This document shows positions 1 to 64,000 of a stretch of DNA of 64,000 bases, piece after piece. Positions within the stretch are counted from its first letter, which is position 1; the number at the start of each line of letters is the position of its first letter. Source of the stretch: an uncultured Chloroflexia bacterium. GTDB taxonomy: Bacteria > Chloroflexota > Limnocylindria > Limnocylindrales > CSP1-4. Made by a program: the position numbers and the translations under genes. A model generated the notes under the pieces. That model searched no databases, was not told where the DNA came from, and saw only the letters and a program-made list of their open reading frames with translations. Where the stretch lies: positions 672,001 through 736,000 of the forward strand of contig CAWHXD010000008.1 in the NCBI GenBank assembly GCA_963833225.1, written 5' to 3'.

Positions 1-406
1 CGACGAACGGGTTCTCGACCCGGATGCCGTCGAAGTCGGTGCCCGAGTCAAGGTCCTCGGACAGGACGACGGGACAGCCAAGGGCCCGGCTTGCCTCGAT
101 GATCGCGGCGTCCCAGTACGAGATGCCGAAGCGACGGCGCGTGCCGAGCGCGGCCGCCATCACGTCGACGGTGGTCTCCTGGACCGGGAACCGCCGCCAT
201 GCCTCGATGAGGCCAACGGCCTGTTCATGGGTGATCGCGTCCTGGCGGCTCGCGCGGGTCGCCTGGACATAGAACTCCTGCAGCACCTGGACCGACAACC
301 CCAGGTCGCCGGCCGCGAGGACCTCGTTGGCCCGGCGCGCCTTGCCTGCCTCGCCTGGGTCGCGCGAGATCGCGTACAGCAGGACGTTGGTGTCAGCGAA
401 TTGCAC
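1..406 (-). CDS. vapC: PIN-domain (VapC-like) toxin, 3' end runs off the window
   Basis: Manual translation from GTG at 406: MQFADTNVLLYAISRD...QVLQEFY...SYWDAAII...LSEDL, with the PIN acidic residues; overlaps the antitoxin stop; absent from the ORF track. Confidence 0.88.
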   Translation of the reverse strand, partial: MQFADTNVLLYAISRDPGEAGKARRANEVLAAGDLGLSVQVLQEFYVQATRASRQDAITHEQAVGLIEAWRRFPVQETTVDVMAAALGTRRRFGISYWDAAIIEASRALGCPVVLSEDLDSGTDFDGIRVENPFV

Positions 407-632
407 GATCGTGGATCTCGTCACGATCCAGGCGATCCCCAGCCCGGAAGTGCTTGATCTGGCGCTGGATCCGGCGCTGCTGCGCCTCGAGCCTCGAGAA
501 CTCCGCGCCGCCCACGGAGAGCGACGTCAGGTACTCGGCGACGATGGCGCTGACCGAGCTGCCGCGCTCGGCCGCCCTGATCCGCGCCAGCCGATACACG
601 TCATCGGGCACCGATACCGTGATGTTCCTCAT
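393..632 (-). CDS. Ribbon-helix-helix antitoxin (VapB-like)
   Basis: MRNITVSVPDDVYRLARIRAAERGSSVSAIVAEYL fits an RHH pattern; directly upstream of and overlapping the PIN gene. Confidence 0.85.
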   Translation of the reverse strand: MRNITVSVPDDVYRLARIRAAERGSSVSAIVAEYLTSLSVGGAEFSRLEAQQRRIQRQIKHFRAGDRLDRDEIHDRAIR

Positions 633-639
633 GGCACTC

Positions 640-675
640 ACCCTAACACAGCATCACAGGATCTGTGTGTCACAG
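640..675 (-). promoter_or_regulatory. TA promoter: extended -10 (TGtTAGGGT) with CACAG/CTGTG operator repeats
   Basis: TAGGGT at 645-640, 7 nt before the ATG; CACAG at 647, 655 and 671 and CTGTG at 663. Confidence 0.6.
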
Positions 676-690
676 TCCAGGAGATGGCCA

Positions 691-795
691 TCACGCCCCG
701 CCGGTGAACAGCGCGTAGGCCTGGATGCCCAGCCAGACCCCGGCCACCACGGAGGCGAGCAGGACCAGGTTCACCACCAGCCGCGGCAGCCTCAC
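691..795 (-). CDS. Small single-TM membrane protein (34 aa)
   Basis: MRLPRLVVNLVLLASVVAGVWLGIQAYALFTGGA*; GTGA overlap with the upstream stop; GGAGG RBS. Confidence 0.6.
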   Translation of the reverse strand: MRLPRLVVNLVLLASVVAGVWLGIQAYALFTGGA

Positions 796-1709
796 GAGCG
801 CTCCTCCAGCTCCGCCATGATCGCGGCCTTCGCCGTCTCGTACTCGTCCGGGTCCAGCAGGCCTCGGTCACGCATGTCGGCGAGGCGCTCCAGCCGGTCG
901 AGCAACGCCTGGGTGCCCTCGGTGAACGACGGCTCGGGACCGGGCTCGCCCGCCGGGGGGGCACCGGGCGGCGCTCCATCCGCCAGCTCGGCCAGCGGGG
1001 TCTCGTCCATCGACCTCGCGACCGCCGCCCCGAAGTCCGCCGCGATCCCGGCCAGCGCGCGCTGCTGCGCGGTCGGTGTGGAAGGGGCCGGGGCAACCGG
1101 GCGCGAGGGCTCAGGGGGACGCACCATGGGTTCCCACGTTCGCGGAGGCCGGGAAGGGCCCGGCAGTGAGGGGCCTCGAAGTGAGGGGCCCGGCGTCACG
1201 CGCGTCACCGGCGGCGGGTCGGTCCGGCCTCCCGCCGACAGCTTCGATGCGCCGCCCGCGACCAGGAACGACCCGACGCCCAGCAGCGGCACCGCGGCCA
1301 TCACCCAGAACATGATCCCCGGGATCGCCCAGCCGAGCTCGATCCCATCGGGCGCGTTGAACACGCCGTAGTCCATGAAGTTCCAGCCCAGCGACCCGAA
1401 CAGCCCGGCCCAGGCGAGGACCGGCACCGTGGCCCAGATGCCGCCGATCCGGATCCCGAACGCGGAGCCGACCGCGGCCGACGCCATACCCCCGAAGATG
1501 CCGAGGAGCAGGGCGGGCGTGGCGCCGTCCGGGCAGTGGGTGGCGATCTCGTACGGGCCCCCTTCCGCGCAGAAGCCGCCGATGTCCATCACCGCCCGCA
1601 TCCCGAGAAACACCAGGGTGATCCCCGCGGCCGTCCCGGCGATCCCGATCGCCGCCCCGGTCACCGCGCGGGCGGGGATCCCCGCCCGCGGCTTGTCAGT
1701 GATGCCCAT
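792..1709 (-). CDS. Membrane protein with Pro-rich linker and C-terminal SHOCT domain
   Basis: About 4 hydrophobic helices; C-terminus LERLADMRDRGLLDPDEYETAKAAIM is SHOCT-like. Confidence 0.75.
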   Translation of the reverse strand: MGITDKPRAGIPARAVTGAAIGIAGTAAGITLVFLGMRAVMDIGGFCAEGGPYEIATHCPDGATPALLLGIFGGMASAAVGSAFGIRIGGIWATVPVLAWAGLFGSLGWNFMDYGVFNAPDGIELGWAIPGIMFWVMAAVPLLGVGSFLVAGGASKLSAGGRTDPPPVTRVTPGPSLRGPSLPGPSRPPRTWEPMVRPPEPSRPVAPAPSTPTAQQRALAGIAADFGAAVARSMDETPLAELADGAPPGAPPAGEPGPEPSFTEGTQALLDRLERLADMRDRGLLDPDEYETAKAAIMAELEERS

Positions 1710-1730
1710 CCTGTCCTCCAGCGCGAGGAC

Positions 1731-3143
1731 CTACGGCCGGACGGCAGCCATCCGGTCGAGGATCAGTCGCTTGACACCCTCCACGGGCACGCGCTCCTGG
1801 GCCATCGAGTCCCGGTCGCGGATCGTCACCGCCCCGTCCTCGAGCGAATCCACGTCGACCGTCACGCACCACGGCGTGCCGATCTCGTCCTGGCGACGAT
1901 AGAGCTTCCCGATCGCGGCGGTGTCGTCGTAGACCGCCATCATGTCGCGCTTCAGATCGGCGAGGAGCCGGTGGCACAGCTCCACGATCTCGGGGCGCTT
2001 CTTGAGCAGTGGCAGGACGGCGACCTTGTACGGGGCGAGGTCGGGGTGCAGCCCGAGGACCACGCGGGTCTCCTCGCGGACCGGCTCCTCGCGGTAGGCG
2101 TCGATGAGGAACGTGAACGCGGCCCGGTCGGCGCCCGCGGCCGTCTCCACGACCCACGGGATGAAGTGCTCGCCGCTGGCCTGGTCGAAGTACTCCAGGT
2201 TCTCGCCGGACGCCCGGGCATGGTTGCCGAGGTCGAAGTCACCCCGGTTGTGGATGCCCTCGAGCTCCTTCCAGCCAAACGGGAAGCGGTATTCGACGTC
2301 GATCGCCTTCTTGGCGTAGTGGGCCAGCTCGTCGGGCGCGTGCTCGCGGAGGCGGAGGCGGGCCGGATCCACGCCGTAGGCCTCGTACCAGGCCTTGCGG
2401 CGCGGCAGCCAGAGCTCGAACGCCTCGGCCGCCCCCTCCCCGGGACGCACGAAGTACTGCATCTCCATCTGCTCGAACTCGCGCATCCGGAACACGAAGT
2501 TGCCGGGCGAGATCTCGTTACGGAAGGACTTGCCGATCTGCGCGATCCCGAACGGGATCTTCTTGCGCGAGCTCTGCTGGACGTTCTTGAAGTTGACGTA
2601 CGAGCCCTGGGCCGTCTCGGGCCGGAAGTAGACGACGTTGCCGTCGTCCTCTACGGGTCCCATGTGGCTGGTGAACATGAGGTTGAACTGCCGCGGCGCG
2701 GACAGCGGCTTGCCGTCGTTGGGACAGACCAGGCCCAGGCGCGCGCTGATCGTCTCGTCGCGGAGGTCAGTCTGGGTCAGGCCCTCGGTGCCCGGCAGCT
2801 CGTCGAGGCGGTACCGGCGGTGGCACTCGCCGCACTCGACCAGCGGGTCGCTGAACGACCCGACGTGGCCCGACGTCACCCACACCTGGGGGTGCATCAG
2901 GATGCCCGCGTCCAGGCCCACGATGTCGTTGCGGTCCTGGACCATCGCGCGCCACCAGGCGCGCTTGACGTTGTTCTTGAGCTCGACGCCCAGGGGCCCG
3001 TAGTCCCACACGGCGTTGATGCCGCCGTAGATCTCGGACGAGGGAAAGATGAAGCCGCGGCGCTTGGACAAGGAGACGATGGTCTCGAGGTTGGCGACGG
3101 CGGGCGCGACGGCGTTGGGATCAGCGGCGGGATCGAGGGTCAC
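1731..3143 (-). CDS. glyQS: Glycine--tRNA ligase, homodimeric (alpha2) type
   Basis: [55 protein letters not shown]. Confidence 0.97.
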
Positions 3144-3180
3144 AAGAGGCTCCGAGGTCCCGTGGCCTTGGCAGGGACAC

Positions 3181-3300
3181 GGGTGGGCGACGAACTGGAC
3201 GGGATGCTTCGCAATCTAGCAGACGGGTCCTCTTGCCCGGGCCGATCGGCATGGCCCGGGTGAGATCGGCTCTAGTACGCTCAGCCAGTCTCGCTCGCTC
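3181..3300 (+). repeat. Long imperfect inverted repeat (rod hairpin A)
   Basis: 3181-3190 pairs with 3291-3300, 3194-3198 with 3285-3289, and 3231-3244 with 3252-3265 (G-U allowed). Confidence 0.55.
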
Positions 3301-3365
3301 AGTTTGGGATGTATCGCATGCGCACAACAGGGATTTGAAGGCTGGCCGCGACCGGGCTTGCCGCC

Positions 3366-4991
3366 GTGGTCGCCATGACCTCGGCACCTGCAGCAGGACG
3401 GGACGCCGGCGTCGCTGCAGCCACGAAGCCCTCCGCGGCGCTGGAGGCGTCGCTGCAGGCAGAGCCCAGCCAGCTCGAGTTCGGCGGCGTCGGTGAGCTC
3501 AGCTCGAAGACGATGACGGTCACGCTCACCTGGTCCGGGGACGGCGACCTCCTTGTTGACGGGTTCGGGTTCGAATCGCTGACGCTGGACCCGGTCCTCG
3601 ACTTCGCTGTCACCGCTGAGACCTGCACGGTCGCGCCCCTGCCCACTGGCGGCAGCTGCTCCGTGGACGTCACCTATGTCCCGACTGCCCAAGTCCGGCG
3701 ACAGGGGTACCTCTCGATCCTCGGGCCCGGCGGGGAGGTCCTCGCCTGGGCCGTCTTCCTCGACGGGTGGGGAGATCCCTACCAGCCATCATTCGAGTTC
3801 GGGCAGCCCACCACGGCTCAGTCGCCGTACGTGTGGAGTCACGGCTCCGCGCTGGCGCGGACCGCCAGAGCGGGCGGTGAGTACCTGCACCTGGTGTCGA
3901 TGACCGATCACGTGAGCGGGAGGTGGGTCCGTGATTCTGGCCCCCACCTCGCGGTGCGCTACCAGCGTTCGACGGATGGCGAAACGTGGAGCGCACGCAA
4001 GCGTGTGAACCCAAGCAGCGAGCACGGCTACTGGGCCGCAACCGCCGCGAGTGGCTCCAAGGTGCTCGTGACCTGGGTCCAGTCAGCGGAGCTTGACATG
4101 CCCAGCAACGCGCCCCGGGTACTCTATCTGCGGCGCAACACCGAGAGTGGTGCACGATCCGGATGGCGGTCGATCCAGCGACTATCGTCGCTCAGAGGGC
4201 GCGTCGACATGCCCGCCGTCGCGGTCAGCGGCAAGCGGGTGCTCGTTGCCTGGACCAACGGTGCCACCGGCGCCATCCGCGTCGCGAGGTCGACCGACGG
4301 CGGCAAGACCTTCAAGACCTCGACCGTGGGCAAGACGACTCACGTCACGACGCTCGGACGATCCGGGCGGCCCAAGGTGGCCATCAGCGGCAAGACCGCG
4401 ATCGTGGCGTGGATTTCGGACGGCAACGGGGGGCCGGTCAAGGCGCGGATCAGCACGGACGGAGCCTCCAGCTGGGGGCCGACGACCCTCGTGACCAACA
4501 GGTCGCACTCCGTCCACTCGGTGGCGGCAGGCCCGGGCCGGGCGATCGTGGCCGTCTCGGATGGCGAGATCATCACCCGGGAGTGGCGTGGAGCATGGGA
4601 CTCGACCATCGAGCTGCCGGTTCCCACGCTGTTCCAGGTCGAGACCGATCCGGTGATCGTGCTGCGCGGGCAGTCGACGATCGCCATGGCCTGGACCGGG
4701 TGCTCGAGCCAGTGGCGTGGCGACTGCGACTCCCTCTCGGATGACACCCGCCTGGATGTCGTGTGGGCGGAGTCGCCCGATGACGGGCTGCACTGGTCGG
4801 CCCCGATCCCGGTGGCCTGGGCCTCGTCCCTTGATCCGGTGCTAGTGAACCAGACGCCGTCGATCGTGTGGGGGTCCCGGCGCGTGGTCGCCTGGAACGT
4901 GAGCTCGGTCGTCCGCTCCAATCTGACGTTCACCGGGCAGTCGTCGTATCGGGTCGACGTCCGGGTCGGCGTGCCCGCCGCCGCACCGTGA
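3366..4991 (+). CDS. Putative exported protein: N-terminal Ig-like domain plus Asp-box (BNR) sialidase-like propeller
   Basis: CTVAPLPTGGSCSVDVTYVP Ig-like segment; Asp boxes RSTDGETW, RSTDGGKTF, ISTDGASSW, ESPDDGLHW; in-frame ATG at 3318 is interrupted by TGA at 3336. Confidence 0.7.
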   Translation: MVAMTSAPAAGRDAGVAAATKPSAALEASLQAEPSQLEFGGVGELSSKTMTVTLTWSGDGDLLVDGFGFESLTLDPVLDFAVTAETCTVAPLPTGGSCSVDVTYVPTAQVRRQGYLSILGPGGEVLAWAVFLDGWGDPYQPSFEFGQPTTAQSPYVWSHGSALARTARAGGEYLHLVSMTDHVSGRWVRDSGPHLAVRYQRSTDGETWSARKRVNPSSEHGYWAATAASGSKVLVTWVQSAELDMPSNAPRVLYLRRNTESGARSGWRSIQRLSSLRGRVDMPAVAVSGKRVLVAWTNGATGAIRVARSTDGGKTFKTSTVGKTTHVTTLGRSGRPKVAISGKTAIVAWISDGNGGPVKARISTDGASSWGPTTLVTNRSHSVHSVAAGPGRAIVAVSDGEIITREWRGAWDSTIELPVPTLFQVETDPVIVLRGQSTIAMAWTGCSSQWRGDCDSLSDDTRLDVVWAESPDDGLHWSAPIPVAWASSLDPVLVNQTPSIVWGSRRVVAWNVSSVVRSNLTFTGQSSYRVDVRVGVPAAAP

Positions 4992-5075
4992 TGGCTTGTC
5001 GCTCGGCGGCTAGACTGACGGCGCCGAGCGCAACTGCCCTGCCAGCGCCGGAATCGAGGAGGACCCAGACGCGCA

Positions 5076-5741
5076 ATGGACGCTCGGAAGTACGCAGCTG
5101 AGCTGCTCGGCTCGTTCCTGTTCTTCAGCATCGGCTACCTGTCGGTCGGTGCCGCGGGCGCGGCGGGGCTGACGACGGCGCTGCCGATCGTGCCGTTCTC
5201 GTTCGGCCTTGGGCTGCTCGCGGCCATCTTTGCCTTCGGCCACATCTCGGGTGGCCACTTCAACCCGGCCGTCACGGTGGCGATGGTGCTCGACGGGCGG
5301 ACCACGCCAACCGATGCGGTGGGCTACATCGTTGCCCAGGTCGTGGGCGCCCTCGCGGCCGGCGTGCTGGTCATGGTCGCGGTCAGCCAGGAAGCCGTCT
5401 GGTCGGGCATCACGGCTCCGGGAAAGGGTGTCTCGGACCTTGGCGCCGCGCTCATCGAGATCGTGCTGACGGCGGGCTTCATCGCGGTGATCCTCGCCTC
5501 GACCAAGCGGGCCCCGGCGCTGGCAGCGCTGGCGATCCCGCTCTCGCTCGTCGCCATCCACTTTGCCAGCGCCTCGCTCTCCGGCGCGTCCGTGAACCCG
5601 GCCCGCTCGATCGGCTCGGCGGTGGTGGGCGGCGACCTGTCCAAGCTCTGGATCTACCTCGTGGCGCCGACCGTGGGTGCGGTCCTCGGCTGGCTCGCGT
5701 GGAAGGTCATGGACGGCGGCGCCGACCCCGTGCAGGCGTAG
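5076..5741 (+). CDS. MIP-family channel (aquaporin)
   Basis: [10 protein letters not shown] and GASVNPARS (two NPA motifs); 6 TM segments. Confidence 0.95.
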
Positions 5742-5788
5742 TCACCGGACGGCACTGTCGGGAGCCACTGCCCCGGGAGGACGACGAC

Positions 5789-7324
5789 ATGGAGCCCCGC
5801 CGATACGTCGGTGCCCTGGACCAGGGCACGACCAGCAGCCGCTTCATGGTCTTCGACCGATCGGGGTCCGTGGTTGCGCTCGACCAGCGGGAGCATACCC
5901 AGCTGTACCCGAAACCCGGCTGGGTGGAGCACGACCCGCTCGAGATCTGGGCCCGGTGCCGCGAGGTCATCGGCGGCGCCATGGCCAGCGCCGGCCTCGC
6001 CGCCCCGGACCTCGCGGCCATCGGGATCACGAACCAGCGGGAGACCGCGATCGTCTGGGATCGCCGGACCGGGGAACCGGTCCACAACGCCATCGTGTGG
6101 CAGGACACCCGGACCGGAGAGATCGTGGACGAGCTTGCCCGCGATGGGGGGCCTGGCCGCTTTCGCGCGATGACGGGCCTGCCGCTGGCGACCTACTTCT
6201 CGGGGCCCAAGGTCCGCTGGATCCTCGACCACGTCGAGGGCGCGCGGGACCGGGCGGAGGCGGGCGAGCTGCTGTTCGGCACGGTGGATTCGTGGCTCAT
6301 CTGGAACCTGACCGGCGGCGCTCGCGGCGGCGTCCATCTCACCGACGTCACCAACGCCTCGCGGACGCAGCTCATGGATCTCGCGACGCTCGACTGGGAT
6401 GACGGGATCCTGGAGGCGATGAGCATCCCGCGAGCGATGCTGCCGGCCATCCGGTCGTCGTCCGAGGTGCTGGCCACGTGCACGGGTGTCCTCGACGGGG
6501 TCCCCCTTGCGGGTGTCCTCGGTGACCAGCAGGCGGCCCTGTTCGGGCAGGTGTGCTTCGACGCCGGCGAGGCCAAGAACACCTACGGGACCGGCTGCTT
6601 CCTGCTCCTCAACACCGGCGAACAGCGGGTGACGTCGGAGCGGGGACTGCTGACCACGGTCGCCTACCGGCTGAGAACGGCCCCGCCCGTCTACGCCTTG
6701 GAAGGTTCGATCGCAATCGCGGGCGCGCTGGTGCAGTGGCTGCGCGACAACCTGGGCATCATCGGATCGGCGGCGGAGGTGGAGCAGCTGGCCGCGTCGG
6801 TCGAGGACAACGGCGGGGTCTCCTTCGTCCCGGCCTTCTCGGGCCTGTTCGCCCCCTACTGGCGGGCCGATGCCCGGGGCGTGATCGCGGGTCTCACCCG
6901 GTACGCCACCAAGGCGCACATCGCGCGTGCGAGCCTCGAGGCCACCGCCTGGCAGGTCCGCGAGATCCTGGACGCGATGAACGCGGATTCGGGCGTTCCG
7001 TTGACGGAGCTGCGGGTCGACGGCGGGATGGTCGCCAACAGCCTGCTCATGCAGCTGCAGGCAGACGTGCTCGGCGTGCCGGTGGTCCGGCCGGTGGTCT
7101 CCGAGACGACGGCGCTGGGCGCCGCCTACGCAGCCGGCCTGGCCGTGGGCTACTGGTCATCGCTCGACGAGCTGCGAGCCAACTGGGCCCGCGGCGCCGA
7201 GTGGACCCCGTCCATGGACCCCGACGCGCGCGAGCGCGCGCATGCGACCTGGAACAAGGCCGTCACGCGGACCTTCGACTGGGTCGAGAGCGGGGCGCCG
7301 GAACCGGGCAGCGCCGCCCCGTGA
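5789..7324 (+). CDS. glpK: Glycerol kinase
   Basis: [41 protein letters not shown]; ATG at 5789 after GGGAGG. Confidence 0.97.
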
Positions 7325-8976
7325 ACGCCGGATCCATCCCCCACACCGCGGACGTCGTCGTCATCGGCGGCGGCGCGACCGGCGCGGGGGTGCTCCGGGA
7401 TCTCGCCCGTCGCGGCCTCCGCGCCCTGCTGGTGGAGCGCGGTGACTTTGGCACCGGGACCAGCGGCCGCTACCACGGCCTGCTGCACTCCGGCGGGCGC
7501 TACGTGGGCCGGGACCGGGTCACGGCGCGGGAGTGCATCACGGAGAACCGCGTGCTGCGCCGGATCGCACCGGCGAGCATCGAGGACACCGGCGGCTACT
7601 TCGTGGCGACGCCCGATGACCCCGATGACTACGTCGAGTCGTTCGCCGCCAACTGCGAGCTGAGCGGGGTGCCCTGCGAGGAGGTCGGGGTCGCCGGGCT
7701 GCTTGGCCGCGAGCCGGCGCTCAACCCCGCCATCCGGCGGGCGTTCCGCGTCCCGGATGGATCCATCGAGGCGTGGCAGCTGATCGAGGCCACGGTCGCC
7801 GACGCCCGCGTCCACGGCTCGGCCGCCCTCCCCTACCAGCGCGTGATCGGGATGGAGCGGACGGCGAGCCGGATCGTCGCCGTGACGCTGCGCGACGAGC
7901 GGACCGGCAGCGTCTCACGCGTGTGGACGTCGTTCGTGGTGTCAGCGGCCGGCGCCTGGGCGGGCCAGGTCGCCGCCCACGCGGGCGTGAGGATCGAGAT
8001 GACCCCGGGCAAGGGCACCATGCTGATCTACAACCAGCGGATGACCGACGCGGTGATCAACCGCTGCCACCCCTCCTCGGACGGCGACATCATGGTCCCG
8101 GTCCACACGGTGGCGATCCTCGGAACCACCGACCAGCCGGTCCCCGACCCGGACGACGACGAGGTCACCCGCGACGAGGTGCGGAGGCTCGTCGACGAGG
8201 GCGCGCGGATGGTTCCCGCCCTGCCTCGCATGCGGATCCTGCGGGCGTATGCGGGGGTCCGGCCGCTGTTCCGCCCGCCCGCCGTGGTCACCACGGCGGG
8301 CGACAACCGCGCGCTCACCCGGGCGCACGCGGTCCTTGACCACGCCGACCAGGGCGTCGACAACTTCGTGTCGGTCGTCGGGGGCAAGCTGACCACGTTC
8401 CGGCTCATGGCCGAGGAGACCGTCGACGCAGTGGCCGCCAAGCTGGGCGTGACGGCGCGATGCACGACGGCCGACGCGGTGCTGCCCGGCCAGGGTGACG
8501 GCCACAGCTACTGGCTCGGTCACCGACTCGCCGACCACGAGGCCGCGGGCGGCGGCGACGCGGACCTGCTGTGCGAGTGCGAGCTCGTCACCCGGCCGGC
8601 GGTGGAGACCTACCTGGACGCGCGCTGGCCGTGCACCATCGACGACGTCCGGCGCGGGACCCGCGTGGGGATGGGACCCTGCCAGGGAGCCTTCTGCACG
8701 TTCCGGGTCGCGGGCCTGATCGCGGAGCGCCAGGCGGGCGCTGCGACCGGACAGGACGACCCCGGGGCCGCGGACCGCCACGCCGGGATCGCGGACCGGG
8801 CGCTCAGGGGGTTCCTCCGCGAGCGGTTCAAGGGGACGCGGCCCATCGCAGAGGGACGACAGCTCCAGGAGCTGATGCTGGCGAACGCGATCTACACGGG
8901 CGTCCTTGCCATCGACTCACTGGCCGGGGATCCGGCGCCTGCCGGCCCGGAGGGGGACGACGATGCCGCACGCTGA
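7321..8976 (+). CDS. glpA: Anaerobic glycerol-3-phosphate dehydrogenase subunit A
   Basis: [39 protein letters not shown]-terminal CECE...[10 protein letters not shown]; GTG at 7321 overlaps the glpK stop. Confidence 0.93.
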
Positions 8977-10318
8977 TGTCGTGGTCGTCGGGGCGGGCCT
9001 GGCCGGCCTCGTGGCGGCGGCGCGTCTCGCGGAGGCGGGAGCGACGGTCACGCTGGTGGCAAAGGGCCATGCCGGCACGCACTGGGGCAGCGGTGGCCTC
9101 GACGTGGCCGCGCCCGCGGGGGCCCGCACGCCCGCGGAGGGCGTGGCGCAGCTTGCCGAGCTGGCCGAGCCGGCGGACCCGAACGGACACCCGTACGCGT
9201 TCCTGGCCCCGGACGTGGAGCCTTCGATCGCGTGGCTCCTGGAGACGCTCGCACTGGCGGGCCTCCCGTATGCGGGGACACCCGCTTCCGCGATCCGGCG
9301 GGCCCCCACGGCGATCGGTGGCACGCGGCCGGTGGCGATCGTGCCCGCCGCGCAGGCCGGGGCACTGCGCCCGTGGGGCGCCGACGAGGTGCTGGTCGTG
9401 GCCGGCCTGGCCGGGTTCAAGGACTTCTGGCCGGCGGCGATGGCGGCCAGCCTCTCCCGGGCGACCGTGTGGGGCGGCGCCGATCGGCCGTCCGACGTGC
9501 GCGCGATCACGGTGGACCTCCCGGGGTTGGCGGGCCGCCACAACCGCAACGCCCCGCTCCTGGCCGCCCGGTTTGACGACCCGGATACGCGCCCCGATGA
9601 CGTCGAGCGGATCGCGGCCGAGGTGGGGCGGGCGGCGGGCGGGCGGCCAGGCCGGGTGGCGCTGCCGGCCGTCATGGGCCTGGCCCACCACGCGGATGTC
9701 TGGGCGGCGCTGACGGCCCGGCTGCCGCTCGAGCCGTTCGAGGTGCCGCTGGTCCCGCCCAGCGTGCCGGGAATGCGCCTCTGGCGCGCCCTCCGCGAGC
9801 ACATCCGCTCCCTGGGTGGGCACGTCCAGGTGGGGGACGCCGTCGCCCGCATCCACGTGTCGCACGGCAGCGTCACCGGGGTCGAGATGCACGCAGCGGC
9901 GCGGATGCACCTCGTCCGGGCCGGGGCCCTGGTGCTCGCCACGGGTGGGATCGCTGGAGGCGGGCTCGTGGCCCGGGCCGACGGCACGCTCGAGGAGCCG
10001 CTGTTGGGCCTCCGCGTGGTCGCGCCGGCGGTGGATGCGTGGCTCGCCCGAGACGGCCTCGATCCGGCCGGCCACCCGATCGACGGCGCCGGTGTCGTGG
10101 TCGACGCCCGGCTTCGACCGCTCGGCCCGGGCGGCCGGCCGGCGTTCGCGAACGTCGTGGTTGCCGGCGGGCTCCTCGCGGGCCAGCATGCCGTCCGCGA
10201 GCGGTGCGGCGACGGCGTCGCCGTCGCGTCGGGGTGGCGAGCGGCGGGCGAGCTGGCGGCGGGTGCAGCCGGCGTCCCCGCCGTCCACCAGCCCGTCTCC
10301 GGGAGGACACAGGCGTGA
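8963..10318 (+). CDS. glpB: Anaerobic glycerol-3-phosphate dehydrogenase subunit B
   Basis: VVGAGLAGL, PPSVPGMRL, VLATGG, CGDGVAVASG; lies between glpA and glpC. Confidence 0.9.
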   Translation: MPHADVVVVGAGLAGLVAAARLAEAGATVTLVAKGHAGTHWGSGGLDVAAPAGARTPAEGVAQLAELAEPADPNGHPYAFLAPDVEPSIAWLLETLALAGLPYAGTPASAIRRAPTAIGGTRPVAIVPAAQAGALRPWGADEVLVVAGLAGFKDFWPAAMAASLSRATVWGGADRPSDVRAITVDLPGLAGRHNRNAPLLAARFDDPDTRPDDVERIAAEVGRAAGGRPGRVALPAVMGLAHHADVWAALTARLPLEPFEVPLVPPSVPGMRLWRALREHIRSLGGHVQVGDAVARIHVSHGSVTGVEMHAAARMHLVRAGALVLATGGIAGGGLVARADGTLEEPLLGLRVVAPAVDAWLARDGLDPAGHPIDGAGVVVDARLRPLGPGGRPAFANVVVAGGLLAGQHAVRERCGDGVAVASGWRAAGELAAGAAGVPAVHQPVSGRTQA

Positions 10319-11685
10319 GCATCGCCGACCTCGTCCGCGAGGCCGCCGCGGACCCTCGTGTCTCCGCCTCGGCCGACGAGTGCCTCAAGTGCAACGTGTG
10401 CAACACCGTGTGCCCGGTGATGCGCGTGACGGACCTGTTCCCGGGACCCAAGTACTCGGGCCCCCAGGCCCAGCGGTTCCGGCTCGCCGGCCTCCAGCAG
10501 GTCCAGGGCGAGGGCTCGACCAACCCCCGCTCGCCCGACCACTCGGTCGACTACTGCTCGGGCTGCGGCTGGTGCACGTCGGCGTGCCCGGCCGGCGTCA
10601 AGGTCGCGGAGATGAACAGCCAGGCGCGCGCACGGCTGCGCGAGGGCCGGCGGCCCAAGCTGCGCGACTGGGTCCTCGGCCAGACCGACCTCACCGGATC
10701 CCTCGGCGTCGCGTTCTCCCCGATCGCGAATGTCGCGATGCGGAGCCGCGTCGTCCGAACCGCGATGGAGGTCGCCATCGGCGTCCACCGGCGGGCGCCG
10801 GTGCCGCCGTTCGCGCGGCGGACGTTCCGCTCCTCCTGGCAGAGGCGTGGTGCCGGTCATGGCGTCGAGCCCACGAACCTGCCCGGGCCTGACCGTGCCG
10901 TCGTGTACTTCCACGGCTGCTCGGCCAACTACTACGAGCCGCACGTGGCGGAGGCGGCCATCGCCGTCCTGGCCCGCAACGGCTTCGAGACCATCGTCCC
11001 GGCGCAGGTGTGCTGCGGGCTGCCGCTGATCAGCAACGGCCTGTATCGCGAGGCCCGTGACCGGGCCCGGACCAACACCCGGGTCCTGGCGGACTACGCC
11101 CGCAGGGGCTACCGGATCGTCGGCACTTCCACGTCCTGCACGCACACGCTCAAGGCGGAGTACGAGGAGATGCTCGACCTGCACGACGAGGACACGCTCG
11201 CCGTGGCGAACGCGACCTGGGACATCTGCGAGTTCCTGCTCGACCTCCACGAGGCCGGCCGGCTGGACACGGGGTTTGGACGGCTCGACGCCGATCTCCC
11301 CTACCACGCTCCCTGCCAGCTGCGGAGCCACGGGATCGGGCTGCCGGCGCTGGACCTGTTCGCGCTGGTTCCAGGCCTCCGGGCCCACGACATGGACCAC
11401 GACTGCTGCGGCATCGCCGGCACCTACGGGCTCAAGCGAGAGAAGTACGAGATCGCGATGCGCGTCGGGGCGCCGCTGTTCGAGAAGGTCAGGGCGTCGG
11501 GGGCCGCGACCGCGGCCTGCGACTCCGAGACCTGCCGCTGGCAGATCGAGACGGCGACCGGCGTGCGGACGCGCCATCCCGTGGAGATCCTGCTCGACGC
11601 CTATCGGGCCGCGGACCGCGCCAATGCCGGCGAGGGCGACCCCTCGGCGATCCCCGCCTCCCCCAGCCGAGACCCATCGCGATGA
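10315..11685 (+). CDS. glpC: Anaerobic glycerol-3-phosphate dehydrogenase subunit C (Fe-S, CCG domains)
   Basis: CLKCNVCNTVCP, CSGCGWCTSACP, CCGLP, CCGIAGTYG. Confidence 0.92.
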   Translation: MSIADLVREAAADPRVSASADECLKCNVCNTVCPVMRVTDLFPGPKYSGPQAQRFRLAGLQQVQGEGSTNPRSPDHSVDYCSGCGWCTSACPAGVKVAEMNSQARARLREGRRPKLRDWVLGQTDLTGSLGVAFSPIANVAMRSRVVRTAMEVAIGVHRRAPVPPFARRTFRSSWQRRGAGHGVEPTNLPGPDRAVVYFHGCSANYYEPHVAEAAIAVLARNGFETIVPAQVCCGLPLISNGLYREARDRARTNTRVLADYARRGYRIVGTSTSCTHTLKAEYEEMLDLHDEDTLAVANATWDICEFLLDLHEAGRLDTGFGRLDADLPYHAPCQLRSHGIGLPALDLFALVPGLRAHDMDHDCCGIAGTYGLKREKYEIAMRVGAPLFEKVRASGAATAACDSETCRWQIETATGVRTRHPVEILLDAYRAADRANAGEGDPSAIPASPSRDPSR

Positions 11686-12752
11686 GCCTGCCCCAGCCGC
11701 CCCCGCTGCCCCGGGTGCTCGTGATCGGCTCGGGTGCGGTGGGCTCGTTCCTCGGCGGCACGCTCGCGGCCGCCGGTCACGAGGTCGTGCTCCTGGACCG
11801 GCGCGTGCTCGGCGGCGACGACGCCACGCGGTTGCGGATCGAGGGGCCCGGCGGCTCCGAAACCGTGCCGGTGCGGCGGGTCGTGGACCCGGCCGACGCC
11901 GCCGAGCCGGGGCTGATCCTCGTGGCCGTCAAGGTGTTCCACGTCGATGGGGCGCTGGAGACCGCCGCGCGCTGGCCGGATGTCCCGCTGATGACCGTCC
12001 AGAACGGCGTGGGTGCCGAGGAGCAGGCGCGCGCCGCGCGCCGCTCGCCACTGCTGGCGGCCTCGCTGACGACGGCCGTCGAACCGCTCGTCGATGGGGT
12101 GCGGCGGACGCGCACGGGCGGCGTGGGGGTGGCCGTCATCGATGGCGATGGCGCGGCGGCGGCGGCTCCGGTGGCCGAGCTCGTTGCGGCTTCCTGGGCC
12201 CGCGCCGGGCTGCCGTCGCGCATCTACGAGCGCTTCGCGGCGATGAAGTGGTCCAAGCTCCTGGGCAACCTGGTCGGCAACGCGACGAGCGCGATCCTGG
12301 ACATGGACCCGGGCGACATCTACGCGGACCGTCGGACGTATCCCATCGAGCGCGACCAGCTCCACGAGGCCGTCGCCGTGATGCGGGCCCTGGGCCTGCG
12401 CCCCGTCTCGCTTCCCGGCGCGGACGTGTCGCTCCTGCTGCGCGGCCTCGCGCTGCCGGTCGCCATCGGCCGCCCGATCGTCTCGCGAGCCATCGCCGGT
12501 GCCCGTGGCGGCAAGTCGCCGTCGCTCCGCCTCCACGTCCGGCGTGACGGGGCGGGTCTCCCCACCGAGGCGCGCTGGCTCAACGGGGCCGTGGCCGGCG
12601 GCGGCGTGCGCGTGGGCGTGGCCGCCCCGGTCAACGCGGGCCTCGCCGCGCTGGTGGACGAGGTGGCTGCCGACGCCGGGCGCGCGGCCTGGTTCGCCCG
12701 CCGCCCGGACCGGCTGGTGACGGCGCTCGAGGCGTGGCGCCTTCGTCCGTAG
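11682..12752 (+). CDS. Ketopantoate-reductase (PanE/ApbA) family NAD(P)-dependent oxidoreductase
   Basis: IGSGAVG Rossmann motif, VAVK, VQNGVG, KWSKLLGNL, TEARWLNGAV; ATGA overlap with glpC. Confidence 0.85.
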   Translation: MSLPQPPPLPRVLVIGSGAVGSFLGGTLAAAGHEVVLLDRRVLGGDDATRLRIEGPGGSETVPVRRVVDPADAAEPGLILVAVKVFHVDGALETAARWPDVPLMTVQNGVGAEEQARAARRSPLLAASLTTAVEPLVDGVRRTRTGGVGVAVIDGDGAAAAAPVAELVAASWARAGLPSRIYERFAAMKWSKLLGNLVGNATSAILDMDPGDIYADRRTYPIERDQLHEAVAVMRALGLRPVSLPGADVSLLLRGLALPVAIGRPIVSRAIAGARGGKSPSLRLHVRRDGAGLPTEARWLNGAVAGGGVRVGVAAPVNAGLAALVDEVAADAGRAAWFARRPDRLVTALEAWRLRP

Positions 12753-12769
12753 CGCCGGACCGCGGGCTC

Positions 12770-12775
12770 TATACT
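12770..12775 (+). promoter_or_regulatory. -10 box of a probable leaderless plsY transcript
   Basis: TATACT 8 nt upstream of GTG 12784; no SD sequence. Confidence 0.55.
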
Positions 12776-12783
12776 CGGGCCCC

Positions 12784-13413
12784 GTGGAACCCTTCCAGCT
12801 CCTGCGCGCCGCCGTGCTGATCGCCGCCGGCTACGGCATCGGCGGCGTCCCGTGGGGCGTCATCGTCGCGAGGATCGCCGGGGGTCCTGATCCCCGGACC
12901 ATCGGGAGTGGGCGGACGGGCGGCGCGAACACGATGCGTGCCCTGGGACCCCAGCTCGCCCTCGTCGCCGGCCTGCTCGACATGCTCAAGGGAACCGCCG
13001 CCATCCTGCTCGTCCGCGCGCTGGGGGCCGGCGTGGAGGTCGAGGTGCTCGCGGGCCTGGCCGCGATCGTCGGCCACAGCCGGTCGCCATTCCTCGGGTT
13101 TGGTGGCGGGCGGGGCGTCGCACCCGCGTTCGGTGGCCTGCTGGCGTTCCAGCCCCTGGTGGCGCTCGCGGTCCTGCCGGTGTTCGGCGGCGTGATCGCG
13201 ATCACCCGCTACTCCTCACTCGGATCGCTGACGGGGTCGGCGTTCGGGGGGATCCTGCTGGCGTTCCTGACCGCGACGATCCCGCTCGACCCGTGGCTGT
13301 ACCTGTTCTCGCTCGGTGCCGCCGTTCTCGTCTGGCTGTTCCACTGGGACAACATCGGGCGGCTGCTGCGCGGACAGGAGCGCAAGGTCGGGGCTCCGCC
13401 TCCCGAGGGCTGA
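12784..13413 (+). CDS. plsY: Glycerol-3-phosphate acyltransferase
   Basis: GYGIGGVPWG, GSGRTGGANTMR, DMLKG, GHSRSPFLGFGGGRGVA, HWDNIGRLLRGQE. Confidence 0.93.
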   Translation: MEPFQLLRAAVLIAAGYGIGGVPWGVIVARIAGGPDPRTIGSGRTGGANTMRALGPQLALVAGLLDMLKGTAAILLVRALGAGVEVEVLAGLAAIVGHSRSPFLGFGGGRGVAPAFGGLLAFQPLVALAVLPVFGGVIAITRYSSLGSLTGSAFGGILLAFLTATIPLDPWLYLFSLGAAVLVWLFHWDNIGRLLRGQERKVGAPPPEG

Positions 13414-13450
13414 GCGGCGAGCTCACTGCCGCGTCGAGCGTGGTCGCAGG

Positions 13451-13629
13451 CGTCACGACTTGACGCTCCGTCACGTTGCCGGGCCTCAAGCGCCACTCGG
13501 TCCCCGCCACGGGCGGTCCGACAGCCTCCTGGGCCCAGTCTCTTGACTCCGCGTCGCGATCCTGGCGCGAGGCGAGGCGCCGCAACGGCTTCGGCCCCGA
13601 ACGCGTGACGCTCAGTCAGGTTCGGGACG
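13451..13629. repeat. Long imperfect inverted repeat (rod hairpin B) between convergent genes
   Basis: Pairings: 13451-13464/13615-13629, 13469-13475/13604-13610, 13475-13487/13574-13586, 13490-13495/13563-13568. Confidence 0.6.
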
Positions 13630-13705
13630 GGGAGCCGGGCAACCGCGAGCGCCCCCACGGTGGCCGCCCCGACGGCCAGCGCGAACCGCCCCGGGACACG
13701 CATCC

Positions 13706-14125
13706 TCAGAACGCCCGGCCGCGGGTGGGCCGGATCCGGATCGGGACGTTGTAGACGGTCATGAACTCCTCGGGCGTCGAGAAGTCGTCGCGGATCAAGT
13801 CCCCGTACTTCGCGAGGTAGGCGGCGTTGTCCCCGGGCGCCGGCGCGGTGTCGTCGATCCGGGCCTCACCCTCGACGATCACGATGTCGCCACCGCGGCC
13901 GTTGTCGTTGAGGTGCAGGGTCACCCGCGGGTTGGCGGCGATGTTGCCGTTCCGCTTTGCCCGGCGGTCGCTGTAGATCAGGGCTTCCCCGGCGTCCCAC
14001 AGGAACCAGATGGGGAAGGTCTGCGGCTGGCCTTCGGGCGTGATGGTGGTCAGCCAGCCGATCACGTCCGTTCCCAGGCGCTCGAGCGCGTGGCGGTCGG
14101 CGTCGGACCCGGTATCGAACACCAT
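13706..14125 (-). CDS. PPOX-class (pyridoxamine 5'-phosphate oxidase-like), probably F420-dependent oxidoreductase
   Basis: IGWLTTITPEGQPQTFPIWFLWD, KRNGNIAANPRVTLHL, YLAKY; GGAGG RBS. Confidence 0.85.
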   Translation of the reverse strand: MVFDTGSDADRHALERLGTDVIGWLTTITPEGQPQTFPIWFLWDAGEALIYSDRRAKRNGNIAANPRVTLHLNDNGRGGDIVIVEGEARIDDTAPAPGDNAAYLAKYGDLIRDDFSTPEEFMTVYNVPIRIRPTRGRAF

Positions 14126-14147
14126 GGGTGCGTCCTCCGTGTGACTG

Positions 14148-14933
14148 CTAGATGGCGGCCGGCCGGGTGGCCGGTCGGGAGCGGACATCGTCAAGGAATG
14201 CGAGCGATCGCGGGTCGCGCTCGAGGGCGACCCGCATGAAGTCGCGCATCGATGCCTCGACCTCACGCTCCGTCACCTCCGAGAGCCGCAGGCCGGCGAT
14301 GGCCTCGACATCGAGACGCTGATAGGCCTTGAGCAGCTTGAGGGCCTCGAGCGTCAGGCGGGCCCGGTCGGCCGGTGGTCCGGGGCAGCGGCTGCAGACC
14401 ACGCCCCCCAGCGGCGGCACCCAGCGGAACGCCTCGGACGCCTCGAGCATCCGATCGCACTCCACGCACCGGTCCACCTCCGGGCGCTGGCCCAGCTCGT
14501 CGGCGAGGTGCATCTCGTACCAGCGGGCGACCCGCCCCGGCGCCATGCCCGCGTCGAGCAGCTCGTAGGCACGGTGGAGCAGCGCGTACAGCGCCTGGGC
14601 CTCGTGGCGCTCCTCGAGGCTCCGGTCGGCGAGCTCGGCGAGGTACCATGCCGTGGCGGCGCTCTCGAGGTTGTCCCGCAGGCCCAGCCAGGCGTGTCCC
14701 ACGCGGACCTCCGTGACCACGTCGAACGTTCGACCTCGCGCCAGGCCGACCGTCAGCTCCGCAAACGGCTCCAGCGAGCCGCCGAGGCGCGAGGTCGGGC
14801 GCCGGATGCCCTTGGCGATGGCCTTGAGCTTGCCGTGCTCGGGCGTGATGAGCGTCAGGACCCGGTCTGCCTCGCCCAGGTCAAACCGGGAGAGGACGAT
14901 CGCATCGGTGACGTAGCGGCGCGGGGCGGGCAC
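14148..14933 (-). CDS. recO: DNA repair protein RecO
   Basis: LGEADRVLTLIT...GKLKAIAKGIRRPTSRLGGSLEPF; CVEC and CSRC zinc motifs. Confidence 0.95.
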   Translation of the reverse strand: MPAPRRYVTDAIVLSRFDLGEADRVLTLITPEHGKLKAIAKGIRRPTSRLGGSLEPFAELTVGLARGRTFDVVTEVRVGHAWLGLRDNLESAATAWYLAELADRSLEERHEAQALYALLHRAYELLDAGMAPGRVARWYEMHLADELGQRPEVDRCVECDRMLEASEAFRWVPPLGGVVCSRCPGPPADRARLTLEALKLLKAYQRLDVEAIAGLRLSEVTEREVEASMRDFMRVALERDPRSLAFLDDVRSRPATRPAAI

Positions 14934-14980
14934 GCACCCACGCTAGCACTCCGGGGGCCGGCCGTCGCCCGCGCGGGCTG

Positions 14981-15736
14981 TCAGGAGGTCGCGGCCGGCT
15001 CCGCCTCGCGCGCCAGTCGGACAGCCTCGTGGGCGCCATCGGCGAACGCGTCACCATGCCCCGGCAGGACCAGGGACGCCTCGATCCGCTCGAGCCTGTC
15101 GAGCGAGGCGAGGGCGGCAGGGCGATCGGCACAGAACGGGGCGAGCCTTGGACCCCGCTCCCCCGTCGTCACGGCGTGCGTTGCCAGCGCATCGCCGACG
15201 AACAGCGCGTCGTGCCCGCGGAGATGGAGGGCCGCGCTGCCGGGCGTGTGGCCCGGGACGGCAATGACCTGCGGCGAGCCCGGCAGGTCCAGGGTCGTGC
15301 CGTCGCCGAAGGTGGACACCTCGGTGAGGGCCGGCACGCGCAGGAGCCCGTGGCGAGCCGCCCACCACAGGAACGAGAGCACCGGTCCAATCCGGGTTGC
15401 CCCGTTCTGGGCGGGGTTCGGGACCTCCTGGCGCGCGAGCGCGGCGTCCGCCTCGTGGACCAGGACCCGCCAGCCGCGCTCGCGCCGAGCACGTTCAGCG
15501 TAGCCCACGTGATCCGAGTGTCCGTGCGTCAGGACGATCCCGCGGACATCCTCGGGCGAACGGCCCATGGCGGCCAGCTCCGCCGGTACCCGCCCCCAGA
15601 GCCCGGGGGCGCCGGCATCGATGATCGTGACCTCTCCCCCGTCGTCCACGAGGTACGAGTTGACGATGCTGTCCGGACCCACCCGGTGGATCCGCGGTGC
15701 GATCCGCATCAAGTTCCTCCTGTGCCAGGCGGCCAT
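14981..15736 (-). CDS. Metallo-beta-lactamase-fold hydrolase
   Basis: LTHGHSDHVG (HxHxDH), GHTPGS, VGDAL, LPGHG; start may be ATG 15709. Confidence 0.9.
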   Translation of the reverse strand: MAAWHRRNLMRIAPRIHRVGPDSIVNSYLVDDGGEVTIIDAGAPGLWGRVPAELAAMGRSPEDVRGIVLTHGHSDHVGYAERARRERGWRVLVHEADAALARQEVPNPAQNGATRIGPVLSFLWWAARHGLLRVPALTEVSTFGDGTTLDLPGSPQVIAVPGHTPGSAALHLRGHDALFVGDALATHAVTTGERGPRLAPFCADRPAALASLDRLERIEASLVLPGHGDAFADGAHEAVRLAREAEPAATS

Positions 15737-15757
15737 TGTTCCGTATCGGCGGCCCGG

Positions 15758-16174
15758 TCAGGCACTCCGGCCCGCGAGACGGGCCGCCACCGCGGTGCCC
15801 GGGCCAAGGGTGATCAGCAGCACCTGGTCGACCATGACGACCGTGGCGAAAGCCCCGGCCGGCACGGGCTGGCCCGCGAGCGCGAGCGCGCCGGCGACCC
15901 CCAGCAGGAGCCCGGTGCCGATGAGCTCGCGAGCACGGAGCGGCAGCGGGTTGTCCGCCTTGGGGGCGACGCCAGGCCCCGACGCGGCGACGACGGATGG
16001 CGCCGGGGAGGCTGGGGCGACGACCAGGCCCCACGCGACGACCAGCACGATCGGCGCCGCGACCGCGAGGACGGCGCGAGCCGGGCCATCGACCGGGGCG
16101 GTGGCGCCCAGCCAGGCAACCGCGCCGACGCCGGCCAGCTCCAGCATGAAGCGCGTCGCGAGGGTGATCATCAT
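15758..16174 (-). CDS. Small membrane protein (YrdB/DUF2568-like)
   Basis: LATRFMLELAG...VAWGLVVAPAS...ARELI pattern; 4 hydrophobic segments. Confidence 0.65.
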   Translation of the reverse strand: MMITLATRFMLELAGVGAVAWLGATAPVDGPARAVLAVAAPIVLVVAWGLVVAPASPAPSVVAASGPGVAPKADNPLPLRARELIGTGLLLGVAGALALAGQPVPAGAFATVVMVDQVLLITLGPGTAVAARLAGRSA

Positions 16175-16228
16175 GTCCAGGGTCCTCCCTTGCCGTCGTT
16201 GCGGCCGTGCGGTACGATCCGTGATGTA

Positions 16229-16267
16229 GGCTACTGTACATAGCCATCATCGCTACTGTCAATAGCC
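16229..16267. promoter_or_regulatory. Tandem near-palindromic TetR operator candidates
   Basis: GGCTACTGTACATAGCC (16229-16245) and GCTACTGTCAATAGCC (16252-16267) between divergent genes. Confidence 0.65.
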
Positions 16268-16294
16268 ATAGCTCGACCGAACCGGAGGCCTGCC

Positions 16295-16915
16295 GTGCCC
16301 ACTCCGCCGCGCACCTCGCTCGAGGAGATCGTCGAGGCGGGCCGTGCCATCCTTGACACCGACGGCCTCGATGCCCTGACCATGCACGGCGTGGCCGCCG
16401 TCGTCGGCGTCCGGGCCCCGTCGCTCTACAAGCGGGTGCGCGACCGCGACGCGCTGGTCCGGCTGATCGCGGCGGATGTCCTCGGGGACCTCGGCGCGAC
16501 GCTGTCGGGCGCCGTCACGGGCCGTGATCCCCTTGCCGACCTGCAGGCCATCGCGATCGTCTTCCGGGCCTGGGCACACCAGCACCCGGGGGGCTTCGGG
16601 CTCCTGTTCTCGCGCCTGCCCGACGCATGGCGGCTCGAGCCCGACGCCGGGAGCGGTGCCCTCGATGCCCTGTTCGCGACCATCGCCGGGCTGGCCGAAC
16701 CCGATGACGTGCTCGACGCCTCGCGAACGGTCGTCGCCTGGGCGGCAGGGTTCGTGGGCATGGAGCTCTCCGGCGCGTTCCGCCTGGGCGGCGACGTGGA
16801 CGCCGCGTTCGTCTACGGCGTCGGGCGCCTTGGCGAGGCGATCGCGTCCACCGGCCATGCAGCATCATCCGCAGCCGCGGCGCGCCAACAGGCTACTTTT
16901 GGCGGACACGTTTAG
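16295..16915 (+). CDS. TetR/AcrR-family regulator
   Basis: EIVEAGRAILDTDGLDALTMHGVAAVVGVRAPSLYKRV helix-turn-helix. Confidence 0.92.
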   Translation: MPTPPRTSLEEIVEAGRAILDTDGLDALTMHGVAAVVGVRAPSLYKRVRDRDALVRLIAADVLGDLGATLSGAVTGRDPLADLQAIAIVFRAWAHQHPGGFGLLFSRLPDAWRLEPDAGSGALDALFATIAGLAEPDDVLDASRTVVAWAAGFVGMELSGAFRLGGDVDAAFVYGVGRLGEAIASTGHAASSAAAARQQATFGGHV

Positions 16916-16943
16916 CCCGAATTGGGCTACACTCGACGGCACC

Positions 16944-17967
16944 ATGACCGTCAGCAACGACATCGACCTGGACCTGCTCCTCGCCGACACGGAGGCCGAG
17001 ATCCTCCGGGTGGTCAGCCACGGCGACGCATCCACCGCCGGTGTCTACGAGATGATCCGCTATCACCTCGGGCTGGACGGATCGCACGGTCCACGCGGCA
17101 AGCGGATGCGCCCGCTCCTGGGGCTGCTCGCCTACGCCTCCATCGCCGGCGACCACGCGCGTGCCCTCCCCGGCGCCGCGGCCGTGGAGCTGGGCCACAA
17201 CTTCAGCCTCGTCCACGACGACATCGAGGACGGCGACGTGGAGCGCCGCCACCGCGCGACCCTGTGGGCGCTCCACGGGGTCCCGCAGGCGATCAACACC
17301 GGCGACCTCATCTTCAGCCTCAGCCGGGTGGCGCTGCACCGCCTGACGGACCTGGGCTTCAGCGATGCGAAGGTCCTGCGCCTGATGCGCCTCTACGACG
17401 AGACGTGCGTGATGCTGTGCGAGGGCCAGTACATCGACATCGCCACGTCCGCGTCCGATGAGCCGATGACCGTCGAGCTGTACTACGACATGATCGGGCG
17501 CAAGACCGCGGCCCTGATCAGCGCCTCGATCGAGGCCGGTGCGCTGCTCGCGACCGACGACGAGGCCGTGATCGCCGGCTACCGGCGCTTCGGCTGGTCG
17601 CTTGGGCTCGCCTTCCAGCTCAACGACGACCTGCTCGGCATCTGGGGCCTGGAGCAGAAGACCGGCAAGGTGCCGACGGACGTCGCGCGCCACAAGAAGA
17701 CGCTGCCGGTCCTGTACGCGTTCGAGCACGCCACGCCGGCGGATCGCGAGCGGCTGGCGAACCTGTACGCTGAAGACCGCCCCGACCGACGCGGAGATCG
17801 CCGAGACGGTGGCCATCCTCGAGCGTGCCGGCGCCGCGGACTTCACCCGGGCGGAGGCCGGGCGCCATCGAGATGCCTGCATCGCCGAGCTCGAGGCGCT
17901 CACGATCGTGGATCCTGCCGCACGCGAGAAGCTGCGCGCGATCATCGTGTCGGTGATCAGCGCCTAG
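16944..17967 (+). CDS. Polyprenyl (GGPP/FPP) synthase, with a frameshift near 17775
   Basis: GKRMRP, HNFSLVHDDIEDGD, GQYID, KTA, FQLNDDLLG; C-terminus (TDAEIAETVAILERAGA...) lies in the frame of ORF 17602-17967. Confidence 0.88.
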
Positions 17968-17987
17968 CGGAGTCTCCGCGGGGAGCG

Positions 17988-19328
17988 CTACTGGTCGTCC
18001 GGGTCCGACGCGTCCTCGCCCAGGCGCTCGCGCACGACGAGCACCTTGCCCACCCGCCGGCCGTCGGTGGTCTCCACGGTCAGCCGCAGGCCGTCGACCT
18101 GGATCTCGTCGCCGGGGCTCGGGACGCCGCCGATCCGGTGGTACACGAGTCCGCCCACGGTGTCGTACTCGTCCTCGTCCTCGAGCGGGCCTTTGATGTC
18201 CCAGATGTCAAGCAGGTCCTCGATCGACGCACGCCCGTCGACACGGGCCCGGTCGGGGTCGAGCTGCTCGACGAGCGGCTCCTCCACGTCGTACTCGTCC
18301 TGGATCTCGCCCACGATCTCCTCGAGCAGGTCCTCGATGGTCACCAGGCCCGCGGTGCCGCCGTACTCATCGAGCACGATCGCGATGTGGACCTTCCGCC
18401 GCTGGAACTCGTGGAGCAGGTCGTCGATCGACATCGACTCCGGGACGAAGACCGGCGTCCGGAGCAGATCCCGCAGGACGGGGCGGTGGGCCGTCGACTT
18501 GAGGAACGGCAGCAGGTCCTTCGCGTACAGGATGCCGACGACCTCGTCGACCGACGACTCGTACACCGGGACCCTGGAATGACCCTGGTCGATGATCGTG
18601 TCGATCGCCTCGTCGAACGTCGCCTCGGTCGGCAGGGCGACGATCGCGGTGCGCGGGACCATGACCTCGTGGAGGCGCCGGTCGCCAAGCTCGATGACCG
18701 CGTTGATCATCTGCTCCTCCTCGGCCTCGAGGATCCCCTGCTCGCCCCCGCGCTCCACGATCAGGCGCAGCTCCTCGGCCGTGATCTGGGCCTCGGAGCT
18801 GACCTCGGCGCCGAGCAGGCGCGAGCATCGTGTTGGTGGTGACCGTGAGGAACGCCACGAGCGGCCGGAAGATCCGGCCGAGCAGGTCCACGGGGCGCGC
18901 CAGCGCGAGCGCGAAGGCTTCCGGGTGCGCGAGGGCCAGGGACTTGGGCACGAGCTCGCCGAACACGATCGTGAACAGGGACAGCAGGATCGGTCACGGT
19001 GAACAGGCCGATGGCACCCGCAACGTCCCCGCGCCGATGCCCAGCCGACGCGAGGAGCTCGCGAGAGGCCAGCGGGCAGGCTCACGCCGGCGAACGCCGA
19101 CGCGAGGAACCCGATGAAGGTGATGGCCGAGCTGGATGACCGCGAGGAAGCGACCCGGATCGCGCGATGAGCCGCTGCACGCGGCTCGCGCCCGCGCCGG
19201 CCCTCGTCCACGAGCTGCTCCACGCGGCTGGGCCGGAGCGAGACCAGGGCGATCTCCGCGGCCACGAAGACCGCATCGAGCAGGATGAGCAGGATGATGA
19301 TCGTGAGCTCGAGGAGCGTGTCGCCCAT
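17988..19328 (-). CDS. HlyC/CorC (CNNM-CBS-CorC) family transporter, with several compensating frameshifts at about 18830-19200
   Basis: FVAAEIALVSLR; FGELVPKSLAL in another frame; EVMVPRT, GHSRVPVY, VLDEYGGTAGLVTIEDLLEEIVGEIQDEYD. Confidence 0.88.
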   Translation of the reverse strand: MGDTLLELTIIILLILLDAVFVAAEIALVSLRPSRVEQLVDEGRRGREPRAAAHRAIRVASSRSSSSAITFIGFLASAFAGVSLPAGLSRAPRVGWASARGRCGCHRPVHRDRSCCPCSRSCSASSCPSPWPSRTRKPSRSRWRAPWTCSAGSSGRSWRSSRSPPTRCSRLLGAEVSSEAQITAEELRLIVERGGEQGILEAEEEQMINAVIELGDRRLHEVMVPRTAIVALPTEATFDEAIDTIIDQGHSRVPVYESSVDEVVGILYAKDLLPFLKSTAHRPVLRDLLRTPVFVPESMSIDDLLHEFQRRKVHIAIVLDEYGGTAGLVTIEDLLEEIVGEIQDEYDVEEPLVEQLDPDRARVDGRASIEDLLDIWDIKGPLEDEDEYDTVGGLVYHRIGGVPSPGDEIQVDGLRLTVETTDGRRVGKVLVVRERLGEDASDPDDQ

Positions 19329-20773
19329 CAGGTCGCGGGCTCCCCGGGCGTGGGTTCTGGCGGCGCCGGCGGCAGGCCATCCCCGTCGGGCGGCTCGACC
19401 GGCCTGGGTTCGCGGATCCGGGCGGGGATCCCGACCGCGAGCTTGCCGGGCGGGACGTCCCTGGTCACCACGGCACCGGCGCCCGTCCTTGAGCCGTCGC
19501 CCAGCGTGACCGGCGCGCGAAGCATCGTGTCGACGCCGAGGAACACCCCGTCGCCGATCGTGGTGCGGTGCTTGCTCACGCCGTCGTAGTTGGCCGTGAT
19601 CGTGCCCGCGCCGACGTTCGTGTCGGCGCCCACGTCGGCGTCGCCGAGATAGGAGCTGTGGTGCTGGCGGACGTGCTCGGCCAGCCGGCTGTTCTTGATC
19701 TCGGCGTAGTTGCCGATCTCGCTGCGCCGGCCGACGTGGGCGCCGGGGCGCAGGTGGCTGAACGGCCCGATCCTGACGTGGTCCTCCACCGTCGAGCGCT
19801 CGATCACGCTGGCCCAGACCACGCAGTCCGGGCCGATCACGCTGTCGATGATCTGCGAGCCCGAGGCGATCCGCGTCCGCTCACCGATGCGGGTGGCGCC
19901 CCTGAGCGCGACGTTGGGCTCGAGGACCACGTCCTCGGCGAGCTCCACGCCGTGATCGAGGTACACCGTGGAGGGATCCGCCATGGTCACGCCCGCCCGC
20001 ATCCAGCGGTCGTTCATCTCGACCCGCATGTCCCACTCGGCACGCGCCAGCTGGGCGCGGTCGTTGATCCCCGTCAGGCGCCCGTCGTCGTCCACGTCGA
20101 GCGCCGCCACGAGCCGCCCGTCCTCGCGGGCAAAGCGCACGAGATCCGTGAGATAGAGCTCCCCGGTCACCGGCGATGGCCGCAGGTCCCCGATCCGCCT
20201 CCGCAGCCAGGCCGCCTCGATCGCGTACAGGCCCGCGTTGATCTCGGTCGTGCCGCGCTCGTCGTCGGTCGCGTCCTTCTCCTCGACCACCCGCTCCACG
20301 GTGCCGCCTTCGTTGCGCACGACGCGCCCGAGGCCCGATGGATCGATCGCGTCCACGCTGACGAGCGAGATCGCGGCGGCGTCCATGCGCCGGGCCTCAA
20401 GAAGCGCGACCAGCAGCTCGGCGCCAACCAGCGGCACGTCGCCCGACACGACCAGCACGTCCTCGACGTCCGCGTCGAGGACCTCGAGAGCGGCCCGGAG
20501 CGCATCGCCGGTCCCGCGCGGGACCTCCTGGAGGGCGACGTCGGCACGCTCCGCCACGGCGTCCCGGACCGCCTCGGTGGCCGGCGAGTGGACGACGAGC
20601 GGCCGGGTCCCGGTGGCCGCGACGGCGGCGTCGAGCACATAGTCGATCATCGGCCGGCCGCACAGCGCGTGGAGGACCTTGGGGGTCGTGGACCGCATCC
20701 GCGTGCCGAGACCGGCCGCGAGCACCACCGCGACCGTCTGGCGCAAAGGAACGCCGGGACTTGAGGGGGTCAT
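19328..20773 (-). CDS. glmU: Bifunctional UDP-GlcNAc pyrophosphorylase / glucosamine-1-phosphate N-acetyltransferase
   Basis: LAAGLGTRMRS, EINAGLY, ELYLTD, hexapeptide repeats, SYLGDA, NYDG. Confidence 0.96.
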   Translation of the reverse strand: MTPSSPGVPLRQTVAVVLAAGLGTRMRSTTPKVLHALCGRPMIDYVLDAAVAATGTRPLVVHSPATEAVRDAVAERADVALQEVPRGTGDALRAALEVLDADVEDVLVVSGDVPLVGAELLVALLEARRMDAAAISLVSVDAIDPSGLGRVVRNEGGTVERVVEEKDATDDERGTTEINAGLYAIEAAWLRRRIGDLRPSPVTGELYLTDLVRFAREDGRLVAALDVDDDGRLTGINDRAQLARAEWDMRVEMNDRWMRAGVTMADPSTVYLDHGVELAEDVVLEPNVALRGATRIGERTRIASGSQIIDSVIGPDCVVWASVIERSTVEDHVRIGPFSHLRPGAHVGRRSEIGNYAEIKNSRLAEHVRQHHSSYLGDADVGADTNVGAGTITANYDGVSKHRTTIGDGVFLGVDTMLRAPVTLGDGSRTGAGAVVTRDVPPGKLAVGIPARIREPRPVEPPDGDGLPPAPPEPTPGEPAT

Positions 20774-20872
20774 GGGTTCGGGCGCCGCGGCGTTCGCCAA
20801 CGGACGGCCGCCGATTGGTCGGCGGCGGCGTCGCCCGGGATGGTGTGCGATGTCGTCATGTGAGGCCGCCCG

Positions 20873-20901
20873 ATTCTGGGGTGGGTGCGCGGGGGTGTCA
20901 A
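20873..20901 (-). promoter_or_regulatory. Sigma70-type promoter upstream of glmU
   Basis: TTGACA (20901-20896), 17-nt spacer, CAGAAT (20878-20873). Confidence 0.65.
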
Positions 20902-20936
20902 CCGCGCCCGCCGTGGCCGGTCGCCGGAGCGCACGC

Positions 20937-21320
20937 TCAGCGCTCGCGACGCGCGATCGCCTCGATCTCGACCCGGCCGCCCTTGGGCAGCGCCGCGACC
21001 TGGACGGTCGACCGGGCGGGAGGCGGATCCGGCATGAACCGGGCGTACACGGCGTTGACCACCGCGAAGTCCGCCATGTCGGCCAGGAAGATCGTGGTCT
21101 TGACGACGTCGGCCCAGGCGAGGCCGGCGGCATCGAGCACCGCGGCCAGGTTCCGGAGCGAGCGCTCCGCCTGGGCCTCCACGCCATCCACGAGCTCGCC
21201 GGTCGCGGGATCCAGCCCGAGCTGGCCACTGCAGAACAGCAGCCCGTCGATGGCGATGGCCTGGCTGTAGGGGCCGATGGCGGCCGGGGCGCCGGCCGTC
21301 GAGACGGTGAGGCGGGTCAT
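20937..21320 (-). CDS. ridA: RidA-family enamine/imine deaminase
   Basis: APAAIGPYSQA, CSGQLG, VVKTTIFL, PPARSTVQVAALPKGGRVEIEAIA. Confidence 0.93.
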   Translation of the reverse strand: MTRLTVSTAGAPAAIGPYSQAIAIDGLLFCSGQLGLDPATGELVDGVEAQAERSLRNLAAVLDAAGLAWADVVKTTIFLADMADFAVVNAVYARFMPDPPPARSTVQVAALPKGGRVEIEAIARRER

Positions 21321-22375
21321 GGCTCCCTCCCTGGGTGAGGCGTCGAGGCGGTGGTGGCGGGGGCGGGCTGGAACGCGAGGATCCGGGCGGCGGTCACGGA
21401 CGGCTCGTGCTGACCCGGCGCCGGCAGGTCGCCCGCGGCGATCGCCGCGCGGACGGCGTCGGCAGCCACCGTCGCCTCCGCATGGGAAGGATAGAGCGCC
21501 CAGTGGGTTGGCCCGGAGCCGCTCACCCCAACCGGCCGTCCGAGCAGCCGCAGCAGCGCCCGCTTGAACGGCACCAGCCCGGGCTCCACGATCATGGCCG
21601 CGGGCGCCAGGTCGTTGGCGGCGGCGAGCACCGAGGCGCGGGCGAGCAGGTCCACGACCCGCAGCTGACCGCGCCGGAGCTCGTCCGCGAGGTGTTGCGA
21701 GGCCAGCCGGGCGGCACCGCCGGCGACCCGGGCGCCCTCGTCCCAGGCCCGGAACGCAGCCGGCGTGGAGATGCCGCAGGACGGCGTGACGACCAGGAGG
21801 CCCGGCCGCGCGTGCGAGGCGTCCGCGTCCCGGAGCCAGGGCAACGGCGAGAGGCGCTCTCCGCGACCCTCGACAAGCGCCGCTCCCCCGGCGAGGAAGA
21901 ACGGGACGTCGGAGCCCAGCTCCGCCGCGAGCGCCCGGCGGGCGCCGGGGTCCAGCGTGACACCCCAGGCGTCGAGCGCCGCGTCGACGGCCGCGGCCGC
22001 ATCGGACGAGCCCCCCGCCAGTCCCGCGGCGATCGGGATCCGCTTCTCGAGGCGGGCGGCCAGGGCCGGCGGCGGCTCGGAGCGCCCCCACGCCGGGTGG
22101 GCCGCCCGGCGAGTCGCGCGGATCGCGCGCAGTACCAGGTTGTCGGCGGCGTCGATGCCCGGGTCGAAGCCGGTGACGTGGAGGCTGTCCTCGCGGCCCG
22201 GTGGCAGGACGGCCACGGAGAGGCGGTCCGCGAGGTCCAGCGGGACCATCACGGAGTGGAGCTCGTGGAAGCCGTCGGGGCGCGTGCCGAGCACGGCGAG
22301 CGTCAGGTTGACCTTGGCCGGCGCAAGCCGGACCACGGGCTCGAGACGGCGGGCTGGGTCGAACGAGGCCGTCAT
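21317..22375 (-). CDS. ispE: 4-diphosphocytidyl-2-C-methyl-D-erythritol kinase
   Basis: APAKVNLTL, GFHELHS, KRIPIAAGLAGGSSDAA, LGSDVPFF, VSGSGPT. Confidence 0.94.
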   Translation of the reverse strand: MTASFDPARRLEPVVRLAPAKVNLTLAVLGTRPDGFHELHSVMVPLDLADRLSVAVLPPGREDSLHVTGFDPGIDAADNLVLRAIRATRRAAHPAWGRSEPPPALAARLEKRIPIAAGLAGGSSDAAAAVDAALDAWGVTLDPGARRALAAELGSDVPFFLAGGAALVEGRGERLSPLPWLRDADASHARPGLLVVTPSCGISTPAAFRAWDEGARVAGGAARLASQHLADELRRGQLRVVDLLARASVLAAANDLAPAAMIVEPGLVPFKRALLRLLGRPVGVSGSGPTHWALYPSHAEATVAADAVRAAIAAGDLPAPGQHEPSVTAARILAFQPAPATTASTPHPGREP

Positions 22376-22383
22376 CGCGCGGC

Positions 22384-23262
22384 TCAGCGGGCTTCCGGGA
22401 TCTCGCCGAGGGCCTCCACGAGGGCCAGCCACTCCCCCACCGCGAGGGTCTGCGGGCGGCGATCGCGGGCGATCCCGGTGGCCTCGAGGGCCGCGTCAAC
22501 CCGCTCGGGCGGGATGGGCAGCTGGCGGGTGAGCACGTTGTGGAGCATCTTGCGCCGCTCGCGAAATCCCGCCTGGACCACCCGCCACAGGCCGTCCTCC
22601 GCCTCGGCGTCGAGGCGGTCGTCGGCGTCGAACGGCTCCAGCACCAGGATCGCGGATTCCACCTTGGGCGCGGGCTCGAAGGCTTCCCTGGGCACCCGGA
22701 ACGCGACCCGCGCCCGGGCGTGGTACTGGCAGAACACCGAGAGGTAGCTCATCTCGCCGGGCGGGGCCGCGACCCGCTCCGCGACCTCGCGCTGGACCAT
22801 CAGCACCAGGCGCTCCGGGCGGGGGGCCTTGCCCAGCAGCCGGTGGAGGATGGGGCTGGTGATGTGATACGGGATGTTGGCGACCACGTCGTACGGCTCC
22901 GGCACCAGCCGGACCAGGTCCTGGTCGAGCGCGTCACCCTCCACGACCCGCAGGGCGCCGGTGTCGAGCTCGTCGGCGAAGGTCTCGCGCAGCAGCGCCA
23001 CCAGGCCCCGGTCGAGCTCCACGGCCGTCACCTGCGCACCGGCCGCCAGCAGGCCGCCGGTCAGGAACCCCAGCCCGGGCCCGATCTCCAGGACACCGCG
23101 CCCCGGTACGGGATTCGCCTCGCGCAGGATGCCCTCGAGGACGTCCACGTCGGCCAGGAAGTTCTGCGACAGGTTGTGACGCGGACGGAGGCCGGCCTCG
23201 CGCAGCCGCCGCTGGACGAAGCGTGGATCGAGGCGGAGATCGGCCGGGCGGGATCCGTTCAT
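22384..23262 (-). CDS. rsmA: 16S rRNA m6,2A dimethyltransferase
   Basis: LSQNFL, VLEIGPGLG, VANIPYHITSP, MVQREVAER, PAPKVES. Confidence 0.95.
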   Translation of the reverse strand: MNGSRPADLRLDPRFVQRRLREAGLRPRHNLSQNFLADVDVLEGILREANPVPGRGVLEIGPGLGFLTGGLLAAGAQVTAVELDRGLVALLRETFADELDTGALRVVEGDALDQDLVRLVPEPYDVVANIPYHITSPILHRLLGKAPRPERLVLMVQREVAERVAAPPGEMSYLSVFCQYHARARVAFRVPREAFEPAPKVESAILVLEPFDADDRLDAEAEDGLWRVVQAGFRERRKMLHNVLTRQLPIPPERVDAALEATGIARDRRPQTLAVGEWLALVEALGEIPEAR

Positions 23263-24326
23263 CGGGCCAGCGGCAGCGAGGGACGCGCGTCGAGGTCCAG
23301 CCCCGCCCGCACGCCGGCGGCCAGCCGCCGGGCTCCCGCCGCCCCGATCATGGCGCCGTTGTCGGTGCACAGGCCGGGCCGCGGAATGACCAGCGCCATC
23401 CCGCGCGCCTCCGCCTCGGCCGTGATCCGCCCCCGGAGCGCGGTGTTCGCCGCCACCCCGCCGCCCATGACGATCCCCCGGGCGCCCGCCTCCTCGGCAG
23501 CTCGGATCGTCTTGGTCGCGAGCACGTCCACCACGGAATCCTGGAAGCCCCAGGCGAGCTCCGCGATCACGCCGTCCGGCAGCGACCCGCCCTCGCGGGC
23601 ATCGGCCGGCAGGCCCGCATCGGTCCGCGCCTGGCCCACGGCGCGCCGCGCCGCCGTCTTGAGGCCCGAGAACGACAGGTCGTACGAGTCACCCATCCAG
23701 GCCCGCGGGAAGACGTGATCGCGGGTGGTGGCGCCCTCGGCCGCCCGGGAGATCTCCGGACCACCGGGGTAGCCCAGGCCGAGCAACCGGCCCACCTTGT
23801 CGAACGCCTCGCCGGCCGCATCGTCCACGGTCGTCCCGAGCAGGCGATAGGCCAGGTGGTCGGGCATCTCCACGATGAAGGAGTGACCGCCCGAGACGAC
23901 CAGGGCGACCAGCGGGAACGGCGGCTCCTCGCGCTCGGCCTCCCCCGGGTCCAGCAGCCAGCCGGCGTAGACATGCCCCTCCAGGTGGTTCACCGGGACC
24001 AGCGGCAGGCCGTGCGCCCACGCGAGCGTCTTGGCGAAGTTGATGCCGACCAGCAGCGACCCCGCCAGCCCCGGGCCGTAGGTGACCGCCACCGCGTCCA
24101 CGTCGGCCATCGTGACGCCGGCGGTCGCGAGCGCCTCGTCCAGCACCGGCACGATCCAGCGAAGGTGGGCGCGGGCCGCCACCTCGGGCACGATGCCCCC
24201 CGTGGGCGCATGCAGCGCGACCTGGCTCGCGACGACGTTGGCGTGGATCCGGCGTCCGCCCTCCACGAGGGCGATCCCCGTCTCGTCGCACGAGCTCTCG
24301 ATCGCGAGCAGCAGGGGTCCGCTCAT
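23259..24326 (-). CDS. tsaD: tRNA t6A synthesis protein TsaD (in-frame with upstream RimI in this sequence)
   Basis: LAIESSCDETG, GGIVPEVAARAH, NHLEGH, VSGGH, DDAAGEAFDKV, CTDNGAMI. Confidence 0.95.
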   Translation of the reverse strand: MSGPLLLAIESSCDETGIALVEGGRRIHANVVASQVALHAPTGGIVPEVAARAHLRWIVPVLDEALATAGVTMADVDAVAVTYGPGLAGSLLVGINFAKTLAWAHGLPLVPVNHLEGHVYAGWLLDPGEAEREEPPFPLVALVVSGGHSFIVEMPDHLAYRLLGTTVDDAAGEAFDKVGRLLGLGYPGGPEISRAAEGATTRDHVFPRAWMGDSYDLSFSGLKTAARRAVGQARTDAGLPADAREGGSLPDGVIAELAWGFQDSVVDVLATKTIRAAEEAGARGIVMGGGVAANTALRGRITAEAEARGMALVIPRPGLCTDNGAMIGAAGARRLAAGVRAGLDLDARPSLPLAR

Positions 24327-24905
24327 GCCCAGGTCCCCGCCCCGTCGGCCGGCGCATCCACGTCGTCGGGCACGGCATCGGGCGCCGGGGCCGGCATCGA
24401 GCTCGGCGCGGAGGGCAGCGATCCGTGACCGCATCCGCTCCTCGGCGAGCGGCTCGGTGGTCATGATCAGTGCGTCCTCTCCGTTGTCGCTGTAGTAGCG
24501 CGGCCGGATGCCAACGGGACGGAAGCCGTACTTCTCGTACAGCCGCCTGGCGGCCAGGTTGGACAGCCGGACCTCGAGGGTCGCCTCGCGGGCATGGCGG
24601 TCGAGCGCGAGGTCCATCAGCGAGAGCAGCAGGCGCTCCCCGATCCGGCGGCGCCGGTACCGCGGGTGGACCGCGAAGGTGGTGACATGCGCCTCGTCGA
24701 CCATCAGCCAGATCCCGCCATAGGCCACGATCTCGCCGTCGATCGTCCCGACGAGGTACATCGCGAGCCGGTTGGCCTCCAGCTCCTGGCGATAGGCGTG
24801 GGCGGGCCAGGGCGTGGTGAACGATGCCCGCTCGATGAGCTGGACGGCCGGCAGGTCGGCCACCGTCATCGGGCGGATCTGGAGGACCGGAACCCGGATG
24901 CTCAC
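24323..24905 (-). CDS. rimI: Ribosomal-protein-alanine N-acetyltransferase (end given is the TGA in the alternative frame)
   Basis: ERASFTTPW, DEAHVTTFAV, TLEVRLSN, RPRYYSDNGEDALIM. Confidence 0.9.
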
Positions 24906-25585
24906 CCGGCGCCTCCGGTCAGCTCGACGGCGTCGTCACCGGGCGCGTCACGCACGCCCCGCGGCAGGGTGACGTACTCGGGGACCAGGCGGGCGAGGTC
25001 GTCGGCGTCGCCCGCGGCGAGACGGGCCGCCCCCGCGGCGAGGAGCGCCCCGGCCAGGTCGGCGCGGGCGGCGTCCCCGCGGGCCTGCGCATCTTCTGGG
25101 GCCCGTCCGGCGAGGTCCACCGCGACCAGGCGCTCGCCCGGGCGCAGCTCTGGCTCGGTACCGCCGGGCAGGATCACCGGTGTCGCCCCAGGGCGCGACA
25201 GGACGCGGTCGGAGGGGCCGGCGGGCTGGAGCAGCGCGGCTGGCGTCCCGAGCGCGTCACCGGCGCTCGCGAGGAGCGCGCTGGACGTGGCCACGCCCGC
25301 GATCGGGAGCCGGAGCGCGTGGGCGAGGCCCTTCGCGGTGGCGAGACCGACACGGAGCCCGGTGAAGGCGCCAGGACCGGTCCCCACGACCAGCCCGCCC
25401 AGGTCCGACGGGGCCACGCCTCGGTCGCGCAGCAGGGCCTCGATGCGCGTCAGCAGCTCCTCGCCGTGCCGGTAGCCCGCGGTCCAGTCCCGCGCCTCGA
25501 CGACCGTCCCGTCGGGGGCGCCGAGCGCGATCACCGCCCGGGTGGTGGCGGTGTCGATCACGAGGATCGGGCCGTCGGCCGTCAT
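24902..25585 (-). CDS. tsaB: tRNA t6A synthesis protein TsaB
   Basis: LVIDTAT, RHGEEL, GTGPGAFTGLRVGLATAKGLA, LVPEY. Confidence 0.92.
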   Translation of the reverse strand: MTADGPILVIDTATTRAVIALGAPDGTVVEARDWTAGYRHGEELLTRIEALLRDRGVAPSDLGGLVVGTGPGAFTGLRVGLATAKGLAHALRLPIAGVATSSALLASAGDALGTPAALLQPAGPSDRVLSRPGATPVILPGGTEPELRPGERLVAVDLAGRAPEDAQARGDAARADLAGALLAAGAARLAAGDADDLARLVPEYVTLPRGVRDAPGDDAVELTGGAG

Positions 25586-26055
25586 GCGGCGGCCTCCAGG
25601 TAGCGCGCGTAGGCCGGGTCCCCGGAGCGGAGGCGGAGGCGGCGCGGCTCGTCGCCCGTGCCGTCGATCATCACGTCGAGGCGGCTCGCGGGCAGCGCTC
25701 GCCCCAGTCGCTCGGCCCACTCCACCAGCACGACGCCCTCGAGCTGCCGCTCGTCGAGGAGGCCACCAGCGAGGGCATCGGCAGCATCCTCGATCCGGTA
25801 CAGGTCAAGGTGGAACATCGGCAGCCGGCCCAGGTACTCGGTCATCAGGACGAAGGTGGGCGAGCTGACGATGTCGTCGATCCCGAGGCCGACCGCAAAG
25901 CCCTTGGCGAACTGGGTCTTGCCCGCGCCGAGGTCGCCGACCAGGCACAGCAGGTCACCCGGCCGGGCGACGACGGCCAGGCGGGCGGCGAGCGATCGGG
26001 TCTGGGCGGGGTCGAGCGTCGTGACGACGCGCTCCGCCGGCGGGGGCGTGGACAC
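25582..26055 (-). CDS. tsaE: tRNA t6A synthesis ATPase TsaE
   Basis: GDLGAGKT, VSSPTF, HLDLYR, LVEWAER; GTG start at 26055. Confidence 0.94.
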   Translation of the reverse strand: MSTPPPAERVVTTLDPAQTRSLAARLAVVARPGDLLCLVGDLGAGKTQFAKGFAVGLGIDDIVSSPTFVLMTEYLGRLPMFHLDLYRIEDAADALAGGLLDERQLEGVVLVEWAERLGRALPASRLDVMIDGTGDEPRRLRLRSGDPAYARYLEAAA

Positions 26056-26094
26056 TGGGGCCGAGGGTAGCCGAAGCGGACGGGCGCCGCCGCC

Positions 26095-26303
26095 CGTCCT
26101 CTCCAGGGGGCCGCGCCGGTGCCCAGGGCAGTCAAGTCGCTGGTCGGCGACGGAGCTTCTGGTTGTGGGCTGTCGGACGCACCAACGGCACCTCCTGGCC
26201 CTGCGACAATCGCACCTTGACCAAGAGTCGCCGCCGGAACAGGATCCCGTCACACGACTAGCGTGCCGCCGCCGAGTGGGATCGAGCGGGCCGGGAGAGG
26301 ACG
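26095..26303 (+). repeat. Long imperfect inverted repeat (rod hairpin C) ending on the RBS of the next gene
   Basis: CGTCCTCTCC (26095-26104) pairs with GGAGAGGACG (26294-26303); CGCTGGTCG (26138-26146) pairs with CGACTAGCG (26255-26263); further inner helices. Confidence 0.65.
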
Positions 26304-26732
26304 ATGCGTCAGGTCAGTCGGATCGGATGGGCGGGATTGGCGATCTTCGCAGCAGCTCTGGCGATCGGGCTGGTTGTTGCGGTCGGGTCAGCCATCGCCG
26401 CCGGCGACTGGGACCTCGCCCGGCAACCCTGGATCGGCATCGGGATGACGCTGATCGTCGTCGGACTGGCTGGCACGGCCGGCTTCGCGGTGTTGCTCGA
26501 CGTGATCGAGCCGATCGGCTGGTGGCGGCTTCTCGCCGTGCCGCCTGCGTTGCTGGTCGGGGGCTTCTGGGCGTTCGTGACGATCTTCGGACTGCCGACG
26601 TCGGGGGGTCCTGATTTCGACGTGGCGACCATCCTGTACACGCTGCCGGTGATGATGGGCGTGCTGGTGATTGCCACGGTCGCCCTGGCCGTGCCCGCCG
26701 CGGTCGGTCGCCGTGCCGCCGCTGGTCGCTGA
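26304..26732 (+). CDS. Hypothetical 4-TM membrane protein
   Basis: Four hydrophobic stretches; GGAGAGG RBS; lone plus-strand gene within a minus-strand run. Confidence 0.7.
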   Translation: MRQVSRIGWAGLAIFAAALAIGLVVAVGSAIAAGDWDLARQPWIGIGMTLIVVGLAGTAGFAVLLDVIEPIGWWRLLAVPPALLVGGFWAFVTIFGLPTSGGPDFDVATILYTLPVMMGVLVIATVALAVPAAVGRRAAAGR

Positions 26733-26802
26733 TCGCCACCCAGGCCCAGGGGTTTCGGGAATCGAATAGCCCGCGGGCCGGCCGGGTGCCCGCCGAGTCT
26801 GA

Positions 26803-27004
26803 CGCGGTGTCGTGCGCGTGTGAGCCGTCAGCCGGTCAGCGACCCAACGGTCGGCCACGTACAACGATTGCGTCGTCCGGCGGCGCGATTGTTCCGTGGG
26901 TGGATCGCCCACCCGATGAATGTGACGCGCGGTGGCGCGGATGTCGCCTGGAACAGACCGTTGGGCCGCTGGCGGGACCGCTCGCCGGCACGCGCGAGAC
27001 CGCG
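26803..27004. repeat. Long imperfect inverted repeat (rod hairpin D); structured ncRNA candidate
   Basis: Pairings: 26803-26808/26999-27004, 26837-26852/26956-26971 (15 of 16), apex 26896-26902/26906-26912. Confidence 0.65.
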
Positions 27005-27042
27005 GGCGGGCGCCGCCGACCGTGCGCTCCGGTCGCGCCGGC

Positions 27043-28050
27043 TCAGACGAGGCGCTCGAGATCGCCGACGGGGACGTCAACCGACGGCTGCCCCGGGATC
27101 GCGATCCGGGCGGCCTCGGTGACCACGTTGGCCGCGAACCGGCGCGCACCCAGCATCTCGATCACGCGACCCTCGAGCCCGGCGCTGGCCCCACTCCGGA
27201 TCCGGACCCAGTCGGCATCCGCGACCGGCAGGTCACCGGGGTCGGCGTCGAAGACGAGGGCGGGGGGGTCGACCAGCAGGGCGACATCGGCGCCCGCCAT
27301 GCGCTCGAGGATGACCGCCACGGGGCTGGCGATCGGCCGGCGGACCACGCCGTCGAGCACGAGCACACCGAACGGCGCCACGCTATGGAGCGACGCCCGC
27401 TGGCGTCGTTCCGACGCCTCGAAGTCCCGCAGCTCCTTGCCGGGCAGCGTCGCGACCACGATCCCCCGCGCGCCCATCGCCCGGGCCCGGGTCAGGGCCT
27501 CCGCATCGATGCGAGCGCCAACCACCAGGATCGCGCCGGCCCGGCCGACATCGATGCCACCCGCCCGCAGCTCACCGGACGGATCGGTCGCAAGCTCGAG
27601 ACGCCCCCGTGTCGCCGAACCCGCGGCAAACGCACCGCGCAGGGCCGGGCCGGCTGCCCGGACGCGGATCTCCCCACCGGGCTGGACGACGGTGACCACG
27701 CCCGGCATGGGCGAGTCGACGATGTCGCGGTGCTGGCCGGTGACCAGGCGCCATCGCTCCCGGCGTCCCGGCAGCCGGGCGAGCAGCTCGCCGTCGTGAT
27801 CGCGACGGCGACCGGGAACGGCGGTCCAGCGGGTGCCGGCCACGGGGTGTGCGTCGTCGGTCCCCGACCGGACGTCGATCTCCTCGATCCGCCGGTCGCG
27901 GAGGTGCTCGAGCAGCGGGTCACCGGCCTCGACCGAGGCGCCCGGGTCCACGAGCGACCGGTCTCCGGGCGGCAGCGCGAACCGGGCCTCGAGACCGTGA
28001 GCGAGGAGCGCCCGCGACGGGACCTCATCAAGCCAGTCGGACGGGGTCAC
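27043..28050 (-). CDS. Uncharacterised partner of the GlmL-like protein (barrel-sandwich-like N-terminus, beta/beta/alpha core, KOW-like C-terminus)
   Basis: LVDPGASVEAGDPL; VDSPMPGVV; ILVVGARIDAEALTRARAMGARGIVV; VRIRSGASAGLEGRVIE; GTGA overlap with the upstream gene. Confidence 0.7.
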   Translation of the reverse strand: MTPSDWLDEVPSRALLAHGLEARFALPPGDRSLVDPGASVEAGDPLLEHLRDRRIEEIDVRSGTDDAHPVAGTRWTAVPGRRRDHDGELLARLPGRRERWRLVTGQHRDIVDSPMPGVVTVVQPGGEIRVRAAGPALRGAFAAGSATRGRLELATDPSGELRAGGIDVGRAGAILVVGARIDAEALTRARAMGARGIVVATLPGKELRDFEASERRQRASLHSVAPFGVLVLDGVVRRPIASPVAVILERMAGADVALLVDPPALVFDADPGDLPVADADWVRIRSGASAGLEGRVIEMLGARRFAANVVTEAARIAIPGQPSVDVPVGDLERLV

Positions 28051-29651
28051 GCGTCCATCCCCGTCCACGCGCCCGACTGCCAGGCGGCAAGCCGCTCGCG
28101 GCGGGGTTCGGGTCGTTCGGGAAGCCTGAGAGGGATGTCCCGAAGGTCGACCAGGAGCCCACCGAGCCCACCCGCGACCTCGACGGCAGCGTGCCTGACC
28201 CGGACGCCGAGGTCGACCGGGTCCCGGAACTGGAGCTCGACGACCGCTCGTTCGCCGGGCGGCAGGTCCACGCGCTCGATCCCACCCGGCACGAGCTCGA
28301 GCTCCGAGGGTCCCTCCGGGCGCGCGACCGACAGGCTGCCGGCCACCCTGCCGGCACGAAGCCCCGCCGGCATCACCACGCTGCCCAGCGGGACGAGCAG
28401 GTCGTCACGGAGGTCGGCCATCACCTGGCGGCGCTCGTCCTCGTCCTCGATGGTCCCGAGCGGGGCCAGGAGGCGCGCGTGGTCCCAGCCAAGGGCGCGG
28501 ACGCCCGGCCGGCGGAGCACATCGGCCAGCGCGAGCGCGATCGCCGGCGCCGGCGCCACCGCAAAGGCACCGCCGGTCGCGACCACCACACCGGGTCCGG
28601 GCCTCTCGTCCAGCATCGGCGTCGCCGCGACCAGCCGCGCCAGCGCCGCCCGGGCCGCGGCCATGCGCAGGAGCGCGCCATCGCCCGGCGCATCTCCCCA
28701 GGGCGCGAGCGCCAGCTCGCGCAGGCGGTCCCGGACCCGGAGCCTGTCGACCGGCGTCGTGAGCCAGCCGGCCACGGCGTCGAGGTGGGCGTCCGTGAAC
28801 GACGGGGGCAGGAGCGCGGCCGCCGGGACCGACGCCCATCGCGCCCGTGAGACCGCGCCGGCCCGCCAGTGGGCGACCGCGCGGGTGGCGCCGCCCTGCC
28901 CGATCTCGACGACCTCCACGTCCCGCCGCAGGACCTCGGCCAGGGTGCCGGTCGCGGCGGCGAGCGCTCGCCGGCCGTCATCGCTGCCACCCCGCAGGCC
29001 GTCGAGGAGGTCGCGCAGCGCGTCGCCGCCGTCCGCCAGCGGGGATGGGCCGAGCACCGTTGACCCGGCACGATCGCCGAGCAGGGCCTCGAAGCGATTG
29101 CCGGGCGTGGCCAGGCCGCCCGCGAGCACCGTCACCAGGTCCGGGCGCCGGTCGGCGGCCGCGGCGACCACGGCGGCAAGATCGGGGAGCAGCGTCCGTT
29201 CGTCGGCACCGGGAGGATCCGCGGTGGCGGCGACCACGATCGTGATCCGCGGGTCCGCGAGCGCCGTGACCACCGGCAGGATCTCGGCACCATCGAGCAC
29301 GAGCGTCCGGACGCGCCAGCCGGCGGTGGCGGCGATGGCGGCCAGCGGCTCCGCGATCCGCCGCGTGGCCGCCAGGACGGCGGCCTGGGGCGACCGAGTC
29401 GTGGAGCATCCGACGCGCGGAAGGTCGACACCGGACCCCGTCTGCGCGAGGCCGAGCTGGCCGGCCAGGTCCGGGTCGGCCTGGGCCAGCCGCCGGCGCA
29501 ACCGCTCCACCAGCGCGTCCGCGCCCACGGACGTCGAGGCGGAGGTCGATCCCAAGAGGCGCCAGGTGCCGCCAACCGCAGCCACGATCGCGACGGCGTT
29601 GGTCGCGGTCCCACGGTCGAGGGCGACGAAGACCCGGCGCTCGGTGCTCAC
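28047..29651 (-). CDS. Glutamate mutase L (GlmL/MutL)-like ASKHA-fold protein
   Basis: VALDRGTAT (phosphate-1-like) followed by WRLLGSTSASTSV; VVEIGQGGAT (phosphate-2-like); VVATGGAFAVAP (adenosine-like); GGLGGLLVDLR C-terminus. Family assignment is from recalled resemblance. Confidence 0.65.
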   Translation of the reverse strand: MSTERRVFVALDRGTATNAVAIVAAVGGTWRLLGSTSASTSVGADALVERLRRRLAQADPDLAGQLGLAQTGSGVDLPRVGCSTTRSPQAAVLAATRRIAEPLAAIAATAGWRVRTLVLDGAEILPVVTALADPRITIVVAATADPPGADERTLLPDLAAVVAAAADRRPDLVTVLAGGLATPGNRFEALLGDRAGSTVLGPSPLADGGDALRDLLDGLRGGSDDGRRALAAATGTLAEVLRRDVEVVEIGQGGATRAVAHWRAGAVSRARWASVPAAALLPPSFTDAHLDAVAGWLTTPVDRLRVRDRLRELALAPWGDAPGDGALLRMAAARAALARLVAATPMLDERPGPGVVVATGGAFAVAPAPAIALALADVLRRPGVRALGWDHARLLAPLGTIEDEDERRQVMADLRDDLLVPLGSVVMPAGLRAGRVAGSLSVARPEGPSELELVPGGIERVDLPPGERAVVELQFRDPVDLGVRVRHAAVEVAGGLGGLLVDLRDIPLRLPERPEPRRERLAAWQSGAWTGMDA

Positions 29652-29658
29652 CGCGTCG

Positions 29659-29667
29659 ATGCTACCA
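29659..29667 (-). promoter_or_regulatory. Extended -10 of a probable leaderless transcript of the GlmL-like pair
   Basis: TGgTAGCAT, 7 nt upstream of GTG 29651. Confidence 0.55.
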
Positions 29668-29678
29668 GCGGCCCGGCC

Positions 29679-29969
29679 CTACGCGTCCCAGCCGTCGCCC
29701 TCGTCGAGCTCCTCGAGACGGTCGATCAGTGCCTCGATCCCGACGTCATCGGCCATCAGCTCGGTCGCGGACGGCGACTCGCCACCGAACACTTCGCGCA
29801 GGACCGGATCGAAGAACAGCATGGCCGGCGCGCCGAGCGGCCGGTACGGGCGGCTCGCCTCCAGGAAGTGGACCGCGGGCCCGGTCAGGCCGCGCAACCG
29901 GATCTCCCTCGCCACCGCCTCGACGAGGGCCTCGCGATGCGGGTCGAGCGGCTCCATCGGGAAGCTCAC
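29679..29969 (-). CDS. Hypothetical small protein (96 aa)
   Basis: RGLTGPAVHFLEASRPYRPLG...FFDP...IEALIDRLEE; GTGA overlap with the macrodomain gene. Confidence 0.7.
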   Translation of the reverse strand: MSFPMEPLDPHREALVEAVAREIRLRGLTGPAVHFLEASRPYRPLGAPAMLFFDPVLREVFGGESPSATELMADDVGIEALIDRLEELDEGDGWDA

Positions 29970-30589
29970 CCGGCGGTTCCTCCATCGTCGATCCAGCCGC
30001 CGACACCCGGGGTCACCCCGGCGTTCCGGCCCGGGCCAACCGGCTGCCAGGTCGCGGGCTCGATCAGCGGTCGCGACGGTGCGGGCTCGTCCGCGGACAG
30101 TGCCGCCGCGAATGCCTCGTAGGCCGCGGTCCCGCGGAGCGCGAACACGACATGCTCGACGGTCGGGGACCGTTGCAGCTCGTCGCGCACGGCGGCCACG
30201 GCGGTCCTCGCCGCCTCGTCCATCGGAAAGCCACCGATCCCGGTGCCCAGCGCCGGAAAGGCGATGCTCGAAAGGCCCAGCTCCCGAGCGCGGGCCATCA
30301 CGCTCCGGGCGGCCTTCTCGATGGCCGCCGCGCTCGTCCGGCGATCTCGTTCGAGGGACACCGCGTGGATCACGACCCTGGCCGCGAGGCTGCCGGCGTG
30401 GGTGACGATCGCGTCGCCAAGCGCTGCGGGGGCCTGCCGCAGGGCCGCGAACTCGATGGCGTCGCCACCGGCCCGCTTGAGCTCACCCGCGATCCCGGCC
30501 GACATCCACAGGGAGGTGGCGGCGGGAGCCACGATGGCGTCAACCTCGAGATCACAGATATCCCCGTTCCAGATCTCGATGCGCGTCAT
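29966..30589 (-). CDS. Macrodomain (ADP-ribose-binding) protein
   Basis: IEIWNGDICDLEVDAIV, TxAGSL, VIHAVS, IAFPALGTGIGGFP. Confidence 0.9.
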   Translation of the reverse strand: MTRIEIWNGDICDLEVDAIVAPAATSLWMSAGIAGELKRAGGDAIEFAALRQAPAALGDAIVTHAGSLAARVVIHAVSLERDRRTSAAAIEKAARSVMARARELGLSSIAFPALGTGIGGFPMDEAARTAVAAVRDELQRSPTVEHVVFALRGTAAYEAFAAALSADEPAPSRPLIEPATWQPVGPGRNAGVTPGVGGWIDDGGTAG

Positions 30590-31848
30590 CCGGACCTCCC
30601 ACCCGCAAGCGTGCGCGCCCCCGCCACGCGACCGGCGGCATGGTACACCCGGGCCAGCCGGTGGGACATCGCGGTCACCACCTCGTAGCTGATCGTCCCG
30701 CAGGTCGCGGCCAGGTCGAAGGCGGTGATCCGCTCCGCGCCCTGCTCACCGAGCAGCACGAACTCGTCATCTGCCCCGACGGGCGACCCCGGGACGTCCG
30801 TCACGTCGGCCATCACCGCGTCCATCGACACCCGCCCCACGAGCGGCACCCGCACCCCGCGGACGAGCGCCTCGGCCCGGTCGGAAAGGCACCGCCGCCA
30901 GCCGTCGCCGTACCCGACCGGGAGGGTCGCGATCCGCGTCCGGCGAGCGGTCACGAAGGTCGGCCCATAGCTCACCCCGTGGCCGGCCGGCAGGTCGATC
31001 ACCCGGACCGGGCGGGCCTTGAGGGCCATCACGGGACGCAGGCGCCCGGCCGGACCCTGGTTCCGATCGGACGGGACGAGCGTGTCCGGGACCAGGCCGT
31101 AGACGGCGATCCCGGTCCGCACCGCGTCCCAGCGGGTCACGGCCTCCCCGAGAACCCCGCCACTCCCCGCGAGATGGCGGCGGACGGTTCCGGGTCCGGG
31201 CCCCCACGCGACCGCGTCAAGGAGCCGCAGGACATCCGCGAACCGTGCGTCCTGGCCGAGCGTGCTCGCGGCATCGTCGGCAGCGGCCAGGTGCGTCCAG
31301 GTCCCTCCGAGCCGGACGCCGTCCGCCGACGCGATCGTGGCCAGGGCGGCCCGGGCGTCGTCGGCCAGCACCCCGCCCCGACCGAGCCCGGTCTCGATCT
31401 CCAGGTGCACCTCGAGCGGGGGCTGGAGGCCGGCCGCCGCCCGCAGCATCTCGCGGCTCGGCTCTCCCGGGCCGACGGCAACCGCGATCGAGGCGCGGGC
31501 GGCCGCCGGCACGGCCTCCGGCGGCACGGGATACAGGACGAGCAGCGGAAGCGTCACCCCGGCCTCCCGCAGCTCGAGCGCCTCGTCGAGGGTTGCGACC
31601 GACAACCCGTCGGCGCCGGCGGCCTCGAGGGCGAGCGCGATGGGCACGGCTCCGTGACCGTACGCATCGGCCTTGACCACCGGCTCCACGCGGACGCCGG
31701 CCCCGGAGGCCTCCCGCAGGGCCGCGAGATTGCCGCGCAGGGCGTCGAGATCCAGCTCCAGCCACGCGAGGCGGGCAAGCGGGGCCAGGCCGGCCGCCGC
31801 CAGGCGGGACTCGATCGGCTCCGTCCCGGGCGCCCCTGGCGCGCTCAG
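30586..31848 (-). CDS. alr: Alanine racemase (start uncertain)
   Basis: VVKADAYGHG, HLEIETGLGRGG, GVSYG, LPVGYGDG, GRVSMD, TISYEV. Confidence 0.94.
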   Translation of the reverse strand: MSAPGAPGTEPIESRLAAAGLAPLARLAWLELDLDALRGNLAALREASGAGVRVEPVVKADAYGHGAVPIALALEAAGADGLSVATLDEALELREAGVTLPLLVLYPVPPEAVPAAARASIAVAVGPGEPSREMLRAAAGLQPPLEVHLEIETGLGRGGVLADDARAALATIASADGVRLGGTWTHLAAADDAASTLGQDARFADVLRLLDAVAWGPGPGTVRRHLAGSGGVLGEAVTRWDAVRTGIAVYGLVPDTLVPSDRNQGPAGRLRPVMALKARPVRVIDLPAGHGVSYGPTFVTARRTRIATLPVGYGDGWRRCLSDRAEALVRGVRVPLVGRVSMDAVMADVTDVPGSPVGADDEFVLLGEQGAERITAFDLAATCGTISYEVVTAMSHRLARVYHAAGRVAGARTLAGGRSG

Positions 31849-32930
31849 CGCTCGGCTCCGTCCGGGTCCGGATCGGAGGACGCCGTCCCGGATCCATCGC
31901 GGACCCCGAAGCCCAGCGTTCGCCCGGCGCGGATCCGCTCCGCCCTCGCGGCCAGGCGCTTGCGCACCATCGGGATGGCCTCCGGGAGATCGGACGCCAG
32001 GAGGCCCGCGTCGCCGATCCGCTCGCGGACGAGCTCGCCTGCCTCGCCGTGGAGGTAGACGCCGAGGCATGCGGCGTCGTAGGTCCCGAGACCCTGGGCC
32101 AGGAGGGCCCCGATCGTGCCCGCCAGGACGTCGCCGGTCCCGCCCGACGCCATCGCCGGGTTCTCGAACGGCGCGAAGGAGGCGCTCCCATCCGGGGAGG
32201 CGATGACCGTGTTCGCCCCCTTGAGCACGACGACCTGGTTCCACTCGGCGGCGGCGGCCCTGGCCGCCCGCACCCGCGCGGCGTCGTCCGCGGCGAGATC
32301 GCCGTCCTCGGCGGGGTCATGACCACTGCCCGCGCGGAGCCGCGCGAACTCGCCCGCGTGCGGCGTCAGGACGCACGGACGCGTGACCCCGGTCCACCAC
32401 TCATCGGCCGAGGCGAGGGTCCGGAGCGCCTCCGCGTCGAGCACCACGGGCGGCCCACCCGCCTCCTCGGGGCTGGTGAGCAGGAGCCGCAACAGGTCCG
32501 CCGTGGCCAGCGACGGTCGCAGCCCCGGCCCGATGACGAGGGCGTCGTGCTCGTGGTCGAGCACCTTGGACAGGGCCGGCTCGGGGTCGACCTCCTCGAC
32601 ATCGTCCTCGGGCAGGGCCATCGTCGTGGCTTCCACCACCTTGGCCGCGAACAGGGGCTGGAGCGACTCGGGCACGGCGAGCGTGACCAGTCCGGCGCCG
32701 GCGCGTCCCGCGGCGCGGCAGACGAGCAGGGCCGCCCCGGCGTAGTCCAGGGAGCCCGCGATCACCAGGATCTTCCCGAAGGTGCCCTTGTGGCCACGCG
32801 CGTCCCGCACCGGGATCAGGCGGGCGACGGACGCATCATCGAGCCTGGCGACGCCATCGGGCATCGCGCCACCACCCGCGGACGCCTCCTCCGCGCGCCT
32901 CCCGAACCCGACCGGGCGCCGATCACCCAC
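31845..32930 (-). CDS. nnrD: ADP-dependent NAD(P)H-hydrate dehydratase (stand-alone)
   Basis: HKGTFGKILVIAGSLDYAGAA, IGPGL, LTPHAGEFARL, VLKGA, MASGGTGDVLAG. Confidence 0.92.
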   Translation of the reverse strand: MGDRRPVGFGRRAEEASAGGGAMPDGVARLDDASVARLIPVRDARGHKGTFGKILVIAGSLDYAGAALLVCRAAGRAGAGLVTLAVPESLQPLFAAKVVEATTMALPEDDVEEVDPEPALSKVLDHEHDALVIGPGLRPSLATADLLRLLLTSPEEAGGPPVVLDAEALRTLASADEWWTGVTRPCVLTPHAGEFARLRAGSGHDPAEDGDLAADDAARVRAARAAAAEWNQVVVLKGANTVIASPDGSASFAPFENPAMASGGTGDVLAGTIGALLAQGLGTYDAACLGVYLHGEAGELVRERIGDAGLLASDLPEAIPMVRKRLAARAERIRAGRTLGFGVRDGSGTASSDPDPDGAER

Positions 32931-33504
32931 GGCCCTCGTCCTCCACTCCGGGTGCCGGACCCTCGAGCGCCGCGCCCGCCTGGTGGAGCTCGCGCAGGCG
33001 TTCCATCCGGGCCAGCAGCTTGCGCTCCCGATCGTCGAGACGCGCGTCGATGTCGAGCGGGAAGACGTACTTGCCGCCCGCCGTCCGCACGCCGAACGCG
33101 ACGGCCACCGCGAACTCGGCCTCGTGGCTGATCGAGACCGCGATCCTGCCCATCCCGAGCTGTCCGGCCCGCTCCGCGGCGCGCCCGTGGAGGATGACGT
33201 TCGGCTGGCCGGTCGGCAGCCGCTCGACCTCGATGTCGCGCCAGCCCACCCCGCGCACGCCAAGGCCGAGCACCTTGGACACGGCCTCCTTGGCCGCCCA
33301 GCGACCGGCGAACGTCTCGGGGCGCTGGCGCACGTAGCGCTGCTCGCGGGCGGTCAGGACGCGGTTCGCGAACCGCATCCCGAACCGGGTGATCGCGGTC
33401 GCGATCCGGTCCACCTTGACGATGTCGATCCCCAGCTCGGTCGTGCCCGGCGGCACGATGCCCGGCGGCAGGACCGGATCCGCGGCGGGTCCGGGGCGGG
33501 TCAT
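32923..33504 (-). CDS. acpS: Holo-ACP synthase
   Basis: LGIDIV, FAGRWAAKEAVSKVLG, VSISHE. Confidence 0.93.
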   Translation of the reverse strand: MTRPGPAADPVLPPGIVPPGTTELGIDIVKVDRIATAITRFGMRFANRVLTAREQRYVRQRPETFAGRWAAKEAVSKVLGLGVRGVGWRDIEVERLPTGQPNVILHGRAAERAGQLGMGRIAVSISHEAEFAVAVAFGVRTAGGKYVFPLDIDARLDDRERKLLARMERLRELHQAGAALEGPAPGVEDEGRG

Positions 33505-33507
33505 CGC

Positions 33508-35337
<1,830 letters not shown>

Positions 35338-35383
35338 GCTGCCAGGAGATCTCCGTAGGAACGCGCCGCCCTCAACCGGGCGG

Positions 35384-36718
35384 CTAGTGTAGACGCTCCT
35401 CCGCGAGCGCCGCGATCGCGTCGGCGAGCTCCGAGACGAGCGCCGCGTCTCGACCCTCGACCATCACCCGCAGGACGGGTTCGGTTCCCGACGGACGCAC
35501 GAGGATCCGTCCCTGCGGCGCCAGCCTCGTCTCCGCGACCGCGATCGCGCCGCGCAACACGTCGTCGTTCATCCACTGGTCCCGGTGCCGGACGCGGATC
35601 GCGCGCTGCTGCTGGGGCAGGAGCGGGATCGATGTCGCCAGCTCGTTGAGGCCGCTGCCGGCCGAGCGCATCACGCGGAGCAGCTCGATCGCGGTCACCA
35701 GCCCGTCACCCGACGTGCTGTGCTCGCGAATGATCACGTGCCCGCTCTTCTCCCCGCCCAGCCCGGCGCCGGACACCAGCATGGCGGCCAGGATGTGCTT
35801 GTCCCCGACCGGCGTGCGGACGATGCGTCCGCCCGCCGCCTCGATGGCCTGGGCAAGTCCCCCGTTGGAGAGCACGGAGACCACCAGGCTGTCGCGGTCG
35901 AGGACCCCGCGCGACAGGCGCTCCAGGGCCAGCAGGCCAAGGACCTGGTCACCGTCCACGACGGCCCCGGTGCCGTCGACCGCGATGCACCGGTCGGCAT
36001 CGCCGTCGAGCGCGAAGCCCACGTCGGCACCCTGGTCGCGCACCGCCGCCATGAGGGCATCCGGGTGGGTTGCGCCGCAGTCCCGGTTGATGTTGTCGCC
36101 GTCTGGCCGGTCGTTGATCACCGTGACCCGCGCGCCGGTCGCCCGCAGGATCTCCGGACCGACCCGGTAGGCGGCCCCATTGGCGGTGTCGAGCACCACG
36201 TGGAGCCCCTCGGCGGGCACGGCAGACGCAAGGCCGACCCGGTGGGCGAGGTACCGCTCGACCAGTCCCTCGGCCCGCATGCCACGTCCGATCGCGGTGG
36301 GGGGCACGCCCGGGAGCTCGTCGGCGCGCAGGATCAGCGACTCCAGGTCATCCTCGAGATCGTCATCGAGCTTGAGGCCGGACGGGTCAAGCACCTTGAG
36401 CCCGTTGTCCTCGGCCGGGTTGTGCGATGCCGAGACCATGATCCCGGCCCGGAAGTCCCCGCTCCCGGCGATGAAGGCAAGCGCCGGGGTCGGGACCACG
36501 CCCACGGCGTGCACGTCGACGCCCATGCTCGCCGCCCCCGCGGTGATCGCGGCCACGAACATGTCGCCCGACCGGCGGGTGTCCTGGCCGACGACGATGG
36601 CCGCGCCGGTGCCACCGACCTGGTGTGCCGTGGCGCGGCCCAGGGAGAAGGCCAGCGCCGGACGGAGGTCCACGTTGGCGGCGCCCCGGATGCCGTCGGT
36701 GCCGAACAGGCGGGTCAT
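35384..36718 (-). CDS. glmM: Phosphoglucosamine mutase
   Basis: LFGTDGIRG, MVSASHNP, DGDADR, GGEKSGH, RPSGTEP. Confidence 0.96.
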   Translation of the reverse strand: MTRLFGTDGIRGAANVDLRPALAFSLGRATAHQVGGTGAAIVVGQDTRRSGDMFVAAITAGAASMGVDVHAVGVVPTPALAFIAGSGDFRAGIMVSASHNPAEDNGLKVLDPSGLKLDDDLEDDLESLILRADELPGVPPTAIGRGMRAEGLVERYLAHRVGLASAVPAEGLHVVLDTANGAAYRVGPEILRATGARVTVINDRPDGDNINRDCGATHPDALMAAVRDQGADVGFALDGDADRCIAVDGTGAVVDGDQVLGLLALERLSRGVLDRDSLVVSVLSNGGLAQAIEAAGGRIVRTPVGDKHILAAMLVSGAGLGGEKSGHVIIREHSTSGDGLVTAIELLRVMRSAGSGLNELATSIPLLPQQQRAIRVRHRDQWMNDDVLRGAIAVAETRLAPQGRILVRPSGTEPVLRVMVEGRDAALVSELADAIAALAEERLH

Positions 36719-36748
36719 GCAGGATCCTCGTTGCGAGTGAGCGGCCCG

Positions 36749-38026
36749 TCAGGGCGTGGTCGTCGAGACCGGAGCGGCGGACGGAGTGGTCGTGGGCACC
36801 GGCGTCGGACGCACCGTGACCGTCACGCTGATCGTCTCCGGCGAGATGGCGGCCACCGTGACCGCCGAGGTCAGGATCGGGACGACCGGGACCTCGTGGA
36901 TGCCCGGCTCGAGATCCGCGACGTTGATCGAGATCACGATCGGGATCGTGCCCAGGCGATCGAGGATGGCCGTTGACCCGAACAGGCTCAGCAGGACCTG
37001 CGACTCGTTGGCCTCGTACTGGAGATCCGGCGACCGGCCGTCGAGGCGGATGCCCGCCAGGTAGGTGCGGGTCTCGGTCACGGCCTCGATCCTGACGGTC
37101 ACGGTCGCGGTCTGGGTACCGATCGCGGTGACGCCCGTCGGCAGCGCGTAGGCAACGGTGACCGTCACATCCCGCGTGGCCCCGGTCACGACCACCGGGG
37201 CGGTGTCGGCGGCGGCGAGCGTCTGGAGCTGGTCCAGGTCGCCCTCGACGGAGACGACCAGCGGGTCCACCTCGACCGATGCCACCCGGAAGCCCGCGGA
37301 GGGCGTCCCGGTCGTGATCGGGTTCACTGGAACGGTGCGGTTCTTGAGGTCCTTGTAGACGGGGATCGTGACGTGCACCACGGCCGGCTCCAGGTCCACG
37401 CCGGTGACGATCTCGCCGGCCAGGTTGATCGGATCCGCCTCGATCTCGCGGTCGATGTCGACGGCGCTGCTGTCGATGGTGACGCCCACCCGGGCGCTGA
37501 CAACCTGCCTGACCAGCGACGAGGCACCCGTGACCGTCACCTCCGCCGGTGACAGGGTCCGATCACCGACCGTGAGCCCATCCGGCGGCGTGGACATGTC
37601 CACGGTCACGGGCACGGCCTTGGACACCAGCTGGTCGAGGACCACGGTGATCGATCGAGGGCTGGAGTCGACGATGGAGACCCGGGGGTCCACGGCCGTG
37701 ACCGTGATCCGGACGGTGACCGGGTTGCCGTCGGGCTGGATGCCCGACAGGTCGACCGTCGCCCGGAAGTCCTCTGCAGTGAGGCGGCCCAGGTCAGCCG
37801 GGGCCACGTAGCGAACCTCTTCCACGTCCTGCAGCTGGTTGACCACGACGGTATTGGCGGGCTGGTTGACCGGGGTCACCTTGAGCGGTCCCGGATACGT
37901 CGCGCTGTCCTGGGAGGCAACGAGGCCGACATAGAGCAGCGTGGCCAGGACCGCGGCCCCGAGCTTGAGCGGCCAGTTGTCGATGATGATCCCGGCGAGG
38001 CGCCGGGCGGTGCGGCGAGCGTTCAC
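36749..38026 (-). CDS. cdaR: CdaR/YbbR-domain regulator of diadenylate cyclase
   Basis: NWPLKL followed by a TM helix, then repeated V/T-rich beta domains; lies between cdaA and glmM. Confidence 0.85.
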   Translation of the reverse strand: MNARRTARRLAGIIIDNWPLKLGAAVLATLLYVGLVASQDSATYPGPLKVTPVNQPANTVVVNQLQDVEEVRYVAPADLGRLTAEDFRATVDLSGIQPDGNPVTVRITVTAVDPRVSIVDSSPRSITVVLDQLVSKAVPVTVDMSTPPDGLTVGDRTLSPAEVTVTGASSLVRQVVSARVGVTIDSSAVDIDREIEADPINLAGEIVTGVDLEPAVVHVTIPVYKDLKNRTVPVNPITTGTPSAGFRVASVEVDPLVVSVEGDLDQLQTLAAADTAPVVVTGATRDVTVTVAYALPTGVTAIGTQTATVTVRIEAVTETRTYLAGIRLDGRSPDLQYEANESQVLLSLFGSTAILDRLGTIPIVISINVADLEPGIHEVPVVPILTSAVTVAAISPETISVTVTVRPTPVPTTTPSAAPVSTTTP

Positions 38027-38955
38027 GGGCCGGGTACCGTGGCCGCGGCGGCGCCCTCGTCGTCATCGCGGCCCGCCGGCTCCGCGGCCGGAGGCCCGGT
38101 GCGCGCGCGACGGCGCGCGAAGTGCAGCCGCCCGGTCCGTCCCGTCACCGATCCCACGCGACCGAGGCGCCCGGAGACGGTGGGGGTCTCGAGCCGTCCG
38201 ATCAGCGCGCGCTCGAGCTGGGCCTCGCTCGGGATGCGGACGATCCGGGCCCGCTCCACGAGGCTCATCTGGCCGCTCTCCTCGGACACCACGACCGCGA
38301 CCGCGTCGGTGTCCTCGGTGATCCCAAGGGCGGCCCGGTGACGGGTGCCGTAGCGTGCCGAGAGCTCCATCTCGGTCAGGGGCAGGAGCGCGGCCGCCGC
38401 GAGCACCGCGTCGCCGCGGATGATCACGGCCCCGTCGTGGAGCTCCGTGCGCGGCATGAAGATGGTGCCCAGCAGCTCGTGCGACAGGTCCGCGTGCAGC
38501 ATGACCCCGGTCTCCGCGATCTCCTCCAGACCCGTTTCGCGCTCGATGACGATGAGCGCCCCGTGCCGTTCGCGGGACATCAACCAGGCTGCCTTGGAGA
38601 CCTCGGCGGCGACATGCTCCGTCCGACGGTGCGCCGGGGGCGCGAACACCCGTCCGATCGCGCCGACCCGCCCGATGCGCTCCAGCGCCCGCCGCAGCTC
38701 GGGCTGGAACACGACGACGAGGGCGAACAGGCCAACCACGGCGCCGGCCTGGAGAAGCTGCGTGAACATGCGCAGATGCAGCCACTGGGCGAGGGCGTAG
38801 GCGCCGAACAGGATGGTGACGCCGATCACGAGGGTCACCGCCCTCGTGCCCCGGATCAGGCTGAACAGCCAGTAGATGAAGAACGCGGTGATGGCGATGT
38901 CAAGAAGGGTCGCCAGCGTGATCTGCCGGACCAGCGACTCGACAAACGGGAGCAT
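38023..38955 (-). CDS. cdaA: Diadenylate cyclase
   Basis: 3 TM helices; VVFQPELRRALE, LHDGAVII, GTRHRAALGITE, VSEESG. Confidence 0.95.
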   Translation of the reverse strand: MLPFVESLVRQITLATLLDIAITAFFIYWLFSLIRGTRAVTLVIGVTILFGAYALAQWLHLRMFTQLLQAGAVVGLFALVVVFQPELRRALERIGRVGAIGRVFAPPAHRRTEHVAAEVSKAAWLMSRERHGALIVIERETGLEEIAETGVMLHADLSHELLGTIFMPRTELHDGAVIIRGDAVLAAAALLPLTEMELSARYGTRHRAALGITEDTDAVAVVVSEESGQMSLVERARIVRIPSEAQLERALIGRLETPTVSGRLGRVGSVTGRTGRLHFARRRARTGPPAAEPAGRDDDEGAAAATVPGP

Positions 38956-38988
38956 CTTCCGCCAAGTCTATCATCGGGCCTTCCGGGC

Positions 38989-39969
38989 TCAGGCCCGTGC
39001 GGCCCTCGCGGCGGTCACCTGCGCGACCATGGCGGGGTCGTCGTCGAGCGCGACCAGGCGGTCGAGGAGATCGAGCTTCTCGCCCGCAAGCCCGCTCCAG
39101 CCGCTGTCGTCGTACAGCTGGACGAGCGCGAGGTGGAGCCCGACATGGTCGGGGTCCGCGGCCAGCGCGAGATAGCAGGCGTCCATCGCGGCCGCCATGC
39201 GTCCGGCCGTCCGGCTGACCGCCGCGACGTCGAGAAGGCGCTCGACGGCCAGCGCGCCGTCGCCGTCGTCGAGGGCCGCATCCGCGAGCCGCCTGAGCTC
39301 GCCCACGTCGGCGTCGGGCGGCAGGCCGCGCTCGAGCACGTGGCGGATGGCGGGCTCGTCTCGGGGCTGACCGGCGCCATCGACCGCCGGCAGCTCGTCG
39401 GTCGGCGCGGGGGCCAGCTGCGGATCATCGAGCGGCAGCAGGACCGCGACCGTTGGGGCCGCGATCGCGAGGCCCTCCAGCACGCCGAGCGCCCGCTCGA
39501 GGACGAGCCGTCCTGGCTCGTCGGGCTCCGATGCCCGCAGCCGCCCGATCAGCCGCTCGAGCGTCCGGCGCCGCTCGCGGCCCTCGGCCAGCTCGAGGGC
39601 CCGTCGTGCCGCATCGACCGCGTCTGACAGCCGGCCGCCGCCCGCGCGCTGGTCCGCCAGGGCGTCGAACGCCGTCGCCGCGTCGCCGCGTCGCCCGAGC
39701 GCCCCGAGCGCCTGGGCGCGGCCAAGCAGCGCGGCCTCGTCCCGCGGAGCCAGCGACAGGGCTCCGTCGTAGTACCGGAGCGCATCCGCCGGCCGCCCGC
39801 GTCGCAGGAGCGCGGTGCCGGCGCTCGTGTGTGGCGTCGGCCGTTCGGGAGCGATCGACGAGGCCTCGGCGTAGGCGTCGAGCGCCTCGTCCAGCCGGCC
39901 GTGCAGGGAGGCGACGTGGCCCCGCCTGAGCGCGTCCTTGTAGCGCTCGTAGAGTGCCTCGCCTGCCAC
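38989..39969 (-). CDS. Tetratricopeptide-repeat protein
   Basis: GRLDEALDAYAEA, GRPADALRYYDGAL, GRRGDAATAF helical repeats. Confidence 0.8.
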   Translation of the reverse strand: MAGEALYERYKDALRRGHVASLHGRLDEALDAYAEASSIAPERPTPHTSAGTALLRRGRPADALRYYDGALSLAPRDEAALLGRAQALGALGRRGDAATAFDALADQRAGGGRLSDAVDAARRALELAEGRERRRTLERLIGRLRASEPDEPGRLVLERALGVLEGLAIAAPTVAVLLPLDDPQLAPAPTDELPAVDGAGQPRDEPAIRHVLERGLPPDADVGELRRLADAALDDGDGALAVERLLDVAAVSRTAGRMAAAMDACYLALAADPDHVGLHLALVQLYDDSGWSGLAGEKLDLLDRLVALDDDPAMVAQVTAARAARA

Positions 39970-39995
39970 CGCGTGTCTCCCTCCCGCTGCCGCCG

Positions 39996-40934
39996 TCAGC
40001 CGCCGAGGAGCTCGACGAGGAGCGCCTTCTGGGCGTGGAGCCGGTTCTCGGACTGCTCGAAGATGATGCTCCCCGGCCCGTCCATCACGTCGGACGTGAT
40101 CTCCTCGCCCCGGTGGGCCGGGAGGCAGTGCATGACCGCTGCCCCGCCGGCGATGGCCATCAGGTCCGCGTTGACCTGGTACCGGGCAAAGGCGTCACGT
40201 CGCTCCTCGGCCTCAGCCTCCTGGCCCATCGATGTCCAGGCGTCGGTGTACACGGCGGCTGCGCCCGCCACGGCCTCGCGGGGGTCCTCCGTGAACACCA
40301 GCCGGGCCCCCGACGCCGCCGCGATCTCGCGGGCGCGGGCCACGATCCGCTCATTGGGCCCATAGCCGACCGGGTGGGCAAGGCGAACCTCCATGCCCAG
40401 GGTGGCGCCCATCAGGACCAGCGAGTGATAGACGTTGTTGCCGTCCCCGACGAACGCGAGGACGCAGCCGCGCAGGTCGCCGAACCGCTCGTGAAGGGTG
40501 AACAGGTCGGCCAGCGCCTGGCACGGGTGCTCGCGGATGGTCAGCCCGTTGATCACCGGTATGGACGCGCGGGCCGCGAGCTCCACGACGACCTCGTGGG
40601 GGCCGGTGCGGGCCATGATCGCGTCCACGAACCCCTCGAGGTTGCGGGCCACGTCGCCCACCGACTCGCGCCCCCCGAGCACGACACCCTCGGTGAGGTA
40701 GATCGCGTGCCCGCCCAGCTGGGTCATGCCCGCCTCGAACGTCACCCGGGTCCGGAGCGACGGCTTCTGGAACAGCATGGCGAGCGTCCGCCGTTCGAGC
40801 GGCGGGTTCGGATGCACCCTCGAGGCGCGGTACTCGGCCTTGAGATCGGTCGCCAGCGCGAACAGGCAGCCGATTTCCTCCGCCGACAGGTCGGCGGCAC
40901 TGACGAGGTCCCGTCCGCGAAGGCTGCTGCTCAT
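39996..40934 (-). CDS. argF: Ornithine carbamoyltransferase
   Basis: PSLRTR, HPCQALAD, GDGNNV, YTDAWTSMG, MHCLPAHRGEE. Confidence 0.95.
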   Translation of the reverse strand: MSSSLRGRDLVSAADLSAEEIGCLFALATDLKAEYRASRVHPNPPLERRTLAMLFQKPSLRTRVTFEAGMTQLGGHAIYLTEGVVLGGRESVGDVARNLEGFVDAIMARTGPHEVVVELAARASIPVINGLTIREHPCQALADLFTLHERFGDLRGCVLAFVGDGNNVYHSLVLMGATLGMEVRLAHPVGYGPNERIVARAREIAAASGARLVFTEDPREAVAGAAAVYTDAWTSMGQEAEAEERRDAFARYQVNADLMAIAGGAAVMHCLPAHRGEEITSDVMDGPGSIIFEQSENRLHAQKALLVELLGG

Positions 40935-40994
40935 GGCGTCATGTCCCGGGTGACGCAACGGCCGGGCGGGATCCGCCCCGCCCGGGCCGGGCGA

Positions 40995-41393
40995 CTAGCG
41001 CTTGGTGTACTGCGGCGCCTTGCGGGCGCGCTTGAGGCCGTACTTCTTGCGCTCCTTCATCCGCGGGTCCCGGGTCAGGAGACCGGCCTGGCGGAGCGGG
41101 AGGCGATAGCTCTCGGGATCGGACTGGAGCAGCGCGCGGGCAATGCCGTGGCGGATCGCGCCGGCCTGCCCGGTGGTGCCACCGCCCTCGACCTTGATCA
41201 TCGTGTTGTAGCGGCCCTCGGTCCCGGTCACCCGGAACGGGAGGAACAGCTCGGCCTCACCAAGGATGCCCCCGAAGTGCTCCTCCGGGGTGCGCCCGTT
41301 GACGACCATCTGGCCTTCACCGGGAATGAGGCGAACGCGGGCAACCGCCGTCTTGCGGCGGCCGGTGCCCCAATAGAACGCAGGTGTCGACAT
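40995..41393 (-). CDS. rpsI: 30S ribosomal protein S9
   Basis: [12 protein letters not shown]...[18 protein letters not shown]. Confidence 0.98.
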
Positions 41394-41406
41394 CAGGGCT
41401 CCTCGC

Positions 41407-41838
41407 TCAGGCAAGCGGTTCGGGCTTCTGGGCCTGGTGGGGATGGTCGTTCCCCGCGTAGACCTTCAACTTCCGAAGCATCTGGGTTCCGAGGCGGTTG
41501 TGCGGCAGCATCCCCTTCACCGTCCGGCGGATGACCTCCTCGGGACGGCGGGCAAGCAGGTGACCAAGGGTCTCCTCCTTGAAGCCACCGGGGTAGCCGC
41601 TGTGGCGCGCGTAGACCTTGGACTCCAACTTGTCGCGGGTCACGGTGATCTTGGTCGCATTGAGGACGATGACATGGTCGCCGGTGTCCATGTGGGCGGC
41701 GTAGGTGGGCTTGTGCTTGCCCTCGAGGACATGCGCGATCCGCGTCGCGAGGCGGCCGAGCGTCTCGTCCGTCGCGTCGACGACGTACCAGCGTCGCTCG
41801 ATCTCGCTCTCTCGAGGCGTATAGGTCTTCGCGCTCAT
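41407..41838 (-). CDS. rplM: 50S ribosomal protein L13
   Basis: WYVVDA, LGRLAT, GKHKPTY, HSGYPGG. Confidence 0.98.
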
Positions 41839-42593
41839 TCCTCGTCTTCCTTGTCGTCCGTCCGCGATCGTCCGAGGACGACGCGCCGGAGGCAGAGCCC
41901 CTTTGCCGGAGCCGCTGCCCCGCTGAGGGCCGGCACCCGTCCGGCGAGCGCCGCTCGGAGTGCCGCTTCATCGATCTTGCCTGCGCCGACCTCCAGGAGG
42001 CCGGCGACCATCCTCCGGACCTGCCCCCGCAGGAAGGAGTCCGCCCGGACGTCGATCGTCACCAGGCGACCATCCTCCCGGACCCGGACCATGTAGACGG
42101 TCCGGACCGGTGACCGGTCCGTGCCGCCGAAGGCCGAGAAGTCGTGGCGACCCAGGTAGGCCGACGCGGCACTCGCCATGGCGGCGATGTCGAGCGGGGC
42201 CCGCACCCCGAGCGCCTGACGCTCGCGGAGCGGGCTGCGCGGCCCGTTCCAGACGGTGTAGCGATACTCCCGGTACCGCGCCGCGTAGCGAGGGTGGAAC
42301 CCGTCGGGCGCCCGTCGAAGGTCGCGGATCGCGACATCCGGCGGGAGCAGGGCGTTGACCGCCCGCTGGAGCCTCGGCCCCGGTACCGCGCCCTGGTAGG
42401 TGAATGCGATCACCTGGCCGATGGCGTGGACCCCGGCATCCGTGCGTCCTGCCCCGTCGACCACGACCCGCTCGCCTCGGGCGAGGCGGGCAAGCGCGGT
42501 CTCGAGCTCTCCCTGGACCGTCCGGGCATTCGGCTGGAGCTGAAACCCGGCAAAGTCCGTTCCGTCGTATTCACACCGGGCGCGGTAGCGCAT
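41835..42593 (-). CDS. truA: tRNA pseudouridine(38-40) synthase
   Basis: [28 protein letters not shown]. Confidence 0.97.
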
Positions 42594-42631
42594 CGGTCGA
42601 GTCCTCTCGGACTCTTGTCAGATCGGGCTGG

Positions 42632-42988
42632 TCAGACCAGCTCGATCTGGAAGATCTCCGCCGCGTCGCCCTTTCGCTGGCCGATGTGCACCAGCCGGGT
42701 GTAGCCAGAGGTGCGGTCGGCGTACTTGGGGGCGATCACGTCGAACAGCTTGGCGACGACGAGCGGCTCGTTCGGGAACTCCGAGACGACCGCACGCCGG
42801 GCCGCGAGGTCACCGCGCTTCGCGATGGTGATCATGCGCTCGACGCGGCCGCGGATCTCCTTGGCCTTGGCCTCGGTGGTCTGCACCCGCTCGTAGCGGA
42901 GGACCGACACCGTGAGGTTCTTGTAGAGCGCGAGGCGGGGTCCGCGCTTGCGCGAGAGCTTGCGGCCGTCAACCCGGTGCGAGGACAT
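42632..42988 (-). CDS. rplQ: 50S ribosomal protein L17
   Basis: TTEAKAKE, SGYTR, RKGDAA. Confidence 0.97.
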   Translation of the reverse strand: MSSHRVDGRKLSRKRGPRLALYKNLTVSVLRYERVQTTEAKAKEIRGRVERMITIAKRGDLAARRAVVSEFPNEPLVVAKLFDVIAPKYADRTSGYTRLVHIGQRKGDAAEIFQIELV

Positions 42989-42991
42989 CGC

Positions 42992-43996
42992 TCAGGCCTC
43001 CTCGTCGCCGTCGAAGGGCTCGTCGGTGACCTCGTCAACGGCCTCGTCGAAGGCCGACTCGGCCTCTTCCTCGGGGAGGATGAAGCCGCGCATGCGGAGG
43101 CGCTCCTTCATCTCGTCGAGCGACTTCTTGCCGAAGTTGCGCATCCGGAGGAGGTCGTCGTCCTTGAGCTGGAGGAGCTGGCCGACCTTCACGATGTTGT
43201 TGCGCTTGAGCGAGTTGTAGGCCCGCATCGGCAGGTCCAGCTCCTCGATCGGCATGTCGAGCATGTTCGGAGGCAGCTGCGGGACGCCGGGGGCGGCGCG
43301 GTCCGGCACGGCAGCCTGGACGCCGATCGTGACGAATGGCTGGAACTGGTGCACGAGCGTGTCGGCGGACCGGCTGAGGGCCTCCTCCGGGGTGATCGTG
43401 CCGTCGGTCTCGATCTCGATCGTGAGCTTGTCGAAGTTGGTCATCTGACCGACCCGCATGCTCTCGACCCAGTAGTTGACCTTCCGGACGGGCGTGAAGA
43501 TCGCGTCGACCGCGATGACGCCGATCGGGAGGGCCTCGGAGCGCTCGGCGGCCAGGTAGCCGACGCCGCGCTCGACGGTGAGGTCCATCTCGATGGTCAC
43601 GTCGTCCGAGTCGATCGTCATGAGCACGAGCTCGGGGTTGACGATCTCCACGTCGGCCGACTCGGCGACGTCCGCGGCGATGACGGGGCCGGCGCCGCTC
43701 TTGATCAGGCGCAGCTGGACCGGGTGCGACGCGAAGCTCTTGAGACGGAGCTTCTTGATGTTCAGGACGATCTGCGTGACGTCTTCCTTGACGCCGGGGA
43801 TCGTCGAGAACTCCTGGTACACGTCGCGGATCTGGATGGACGTCACGGCGGCGCCCTCGAGCGAGGACAGGAGCACGCGCCGGAGCGCGTTCCCCAGCGT
43901 GACGCCGTAGCCCGCCTGCAGCGGGCCGGCTTCGTACTTGGCGTACGTACCGGCTTCGGCGACGGGCTCGATCAGCGGGGTCTCGAGTTCGATCAT
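42992..43996 (-). CDS. rpoA: RNA polymerase alpha subunit
   Basis: GYGVTLGNALRRVLLSS, DAIFTPV, RNFGKKSLDE. Confidence 0.98.
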   Translation of the reverse strand: MIELETPLIEPVAEAGTYAKYEAGPLQAGYGVTLGNALRRVLLSSLEGAAVTSIQIRDVYQEFSTIPGVKEDVTQIVLNIKKLRLKSFASHPVQLRLIKSGAGPVIAADVAESADVEIVNPELVLMTIDSDDVTIEMDLTVERGVGYLAAERSEALPIGVIAVDAIFTPVRKVNYWVESMRVGQMTNFDKLTIEIETDGTITPEEALSRSADTLVHQFQPFVTIGVQAAVPDRAAPGVPQLPPNMLDMPIEELDLPMRAYNSLKRNNIVKVGQLLQLKDDDLLRMRNFGKKSLDEMKERLRMRGFILPEEEAESAFDEAVDEVTDEPFDGDEEA

Positions 43997-44005
43997 GGAG
44001 GGCGG

Positions 44006-44632
44006 CTACCTCGAGTAGTACTCGACCACGAGCTGCTCGTTGAAGTCGAGCGGCATCTGGTCACGGCGTGGCATGGCGAGCACGGAGCCGGCGAGCTTGT
44101 CGGCATCCAGGCTCAGCCAGTCAGGCGCCTGGTGTGAGCGAAGGGTCTCTTTCACGGTCTTGAACAGCTCGCGCTCCTGGTGAGAAGCGCGGACCTCGAT
44201 CCGATCGCCCACCTTGAGGCGATACGACGGGATGTTGGTCGGGACGCCGTTCACGGCAAAGTGGCCGTGGGCCACGATCTGGCGGGCGGCGGCGCGCGAG
44301 GGCGCGAACCCGAGCCGGTAGGCCACGTTGTCGAGGCGGAGCTCCAGCGAGCGGAGCAGCGCCTCGCCCGTCACGCCGGTCTGGCGGGTGGCCTCGATGA
44401 AGTAGTTGCGGAACTGCTTCTCGAGGACGCCGTAGACGCGGCGGACCTTCTGCTTCTCGCGCAGCTGGAGGCCGTAGTCCCCCACCTTGCGGCGACGGAC
44501 GCCGTGCTGGCCCGGGGGCGTGGGACGCCGCTCGAACGAGCACTTCTTGCTGTAGCAGCGGCTGCCCTTGAGGAAGAGCTTGAGCCCTTCCCGGCGGCAC
44601 AGCCGGCAAACGGGGTCGGTGTAGCGGGCCAT
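44006..44632 (-). CDS. rpsD: 30S ribosomal protein S4 (Cys-containing type)
   Basis: [37 protein letters not shown]. Confidence 0.98.
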
Positions 44633-44645
44633 GGTCTCTTCCTGC

Positions 44646-45041
44646 TCAGACCCGGCGCCGCTTGGGCGGGCGGCAACCGTTGTGCGGGATGGGCGTGACG
44701 TCGGTGATCGCGCTCACCTCGAGGCCCGCGGCCTGGAGCGAGCGGATGGCCTGCTCGCGACCGGCACCGGGGCCCTTCACGTAGACCTCGACCTGGCGCA
44801 TGCCATGCTCCATGGCGCGCTTGGCGGCGCCCTCCGCGGCAAGCGCGGCGGCGTACGGCGTGCTCTTCCGGGAGCCCTTGAACCCGGCGATGCCTGCGGA
44901 ACCCCAGGAGATCACATTCCCAGTGAGGTCCGTGATCGTCACGATGGTGTTATTGAAGCTCGCCTGGATATGGACGTGCCCCTGCGGGACGTTCTTGCGC
45001 TCCCGGCGCCGCTGCTTGACGGCGCGCTTCCGATCGGCCAT
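44646..45041 (-). CDS. rpsK: 30S ribosomal protein S11
   Basis: [28 protein letters not shown]. Confidence 0.98.
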
Positions 45042-45058
45042 GCGTTAGCGGTTCCTCG

Positions 45059-45430
45059 TCACTTCTTCTTGCGGGCGCCGACCGTTCGTTTCGGCCCCCG
45101 GCGCTGGCGGGCGTTGGTCTTGGTGCGCTGCCCGCGCACCGGGAGGTTGCGGCGGTGCCGGAGGCCCCGGTACGACCCGATCTCGATCAGGCGCTTGATG
45201 TTCAGCGCCACCTCGCGACGGAGGTCGCCCTCGACCTTGAACGTGCGGTCGATGACCTCACGCAGCCGGTTGACCTGGTCCTCGGTCAGATCCCGGACTC
45301 GCGTGTCCGGGTTGACGCTGGTCTGCTTCAGGATCTTCTGGCTGGAGCTCAGCCCGACCCCGTAGATATAGGTGAGTGCGACCTCCACGCGCTTCTCGCG
45401 CGGGATGTCGACGCCGGCGATACGTGCCAT
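45059..45430 (-). CDS. rpsM: 30S ribosomal protein S13
   Basis: [23 protein letters not shown]. Confidence 0.98.
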
Positions 45431-45433
45431 CCG

Positions 45434-45547
45434 TCAGCCCTGCCGCTGCTTGTGCTTGGGGTTCTCGCAGATGACCATCACGGTGCCGTGGCGCCGGATC
45501 ACCTTGCATTTGTCGCAACGCGTCTTCACGGACGCTCTGACCTTCAC
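45434..45547 (-). CDS. rpmJ: 50S ribosomal protein L36 (zinc type)
   Basis: Manual translation [37 protein letters not shown]. Confidence 0.97.
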
Positions 45548-45563
45548 CGGGTTCCTCGATCTC

Positions 45564-45782
45564 TCACTTCAAGCGATACGTGATCCGACCCCGAGTGAGG
45601 TCGTAGGGAGACAGCTCCACGCGGACGCGGTCCCCGGGCAGGATCCGGATGAAGTTCATCCGGAGCTTGCCACTGATGTGCGCGAGAACGCGATGGCCGT
45701 TCTCGAGCTCCACTGCGAACATGGTGTTCGGCAGCGGCTCGATCACTGTTCCTTCGACCTCGATCGCGTCCTTCTTCGCCAA
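45564..45782 (-). CDS. infA: Translation initiation factor IF-1
   Basis: [24 protein letters not shown]; TTG start. Confidence 0.97.
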
Positions 45783-45809
45783 CTGGCTCCCTGGTCCTTC
45801 TCAGCATGA

Positions 45810-45872
45810 GTGTCGGCCCGGCCGGGCCGACACACGAACGGTGAGGATATCAAACGCACGCGATTCCCACAA
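45810..45872 (-). promoter_or_regulatory. Internal promoter for the infA-alpha operon plus 5'-UTR hairpin
   Basis: TTGTGG-17nt-TATCCT with TG extension; perfect 24-bp palindrome at 45810-45833. Confidence 0.55.
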
Positions 45873-45888
45873 CATCATGCTCACCACC

Positions 45889-46677
45889 CTAGACCCGGGT
45901 CAGGATCTCGGCGCCATCGCCGGTGATGGCGATCGTGTGCTCGAAGTGCGCCGCCAGCGAGCGGTCGGCGGTCACCACCGTCCAGCCGTCGGCCAGCGTC
46001 TCGGTCTCCTCGCGCCCGATCATGAACATGGGCTCGATCGCCAGGCACAATCCCGGCTCAAGCCGGGCCCCCGGGCGACCGGTCCGGAAGTTGGGCACCG
46101 ATGGGTCCTCGTGCATCGAGGTCCCGATGCCGTGACCCGTGTAGCCCCGGACGATCCCGTAGCCGGCCGCCGTCGCGACGTCCTCGACAGCGGCGCCGAT
46201 GTCATCGATGTGGTTTCCCGGCCGGGCGGCGGCGATGCCCGCCATCAGGCCCAGGCGGGTGGTCTCCACCAGGTGGACCGCCTGCGGCGTGCCAGCATCC
46301 GGCCCGCCGCAGATGAAGCTCCGCGCGCCGTCGCCGTGCCAGTCCTTGTAGATGGCGCCCACATCCACGGACACGATCTGGCCGGCCCGAATCTCCCGGT
46401 CACCCGGGATACCGTGGACGATCTCGTGGTCGAGCGAGATGCAGGTGGACGCCTTGTAGGCATGCGGATCGCGGGGATCGTAGCGGCGTCCCCCGAGGTA
46501 GCCGAGGAATGACGGGATGCCACCCGATGCCCGGATGTGCGCCTCGGCGAGGCGGTCGATCTCGGCCGTGGACACGCCGGGCCGGAGGTTCTCCTCCACC
46601 AGCGCCAGGACCTCGGCCACGATCCGGCCGGCCGAGCGCATGGTCGCGATCTCGGCCCGCGAGTGGCGCTTGATCAT
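45889..46677 (-). CDS. map: Methionine aminopeptidase type I
   Basis: HEIVHGIPG, VDVG, GHGIG, HEDP, AIEPM, AHFEHT. Confidence 0.96.
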   Translation of the reverse strand: MIKRHSRAEIATMRSAGRIVAEVLALVEENLRPGVSTAEIDRLAEAHIRASGGIPSFLGYLGGRRYDPRDPHAYKASTCISLDHEIVHGIPGDREIRAGQIVSVDVGAIYKDWHGDGARSFICGGPDAGTPQAVHLVETTRLGLMAGIAAARPGNHIDDIGAAVEDVATAAGYGIVRGYTGHGIGTSMHEDPSVPNFRTGRPGARLEPGLCLAIEPMFMIGREETETLADGWTVVTADRSLAAHFEHTIAITGDGAEILTRV

Positions 46678-47348
46678 TCCTTCACCGCCGGGCTCACGCC
46701 GGCCGCGGCAAGGGCGCCGTCGATCGCGTCGGCGACCTCGGTGATGCCCTGCAGGCCGTCGACCGTCGCCAGGGCGCCCCCGCGCCGGTAGTGATCGATG
46801 ACCTCGGCCAGGGCCCCGAGCTGCTGGTCCATCCGTGCGCGGATGGTCTCGGGCTCGTCGTCCTTGCGCTGATACAGCTCGGAGCCGTCCAGGTCGCAGA
46901 CGCCGGACACCCGCGGCGGGCTCGAGGTCTCGTGATAGGGATGGCCGGCGGCTCGGCAGACCCAGCGGCCCGACATGCGCCGGATCAGCTCCTCGGCGGG
47001 CACGTCCACCAGGACGGCGGCGGAGACGCGCGCGTCACGTTCCGCGAGGGCCGCGTCGAGCGCGGCCGCCTGCATCGCGGTTCGCGGGAAGCCATCGAGG
47101 ATGACGCCGGCGGCCGCGTCCGGACGGCCCAGGCGCTCCAGCAGGAGCTTGACCGTGATCTCGTCGGGGACGAGCTGCCCCGCGTCCATGTACCGACGCG
47201 CATCCATGCCCAGGGCTGTCCCGTCTCGCACGGCGGCCCGGAACAGGTCCCCGGTGGCGACCACCGGGAGACCGAGCCGTGCTGCGAGCAGGGGGGCCTG
47301 GGTGCCCTTCCCGGCGCCGGGGGCGCCGAGCAGGACCACCACATTCAC
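46674..47348 (-). CDS. adk: Adenylate kinase
   Basis: LLGAPGAGKGTQA, TGDLFR, LDGFPRT, QRKDD. Confidence 0.96.
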   Translation of the reverse strand: MNVVVLLGAPGAGKGTQAPLLAARLGLPVVATGDLFRAAVRDGTALGMDARRYMDAGQLVPDEITVKLLLERLGRPDAAAGVILDGFPRTAMQAAALDAALAERDARVSAAVLVDVPAEELIRRMSGRWVCRAAGHPYHETSSPPRVSGVCDLDGSELYQRKDDEPETIRARMDQQLGALAEVIDHYRRGGALATVDGLQGITEVADAIDGALAAAGVSPAVKE

Positions 47349-48622
47349 CTGATGAATCCCTCGTACTGGCGAACCAGCAGCTGGGCTTCGAGCTGCTTCA
47401 TCGTCTCGACGACGACGGAGACCACGATCAGGATGCTCGTGCCACCCAGTGCGATTCCATTGAACTGCGGCTGGACGAGGCCGATGAACGGGGGCAGGGC
47501 CGCGACGATGCCCAGGAACAGGGCGCCGGCGACGGTGATCCTGGTGACCACCCGGGCAAGGTAATCCTGTGTGGGACGCCCCGGCCGGATGCCGGGGATG
47601 AAGCCGCCGTTCTTGCGCAGCTGCTCGGCGGTCTCGTCCGGTTTGAACGTGAACGCCGTGTAGAAGTACGTGAAGCCGACGGTCAGCAGGAAGTAGAGGA
47701 GGACGTACAGCCAGGAGCCCGTCCCCAGCCAGCTCCTGACGCCCTGCGCGATGTCCCCGATCGGCGATGGCGAGTTGATGAAGTAGCTCGCGATCTGGCT
47801 CGGGAACAGCAGGATGCTGACCGCGAAGATGATCGGGATCACGCCGGCCTGGTTGACGCGCAGCGGCAGGAACGTCTGGCCGCCCTGGTACATCCGCCGG
47901 CCACGCACGCGCGACGCGTACTGGATGGGGATGCGGCGCTGGCCTTCCTGGATGTAGATGATCACCGCGACCGCGGCGATGGCCACGATGGCGAGGAGCA
48001 TGATCTGGGCCAGGTCCGGGCTCTCGAGGAAGCCCGCGACGGCGGTCGGGACGCGGCTCACGATGCCCGCGAAGATGATGAACGAGACGCCGTTGCCAAT
48101 CCCCTTCTCGGTGATCAGCTCGCCCAGCCACATCAGGGTCATCGAGCCGGCCGTGAGGGTGACGATCTGGGTCCAGGTCTCCCAGGTCCCGAAGTCGAAC
48201 GGGGTGTTGAGGGCGCCGCTGCTCGAGAGCAGGGCGAGGAACCCGTACGACTGGAGCAGGGACATCGGCACCGCGAGGTACCGGGTGTACTGGTTGATCT
48301 TCTGGCGACCGTACTCGCCCTCGCGCTGGAGCGCCTGGAGCGATGGCACCACGCCCGTCATCAGCTGCATGATGATCGACGCGTTGATGTACGGGTTCAC
48401 ACCCAGGGCGACGACCGAGAAGTTGGCGAGGCCACCGCCGGAGAACAGGTCGAGCAGCCCGAAGATCGGGTTCTGGTCGAGGAACGAGCGAAGCTCCTGG
48501 CTGTTGATGCCAGGAACCGGCACGTGCGCCAGCAGCCGGAAGACCAGCAGGATCCCCGCGACATAGAGGATCCGGCGCCGGAGGTCCGGCGCCCGGAAGG
48601 CGTTGAGAAGGGCCTCGAACAC
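47345..48622 (-). CDS. secY: Preprotein translocase subunit SecY
   Basis: ALGVNPYINASII, GIGNGVS, IPGIRPG, GGTSILI. Confidence 0.98.
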   Translation of the reverse strand: MFEALLNAFRAPDLRRRILYVAGILLVFRLLAHVPVPGINSQELRSFLDQNPIFGLLDLFSGGGLANFSVVALGVNPYINASIIMQLMTGVVPSLQALQREGEYGRQKINQYTRYLAVPMSLLQSYGFLALLSSSGALNTPFDFGTWETWTQIVTLTAGSMTLMWLGELITEKGIGNGVSFIIFAGIVSRVPTAVAGFLESPDLAQIMLLAIVAIAAVAVIIYIQEGQRRIPIQYASRVRGRRMYQGGQTFLPLRVNQAGVIPIIFAVSILLFPSQIASYFINSPSPIGDIAQGVRSWLGTGSWLYVLLYFLLTVGFTYFYTAFTFKPDETAEQLRKNGGFIPGIRPGRPTQDYLARVVTRITVAGALFLGIVAALPPFIGLVQPQFNGIALGGTSILIVVSVVVETMKQLEAQLLVRQYEGFIR

Positions 48623-48628
48623 GGGGCG

Positions 48629-49195
48629 CTACGCGTCGTCGGCCGCGGCCCCGGCGGCCTCGGCGGACGCGGCCTCGGCGGCCGGCTCGACGCCGAGCGC
48701 GGCAAGCGGCTCGGACGGGATCTCGATGACCTGCGCCGTGCCTCCGGCCGCCTCGATCTTCTCGCGGGCGCTCTTGGTGAACGCATCGGCCAGCACGAAC
48801 AGCGGGGTGGTGACCTCGCCGGCGCCCAGGATCTTGAGCGGGAAGCGATCGCGCCGGACCAGGCCGGCGGCCTTGAGGGTGTCGGCGTTGATCGTGACCG
48901 GGGCGCCCTTCTCCTGCTGGAGCTTGCCGGCGTCGACCGCCGCGGTGATGGCACCGACGTTCACGACCTCGTACTCGATGTCGTTGATGTTGCGGAAGCC
49001 GCGGAGCTTCGGGATCCGGATGTGGATCGGGGTCTGGCCACCTTCGAACCAGGCCGGGATCGAGGCGCCGGCGCGCGAGCGCTGGCCCTTGGTGCCGCGG
49101 CCGGCGGTCTTCCCCTTGCCCGCCGCGATCCCGCGTCCGACTCGCGTCTTCCTGGTGACCGACCCCTCGGCGGGATGCAGGTCGTGGATCTTCAT
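48629..49195 (-). CDS. rplO: 50S ribosomal protein L15
   Basis: RVGRG...GKTAGRGTKGQ, FEGGQTP. Confidence 0.97.
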   Translation of the reverse strand: MKIHDLHPAEGSVTRKTRVGRGIAAGKGKTAGRGTKGQRSRAGASIPAWFEGGQTPIHIRIPKLRGFRNINDIEYEVVNVGAITAAVDAGKLQQEKGAPVTINADTLKAAGLVRRDRFPLKILGAGEVTTPLFVLADAFTKSAREKIEAAGGTAQVIEIPSEPLAALGVEPAAEAASAEAAGAAADDA

Positions 49196-49407
49196 CAGGA
49201 CTTCTCCGGGCTGGTCGCGCCCTCGGGGAGCTCCTCGACGGTCACGAGGAACCTGACCTGCCGGACCATCCCGCGGACAGCGGGGTTGTCCGGCAGGATC
49301 GACGAGCTGCCGATGCCGTGCAGGCCCAGCGCTCGGATCGTCGCCCGGTTGCGGTGGATATGGCTGATGGTGCTCTTGGTCTGCGTGACCTTCAGGCTAC
49401 CGGGCAT
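49195..49407 (-). CDS. rpmD: 50S ribosomal protein L30
   Basis: [10 protein letters not shown]...ALGL...PAVRGMV. Confidence 0.95.
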
Positions 49408-49939
49408 CGGGCGCCTCCCTGAGCGCTGCGGCCGGCTGGCCGGGGACGACCAGGTGGATCTTGACGCCACGCATCCGCTCCACCTGCTCCACGGAGCGGA
49501 GGCTCTGCAGCGCGATGAGCGTGGCGCGGGTCACGTTCACCGGGTTGGTGGAACCGTGCACCTTGGCCAGGATGTCGCGGACGCCCGCCGCCTCGACAAC
49601 GGCGCGGACAGCGCCGCCGGCGATGACGCCGGTGCCCTTGGAGGCCGGCTTGAGCAGCACCCGCGCGGCGGCGTACTCCTGGCGGACCTCGTGCGGGATC
49701 GTCGTCCCGACCATCGGGATCTTCACGATGTGCTTCTTCGCGTCCTCGACGCCCTTGCGGATGCTCTCGGGCACGTCACCGGCCTTGCCGAGGCCGACGC
49801 CGACGTGGCCGTTGCCGTCGCCCACGACGATGACCGCCGAGAACGAGAAGCGCCGGCCGCCCTTGTGCACCTTGGCGACGCGGTTGATCTGGACGACGCG
49901 CTCCTCGAGCGCGAGCTTGTTGGGGTCGATGCGGGCCAC
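49397..49939 (-). CDS. rpsE: 30S ribosomal protein S5
   Basis: [24 protein letters not shown]. Confidence 0.98.
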
Positions 49940-49948
49940 AGGCGTCTC

Positions 49949-50314
49949 CTAGAAGTCCAGGCCGGCTTCGCGGGCCGCCTCGGCGAGCGAGCGAACCCGC
50001 CCGTGGTACTTGAAGCCCGCCCGGTCGAAGACCACCTGCTCGATGCCGGCCGCCTTTGCGCGCTCGGCGACGAGCATGCCGACGGCCTTGGCGCCGTCGA
50101 GCTTCGTGCCCGGTGCGCCCTTGAGCGAGGCCTCGAGCGATGAGGCGGCCGCGAGCGTGCGGCCGCTGGTGTCGTCGATGACCTGGGCGTAGATGTGGGT
50201 CAGGCTGCGGAAGATGGCCAGGCGCGGCCTGGCCGCGGTGCCCGCGAGCTTGAGGCGGAGCCGCTCGTGGCGCTTGACGCGCGAGGCCGTGCGGCTGTCA
50301 GCGATCTTCTTCAT
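49949..50314 (-). CDS. rplR: 50S ribosomal protein L18
   Basis: [21 protein letters not shown]. Confidence 0.97.
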
Positions 50315-50317
50315 GGG

Positions 50318-50869
50318 CTACTTCTTCCCGCCGATCTTGCCGGCCTTGCCCGCCTTGCGGCGGACCTTCTCGCCGGCGTACCGGACGCCCTTGCCCTTGT
50401 ACGGCTCGGGCTTGCGCGTCGACCGGACCTTGGCGGCAATCTGGCCGACGAGCTCCTTGTCGATGCCGACGACCGCCAGCTTGAGCGGCGTCTCCAGCTC
50501 GAAGCTGATCCCCGCCGGCGGGTCGATCTCGATCGGGTGGCTGTAGCCCAGCGCGAGCTGGAGCTTCTCGCCGATCTTCTGTGCCCGATAGCCGACGCCG
50601 ACGATCTCGAGGCCCTTGCGGTACCCGGTGGTCACGCCGACGACCATGTTGTTGACGAGGGTGCGCGTCAGCCCGTGGAGGCTCTTGTCGAGCTTGGTCT
50701 CCGTCGGCCGCACGACCGTGAGGGTCTCGCCCTCGCGCTCGATCTGCATGCGCGGCGGCAGCTGGCGGGTCAGGGTCCCCTTGGGGCCCGTGACCGTGAT
50801 GACGCGCCCGTCAAGCGTGACGTCCACGCCCGCCGGGACGGTGATGGGGAGGCGACCAATTCGTGACAT
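50318..50869 (-). CDS. rplF: 50S ribosomal protein L6
   Basis: MSRIG, LGYSHP, PEPYKGKGVRY. Confidence 0.98.
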   Translation of the reverse strand: MSRIGRLPITVPAGVDVTLDGRVITVTGPKGTLTRQLPPRMQIEREGETLTVVRPTETKLDKSLHGLTRTLVNNMVVGVTTGYRKGLEIVGVGYRAQKIGEKLQLALGYSHPIEIDPPAGISFELETPLKLAVVGIDKELVGQIAAKVRSTRKPEPYKGKGVRYAGEKVRRKAGKAGKIGGKK

Positions 50870-50876
50870 CGCTCAG

Positions 50877-51275
50877 CTACCAGACGTAGGCGAGGATCTC
50901 GCCACCCAGCTCGGCCTTCTTGGCCTCGCTGCCGGTCATGATCCCCCTGGAGGTGCTGACGATGACGACGCCGAGGCCGCCGAGCACCCGCGGGATGTCG
51001 GTCTTGCGCGCATACACGCGAAGGCCGGGCTTGCTGATCCGCTTGAGACCGGAGACGACCGGCACCTTGCCGTCGACGTACTTGAGCTGCAGCCGCAGGA
51101 GGGCGGTCGGCCCCTCGCGCTCCTCGTGGACGTCGGCGATGAAGCCTTCCGCCACCAGGATCCGCGCGATCTCGCGCTTGGTTCGCGAGGCAGGAACGAT
51201 GACGTCCGTGTGGCGCGCCCGGGATGCGTTGCGGACACGCGTGAGCATGTCCGCGATGGGATCGGAAACGTTCAT
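50877..51275 (-). CDS. rpsH: 30S ribosomal protein S8
   Basis: DPIADMLTRVRN, ISKPGLRVY, STSRG. Confidence 0.98.
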   Translation of the reverse strand: MNVSDPIADMLTRVRNASRARHTDVIVPASRTKREIARILVAEGFIADVHEEREGPTALLRLQLKYVDGKVPVVSGLKRISKPGLRVYARKTDIPRVLGGLGVVIVSTSRGIMTGSEAKKAELGGEILAYVW

Positions 51276-51279
51276 CTTG

Positions 51280-51465
51280 CTACCAGCTCGACTTCGTGAC
51301 GCCGGGCAGCTCGCCGACGAGCGCCCGCTCGCGGAAGCAGATCCGGCACAGCCCGAACCGGCGCATGTAGGCGCGCGGCCGGCCGCAGACAAAGCAGCGG
51401 TGGTATCCCTGGACGGGGTGCTTCGGCTCCCGCTTCGCCTTGGCGATCATTGACTTCTTTGCCAT
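51280..51465 (-). CDS. rpsN: 30S ribosomal protein S14 (short zinc type)
   Basis: RCFVCGRP...LCRICFRE...GVTKSSW. Confidence 0.97.
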
Positions 51466-51484
51466 CTGGACTCCTCCCCGCGCC

Positions 51485-52027
51485 CTAGCCGGCGAAGGGC
51501 ATGCCGAGGAGCTCGAGCAGACGCTTCAATTCCTCGTCGGTCTTCGCCGTCGTCACGATGCTGATCTCCAGCCCGCGGAGACGGTCCACCTTGTCGTAGT
51601 CGATCTCCGGGAAGGCCAGCTGCTCCCTGAATCCCAGGGAGTAGTTGCCCCGGCCGTCGAAGGACTTGCTCGGAACGCCCCGGAAGTCGCGGATGCGCGG
51701 GAGCGCAATCCGCGTGAGGCGCTCGAGGAAGTCCCACATCCGCTCGCCGCGAAGGGTGACCTTCACGCCGATCGGGTTGCCGGTCCGGACGCGGAACTGG
51801 GCGATGGATCGCTTGGCGCGGGTGACGATCGGCTTCTGGCCCGTGATGAGCTGCAGGTCGCCGACCGCGGCATCCACCGCCTTCGCGTTGGAGAGGGCCT
51901 CGCCGAGCCCGATGTTGACGACGATCTTCTCGAGCCCCGGAACCTCCATCGGGTTCGTGTACTCGAAATGCTTGGTCAGCGCCGGGACCACCTCCGTGGC
52001 GTAGCGCTCCTTCAGCTGGCCGCTCAC
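51485..52027 (-). CDS. rplE: 50S ribosomal protein L5
   Basis: [22 protein letters not shown]. Confidence 0.98.
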
Positions 52028-52467
52028 GACTTGACCTCCAGGGGCTCGCCGCAGTGGAGGCAGACGCGCACCCGGGTGCCGTTGTCGAGCGTCCGGTGGC
52101 CGACCCGCGTGGGGCGGTCACAGTGGCCGCAGACGACCATCACCCGGGCAACGGGCATCGGCATGGCGAGGTCGATGACGCCGCCCGGATCGACCGTCGG
52201 CATGGACCCCGGCCCGCCCTGCGAGCGCTGGCGCGGCTTGGTGTGCTTGCGAGCGATGTTGAGACCCTCGACGACCACGAACGCGCCGCCCTTGGCTGAC
52301 ACCCGGCGGTAGCCGGACCGGAGCGCCGACGGAGAGGCGTCGCGGCGGATCAGCCGCTCCACCTTGCCGCGCTTGCCGGCGTCCTTGCCGCTGAGCACGA
52401 TCACGGTGTCGCCCTTGCGGATCTCGGGCACCTTCGTCTGGTGCTCGATCGACCGTACGGTCATCAC
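52024..52467 (-). CDS. rplX: 50S ribosomal protein L24
   Basis: [32 protein letters not shown]. Confidence 0.95.
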
Positions 52468-52832
52468 AGCACCTCCGGTGCGAGGGACACGATCTTCATG
52501 TAGTTGCGGTCCCGCAGCTCACGCGCGACGGGCCCGAAGATCCGGGTTCCGCGCGGGTTGCCCTGGTTGTTGATGAGCACGGCCGCGTTCTCGTCGAAGC
52601 GGATGTAGCTGCCATCCGGACGGCCGATCTCCTTGCTGGTGCGGACGATGACCGCCCGCACGACGTCGCCCTTCTTCACCGGGGCATTCGGGATCGCGGT
52701 CTTGACGCTCGCGACGATCACGTCGCCGATGCCGGCGACGGTCTTGCGCGAGCGACCCATGATCCGGATGCACTCGATGGTCCGGGCGCCGGTGTTGTCG
52801 GCGACGCGGAGGCGCGTCGATGCCTGGATCAC
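52464..52832 (-). CDS. rplN: 50S ribosomal protein L14
   Basis: [27 protein letters not shown]. Confidence 0.98.
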
Positions 52833-53260
52833 GAAGGACCTCCTTCGTCGGCCGGCGCGTCAGCGTCCACCGCCGGATCGGTCCCGCGCTCGTCGTCCCG
52901 CTCCTTGCGGGAGTGGCTCGCGCCGTGGATCGCCTCGGTGGTCGCGGCCTCCTCGGCCGGGATCACCTCGCCGGCTCGCTCCTCGCCCGTACGGGAGAGG
53001 ACCGACACCAGGCGCCAGCGCTTGGTCGCCGACAACGGGCGCGACTCCTCGATCAGGACGGTGTCGCCGATCTTGGCCGTGTTGGCCTCATCGTGGGCGG
53101 CGAACTTGGTGGAGGCTTTCATGACTCGCTTGTAGAGCCGGTGGCGGGTCAGCCGTTCGACGGACACGACGATCGTCTTGTCCATCTTGTCGCTGACGAC
53201 GCGGCCGACCTTGGTCTTCCGCTGTCCCTTCACGGGGCTTGTTGCTCCTGAGGTGGGCAT
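52829..53260 (-). CDS. rpsQ: 30S ribosomal protein S17 with acidic C-terminal extension
   Basis: [27 protein letters not shown]. Confidence 0.96.
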
Positions 53261-53270
53261 CCCGACGCTC

Positions 53271-53477
53271 CTACTCCACCGAGCGCGGCGCGGTGGCGCG
53301 CTCACGCTGGACGGTGAGGATCCGGGCGATCTTCCGTCGCGTCGCCGGGATCTGGCTGTAGTCCTTCAACTGGCGGGTGGAGAGGGCGAATCGAGCCTGC
53401 CACAGGTCCTGCTTCGCCTCCTTCAGCCGGTCGTCCAGCTCGCGGTCCGAGAGCTGCCGGACCTCACCGATCTCCAT
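53271..53477 (-). CDS. rpmC: 50S ribosomal protein L29
   Basis: LSDREL...[10 protein letters not shown]; position in the operon. Confidence 0.94.
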
Positions 53478-53901
53478 CGGTGACCTCCTTCGCGGTCTCA
53501 CGGACGACGACGTGGGTCGCCACCGGGAGCTTGTGGGACGCCAGGCGCATGGCCTCGACGGCCGCCGCGCGGTCGACGCCCGCCATCTCGAACAGGATCC
53601 GGCCGGGGCGCACGACGGCGACCCAGTGGTCCGGGGCGCCCTTGCCGGAACCCATCCGGGTCTCGGCGGGCTTCTTGGTCGCGGGCTTGTCCGGGAACAC
53701 CCGGATCCAGATCTTCCCGCCTCGCTTGACCGAGCGGGTCATCGCGCGCCGGGCTGACTCGATCTGGCGGGCGGTGATCCACGCCGGCTCGAGCGTGGCC
53801 AGGCCGTACTCGCCGAAGGCGACCGTGTGGCCGCCCTTGGCGGTGCCGGACATCCGGCCGCGCATGACCTTGCGGTGCTTGACGCGTCGGGGCATCAGCA
53901 T
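53464..53901 (-). CDS. rplP: 50S ribosomal protein L16
   Basis: [24 protein letters not shown]. Confidence 0.98.
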
Positions 53902-53905
53902 GGCG

Positions 53906-54601
53906 TCAGCCCCCCTGCGCGGCGCCGGCCGCGGCACTGGACACGGCGGCCGCAGCGGCCTCGCGGCGCTTGCGCTCCACCGGGATCTCGCCCTTGTAGA
54001 TCCAGACCTTGACGCCGATCCGGCCATAGGTCGTGTGCGCGTGCACCTGGCCGTAGCTGATGTCCGCGCGCAGGGTGCCGAGCGGGATCCGACCTTCGCG
54101 GTCCCACTCGCGCCGTCCCATCTCGGAGCCGCCGAGGCGGCCGGCAAGCGCGATCTTGACGCCCTTGGCGCCCGCCTTCATCGATCGCTGGATCGACTGC
54201 TTCATCGCCTTCTTGTAGGCGACGCGGCGGGTGAGCTGCTGGGCGATGTTGAGCGCCACGAGATAGGCGTCCAGCTCCGGCTGGCGGATCTCCCTGATCT
54301 CCAGCTTGACCTTCCGCTTGGTCAGGTCGCCGATCTCCTTGCGGAGCACCTCGACGTTCTGGCCACCGCGGCCGATCACGATGCCCGGCTTGGCGGTGTG
54401 GATGGCGACGGTGACATGGTTGATGCCCCGCTCGATCTCCACGCCGCTCACGCTGGCGTTCGCGAGGCGCCGGTCCAGCAGCTGCCGGATCGAGATGTCC
54501 TCACGAAGGAGGGTGGTGTACTCCTTGTCGGCGTACCACTTGGCAGTCCACGTTCGGGTATAGCCCAGGCGGTAGCCGTACGGATGGACCTTGTGTCCCA
54601 T
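53906..54601 (-). CDS. rpsC: 30S ribosomal protein S3
   Basis: MGHKVHP, PGIVIG, GRLGG, TLRADI. Confidence 0.98.
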
Positions 54602-54603
54602 GC

Positions 54604-54942
54604 CTAGGCCTCCCGGTCGGCCACGACGATCGTGATGTGCGTCATGGGCTTGTGGATCGGGAATGCCCGACCCTGGGCCCGTGGACGCCACCGCTTGATC
54701 GTGGGGCCCTCGTTGGCGATCGCATCCGCGATGAACAGCTCATCCGGGGATCGATTCAGGTTGTTCTCGGCGTTGGCCGTCGCACTCTTGAGCACGCGCG
54801 CGACGTCGCGTGCGGCTGCCTGCGGCATGAACCGCAGGATGGCGGTGGCCTCCTCCACGGGCTTGCCCTTGATCGCCTCGGTGATGAGGCGGGCCTTCCG
54901 CGTGGAACCGCGCAGGTACTTGGCAGTAGCAGAAACGCGCAC
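54604..54942 (-). CDS. rplV: 50S ribosomal protein L22
   Basis: RKARL, SATANA, PRAQGRA. Confidence 0.97.
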   Translation of the reverse strand: MRVSATAKYLRGSTRKARLITEAIKGKPVEEATAILRFMPQAAARDVARVLKSATANAENNLNRSPDELFIADAIANEGPTIKRWRPRAQGRAFPIHKPMTHITIVVADREA

Positions 54943-54951
54943 GCCCGCCCC

Positions 54952-55236
54952 CTACCGAAGCCCGCCGGACCGGTCGGCGTTCTTGCCGTGCCCGCGGTAC
55001 GTGCGGGTGGGCGCGAACTCGCCGAGCCGGTGCCCGACCATATTTTCCGTGACGTACACCGGCACGTGCTTCCTGCCGTTGTAGACGGCAATCGTGTGGC
55101 CGATGAAGTCCGGGAAGATCACGGACGCGCGCGACCAGGTCTTCAGCACCCGGCGCTCGCTCTTCTTGTTCATCTCCTGCACCCGGGCGAGAAGCCGGTG
55201 CTGGACGAACGGTCCCTTCTTGACCGATCGCGACAT
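54952..55236 (-). CDS. rpsS: 30S ribosomal protein S19
   Basis: [24 protein letters not shown]. Confidence 0.98.
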
Positions 55237-55252
55237 GCTCTAGCTCCTCTCC

Positions 55253-56083
<831 letters not shown>

Positions 56084-56085
56084 CC

Positions 56086-56400
56086 CTACACCCCCTCGAA
56101 GAATTCGATCTTCTGGCCGGGGGCCAGGGTGACGATGGCCTTGCGCCAGGACGACGTGTAGCCGGTGATCCGGCCGCGCTTCGTCCCGCGGGTCTTCTCC
56201 TTCGACTTGGTGGTCAGCACGTTGACGGAGACGACAGTCACCTTCTCCTTGCTGTACAGCTCCTCGACGGCGGCCTTGATCTGGACCTTGTTGGCCTTGT
56301 CGTGAACGGCGAACGTGTACTTGCCGCGCCCGGACTCGTCGATCGACTTCTCCGAGATCACGGGGCGCAGGATGACGTCCGCGGCGGTCAGGGCGCTCAC
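56086..56400 (-). CDS. rplW: 50S ribosomal protein L23
   Basis: PVISEKS, ANKVQIK, KAIVTL. Confidence 0.96.
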
Positions 56401-57035
56401 GCGTACACCTCCTCCATCCGGGCCAGTGCCGGCTGCTCGATCAGCACCGCGTCCGCGTTGAGCAGGTCCACCACGTTGAGCGAGTCGGCGAGGATGACCG
56501 TGACCGACGGCAGGTTGGCTGCCGAGCGGACGAGCGGCTCGTCCTTGGCCGGGGCCACGACCAGGACACGCCGGTCGTGGCCGTCGCCGGCGCCGAGGGC
56601 CGCGAGCACGCCGGCGAACACCTTGGTCCGCGGCTCGTCGGCCATGCCGAAGGCGTCGATGACGCGGATCGCGTCATCACCGAACTTGGCCGTCAGCGCA
56701 GAGCGCAGCGCGAGGCGGCGCATCTTCTTGGGCAGCTTCTGCTCGTAGGAGCGCGGGTGCGGGCCGAACACGACGCCGCCGCCGCGGAAATGGGGAGCGA
56801 CGCGACTGCCCTGGCGGGCGCGGCCGGTCCCCTTCTGGCGGTACGGCTTGCGGCCGCCGCCGCGGACCTCGCCCCGCGTCTTGGTGGAGCTGGTCCCGAG
56901 CCGGCGTCCGGCCAGCTGGGCGACGACGGCCTGGTGGAGCACGGCCTCGTTGACGGGTGCCGCGAACAGCGTTTCGGCGAGGTCGACGTTGCCGACGGCG
57001 GCGCCGGTTCGATCGTAGAGCGTGGTCTGCGGCAT
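56397..57035 (-). CDS. rplD: 50S ribosomal protein L4
   Basis: [26 protein letters not shown]. Confidence 0.98.
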
Positions 57036-57037
57036 GG

Positions 57038-57661
57038 TCAGGCCTTCCGGACGAAGGTGAGCGCACCGGGGGCGCCGGGGACCGATCCCTTGACCAGGAT
57101 CAGGTTCCGATCGGCGTCCACGCGGACCACGCGCAGCTTCTTCATGGTGACCCGCTCGTGTCCCATGTGGCCGCCCATCTTGAGGCCCTTGTAGACGCGA
57201 CCGGGGGTGGTGCCGGGGCCGATAGAGCCCGGCCGGCGGTAGTTGTCGGAACCGTGGGTCTTGGGACCGCGCGAGAAGTTGTGGCGCTTCACGGTGCCCG
57301 CGAAGCCCTGGCCCTTCGAAACGCCGGTCACGTCGACCAGCTCTCCCTCGGCGAAGATCTCGCCGACGTTGAGCTGCTGGCCCACGCTGTAGCCGTCGAC
57401 GTCGTCCAGCCGGAACTCGCGGATGTTGCGCACCCGCGGCAGGTCCTTGAGCTGGCCGGCGAGCGGACGGGTGAGCTTCTTGCGCTCGCCCGCACCAACC
57501 TGGACGGCCGTGTAGCCGTCGCGCTCGGCGGTCCGGACACGGGTCACGGTGTTGGGCGTGACCTGGACGACCGAGACGGCGACCATCGTCCCGTCCGGCT
57601 GGAAGAGCTGGGTCATGCCGACCTTGCGGCCGATGAGGCCAATCGTGTGCTGGCTCATCAC
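57038..57661 (-). CDS. rplC: 50S ribosomal protein L3
   Basis: [29 protein letters not shown]. Confidence 0.98.
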
Positions 57662-57966
57662 ATCTTGATCTCGATGTCGACGCCCGCGGCAAGCGAGAGT
57701 CGCATCAGGGCGTCCACCGTCTTCGAGCTCGGATCCAGGATGTCGATGAGCCGCTTGTGAGTGCGGATCTCGAACTGCTCCCTGGAGTCCTTGTCGATGA
57801 ACGGCGAGCGCAGGACAGTGAACTTCTCGATCCGGGTCGGCAGCGGGACCGGTCCGACCACGTCGGCGCCGGTGCGCTGCGCGGTCTCGACGATCTGGGC
57901 TGCCGACTGGTCGAGCAGCCGGTGGTCGTATGCCTTGAGGCGGATCCGGATCCGCTGCTTCGCCAT
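57658..57966 (-). CDS. rpsJ: 30S ribosomal protein S10
   Basis: [28 protein letters not shown]. Confidence 0.98.
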
Positions 57967-57970
57967 CTCG

Positions 57971-59167
<1,197 letters not shown>

Positions 59168-59214
59168 CCGGCTGGACTCCCGTACTGCTCGCTCGCGCTG
59201 GGGCGAGCCGACCC

Positions 59215-61290
59215 TTAGACCTTCGACTTGGCGACGAGCTCCGCCGCGAGGCTCGCGGGAACCTCGGCGTAGTGGCTGAGCTCCATGGAATAGCTGGCTC
59301 GACCCTGGGTCATGGACCGCAGGTCCGTGGCGTAGCCGAACATCTCGGCGAGCGGGACCGCGGAGCGGACGACCTGGGTCGTGCCGCGGGGATCCATGCC
59401 CTCGATCAGTCCGCGCCGCTTGTTGAGGTCACCGATGACGTCGCCCATGAACTCCTCGGGCATCGTCACCTCGACCTTCATCATCGGCTCGAGGATGGTC
59501 GGGCTCGCCTTCGAGACCGCGTCCTTGATCGCCAGCGACCCGGCGATCTTGAACGCCATCTCGGACGAGTCCACGTCGTGGTACGAGCCGTCGACGAGCG
59601 TGACCTTGACATCGACCATCGGGACGCTCGCGTAGATGCCCGAATCGAGCGTCTCGCGAATGCCCTGGTCGACTGGCTTGATGTACTCGCGGGGGATCGT
59701 GCCACCCACGATCTTGTCCACGAACTCGTAGCCGCCGCCCTTGGGCAACGGCTCGACGTTGATGACCGCGTGGCCGTACTGGCCCTTGCCGCCGGTCTGG
59801 CGGACGAACCGGCCGTTGCCGACGGCGGCCCTTCGGATCGTCTCGCGATAGGCGACCTGCGGTTTGCCGACGTTGGCGGCGACCTTGAACTCGCGGACCA
59901 TCCGGTCCACGAGCACATCGAGATGCAGCTCGCCCATGCCCGCGATCAGCGTCTGGCCCGACTCCTCGTCCGTCTTGACGCGGAACGTCGGATCCTCCTC
60001 AGCGAGGCGCTGGAGCGCGATCCCGAGCTTGTCCTGGTCGGCCTTGGTCTTGGGCTCGATCGCCACCTCGATGACCGGCTCCGGGAAGGTCATCGACTCG
60101 AGGATGAGGGGGTGGGCAGGATCGGTCAGCGTGTCGCCGGTGAAGGTCTCCTTGAGGCCCACGGCGGCGGCGATATCGCCCGCGTAGACCTCCTCGATCT
60201 CCTCCCGGTGGTTGGCATGCATCTGGAGGATGCGGCCGATGCGCTCCTTGCGACCCTTGGTGGCATTGAGGACATACGAGCCGGATCGCAGGGTGCCGGC
60301 ATAGACCCGGAAGAACGCGAGCTTGCCCACGAACGGGTCGGCCGCGATCTTGAAGGCCAGGGCGCTGAAGCTGGCGCTGTCGTCAGGGCTGACCAGCACC
60401 TCGACGTCGCTGTTGGGCTTGATCCCGTGGATGGCCGGCACATCGAGCGGTGAGGGCAGGTAGTCCACCACGGCGTCGAGCATCGGCTGGACGCCCTTGT
60501 TCTTGAGCGCGGAGCCAGTGAGGATGGGTACCCACACGTACTTGAGGGTGGCGAGCCGGATCCCGCGCTTGATCTCGGCCTCGGTCAGCTCCTCGCCCTC
60601 GAGGTACTTGTGGGCGAGCTCGTCGTCGACGAGCGAGACCGCCTCGAGCAGGTTGTCGCGCCACTTGGCGGCCTCCTCGAGAAGATCCGCCGGGATCTCG
60701 GTGTCGTCGAACGTGCTGCCCAGGTCGTCCCGCCAGATCAGCGCCCGCATGCGGACCAGGTCGATGACGCCCTTGAACGTGTCCTCGATCCCGATCGGCA
60801 GCTGGATCGGCACGGGCTTGACGCCAAGTCGGTCCCGGATCATGTCCACGTCGCGCCAGAAGTTGGCACCCGTGCGGTCAAGCTTGTTGATGAAGCAGAT
60901 CCGCGGCACGCCGTACCGGTCGGCCTGGCGCCAGACGGTCTCGGACTGCGGTTCGACACCGGCGACGCCATCGAACACGACCACGGCCCCATCGAGGACG
61001 CGCAGGCTGCGCTCCACCTCCATGGTGAAGTCCACGTGCCCGGGCGTATCGATAATGTTGATCCGGTGATCGTTCCACGCGCAGGTCGTCGCAGCCGCGG
61101 TGATCGTGATCCCGCGCTCCTGCTCCTGGGGCATCCAGTCCATGGTGGCCGCGCCCTCATGGACCTCACCGATCTTGTAGATCTTCTTGGTGTAGAAGAG
61201 GATCCGCTCGGTGACGGTGGTCTTGCCCGCGTCGATATGCGCAATGATTCCGATGTTCCGCGTTCGTTCGAGCGGAACGGCTCGTGCCAC
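59215..61290 (-). CDS. fusA: Elongation factor G
   Basis: [32 protein letters not shown]. Confidence 0.99.
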
Positions 61291-61320
61291 GGTTGGTCTA
61301 GCTCCTTCTCGCGGGGACGA

Positions 61321-61785
61321 CTACCACTTGAAGTGGCTGAAGGCGCGGTTCGCCTCGGCCATCTTGTGGGTGTCCTCACGCCGCTTCACCGCCGCGCCGA
61401 GGCCATTCATGGCGTCGACGAATTCTGCGGCGAGCTTCTCGCTCATGCTCTTGCCGCTGCGCTTGCGGGCGGACTGGACAAGCCAGCGCACGCCGAGCGA
61501 CATCCGGCGGTCGCCCCGGATCTCCACCGGGACCTGGTAGGTTGCGCCACCGACGCGGCGGGGCTTGACCTCGATGATCGGGGTTGCGTTGCGGAGGGCT
61601 GCCTCGAGCACCTCGAGACCCGGGCGCTTGGCCTGGAACTCGGCGCGTGCGAGCGCCTGGCGCAGGATGCGGTCCGACAGGGTCTGCTTGCCGTCGCGCA
61701 TCAACTTCGCACGGAAATGGTCCGTGACGCGCTTCGGCTCGCCCTGGTACTTGGCCTTGCGGGGGATCGACTGACGACGCGGCAT
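61321..61785 (-). CDS. rpsG: 30S ribosomal protein S7
   Basis: RRVGGATYQVP, HKMAEANRAFSH. Confidence 0.97.
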   Translation of the reverse strand: MPRRQSIPRKAKYQGEPKRVTDHFRAKLMRDGKQTLSDRILRQALARAEFQAKRPGLEVLEAALRNATPIIEVKPRRVGGATYQVPVEIRGDRRMSLGVRWLVQSARKRSGKSMSEKLAAEFVDAMNGLGAAVKRREDTHKMAEANRAFSHFKW

Positions 61786-61786
61786 C

Positions 61787-62215
61787 CTACTTCTTCCCGA
61801 TCGCCGGAGTGGCCTTGGCGCCGTACTTGCTGCGGCTCTGCTTGCGGTCCTTCACGCCGGCGGCGTCGAGGGTGCCCCGGATGATGTGGTACTTGACCGA
61901 GGGCAGGTCCTTCACCCGGCCGCCGCGGACCAGGACCACGGAGTGCTCCTGGAGGTTGTGGCCGATGCCGGGGATGTAGGCCGTGACCTCCATCTGGTTG
62001 GTGAGCCGCACGCGCGCGATCTTCCGAAGAGCCGAGTTCGGCTTCTTCGGCGTCATCGTCCGGACCTGCAGGCAGACGCCCCGCTTCTGGGGCGCGCCGG
62101 GAATGGGCACCTGGCGCTGTCGCAGGCTGTTCCAGTTCTTGCGCAGCGCCGGAGCCTTGACCTTGGAGATCTTCGGCTTCCGCCCGTGGCGCACGAGCTG
62201 GCTGATGGTCGGCAC
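61787..62215 (-). CDS. rpsL: 30S ribosomal protein S12
   Basis: [26 protein letters not shown]. Confidence 0.98.
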
Positions 62216-62373
62216 GGAGACGCGGCTCCTTTCACTCGTTGTGTCTAGTCAGTAGTGGTCGATCCGGCGGTCTACCCGCGCCGGGGGTCCGGCTGAGGAC
62301 CGCTCGGAGCTCGTTCGGGGCCGGATCCCGACGCACACGGCGATCGGGGCCCCCTGCGAGGCCACGGCCGCGA

Positions 62374-62402
62374 AGTGTAACAACTGGCCCAATTTAGTGC
62401 AA
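62374..62402 (-). promoter_or_regulatory. Sigma70-type promoter of the str operon
   Basis: TTGCAC (62402-62397), 17-nt spacer, TACACT (62379-62374) with TG extension. Confidence 0.75.
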
Positions 62403-62427
62403 ACGCCCCGGGCGAGCGCCCGGGGCG
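62401..62427 (-). terminator. Putative intrinsic terminator after rpoC
   Basis: GC stem 62404-62414/62417-62427 followed by a short TTT on the minus strand. Confidence 0.55.
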
Positions 62428-62454
62428 CCTGGGCAGGGTGGGTGGTGGTCGGTG

Positions 62455-64000
62455 TCAGCCCTCTTCCGACGCGTCGGCGAGGAAGGGATTGACGGCCGTC
62501 TCCTCCTCGTCCGCCGCGGCCTCGACGGCCGTCGCGAACGGGTTGAAGTCGCCCTCGTCCTCGTCCTTGCCGGCGATCGTGGCCGCAAGCGCAAGGCCCG
62601 CGGTCTCGTCGTCGACCGGGCGCTTCCCATCCTCGAGGAACGGGTTGTACTCGGCCTCGCCGAGGCCCTCGATCGCCTCGCCGGCGAGCGCCTCGAGGGC
62701 CTCCCGGCGCTGGCGCTCCTTGAGCGCGGCGATGTTCTGCGGCGCGCCGCTCCCGGCCGGGATCAGCTTGCCGATGATCACGTTCTCCTTGAGGCCGATC
62801 AGGTGGTCCCGAGCACCGTTGATCGCGGCCTCGGTGAGCACCCGGGTGGTCTCCTGGAAGGAGGCCGCGGCCAGGAAGGAGGAGGTGTTGAGCGATGCCT
62901 TGGTCACGCCGAGGAGCACGGTCTGGGCCGTCGCCGGCTCGCCTCCCTCGGACATGACGCGGTTGTTCGCCTCCTCGAAGTCGAGGCGGTCGATCAGCTC
63001 CGTCGGCAGCTGCTCGCAGTCGCCCGGCTGGTCGATCCGGACCTTCTTGAGCATCTGGCGGACGATGATCTCGATGTGCTTGTCGTTGATCGTGACGCCC
63101 TGGCTCCGGTAGACCCGCTGGACCTCCCGGACGAGATAGCGCTGGACAGCGTCCTTGCCACGCGTCTCGAGATACTCCTGCGGGTTGATCGGGCCGTCCG
63201 TGATCGCGTCGCCGGCCCGGATCTCGGAGCCGTCGTCGACCAGCAGCTTCGCGCTGTGCGGGATCGCGTACTCGCGTTCCACGATGTCCTCGGCACGGAC
63301 GACGACGCCCAGCTCGGTTCGGGCCAGGAAACCCTTCACCGGGGCGGTGATGTCGCCACCCTCGGACCGGGCCAGCACCTGGTTGAGCTCGACCAGGTCG
63401 CCCGGCGCGGCGAGCAGCTCGGCACCTTCGTCCAGCTCGATCGGGGTGTCGAACGCCTCACGGCTCGTCACCTTGACCTTGCGGCCGGATTCGCCGTTGA
63501 TGACCTCGACGATCCCGTCGATGTGGCTGATCTCGGCCTTGCCCTTGGGGATCCGGGCCTCGAACAGCTCCTCGACTCGCGGCAGGCCCTGCGTGATGTC
63601 CTGGCCGGCAACGCCGCCGGTGTGGAACGTCCGCATCGTCAGCTGAGTGCCGGGCTCGCCGATCGACTGCGCGGCGATGATGCCCACCGCCTCGCCGATC
63701 CCGATCATCTCGCCCGTGGCGAGGTTGCGGCCGTAGCACTGGCGGCAGACGCCGTGACGCGACTCGCAGGCAAGCGGTGAGCGGACGAGCACCTCGTCCA
63801 GGCCGGCCGCATCGATGGCCCGGGCCGTCTCCTCGTCGATCATCACGTCGCGCGCGATGACCACCGGGGCGGACTGGCCCTTCTTGAGCTTGACCTTCGT
63901 GTCCAGCAGGTCGGCCGCCACGAGGCGCCCGACGAGCCGGCGCTGGAACGCCTCGGGCTCATCGGCAGATTCGGCCCGGATGATCCAGCTGCCCTCGAGC
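62455..64000 (-). CDS. rpoC: RNA polymerase beta-prime subunit, 3' part
   Basis: [45 protein letters not shown]; frame is open to the window edge. Confidence 0.99.

Follow-up and report, generated by a model that had tools for sequence, protein, structure and literature searches.

The locus and its features

The window analysed here, meaning the whole 64-kb stretch of DNA, contains two overlapping genes on the minus strand, geneA and geneB, preceded by a promoter-like element and a short ORF, orf96. The features are as follows.

29679..29969, minus strand: orf96, 96 aa, without a known family, ending 27 nt upstream of geneA
29667-29659, minus strand: extended -10-like element TGGTAGCAT, with the hexamer TAGCAT at 29664-29659
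28047..29651, minus strand: geneA, 534 aa, GTG start; ASKHA-fold ATPase-like protein, apparently of a far-diverged GlmL/MutL (PF13941) lineage
geneA translation: motifs DRGTAT (residues 12-17), EIGQGGAT (249-256) and ATGGAF (358-363)
28047..28050, minus strand: GTGA start/stop overlap, the geneB GTG (28050-28048) lying over the geneA TGA (28049-28047)
27043..28050, minus strand: geneB, 335 aa, GTG start at 28050; partner protein without a known family
geneB translation: motifs LVDPGASVEAGDPL, SPMPGVV and ILVVG...ALTRARAMGARGIVV
geneB residues ~20-60 and 108-154: predicted split barrel-sandwich-like N-terminal part, with a basic insertion at 61-105
geneB residues 173-267: predicted alpha/beta core, like swivelling beta/beta/alpha domains
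geneB residues 281-334: predicted KOW/SH3-like barrel

The two ORFs, the GTGA overlap, the named motifs and the -10-like box all lie where a sequence-only reading of this DNA had placed them. Both ORFs have a third-position GC of 0.87-0.90 and a second-position GC of 0.54-0.58, which is the coding signature of this 70-76% GC genome. Among scored candidates, 1,126 homologues of geneA and 728 of geneB were found at E<=1e-3, and 341 relatives were detected in species-representative genomes; complete chromosomes bearing the pair include the records OY970218.1 and OY970306.1. geneA and geneB are genuine conserved genes, with features beyond chance. The ORF of geneB spans 27043..28068; its real start is the GTG at 28050, and the resulting 335-aa product fits its closest listed relatives, which are ~333-338 aa long. 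A further minus-strand ORF at 26388-27149 was rejected as a gene, having an Arg-rich translation, no Pfam match and a failed codon-position GC filter. Rfam gave no matches anywhere in the window, and tblastn searches of a plasmid collection with geneB and with P0391, a geneA orthologue, returned no match.

Conservation of the pair and its neighbourhood

Gene order was compared across 80 related loci, obtained with a narrower alignment (A4) and all close kin. Every one comes from a Chloroflexota assembly, mostly labelled Limnocylindria or Limnocylindrales; the host lineage of the pair belongs to freshwater and soil Chloroflexota. geneB lies directly downstream of geneA in 74 of the 74 loci with enough downstream DNA, the other six having merely 0-307 nt of DNA remaining. 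A 4-nt start/stop overlap is present in 61 of the 74 geneB-holding loci (ATGA in 36, GTGA in 25), in keeping with the conserved, coupled pair that had been proposed. Read at the sequence level, this overlap implies translational coupling of geneB to geneA. It is important to note that the gene order of ~15 kb from glmS to glmU is conserved throughout the related genomes, and adjacency of geneA and geneB is therefore weak evidence when taken by itself.

The genes around the pair make peptidoglycan precursors, with glmS, glmM, alr and glmU as neighbours. Immediately upstream, orf96 is present in 74 of the 80 loci with a mean column identity of 80% (23 sequences). It has no match in Pfam or NCBIfam, its Atlas neighbours are 96-aa Chloroflexota clusters only, and it may be a third member of the unit. 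Candidate fusions of geneA to geneB were also considered. The eleven long proteins detected are all singletons, and none is a genuine fusion: in P0408 the matches fall between out-of-frame Arg/Ala-rich stretches, the mark of a frameshifted assembly artefact, and others continue into TsaE and TsaD.

A predicted leaderless promoter upstream of geneA

The sequence-only reading gave the pair its own extended -10 box. TGGTAGCAT is indeed separated from the geneA GTG at 29651 by 7 nt (CGACGCG), and TAGCAT occurs a single time on both strands of the window. In 68 of 75 usable loci, an in-frame GTG or ATG start is preceded by one of the hexamers TAGCAT, TAGGAT or TACCAT, with a spacer of 6 nt in 29 loci and 7 nt in 39. 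The background is 6 TAG[CG]AT sites on both strands of 2.38 Mb of the same loci. A generic sigma-70 promoter and terminator scan of positions 26000-31000 returned 0 sites because no -35 match is present. The conservation of the hexamer at this distance indicates that the geneA-geneB transcript is likely to be leaderless, with the TAGCAT element as its predicted promoter.

Promoters of leaderless mRNAs, familiar in Actinobacteria and Deinococcus, carry a -10 TANNNT 6-8 nt before the start codon. The element at geneA is like them in having a conserved -10 hexamer at such a distance, with no Shine-Dalgarno sequence and no room for one. It differs in being so far a predicted promoter, and its TGn extension is found in only 31 of the 75 usable loci.

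geneA and the GlmL/MutL lineage

The AlphaFold model of geneA (pLDDT 78, pTM 0.82) gave 146 Foldseek matches in the PDB at E<=1e-3. The best 50 of at least 500 matches are nearly all ASKHA proteins: acetophenone and acetone carboxylase, N-methylhydantoinase, PilM and FtsA, and also exopolyphosphatase, the corrinoid reductive activator RACo, glycerol kinase, Hsp70 and an HgdC-type activator. TM-scores are low (0.13-0.52), and no ASKHA subfamily is singled out. As modelled, geneA has the ASKHA fold, as had been suspected from its motifs. These motifs had been called degenerate. They are present, and their key residues are conserved: D12, G14, T15, E249, G251, G360 and G361 are invariant in an alignment of 30 sequences (A1), and D12 is nearly invariant (at least 90%) in a wider geneA alignment of 26 (A3). 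Since the phosphate-1 (DxGTA), phosphate-2 (E-I-G) and adenosine (GG) motifs are kept, nucleotide binding by geneA is likely to be retained. Past a core of GlmL length, geneA adds a C-terminal beta-rich domain (~420-493) and a conserved tail helix (516-528) which contains tryptophans.

The relationship to GlmL/MutL is indirect, because it comes through diverged orthologues. geneA itself had 0 matches in Pfam and NCBIfam, at E<=1 as well as at E<=5, and searches of PDB chain sequences with the single sequence and with a profile gave no matches either. A geneA profile search recovers full-length orthologues at E ~1e-27 to 1e-32, and PF13941 (MutL/GlmL) is matched by 5 of 26 members of the family. 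Among the diverged orthologues the E-values are 2.2e-24 (P0391), 2.5e-15 (P0366), 3.4e-10 (P0386) and 4e-5 (P0381), and three members exceed the 27-bit cut-off of PF13941 (P0391 with 86.5 bits, P0366 with 56.6 and P0386 with 39.7). It is the sole significant Pfam family among the diverged orthologues in the 26 members scanned. For TIGR01319, the best orthologue, P0391, which NCBI names 'glutamate mutase L', reaches 41.5 bits against a cut-off of 204. When GlmL/MutL membership is taken from the curated cut-offs of PF13941 and TIGR01319, geneA falls outside; when it is taken from the ASKHA fold together with the phosphate-1, phosphate-2 and adenosine motifs, geneA falls inside, as far as its model goes. 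These sequence comparisons point to geneA as a far branch of the PF13941 lineage, that is, to homology with the lineage and not to membership under the curated rule. The description "GlmL/MutL-like" thus holds by way of the orthologues but not for geneA's own matches to GlmL models.

The pair had also been pictured as a possible split reactivase. The PF13941 model has 450 positions, and geneA orthologues cover both of its ends (2-196 in P0391, 326-448 in P0386). Because geneA spans both ends and carries an extra C-terminal domain besides, geneB would be an addition to it and not a piece broken off, which speaks against a split.

geneB and the predicted complex

geneB belongs to no known family by sequence: in Pfam it matches KOW alone at E=0.09, and in NCBIfam it has no match. 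KOW (PF00467) was detected in 16 of 30 geneB sequences, with a best E-value of 5.4e-4 and every score below the 22.3-bit cut-off. The geneB model (pLDDT 84, pTM 0.82) divides into the three domains listed above. Among the best 50 of at least 500 Foldseek matches, the only one at E<=1e-3 is NusG (2xhc, 1.9e-4), and TM-scores range from 0.04 to 0.43; ribosomal-protein structures aligned over ~80 columns are also among those listed. Weak matches to the core include the ZNRF3 PA domain (2.1e-3), RraA (1q5x, target-normalised TM 0.43, probability 0.98) and MccF/LdcA, which SCOP places in one fold class of swivelling beta/beta/alpha domains. Among the members of neighbouring Atlas clusters, 25% have RnfC_N and 16-19% have Biotin_lipoyl. 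The three-domain layout guessed earlier fits these fold and profile matches, all of which are weak. In the alpha/beta core, K205 and H222 are invariant polar residues; the hairpin of the barrel-sandwich part has, by its sequence, no lysine able to carry biotin or lipoate. Matches of geneB in PDB sequences to designed 'Cake' repeat proteins involve the basic insertion only and were set aside as compositional, together with one match at E=0.72. Atlas rows for geneB include Bacillota and Planctomycetota, which are leads only.

In complex prediction, the geneA-geneB pair scored an ipSAE of 0.87 in three runs, as compared to 0.00 for the best of three controls. Of 157 solved complexes 116 attain this score, and of 215 mismatched pairs 2 do so; these counts apply roughly here, since our own alignments were used. 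The runs agree in at least 92% of contacts, and the pLDDT of the partner is at least 85. The predicted interface is confident and large (~155 contacts), involving all three geneB domains and the C-terminal tail of geneA; contacts include geneA 304-327 and tail residues 529-532 against geneB 5-13 and 305-312. Conservation is not enriched at the interface residues (geneA 0.565 against 0.576 for the rest, geneB 0.536 against 0.572), a result that lends the complex no support either way. geneA and geneB are predicted to form a stable complex.

Possible functions of the pair

The explanation that we favour, at about even chances, is an ATP-driven two-subunit machine, encoded in a conserved two-gene transcription unit, whose client need not be a B12 enzyme. 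RNA synthesis would begin at or beside the geneA start codon from the TAGCAT -10, giving a leaderless mRNA, and geneB would be translated through coupling at the 4-nt overlap. The two products would be held in the modelled complex. ATP binding and hydrolysis in geneA could then drive conformational changes, by analogy with DdrAB-type reactivases, for which such changes are shown, and with GlmL, for which they are proposed, and geneB, as an adaptor or client-binding subunit, may relay them to another protein, again by analogy. The neighbours of the pair include no gene assigned as a client, and a chaperone or reactivase function is offered only as an analogy.

A true B12-enzyme reactivase of the GlmL or DdrAB kind, with an adenosylcobalamin-dependent client (glutamate mutase or another mutase or eliminase) encoded elsewhere, is rather unlikely. 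PF13941 as the only significant family, RACo among the fold matches of geneA, and the resemblance of the geneB core to swivelling beta/beta/alpha domains, a class that also includes the DdrA domain, all speak for it. However, the sequence-only reading saw no mutase or B12 enzyme in the window, and none was found among the window ORFs scanned; the 80 related loci share their housekeeping genes across flanks of 8 kb, with no glmS/glmE mutase subunits or other aminomutase. The pair occupies a fixed position among housekeeping genes, as opposed to one in a catabolic cluster, and the NCBIfam GlmL models remain far under their cut-offs. Neither DdrA nor glycerol dehydratase reactivase structures are among the best 50 of at least 500 Foldseek matches for either model. 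In a study of freshwater Chloroflexi, none of the reconstructed assemblies had corrin-ring synthesis, a result that does not bear on B12-using enzymes (PMC6169038). The pair might instead be an ATP-dependent metabolic enzyme (a kinase, a carboxylase or a hydantoinase/oxoprolinase-like enzyme), with geneA phosphorylating a small molecule and geneB as a second catalytic or carrier subunit. Acetophenone carboxylase (5.7e-8) and N-methylhydantoinase (4.8e-7) do rank among the top three fold matches of geneA, acetone carboxylase beta follows behind them (4.8e-6), and K205 and H222 of geneB are invariant. These E-values are hardly better than those of PilM, FtsA and Hsp70, the TM-scores are only 0.2-0.3, none of the 26 geneA members matches Hydantoinase_A or Hydantoinase_B in Pfam, and the geneB hairpin without a carrier lysine also argues against this reading, which is unlikely.

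The peptidoglycan-precursor neighbours glmS, glmM, alr and glmU prompted the idea that geneA serves as a scaffold or cytoskeletal element, in the manner of the ASKHA proteins FtsA, PilM or MreB, and acts together with geneB in the cell envelope or in division. PilM and FtsA among the top fold matches, the conserved tryptophan-bearing helix of geneA and the cell-division regulator SteA as a weak geneB match (rank 50) are consistent with it, but we consider it very unlikely: the modelled tail of geneA (529-532) contacts geneB and so hardly resembles a membrane anchor, little about function can be read from the neighbours in a region that is syntenic as a whole, and by sequence geneA is linked to PF13941, not to FtsA, MreB or PilM families. 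A role in RNA or tRNA modification was considered as well, since tsaE-tsaB-tsaD lie downstream, with tsaE coming after geneB in 70 of the 80 loci. The pair would act with these genes in t6A synthesis, the KOW-like domain of geneB binding RNA, and the KOW, NusG and ribosomal-protein matches of geneB agree with this; TsaB and TsaD are themselves ASKHA-fold proteins. Yet ~790 nt with an opposite-strand ORF separate geneB from tsaE in the window, a promoter-like element of its own precedes the pair, the KOW scores are all under the Pfam cut-off, and TsaB and TsaD are absent among the fold matches listed for geneA. This role seems most unlikely.

A bolder reading is held only tentatively, with the chances against it: that the pair is an undescribed two-subunit ASKHA machine in the core gene set of Limnocylindria-type Chloroflexota, independent of B12 mutases. 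If so, the GlmL lineage, for which activity is itself poorly established, would act more widely in housekeeping remodelling, geneB would represent a novel type of adaptor (split barrel-sandwich, swivelling-type domain and KOW-like barrel), and the highly conserved upstream orf96 might be a third component or a client. GlmL/MutL proteins are routinely annotated 'glutamate mutase L' and are presumed reactivases. Very little literature was found on GlmL with glutamate mutase, none on PF13941, and none linking ASKHA with a swivelling domain or a barrel-sandwich. Here, what appears to be a far GlmL branch is fixed at a housekeeping locus in related Chloroflexota, away from any mutase nearby. This suggests caution, in that the name 'glutamate mutase L' should not be transferred to geneA-type genes, and it makes the pair a tractable two-protein system for asking what the GlmL-type ASKHA lineage does.

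Comparison with known systems

Hydantoinase A and the acetone and acetophenone carboxylases are multi-subunit ATP-dependent enzymes, and they provide the best structural matches of geneA (5.7e-8 to 4.8e-6). geneA differs from their ASKHA subunits in that the TM-scores are just 0.23-0.31 and no Pfam match joins them in 26 members.

The diol dehydratase reactivase has a DdrA-like alpha and a DdrB-like beta subunit, and in DdrA an ASKHA ATPase is joined to a swivelling beta/beta/alpha domain. geneA-geneB is like DdrA-DdrB (PduG-PduH) in its predicted two subunits, in the weak resemblance of the modelled geneB core to the DdrA-type swivelling fold and, by analogy, in a putative remodelling role; it is like EutA in being ASKHA-based and, again by analogy, in possibly remodelling another enzyme. 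However, geneA and geneB do not resolve into DdrA-like and DdrB-like subunits: there is no Pfam match to DdrA or EutA, neither is among the 50 fold matches listed, the three-domain build of geneB differs from DdrB, and no dehydratase or ammonia-lyase genes lie near the pair.

As compared to GlmL/MutL (PF13941; TIGR01319, NF040745), geneA matches no GlmL model itself and is longer, at 534 aa against the 450-position model, because of its extra C-terminal domain. It does not stand beside the mutase genes glmS/glmE, and it has an obligate-looking partner in geneB, whereas the classical glmS-glmL-glmE operon is not known to have a geneB-like partner. The likeness to GlmL/MutL lies in the modelled ASKHA fold, in the conserved nucleotide motifs and in the orthologues of geneA that match PF13941.

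Genomic setting of the gene pair

Gene calling with a codon-position GC filter, in a window of 66–76% GC, gave a run of minus-strand genes, two of them within 27043..29667. These are geneA, an ASKHA-fold protein of the GlmL/MutL lineage, and geneB, its coupled partner; a 96-aa ORF (orf96) precedes them.

29679–29969, minus strand: orf96, 96 aa, its 3' end 27 nt before geneA
29667–29659, minus strand: TGGTAGCAT, 7 nt upstream of the geneA GTG
28047–29651, minus strand: geneA, 534 aa, GTG start
27043–28050, minus strand: geneB, 335 aa, GTG start at 28050
26304–26732, plus strand: hydrophobic ORF, 142 aa, opposite strand to geneB, no Pfam hit

The geneB start was placed at GTG 28050, though the longest ORF extends to 28068, because the closest listed relatives are ~333–338 aa long. 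The geneB GTG and the geneA TGA overlap as GTGA. All sequence motifs quoted in the sequence-only reading, which had described a GlmL/MutL-like protein and partner, were found in the two translations.

A Pfam scan of the neighbours showed a minus-strand housekeeping block. Its genes are, in order, rpsI, a carbamoyltransferase, a TPR protein, cdaA, ybbR, glmM, glmS, acpS, NAD(P)H-hydrate dehydratase, alr, a macro-domain protein, orf96, geneA and geneB; beyond geneB, after ~790 nt, come tsaE, tsaB, a rimI-tsaD fusion, ksgA, ispE, glmU and corC. Over-extended longest ORFs are common in this high-GC genome. At 30586–33504 (-), those of alr, NAD(P)H-hydrate dehydratase and acpS show extensive overlap, and the true starts lie well downstream of the first GTG/TTG since the Pfam domains begin ~165 residues in. 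The longest ORF at 23259–24905 (-; 548 aa) carries both GNAT acetyltransferase (RimI-like) and TsaD domains; it may be a genuine fusion, or two genes joined only because the ORF was taken from its longest start. Elsewhere in the window are ribosomal-protein genes, glycerol genes, recO and others. The glycerol utilisation cluster (5076–11685, +) encodes a MIP-family channel, a kinase of the FGGY family that is probably glycerol kinase, and proteins with FAD and Fe-S/CCG domains resembling the subunits of anaerobic glycerol-3-phosphate dehydrogenase (putative).

Conservation across relatives

A scan of species-representative genomes returned 341 geneA relatives. The top 80 loci were taken further; all come from Chloroflexota assemblies, mostly labelled Limnocylindria/Limnocylindrales, with geneA identities of 45–83%. 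GeneB lies directly downstream of geneA in 74 of the 80 (tblastn with the window proteins); in the other six the DNA ends 0–307 nt past geneA. The geneB start and geneA stop share a 4-nt overlap in 61/74 loci (ATGA 36, GTGA 25). The order glmS-acpS-nnrD-alr-macro-orf96-geneA-geneB-tsaE-tsaB-rimI/tsaD-ksgA-ispE-glmU (window 19328–35337, -) persists throughout the 80 loci, even where geneA identity falls to 45%. Because this whole order is equally conserved, adjacency of geneA and geneB by itself says little on function, and the -10 hexamer and predicted complex carry more weight as evidence for a unit. Taken together, searches and models support a conserved bicistronic unit.

The upstream orf96 was found in 74/80 loci and exceeds both geneA and geneB in conservation (65–91% identity; column identity averages 80% over 23 sequences). 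Its core, ASRPYR.LG..AMLFF.P, is invariant and its tail is acidic. It belongs to no known family, and its Atlas neighbours are solely 96-aa Chloroflexota clusters.

Between geneB and tsaE lie ~790 nt (26254–27042), including the hydrophobic ORF, for which tblastn gave no match across the 80 loci. TsaE is within ~150 nt of geneB in most of the listed loci (tblastn coordinates), but the closest relative, too, has a gap, of ~1 kb. The spacer looks like a clade-specific insertion.

A promoter-like element upstream of geneA

The -10-like box of the sequence-only reading is present at the spacing it described. A matching hexamer stands upstream of an in-frame GTG/ATG in 68 of the 75 usable loci (TAGCAT 58, TAGGAT 9, TACCAT 1), 6 nt from the start in 29 loci and 7 nt in 39, with a TGn extension in 31. 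TAGCAT occurs once in the window, and TAG[CG]AT has 6 background sites in the remaining 2.38 Mb of the loci, both strands counted. Leaderless-mRNA promoters show this pattern: an AT-rich hexamer at fixed spacing, divergent GC-rich spacers, and too little space for a ribosome-binding site. We infer that the geneA-geneB transcript is leaderless and that geneB translation is coupled.

Fold and family of geneA

GeneA had no match in Pfam or NCBIfam, nor to PDB chains in sequence and profile searches. Its AlphaFold model (30 homologues; pLDDT 78, pTM 0.82) is of low confidence at residues 493–534, where a helix is nonetheless called at 516–528. Foldseek against the PDB gave 146 matches at E<=1e-3. 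The 50 listed are almost all ASKHA proteins, in agreement with the fold assigned from sequence. The best listed was the acetophenone carboxylase core (5.7e-8); N-methylhydantoinase, PilM, acetone carboxylase beta, exopolyphosphatases, FtsA, the corrinoid reductive activator RACo, glycerol kinases, Hsp70s and an HgdC-type activator were also listed, and DdrA was absent from these 50. The fold class is clear, but TM-scores are low (0.13–0.52) and no subfamily is singled out.

The link to GlmL is one of sequence. A profile from 30 family members, searched against 1.84 billion representatives, retrieved 817 proteins at E<=1e-3, of which 132 reached E<=1e-30. Among 31 long hits scanned, 4 full-length proteins from the diverged end matched PF13941 (MutL) (P0391, 2.2e-24; P0366, 2.5e-15; P0386, 3.4e-10; P0381, 4e-5), and no other ASKHA family appeared in the Pfam scan of these 31. 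P0391, named 'glutamate mutase L [Candidatus Limnocylindria bacterium]' by NCBI, falls below the NCBIfam cut-offs (TIGR01319, 41.5 bits vs 204; GlmL equivalog, 38.7 bits vs 475). In a broad 26-member alignment, five members matched PF13941. Matches to this model span positions 2–196 and 326–448 of its 450, in different proteins; the GlmL-length core is therefore complete in geneA, and ~420 to the end is an addition. D12, G14, T15 and A16 (phosphate 1), E246, E249 and G251 (phosphate 2), and G360 and G361 (adenosine) are invariant across 30 family sequences, G14 and G360 still so at identities down to 27%. Searches and models thus place geneA in the GlmL lineage of ASKHA proteins, with its nucleotide-binding motifs conserved.

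Domains of geneB

By sequence, geneB belongs to no known family: its sole Pfam match was KOW (E=0.09), and NCBIfam gave none. The model (pLDDT 84, pTM 0.82) comprises four regions:

residues 21–59 and 108–154: beta strands, with a basic, lower-confidence insertion between
next: a low-confidence linker
residues 173–267: beta-alpha-beta-alpha-beta-alpha-beta-beta core
residues 281–334: C-terminal five-stranded barrel

The stretch GGIDVG...ILVVG.RIDAEALTRARAMG..G is near-invariant. Foldseek matches were weak, with one at E<=1e-3 (T. maritima NusG, 1.9e-4). Weaker ones were ZNRF3 PA domains, RraA proteins (target-normalised TM up to 0.43), MccF/LdcA, pyruvate kinase (3t05), KOW-bearing ribosomal proteins (~80 columns) and RnfC (probability 0.20). 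PA, RraA and LdcA domains share a 'swivelling beta/beta/alpha' fold class with the swivelling domain of DdrA; on that classification, the earlier guess of such a domain in geneB would fit these weak matches. Among 30 geneB sequences, weak Pfam hits were to KOW (16/30, best 5.4e-4), RRP40_N (14/30), NIT (6/30), Biotin_lipoyl_2 (2/30), HlyD_3 (1/30) and Rv2993c-like_N (1/30). In the protein Atlas, geneB adjoins Chloroflexota clusters; at a score of 0.93, as leads only, it lies near a Bacillota cluster (RnfC_N in 25% and Biotin_lipoyl in 19% of members) and a Planctomycetota cluster (Biotin_lipoyl in 16%).

A predicted geneA-geneB complex

With both alignments, the complex prediction reached an ipSAE of 0.87 in three runs; of three controls, the best scored 0.00. 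The ipSAE mark is attained by 116/157 solved complexes versus 2/215 mismatched pairs (rough counts, own alignments used). Contact agreement between runs was at least 92% and partner pLDDT at least 85. The predicted interface has ~155 contacts, involving geneA residues 36–50, 124–134, 156–169, 304–327 (including the conserved PWGDA.GDGA loop), 365–367 and tail 529–532, and geneB residues of all three domains. Its conservation was not above that of the rest of either protein (geneA 0.565 vs 0.576, geneB 0.536 vs 0.572). The heterocomplex is a confident model prediction.

The sequence-only reading had suggested a split reactivase, which was not borne out. Longer geneB relatives comprise 11 long proteins, all singletons. 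Long database proteins (P0408, P0374, P0351, P0406) join pieces of geneA, geneB, TsaE and TsaB/TsaD, and some run on into TsaE and TsaD. In P0408, the one inspected, matching patches alternate with Arg/Ala-rich out-of-frame stretches; it is a frameshifted artefact, and the pattern points to frameshifted assemblies, not real fusions. No genuine fusion was found. Since geneA keeps the whole GlmL-length core, geneB would be an added partner, not a piece split from a reactivase.

Possible function

ATP-driven conformational work has been shown for DdrAB, the diol-dehydratase reactivase. By analogy with DdrAB and with GlmL, for which such work is proposed (PMC4682846), geneA might perform ATP-driven conformational work passed via geneB to a putative client protein. 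We give this reading, in which a GlmL-lineage ATPase and its new partner remodel a client, about an even chance; our confidence in the complex itself is far greater than in the chaperone step.

Among the rivals, a genuine reactivase of a B12 enzyme encoded elsewhere is unlikely; the GlmL lineage speaks for it, and against it, no mutase or B12 enzyme was among the window ORFs scanned, as the sequence-only reading had stated. A small-molecule ATP-dependent enzyme is rather improbable, and an envelope or division scaffold very much so. An RNA- or t6A-linked role, with tsaE and tsaB alongside and KOW-like hits in geneB, has the slightest chance.

In the literature searched on GlmL/PF13941, glutamate mutase reactivases, and ASKHA proteins with swiveling or barrel-sandwich domains, no description was found of a far GlmL branch in a fixed housekeeping locus with its own (inferred) leaderless promoter and a coupled partner of no family; these features are what the pair adds to the already known GlmL family and ASKHA reactivases.
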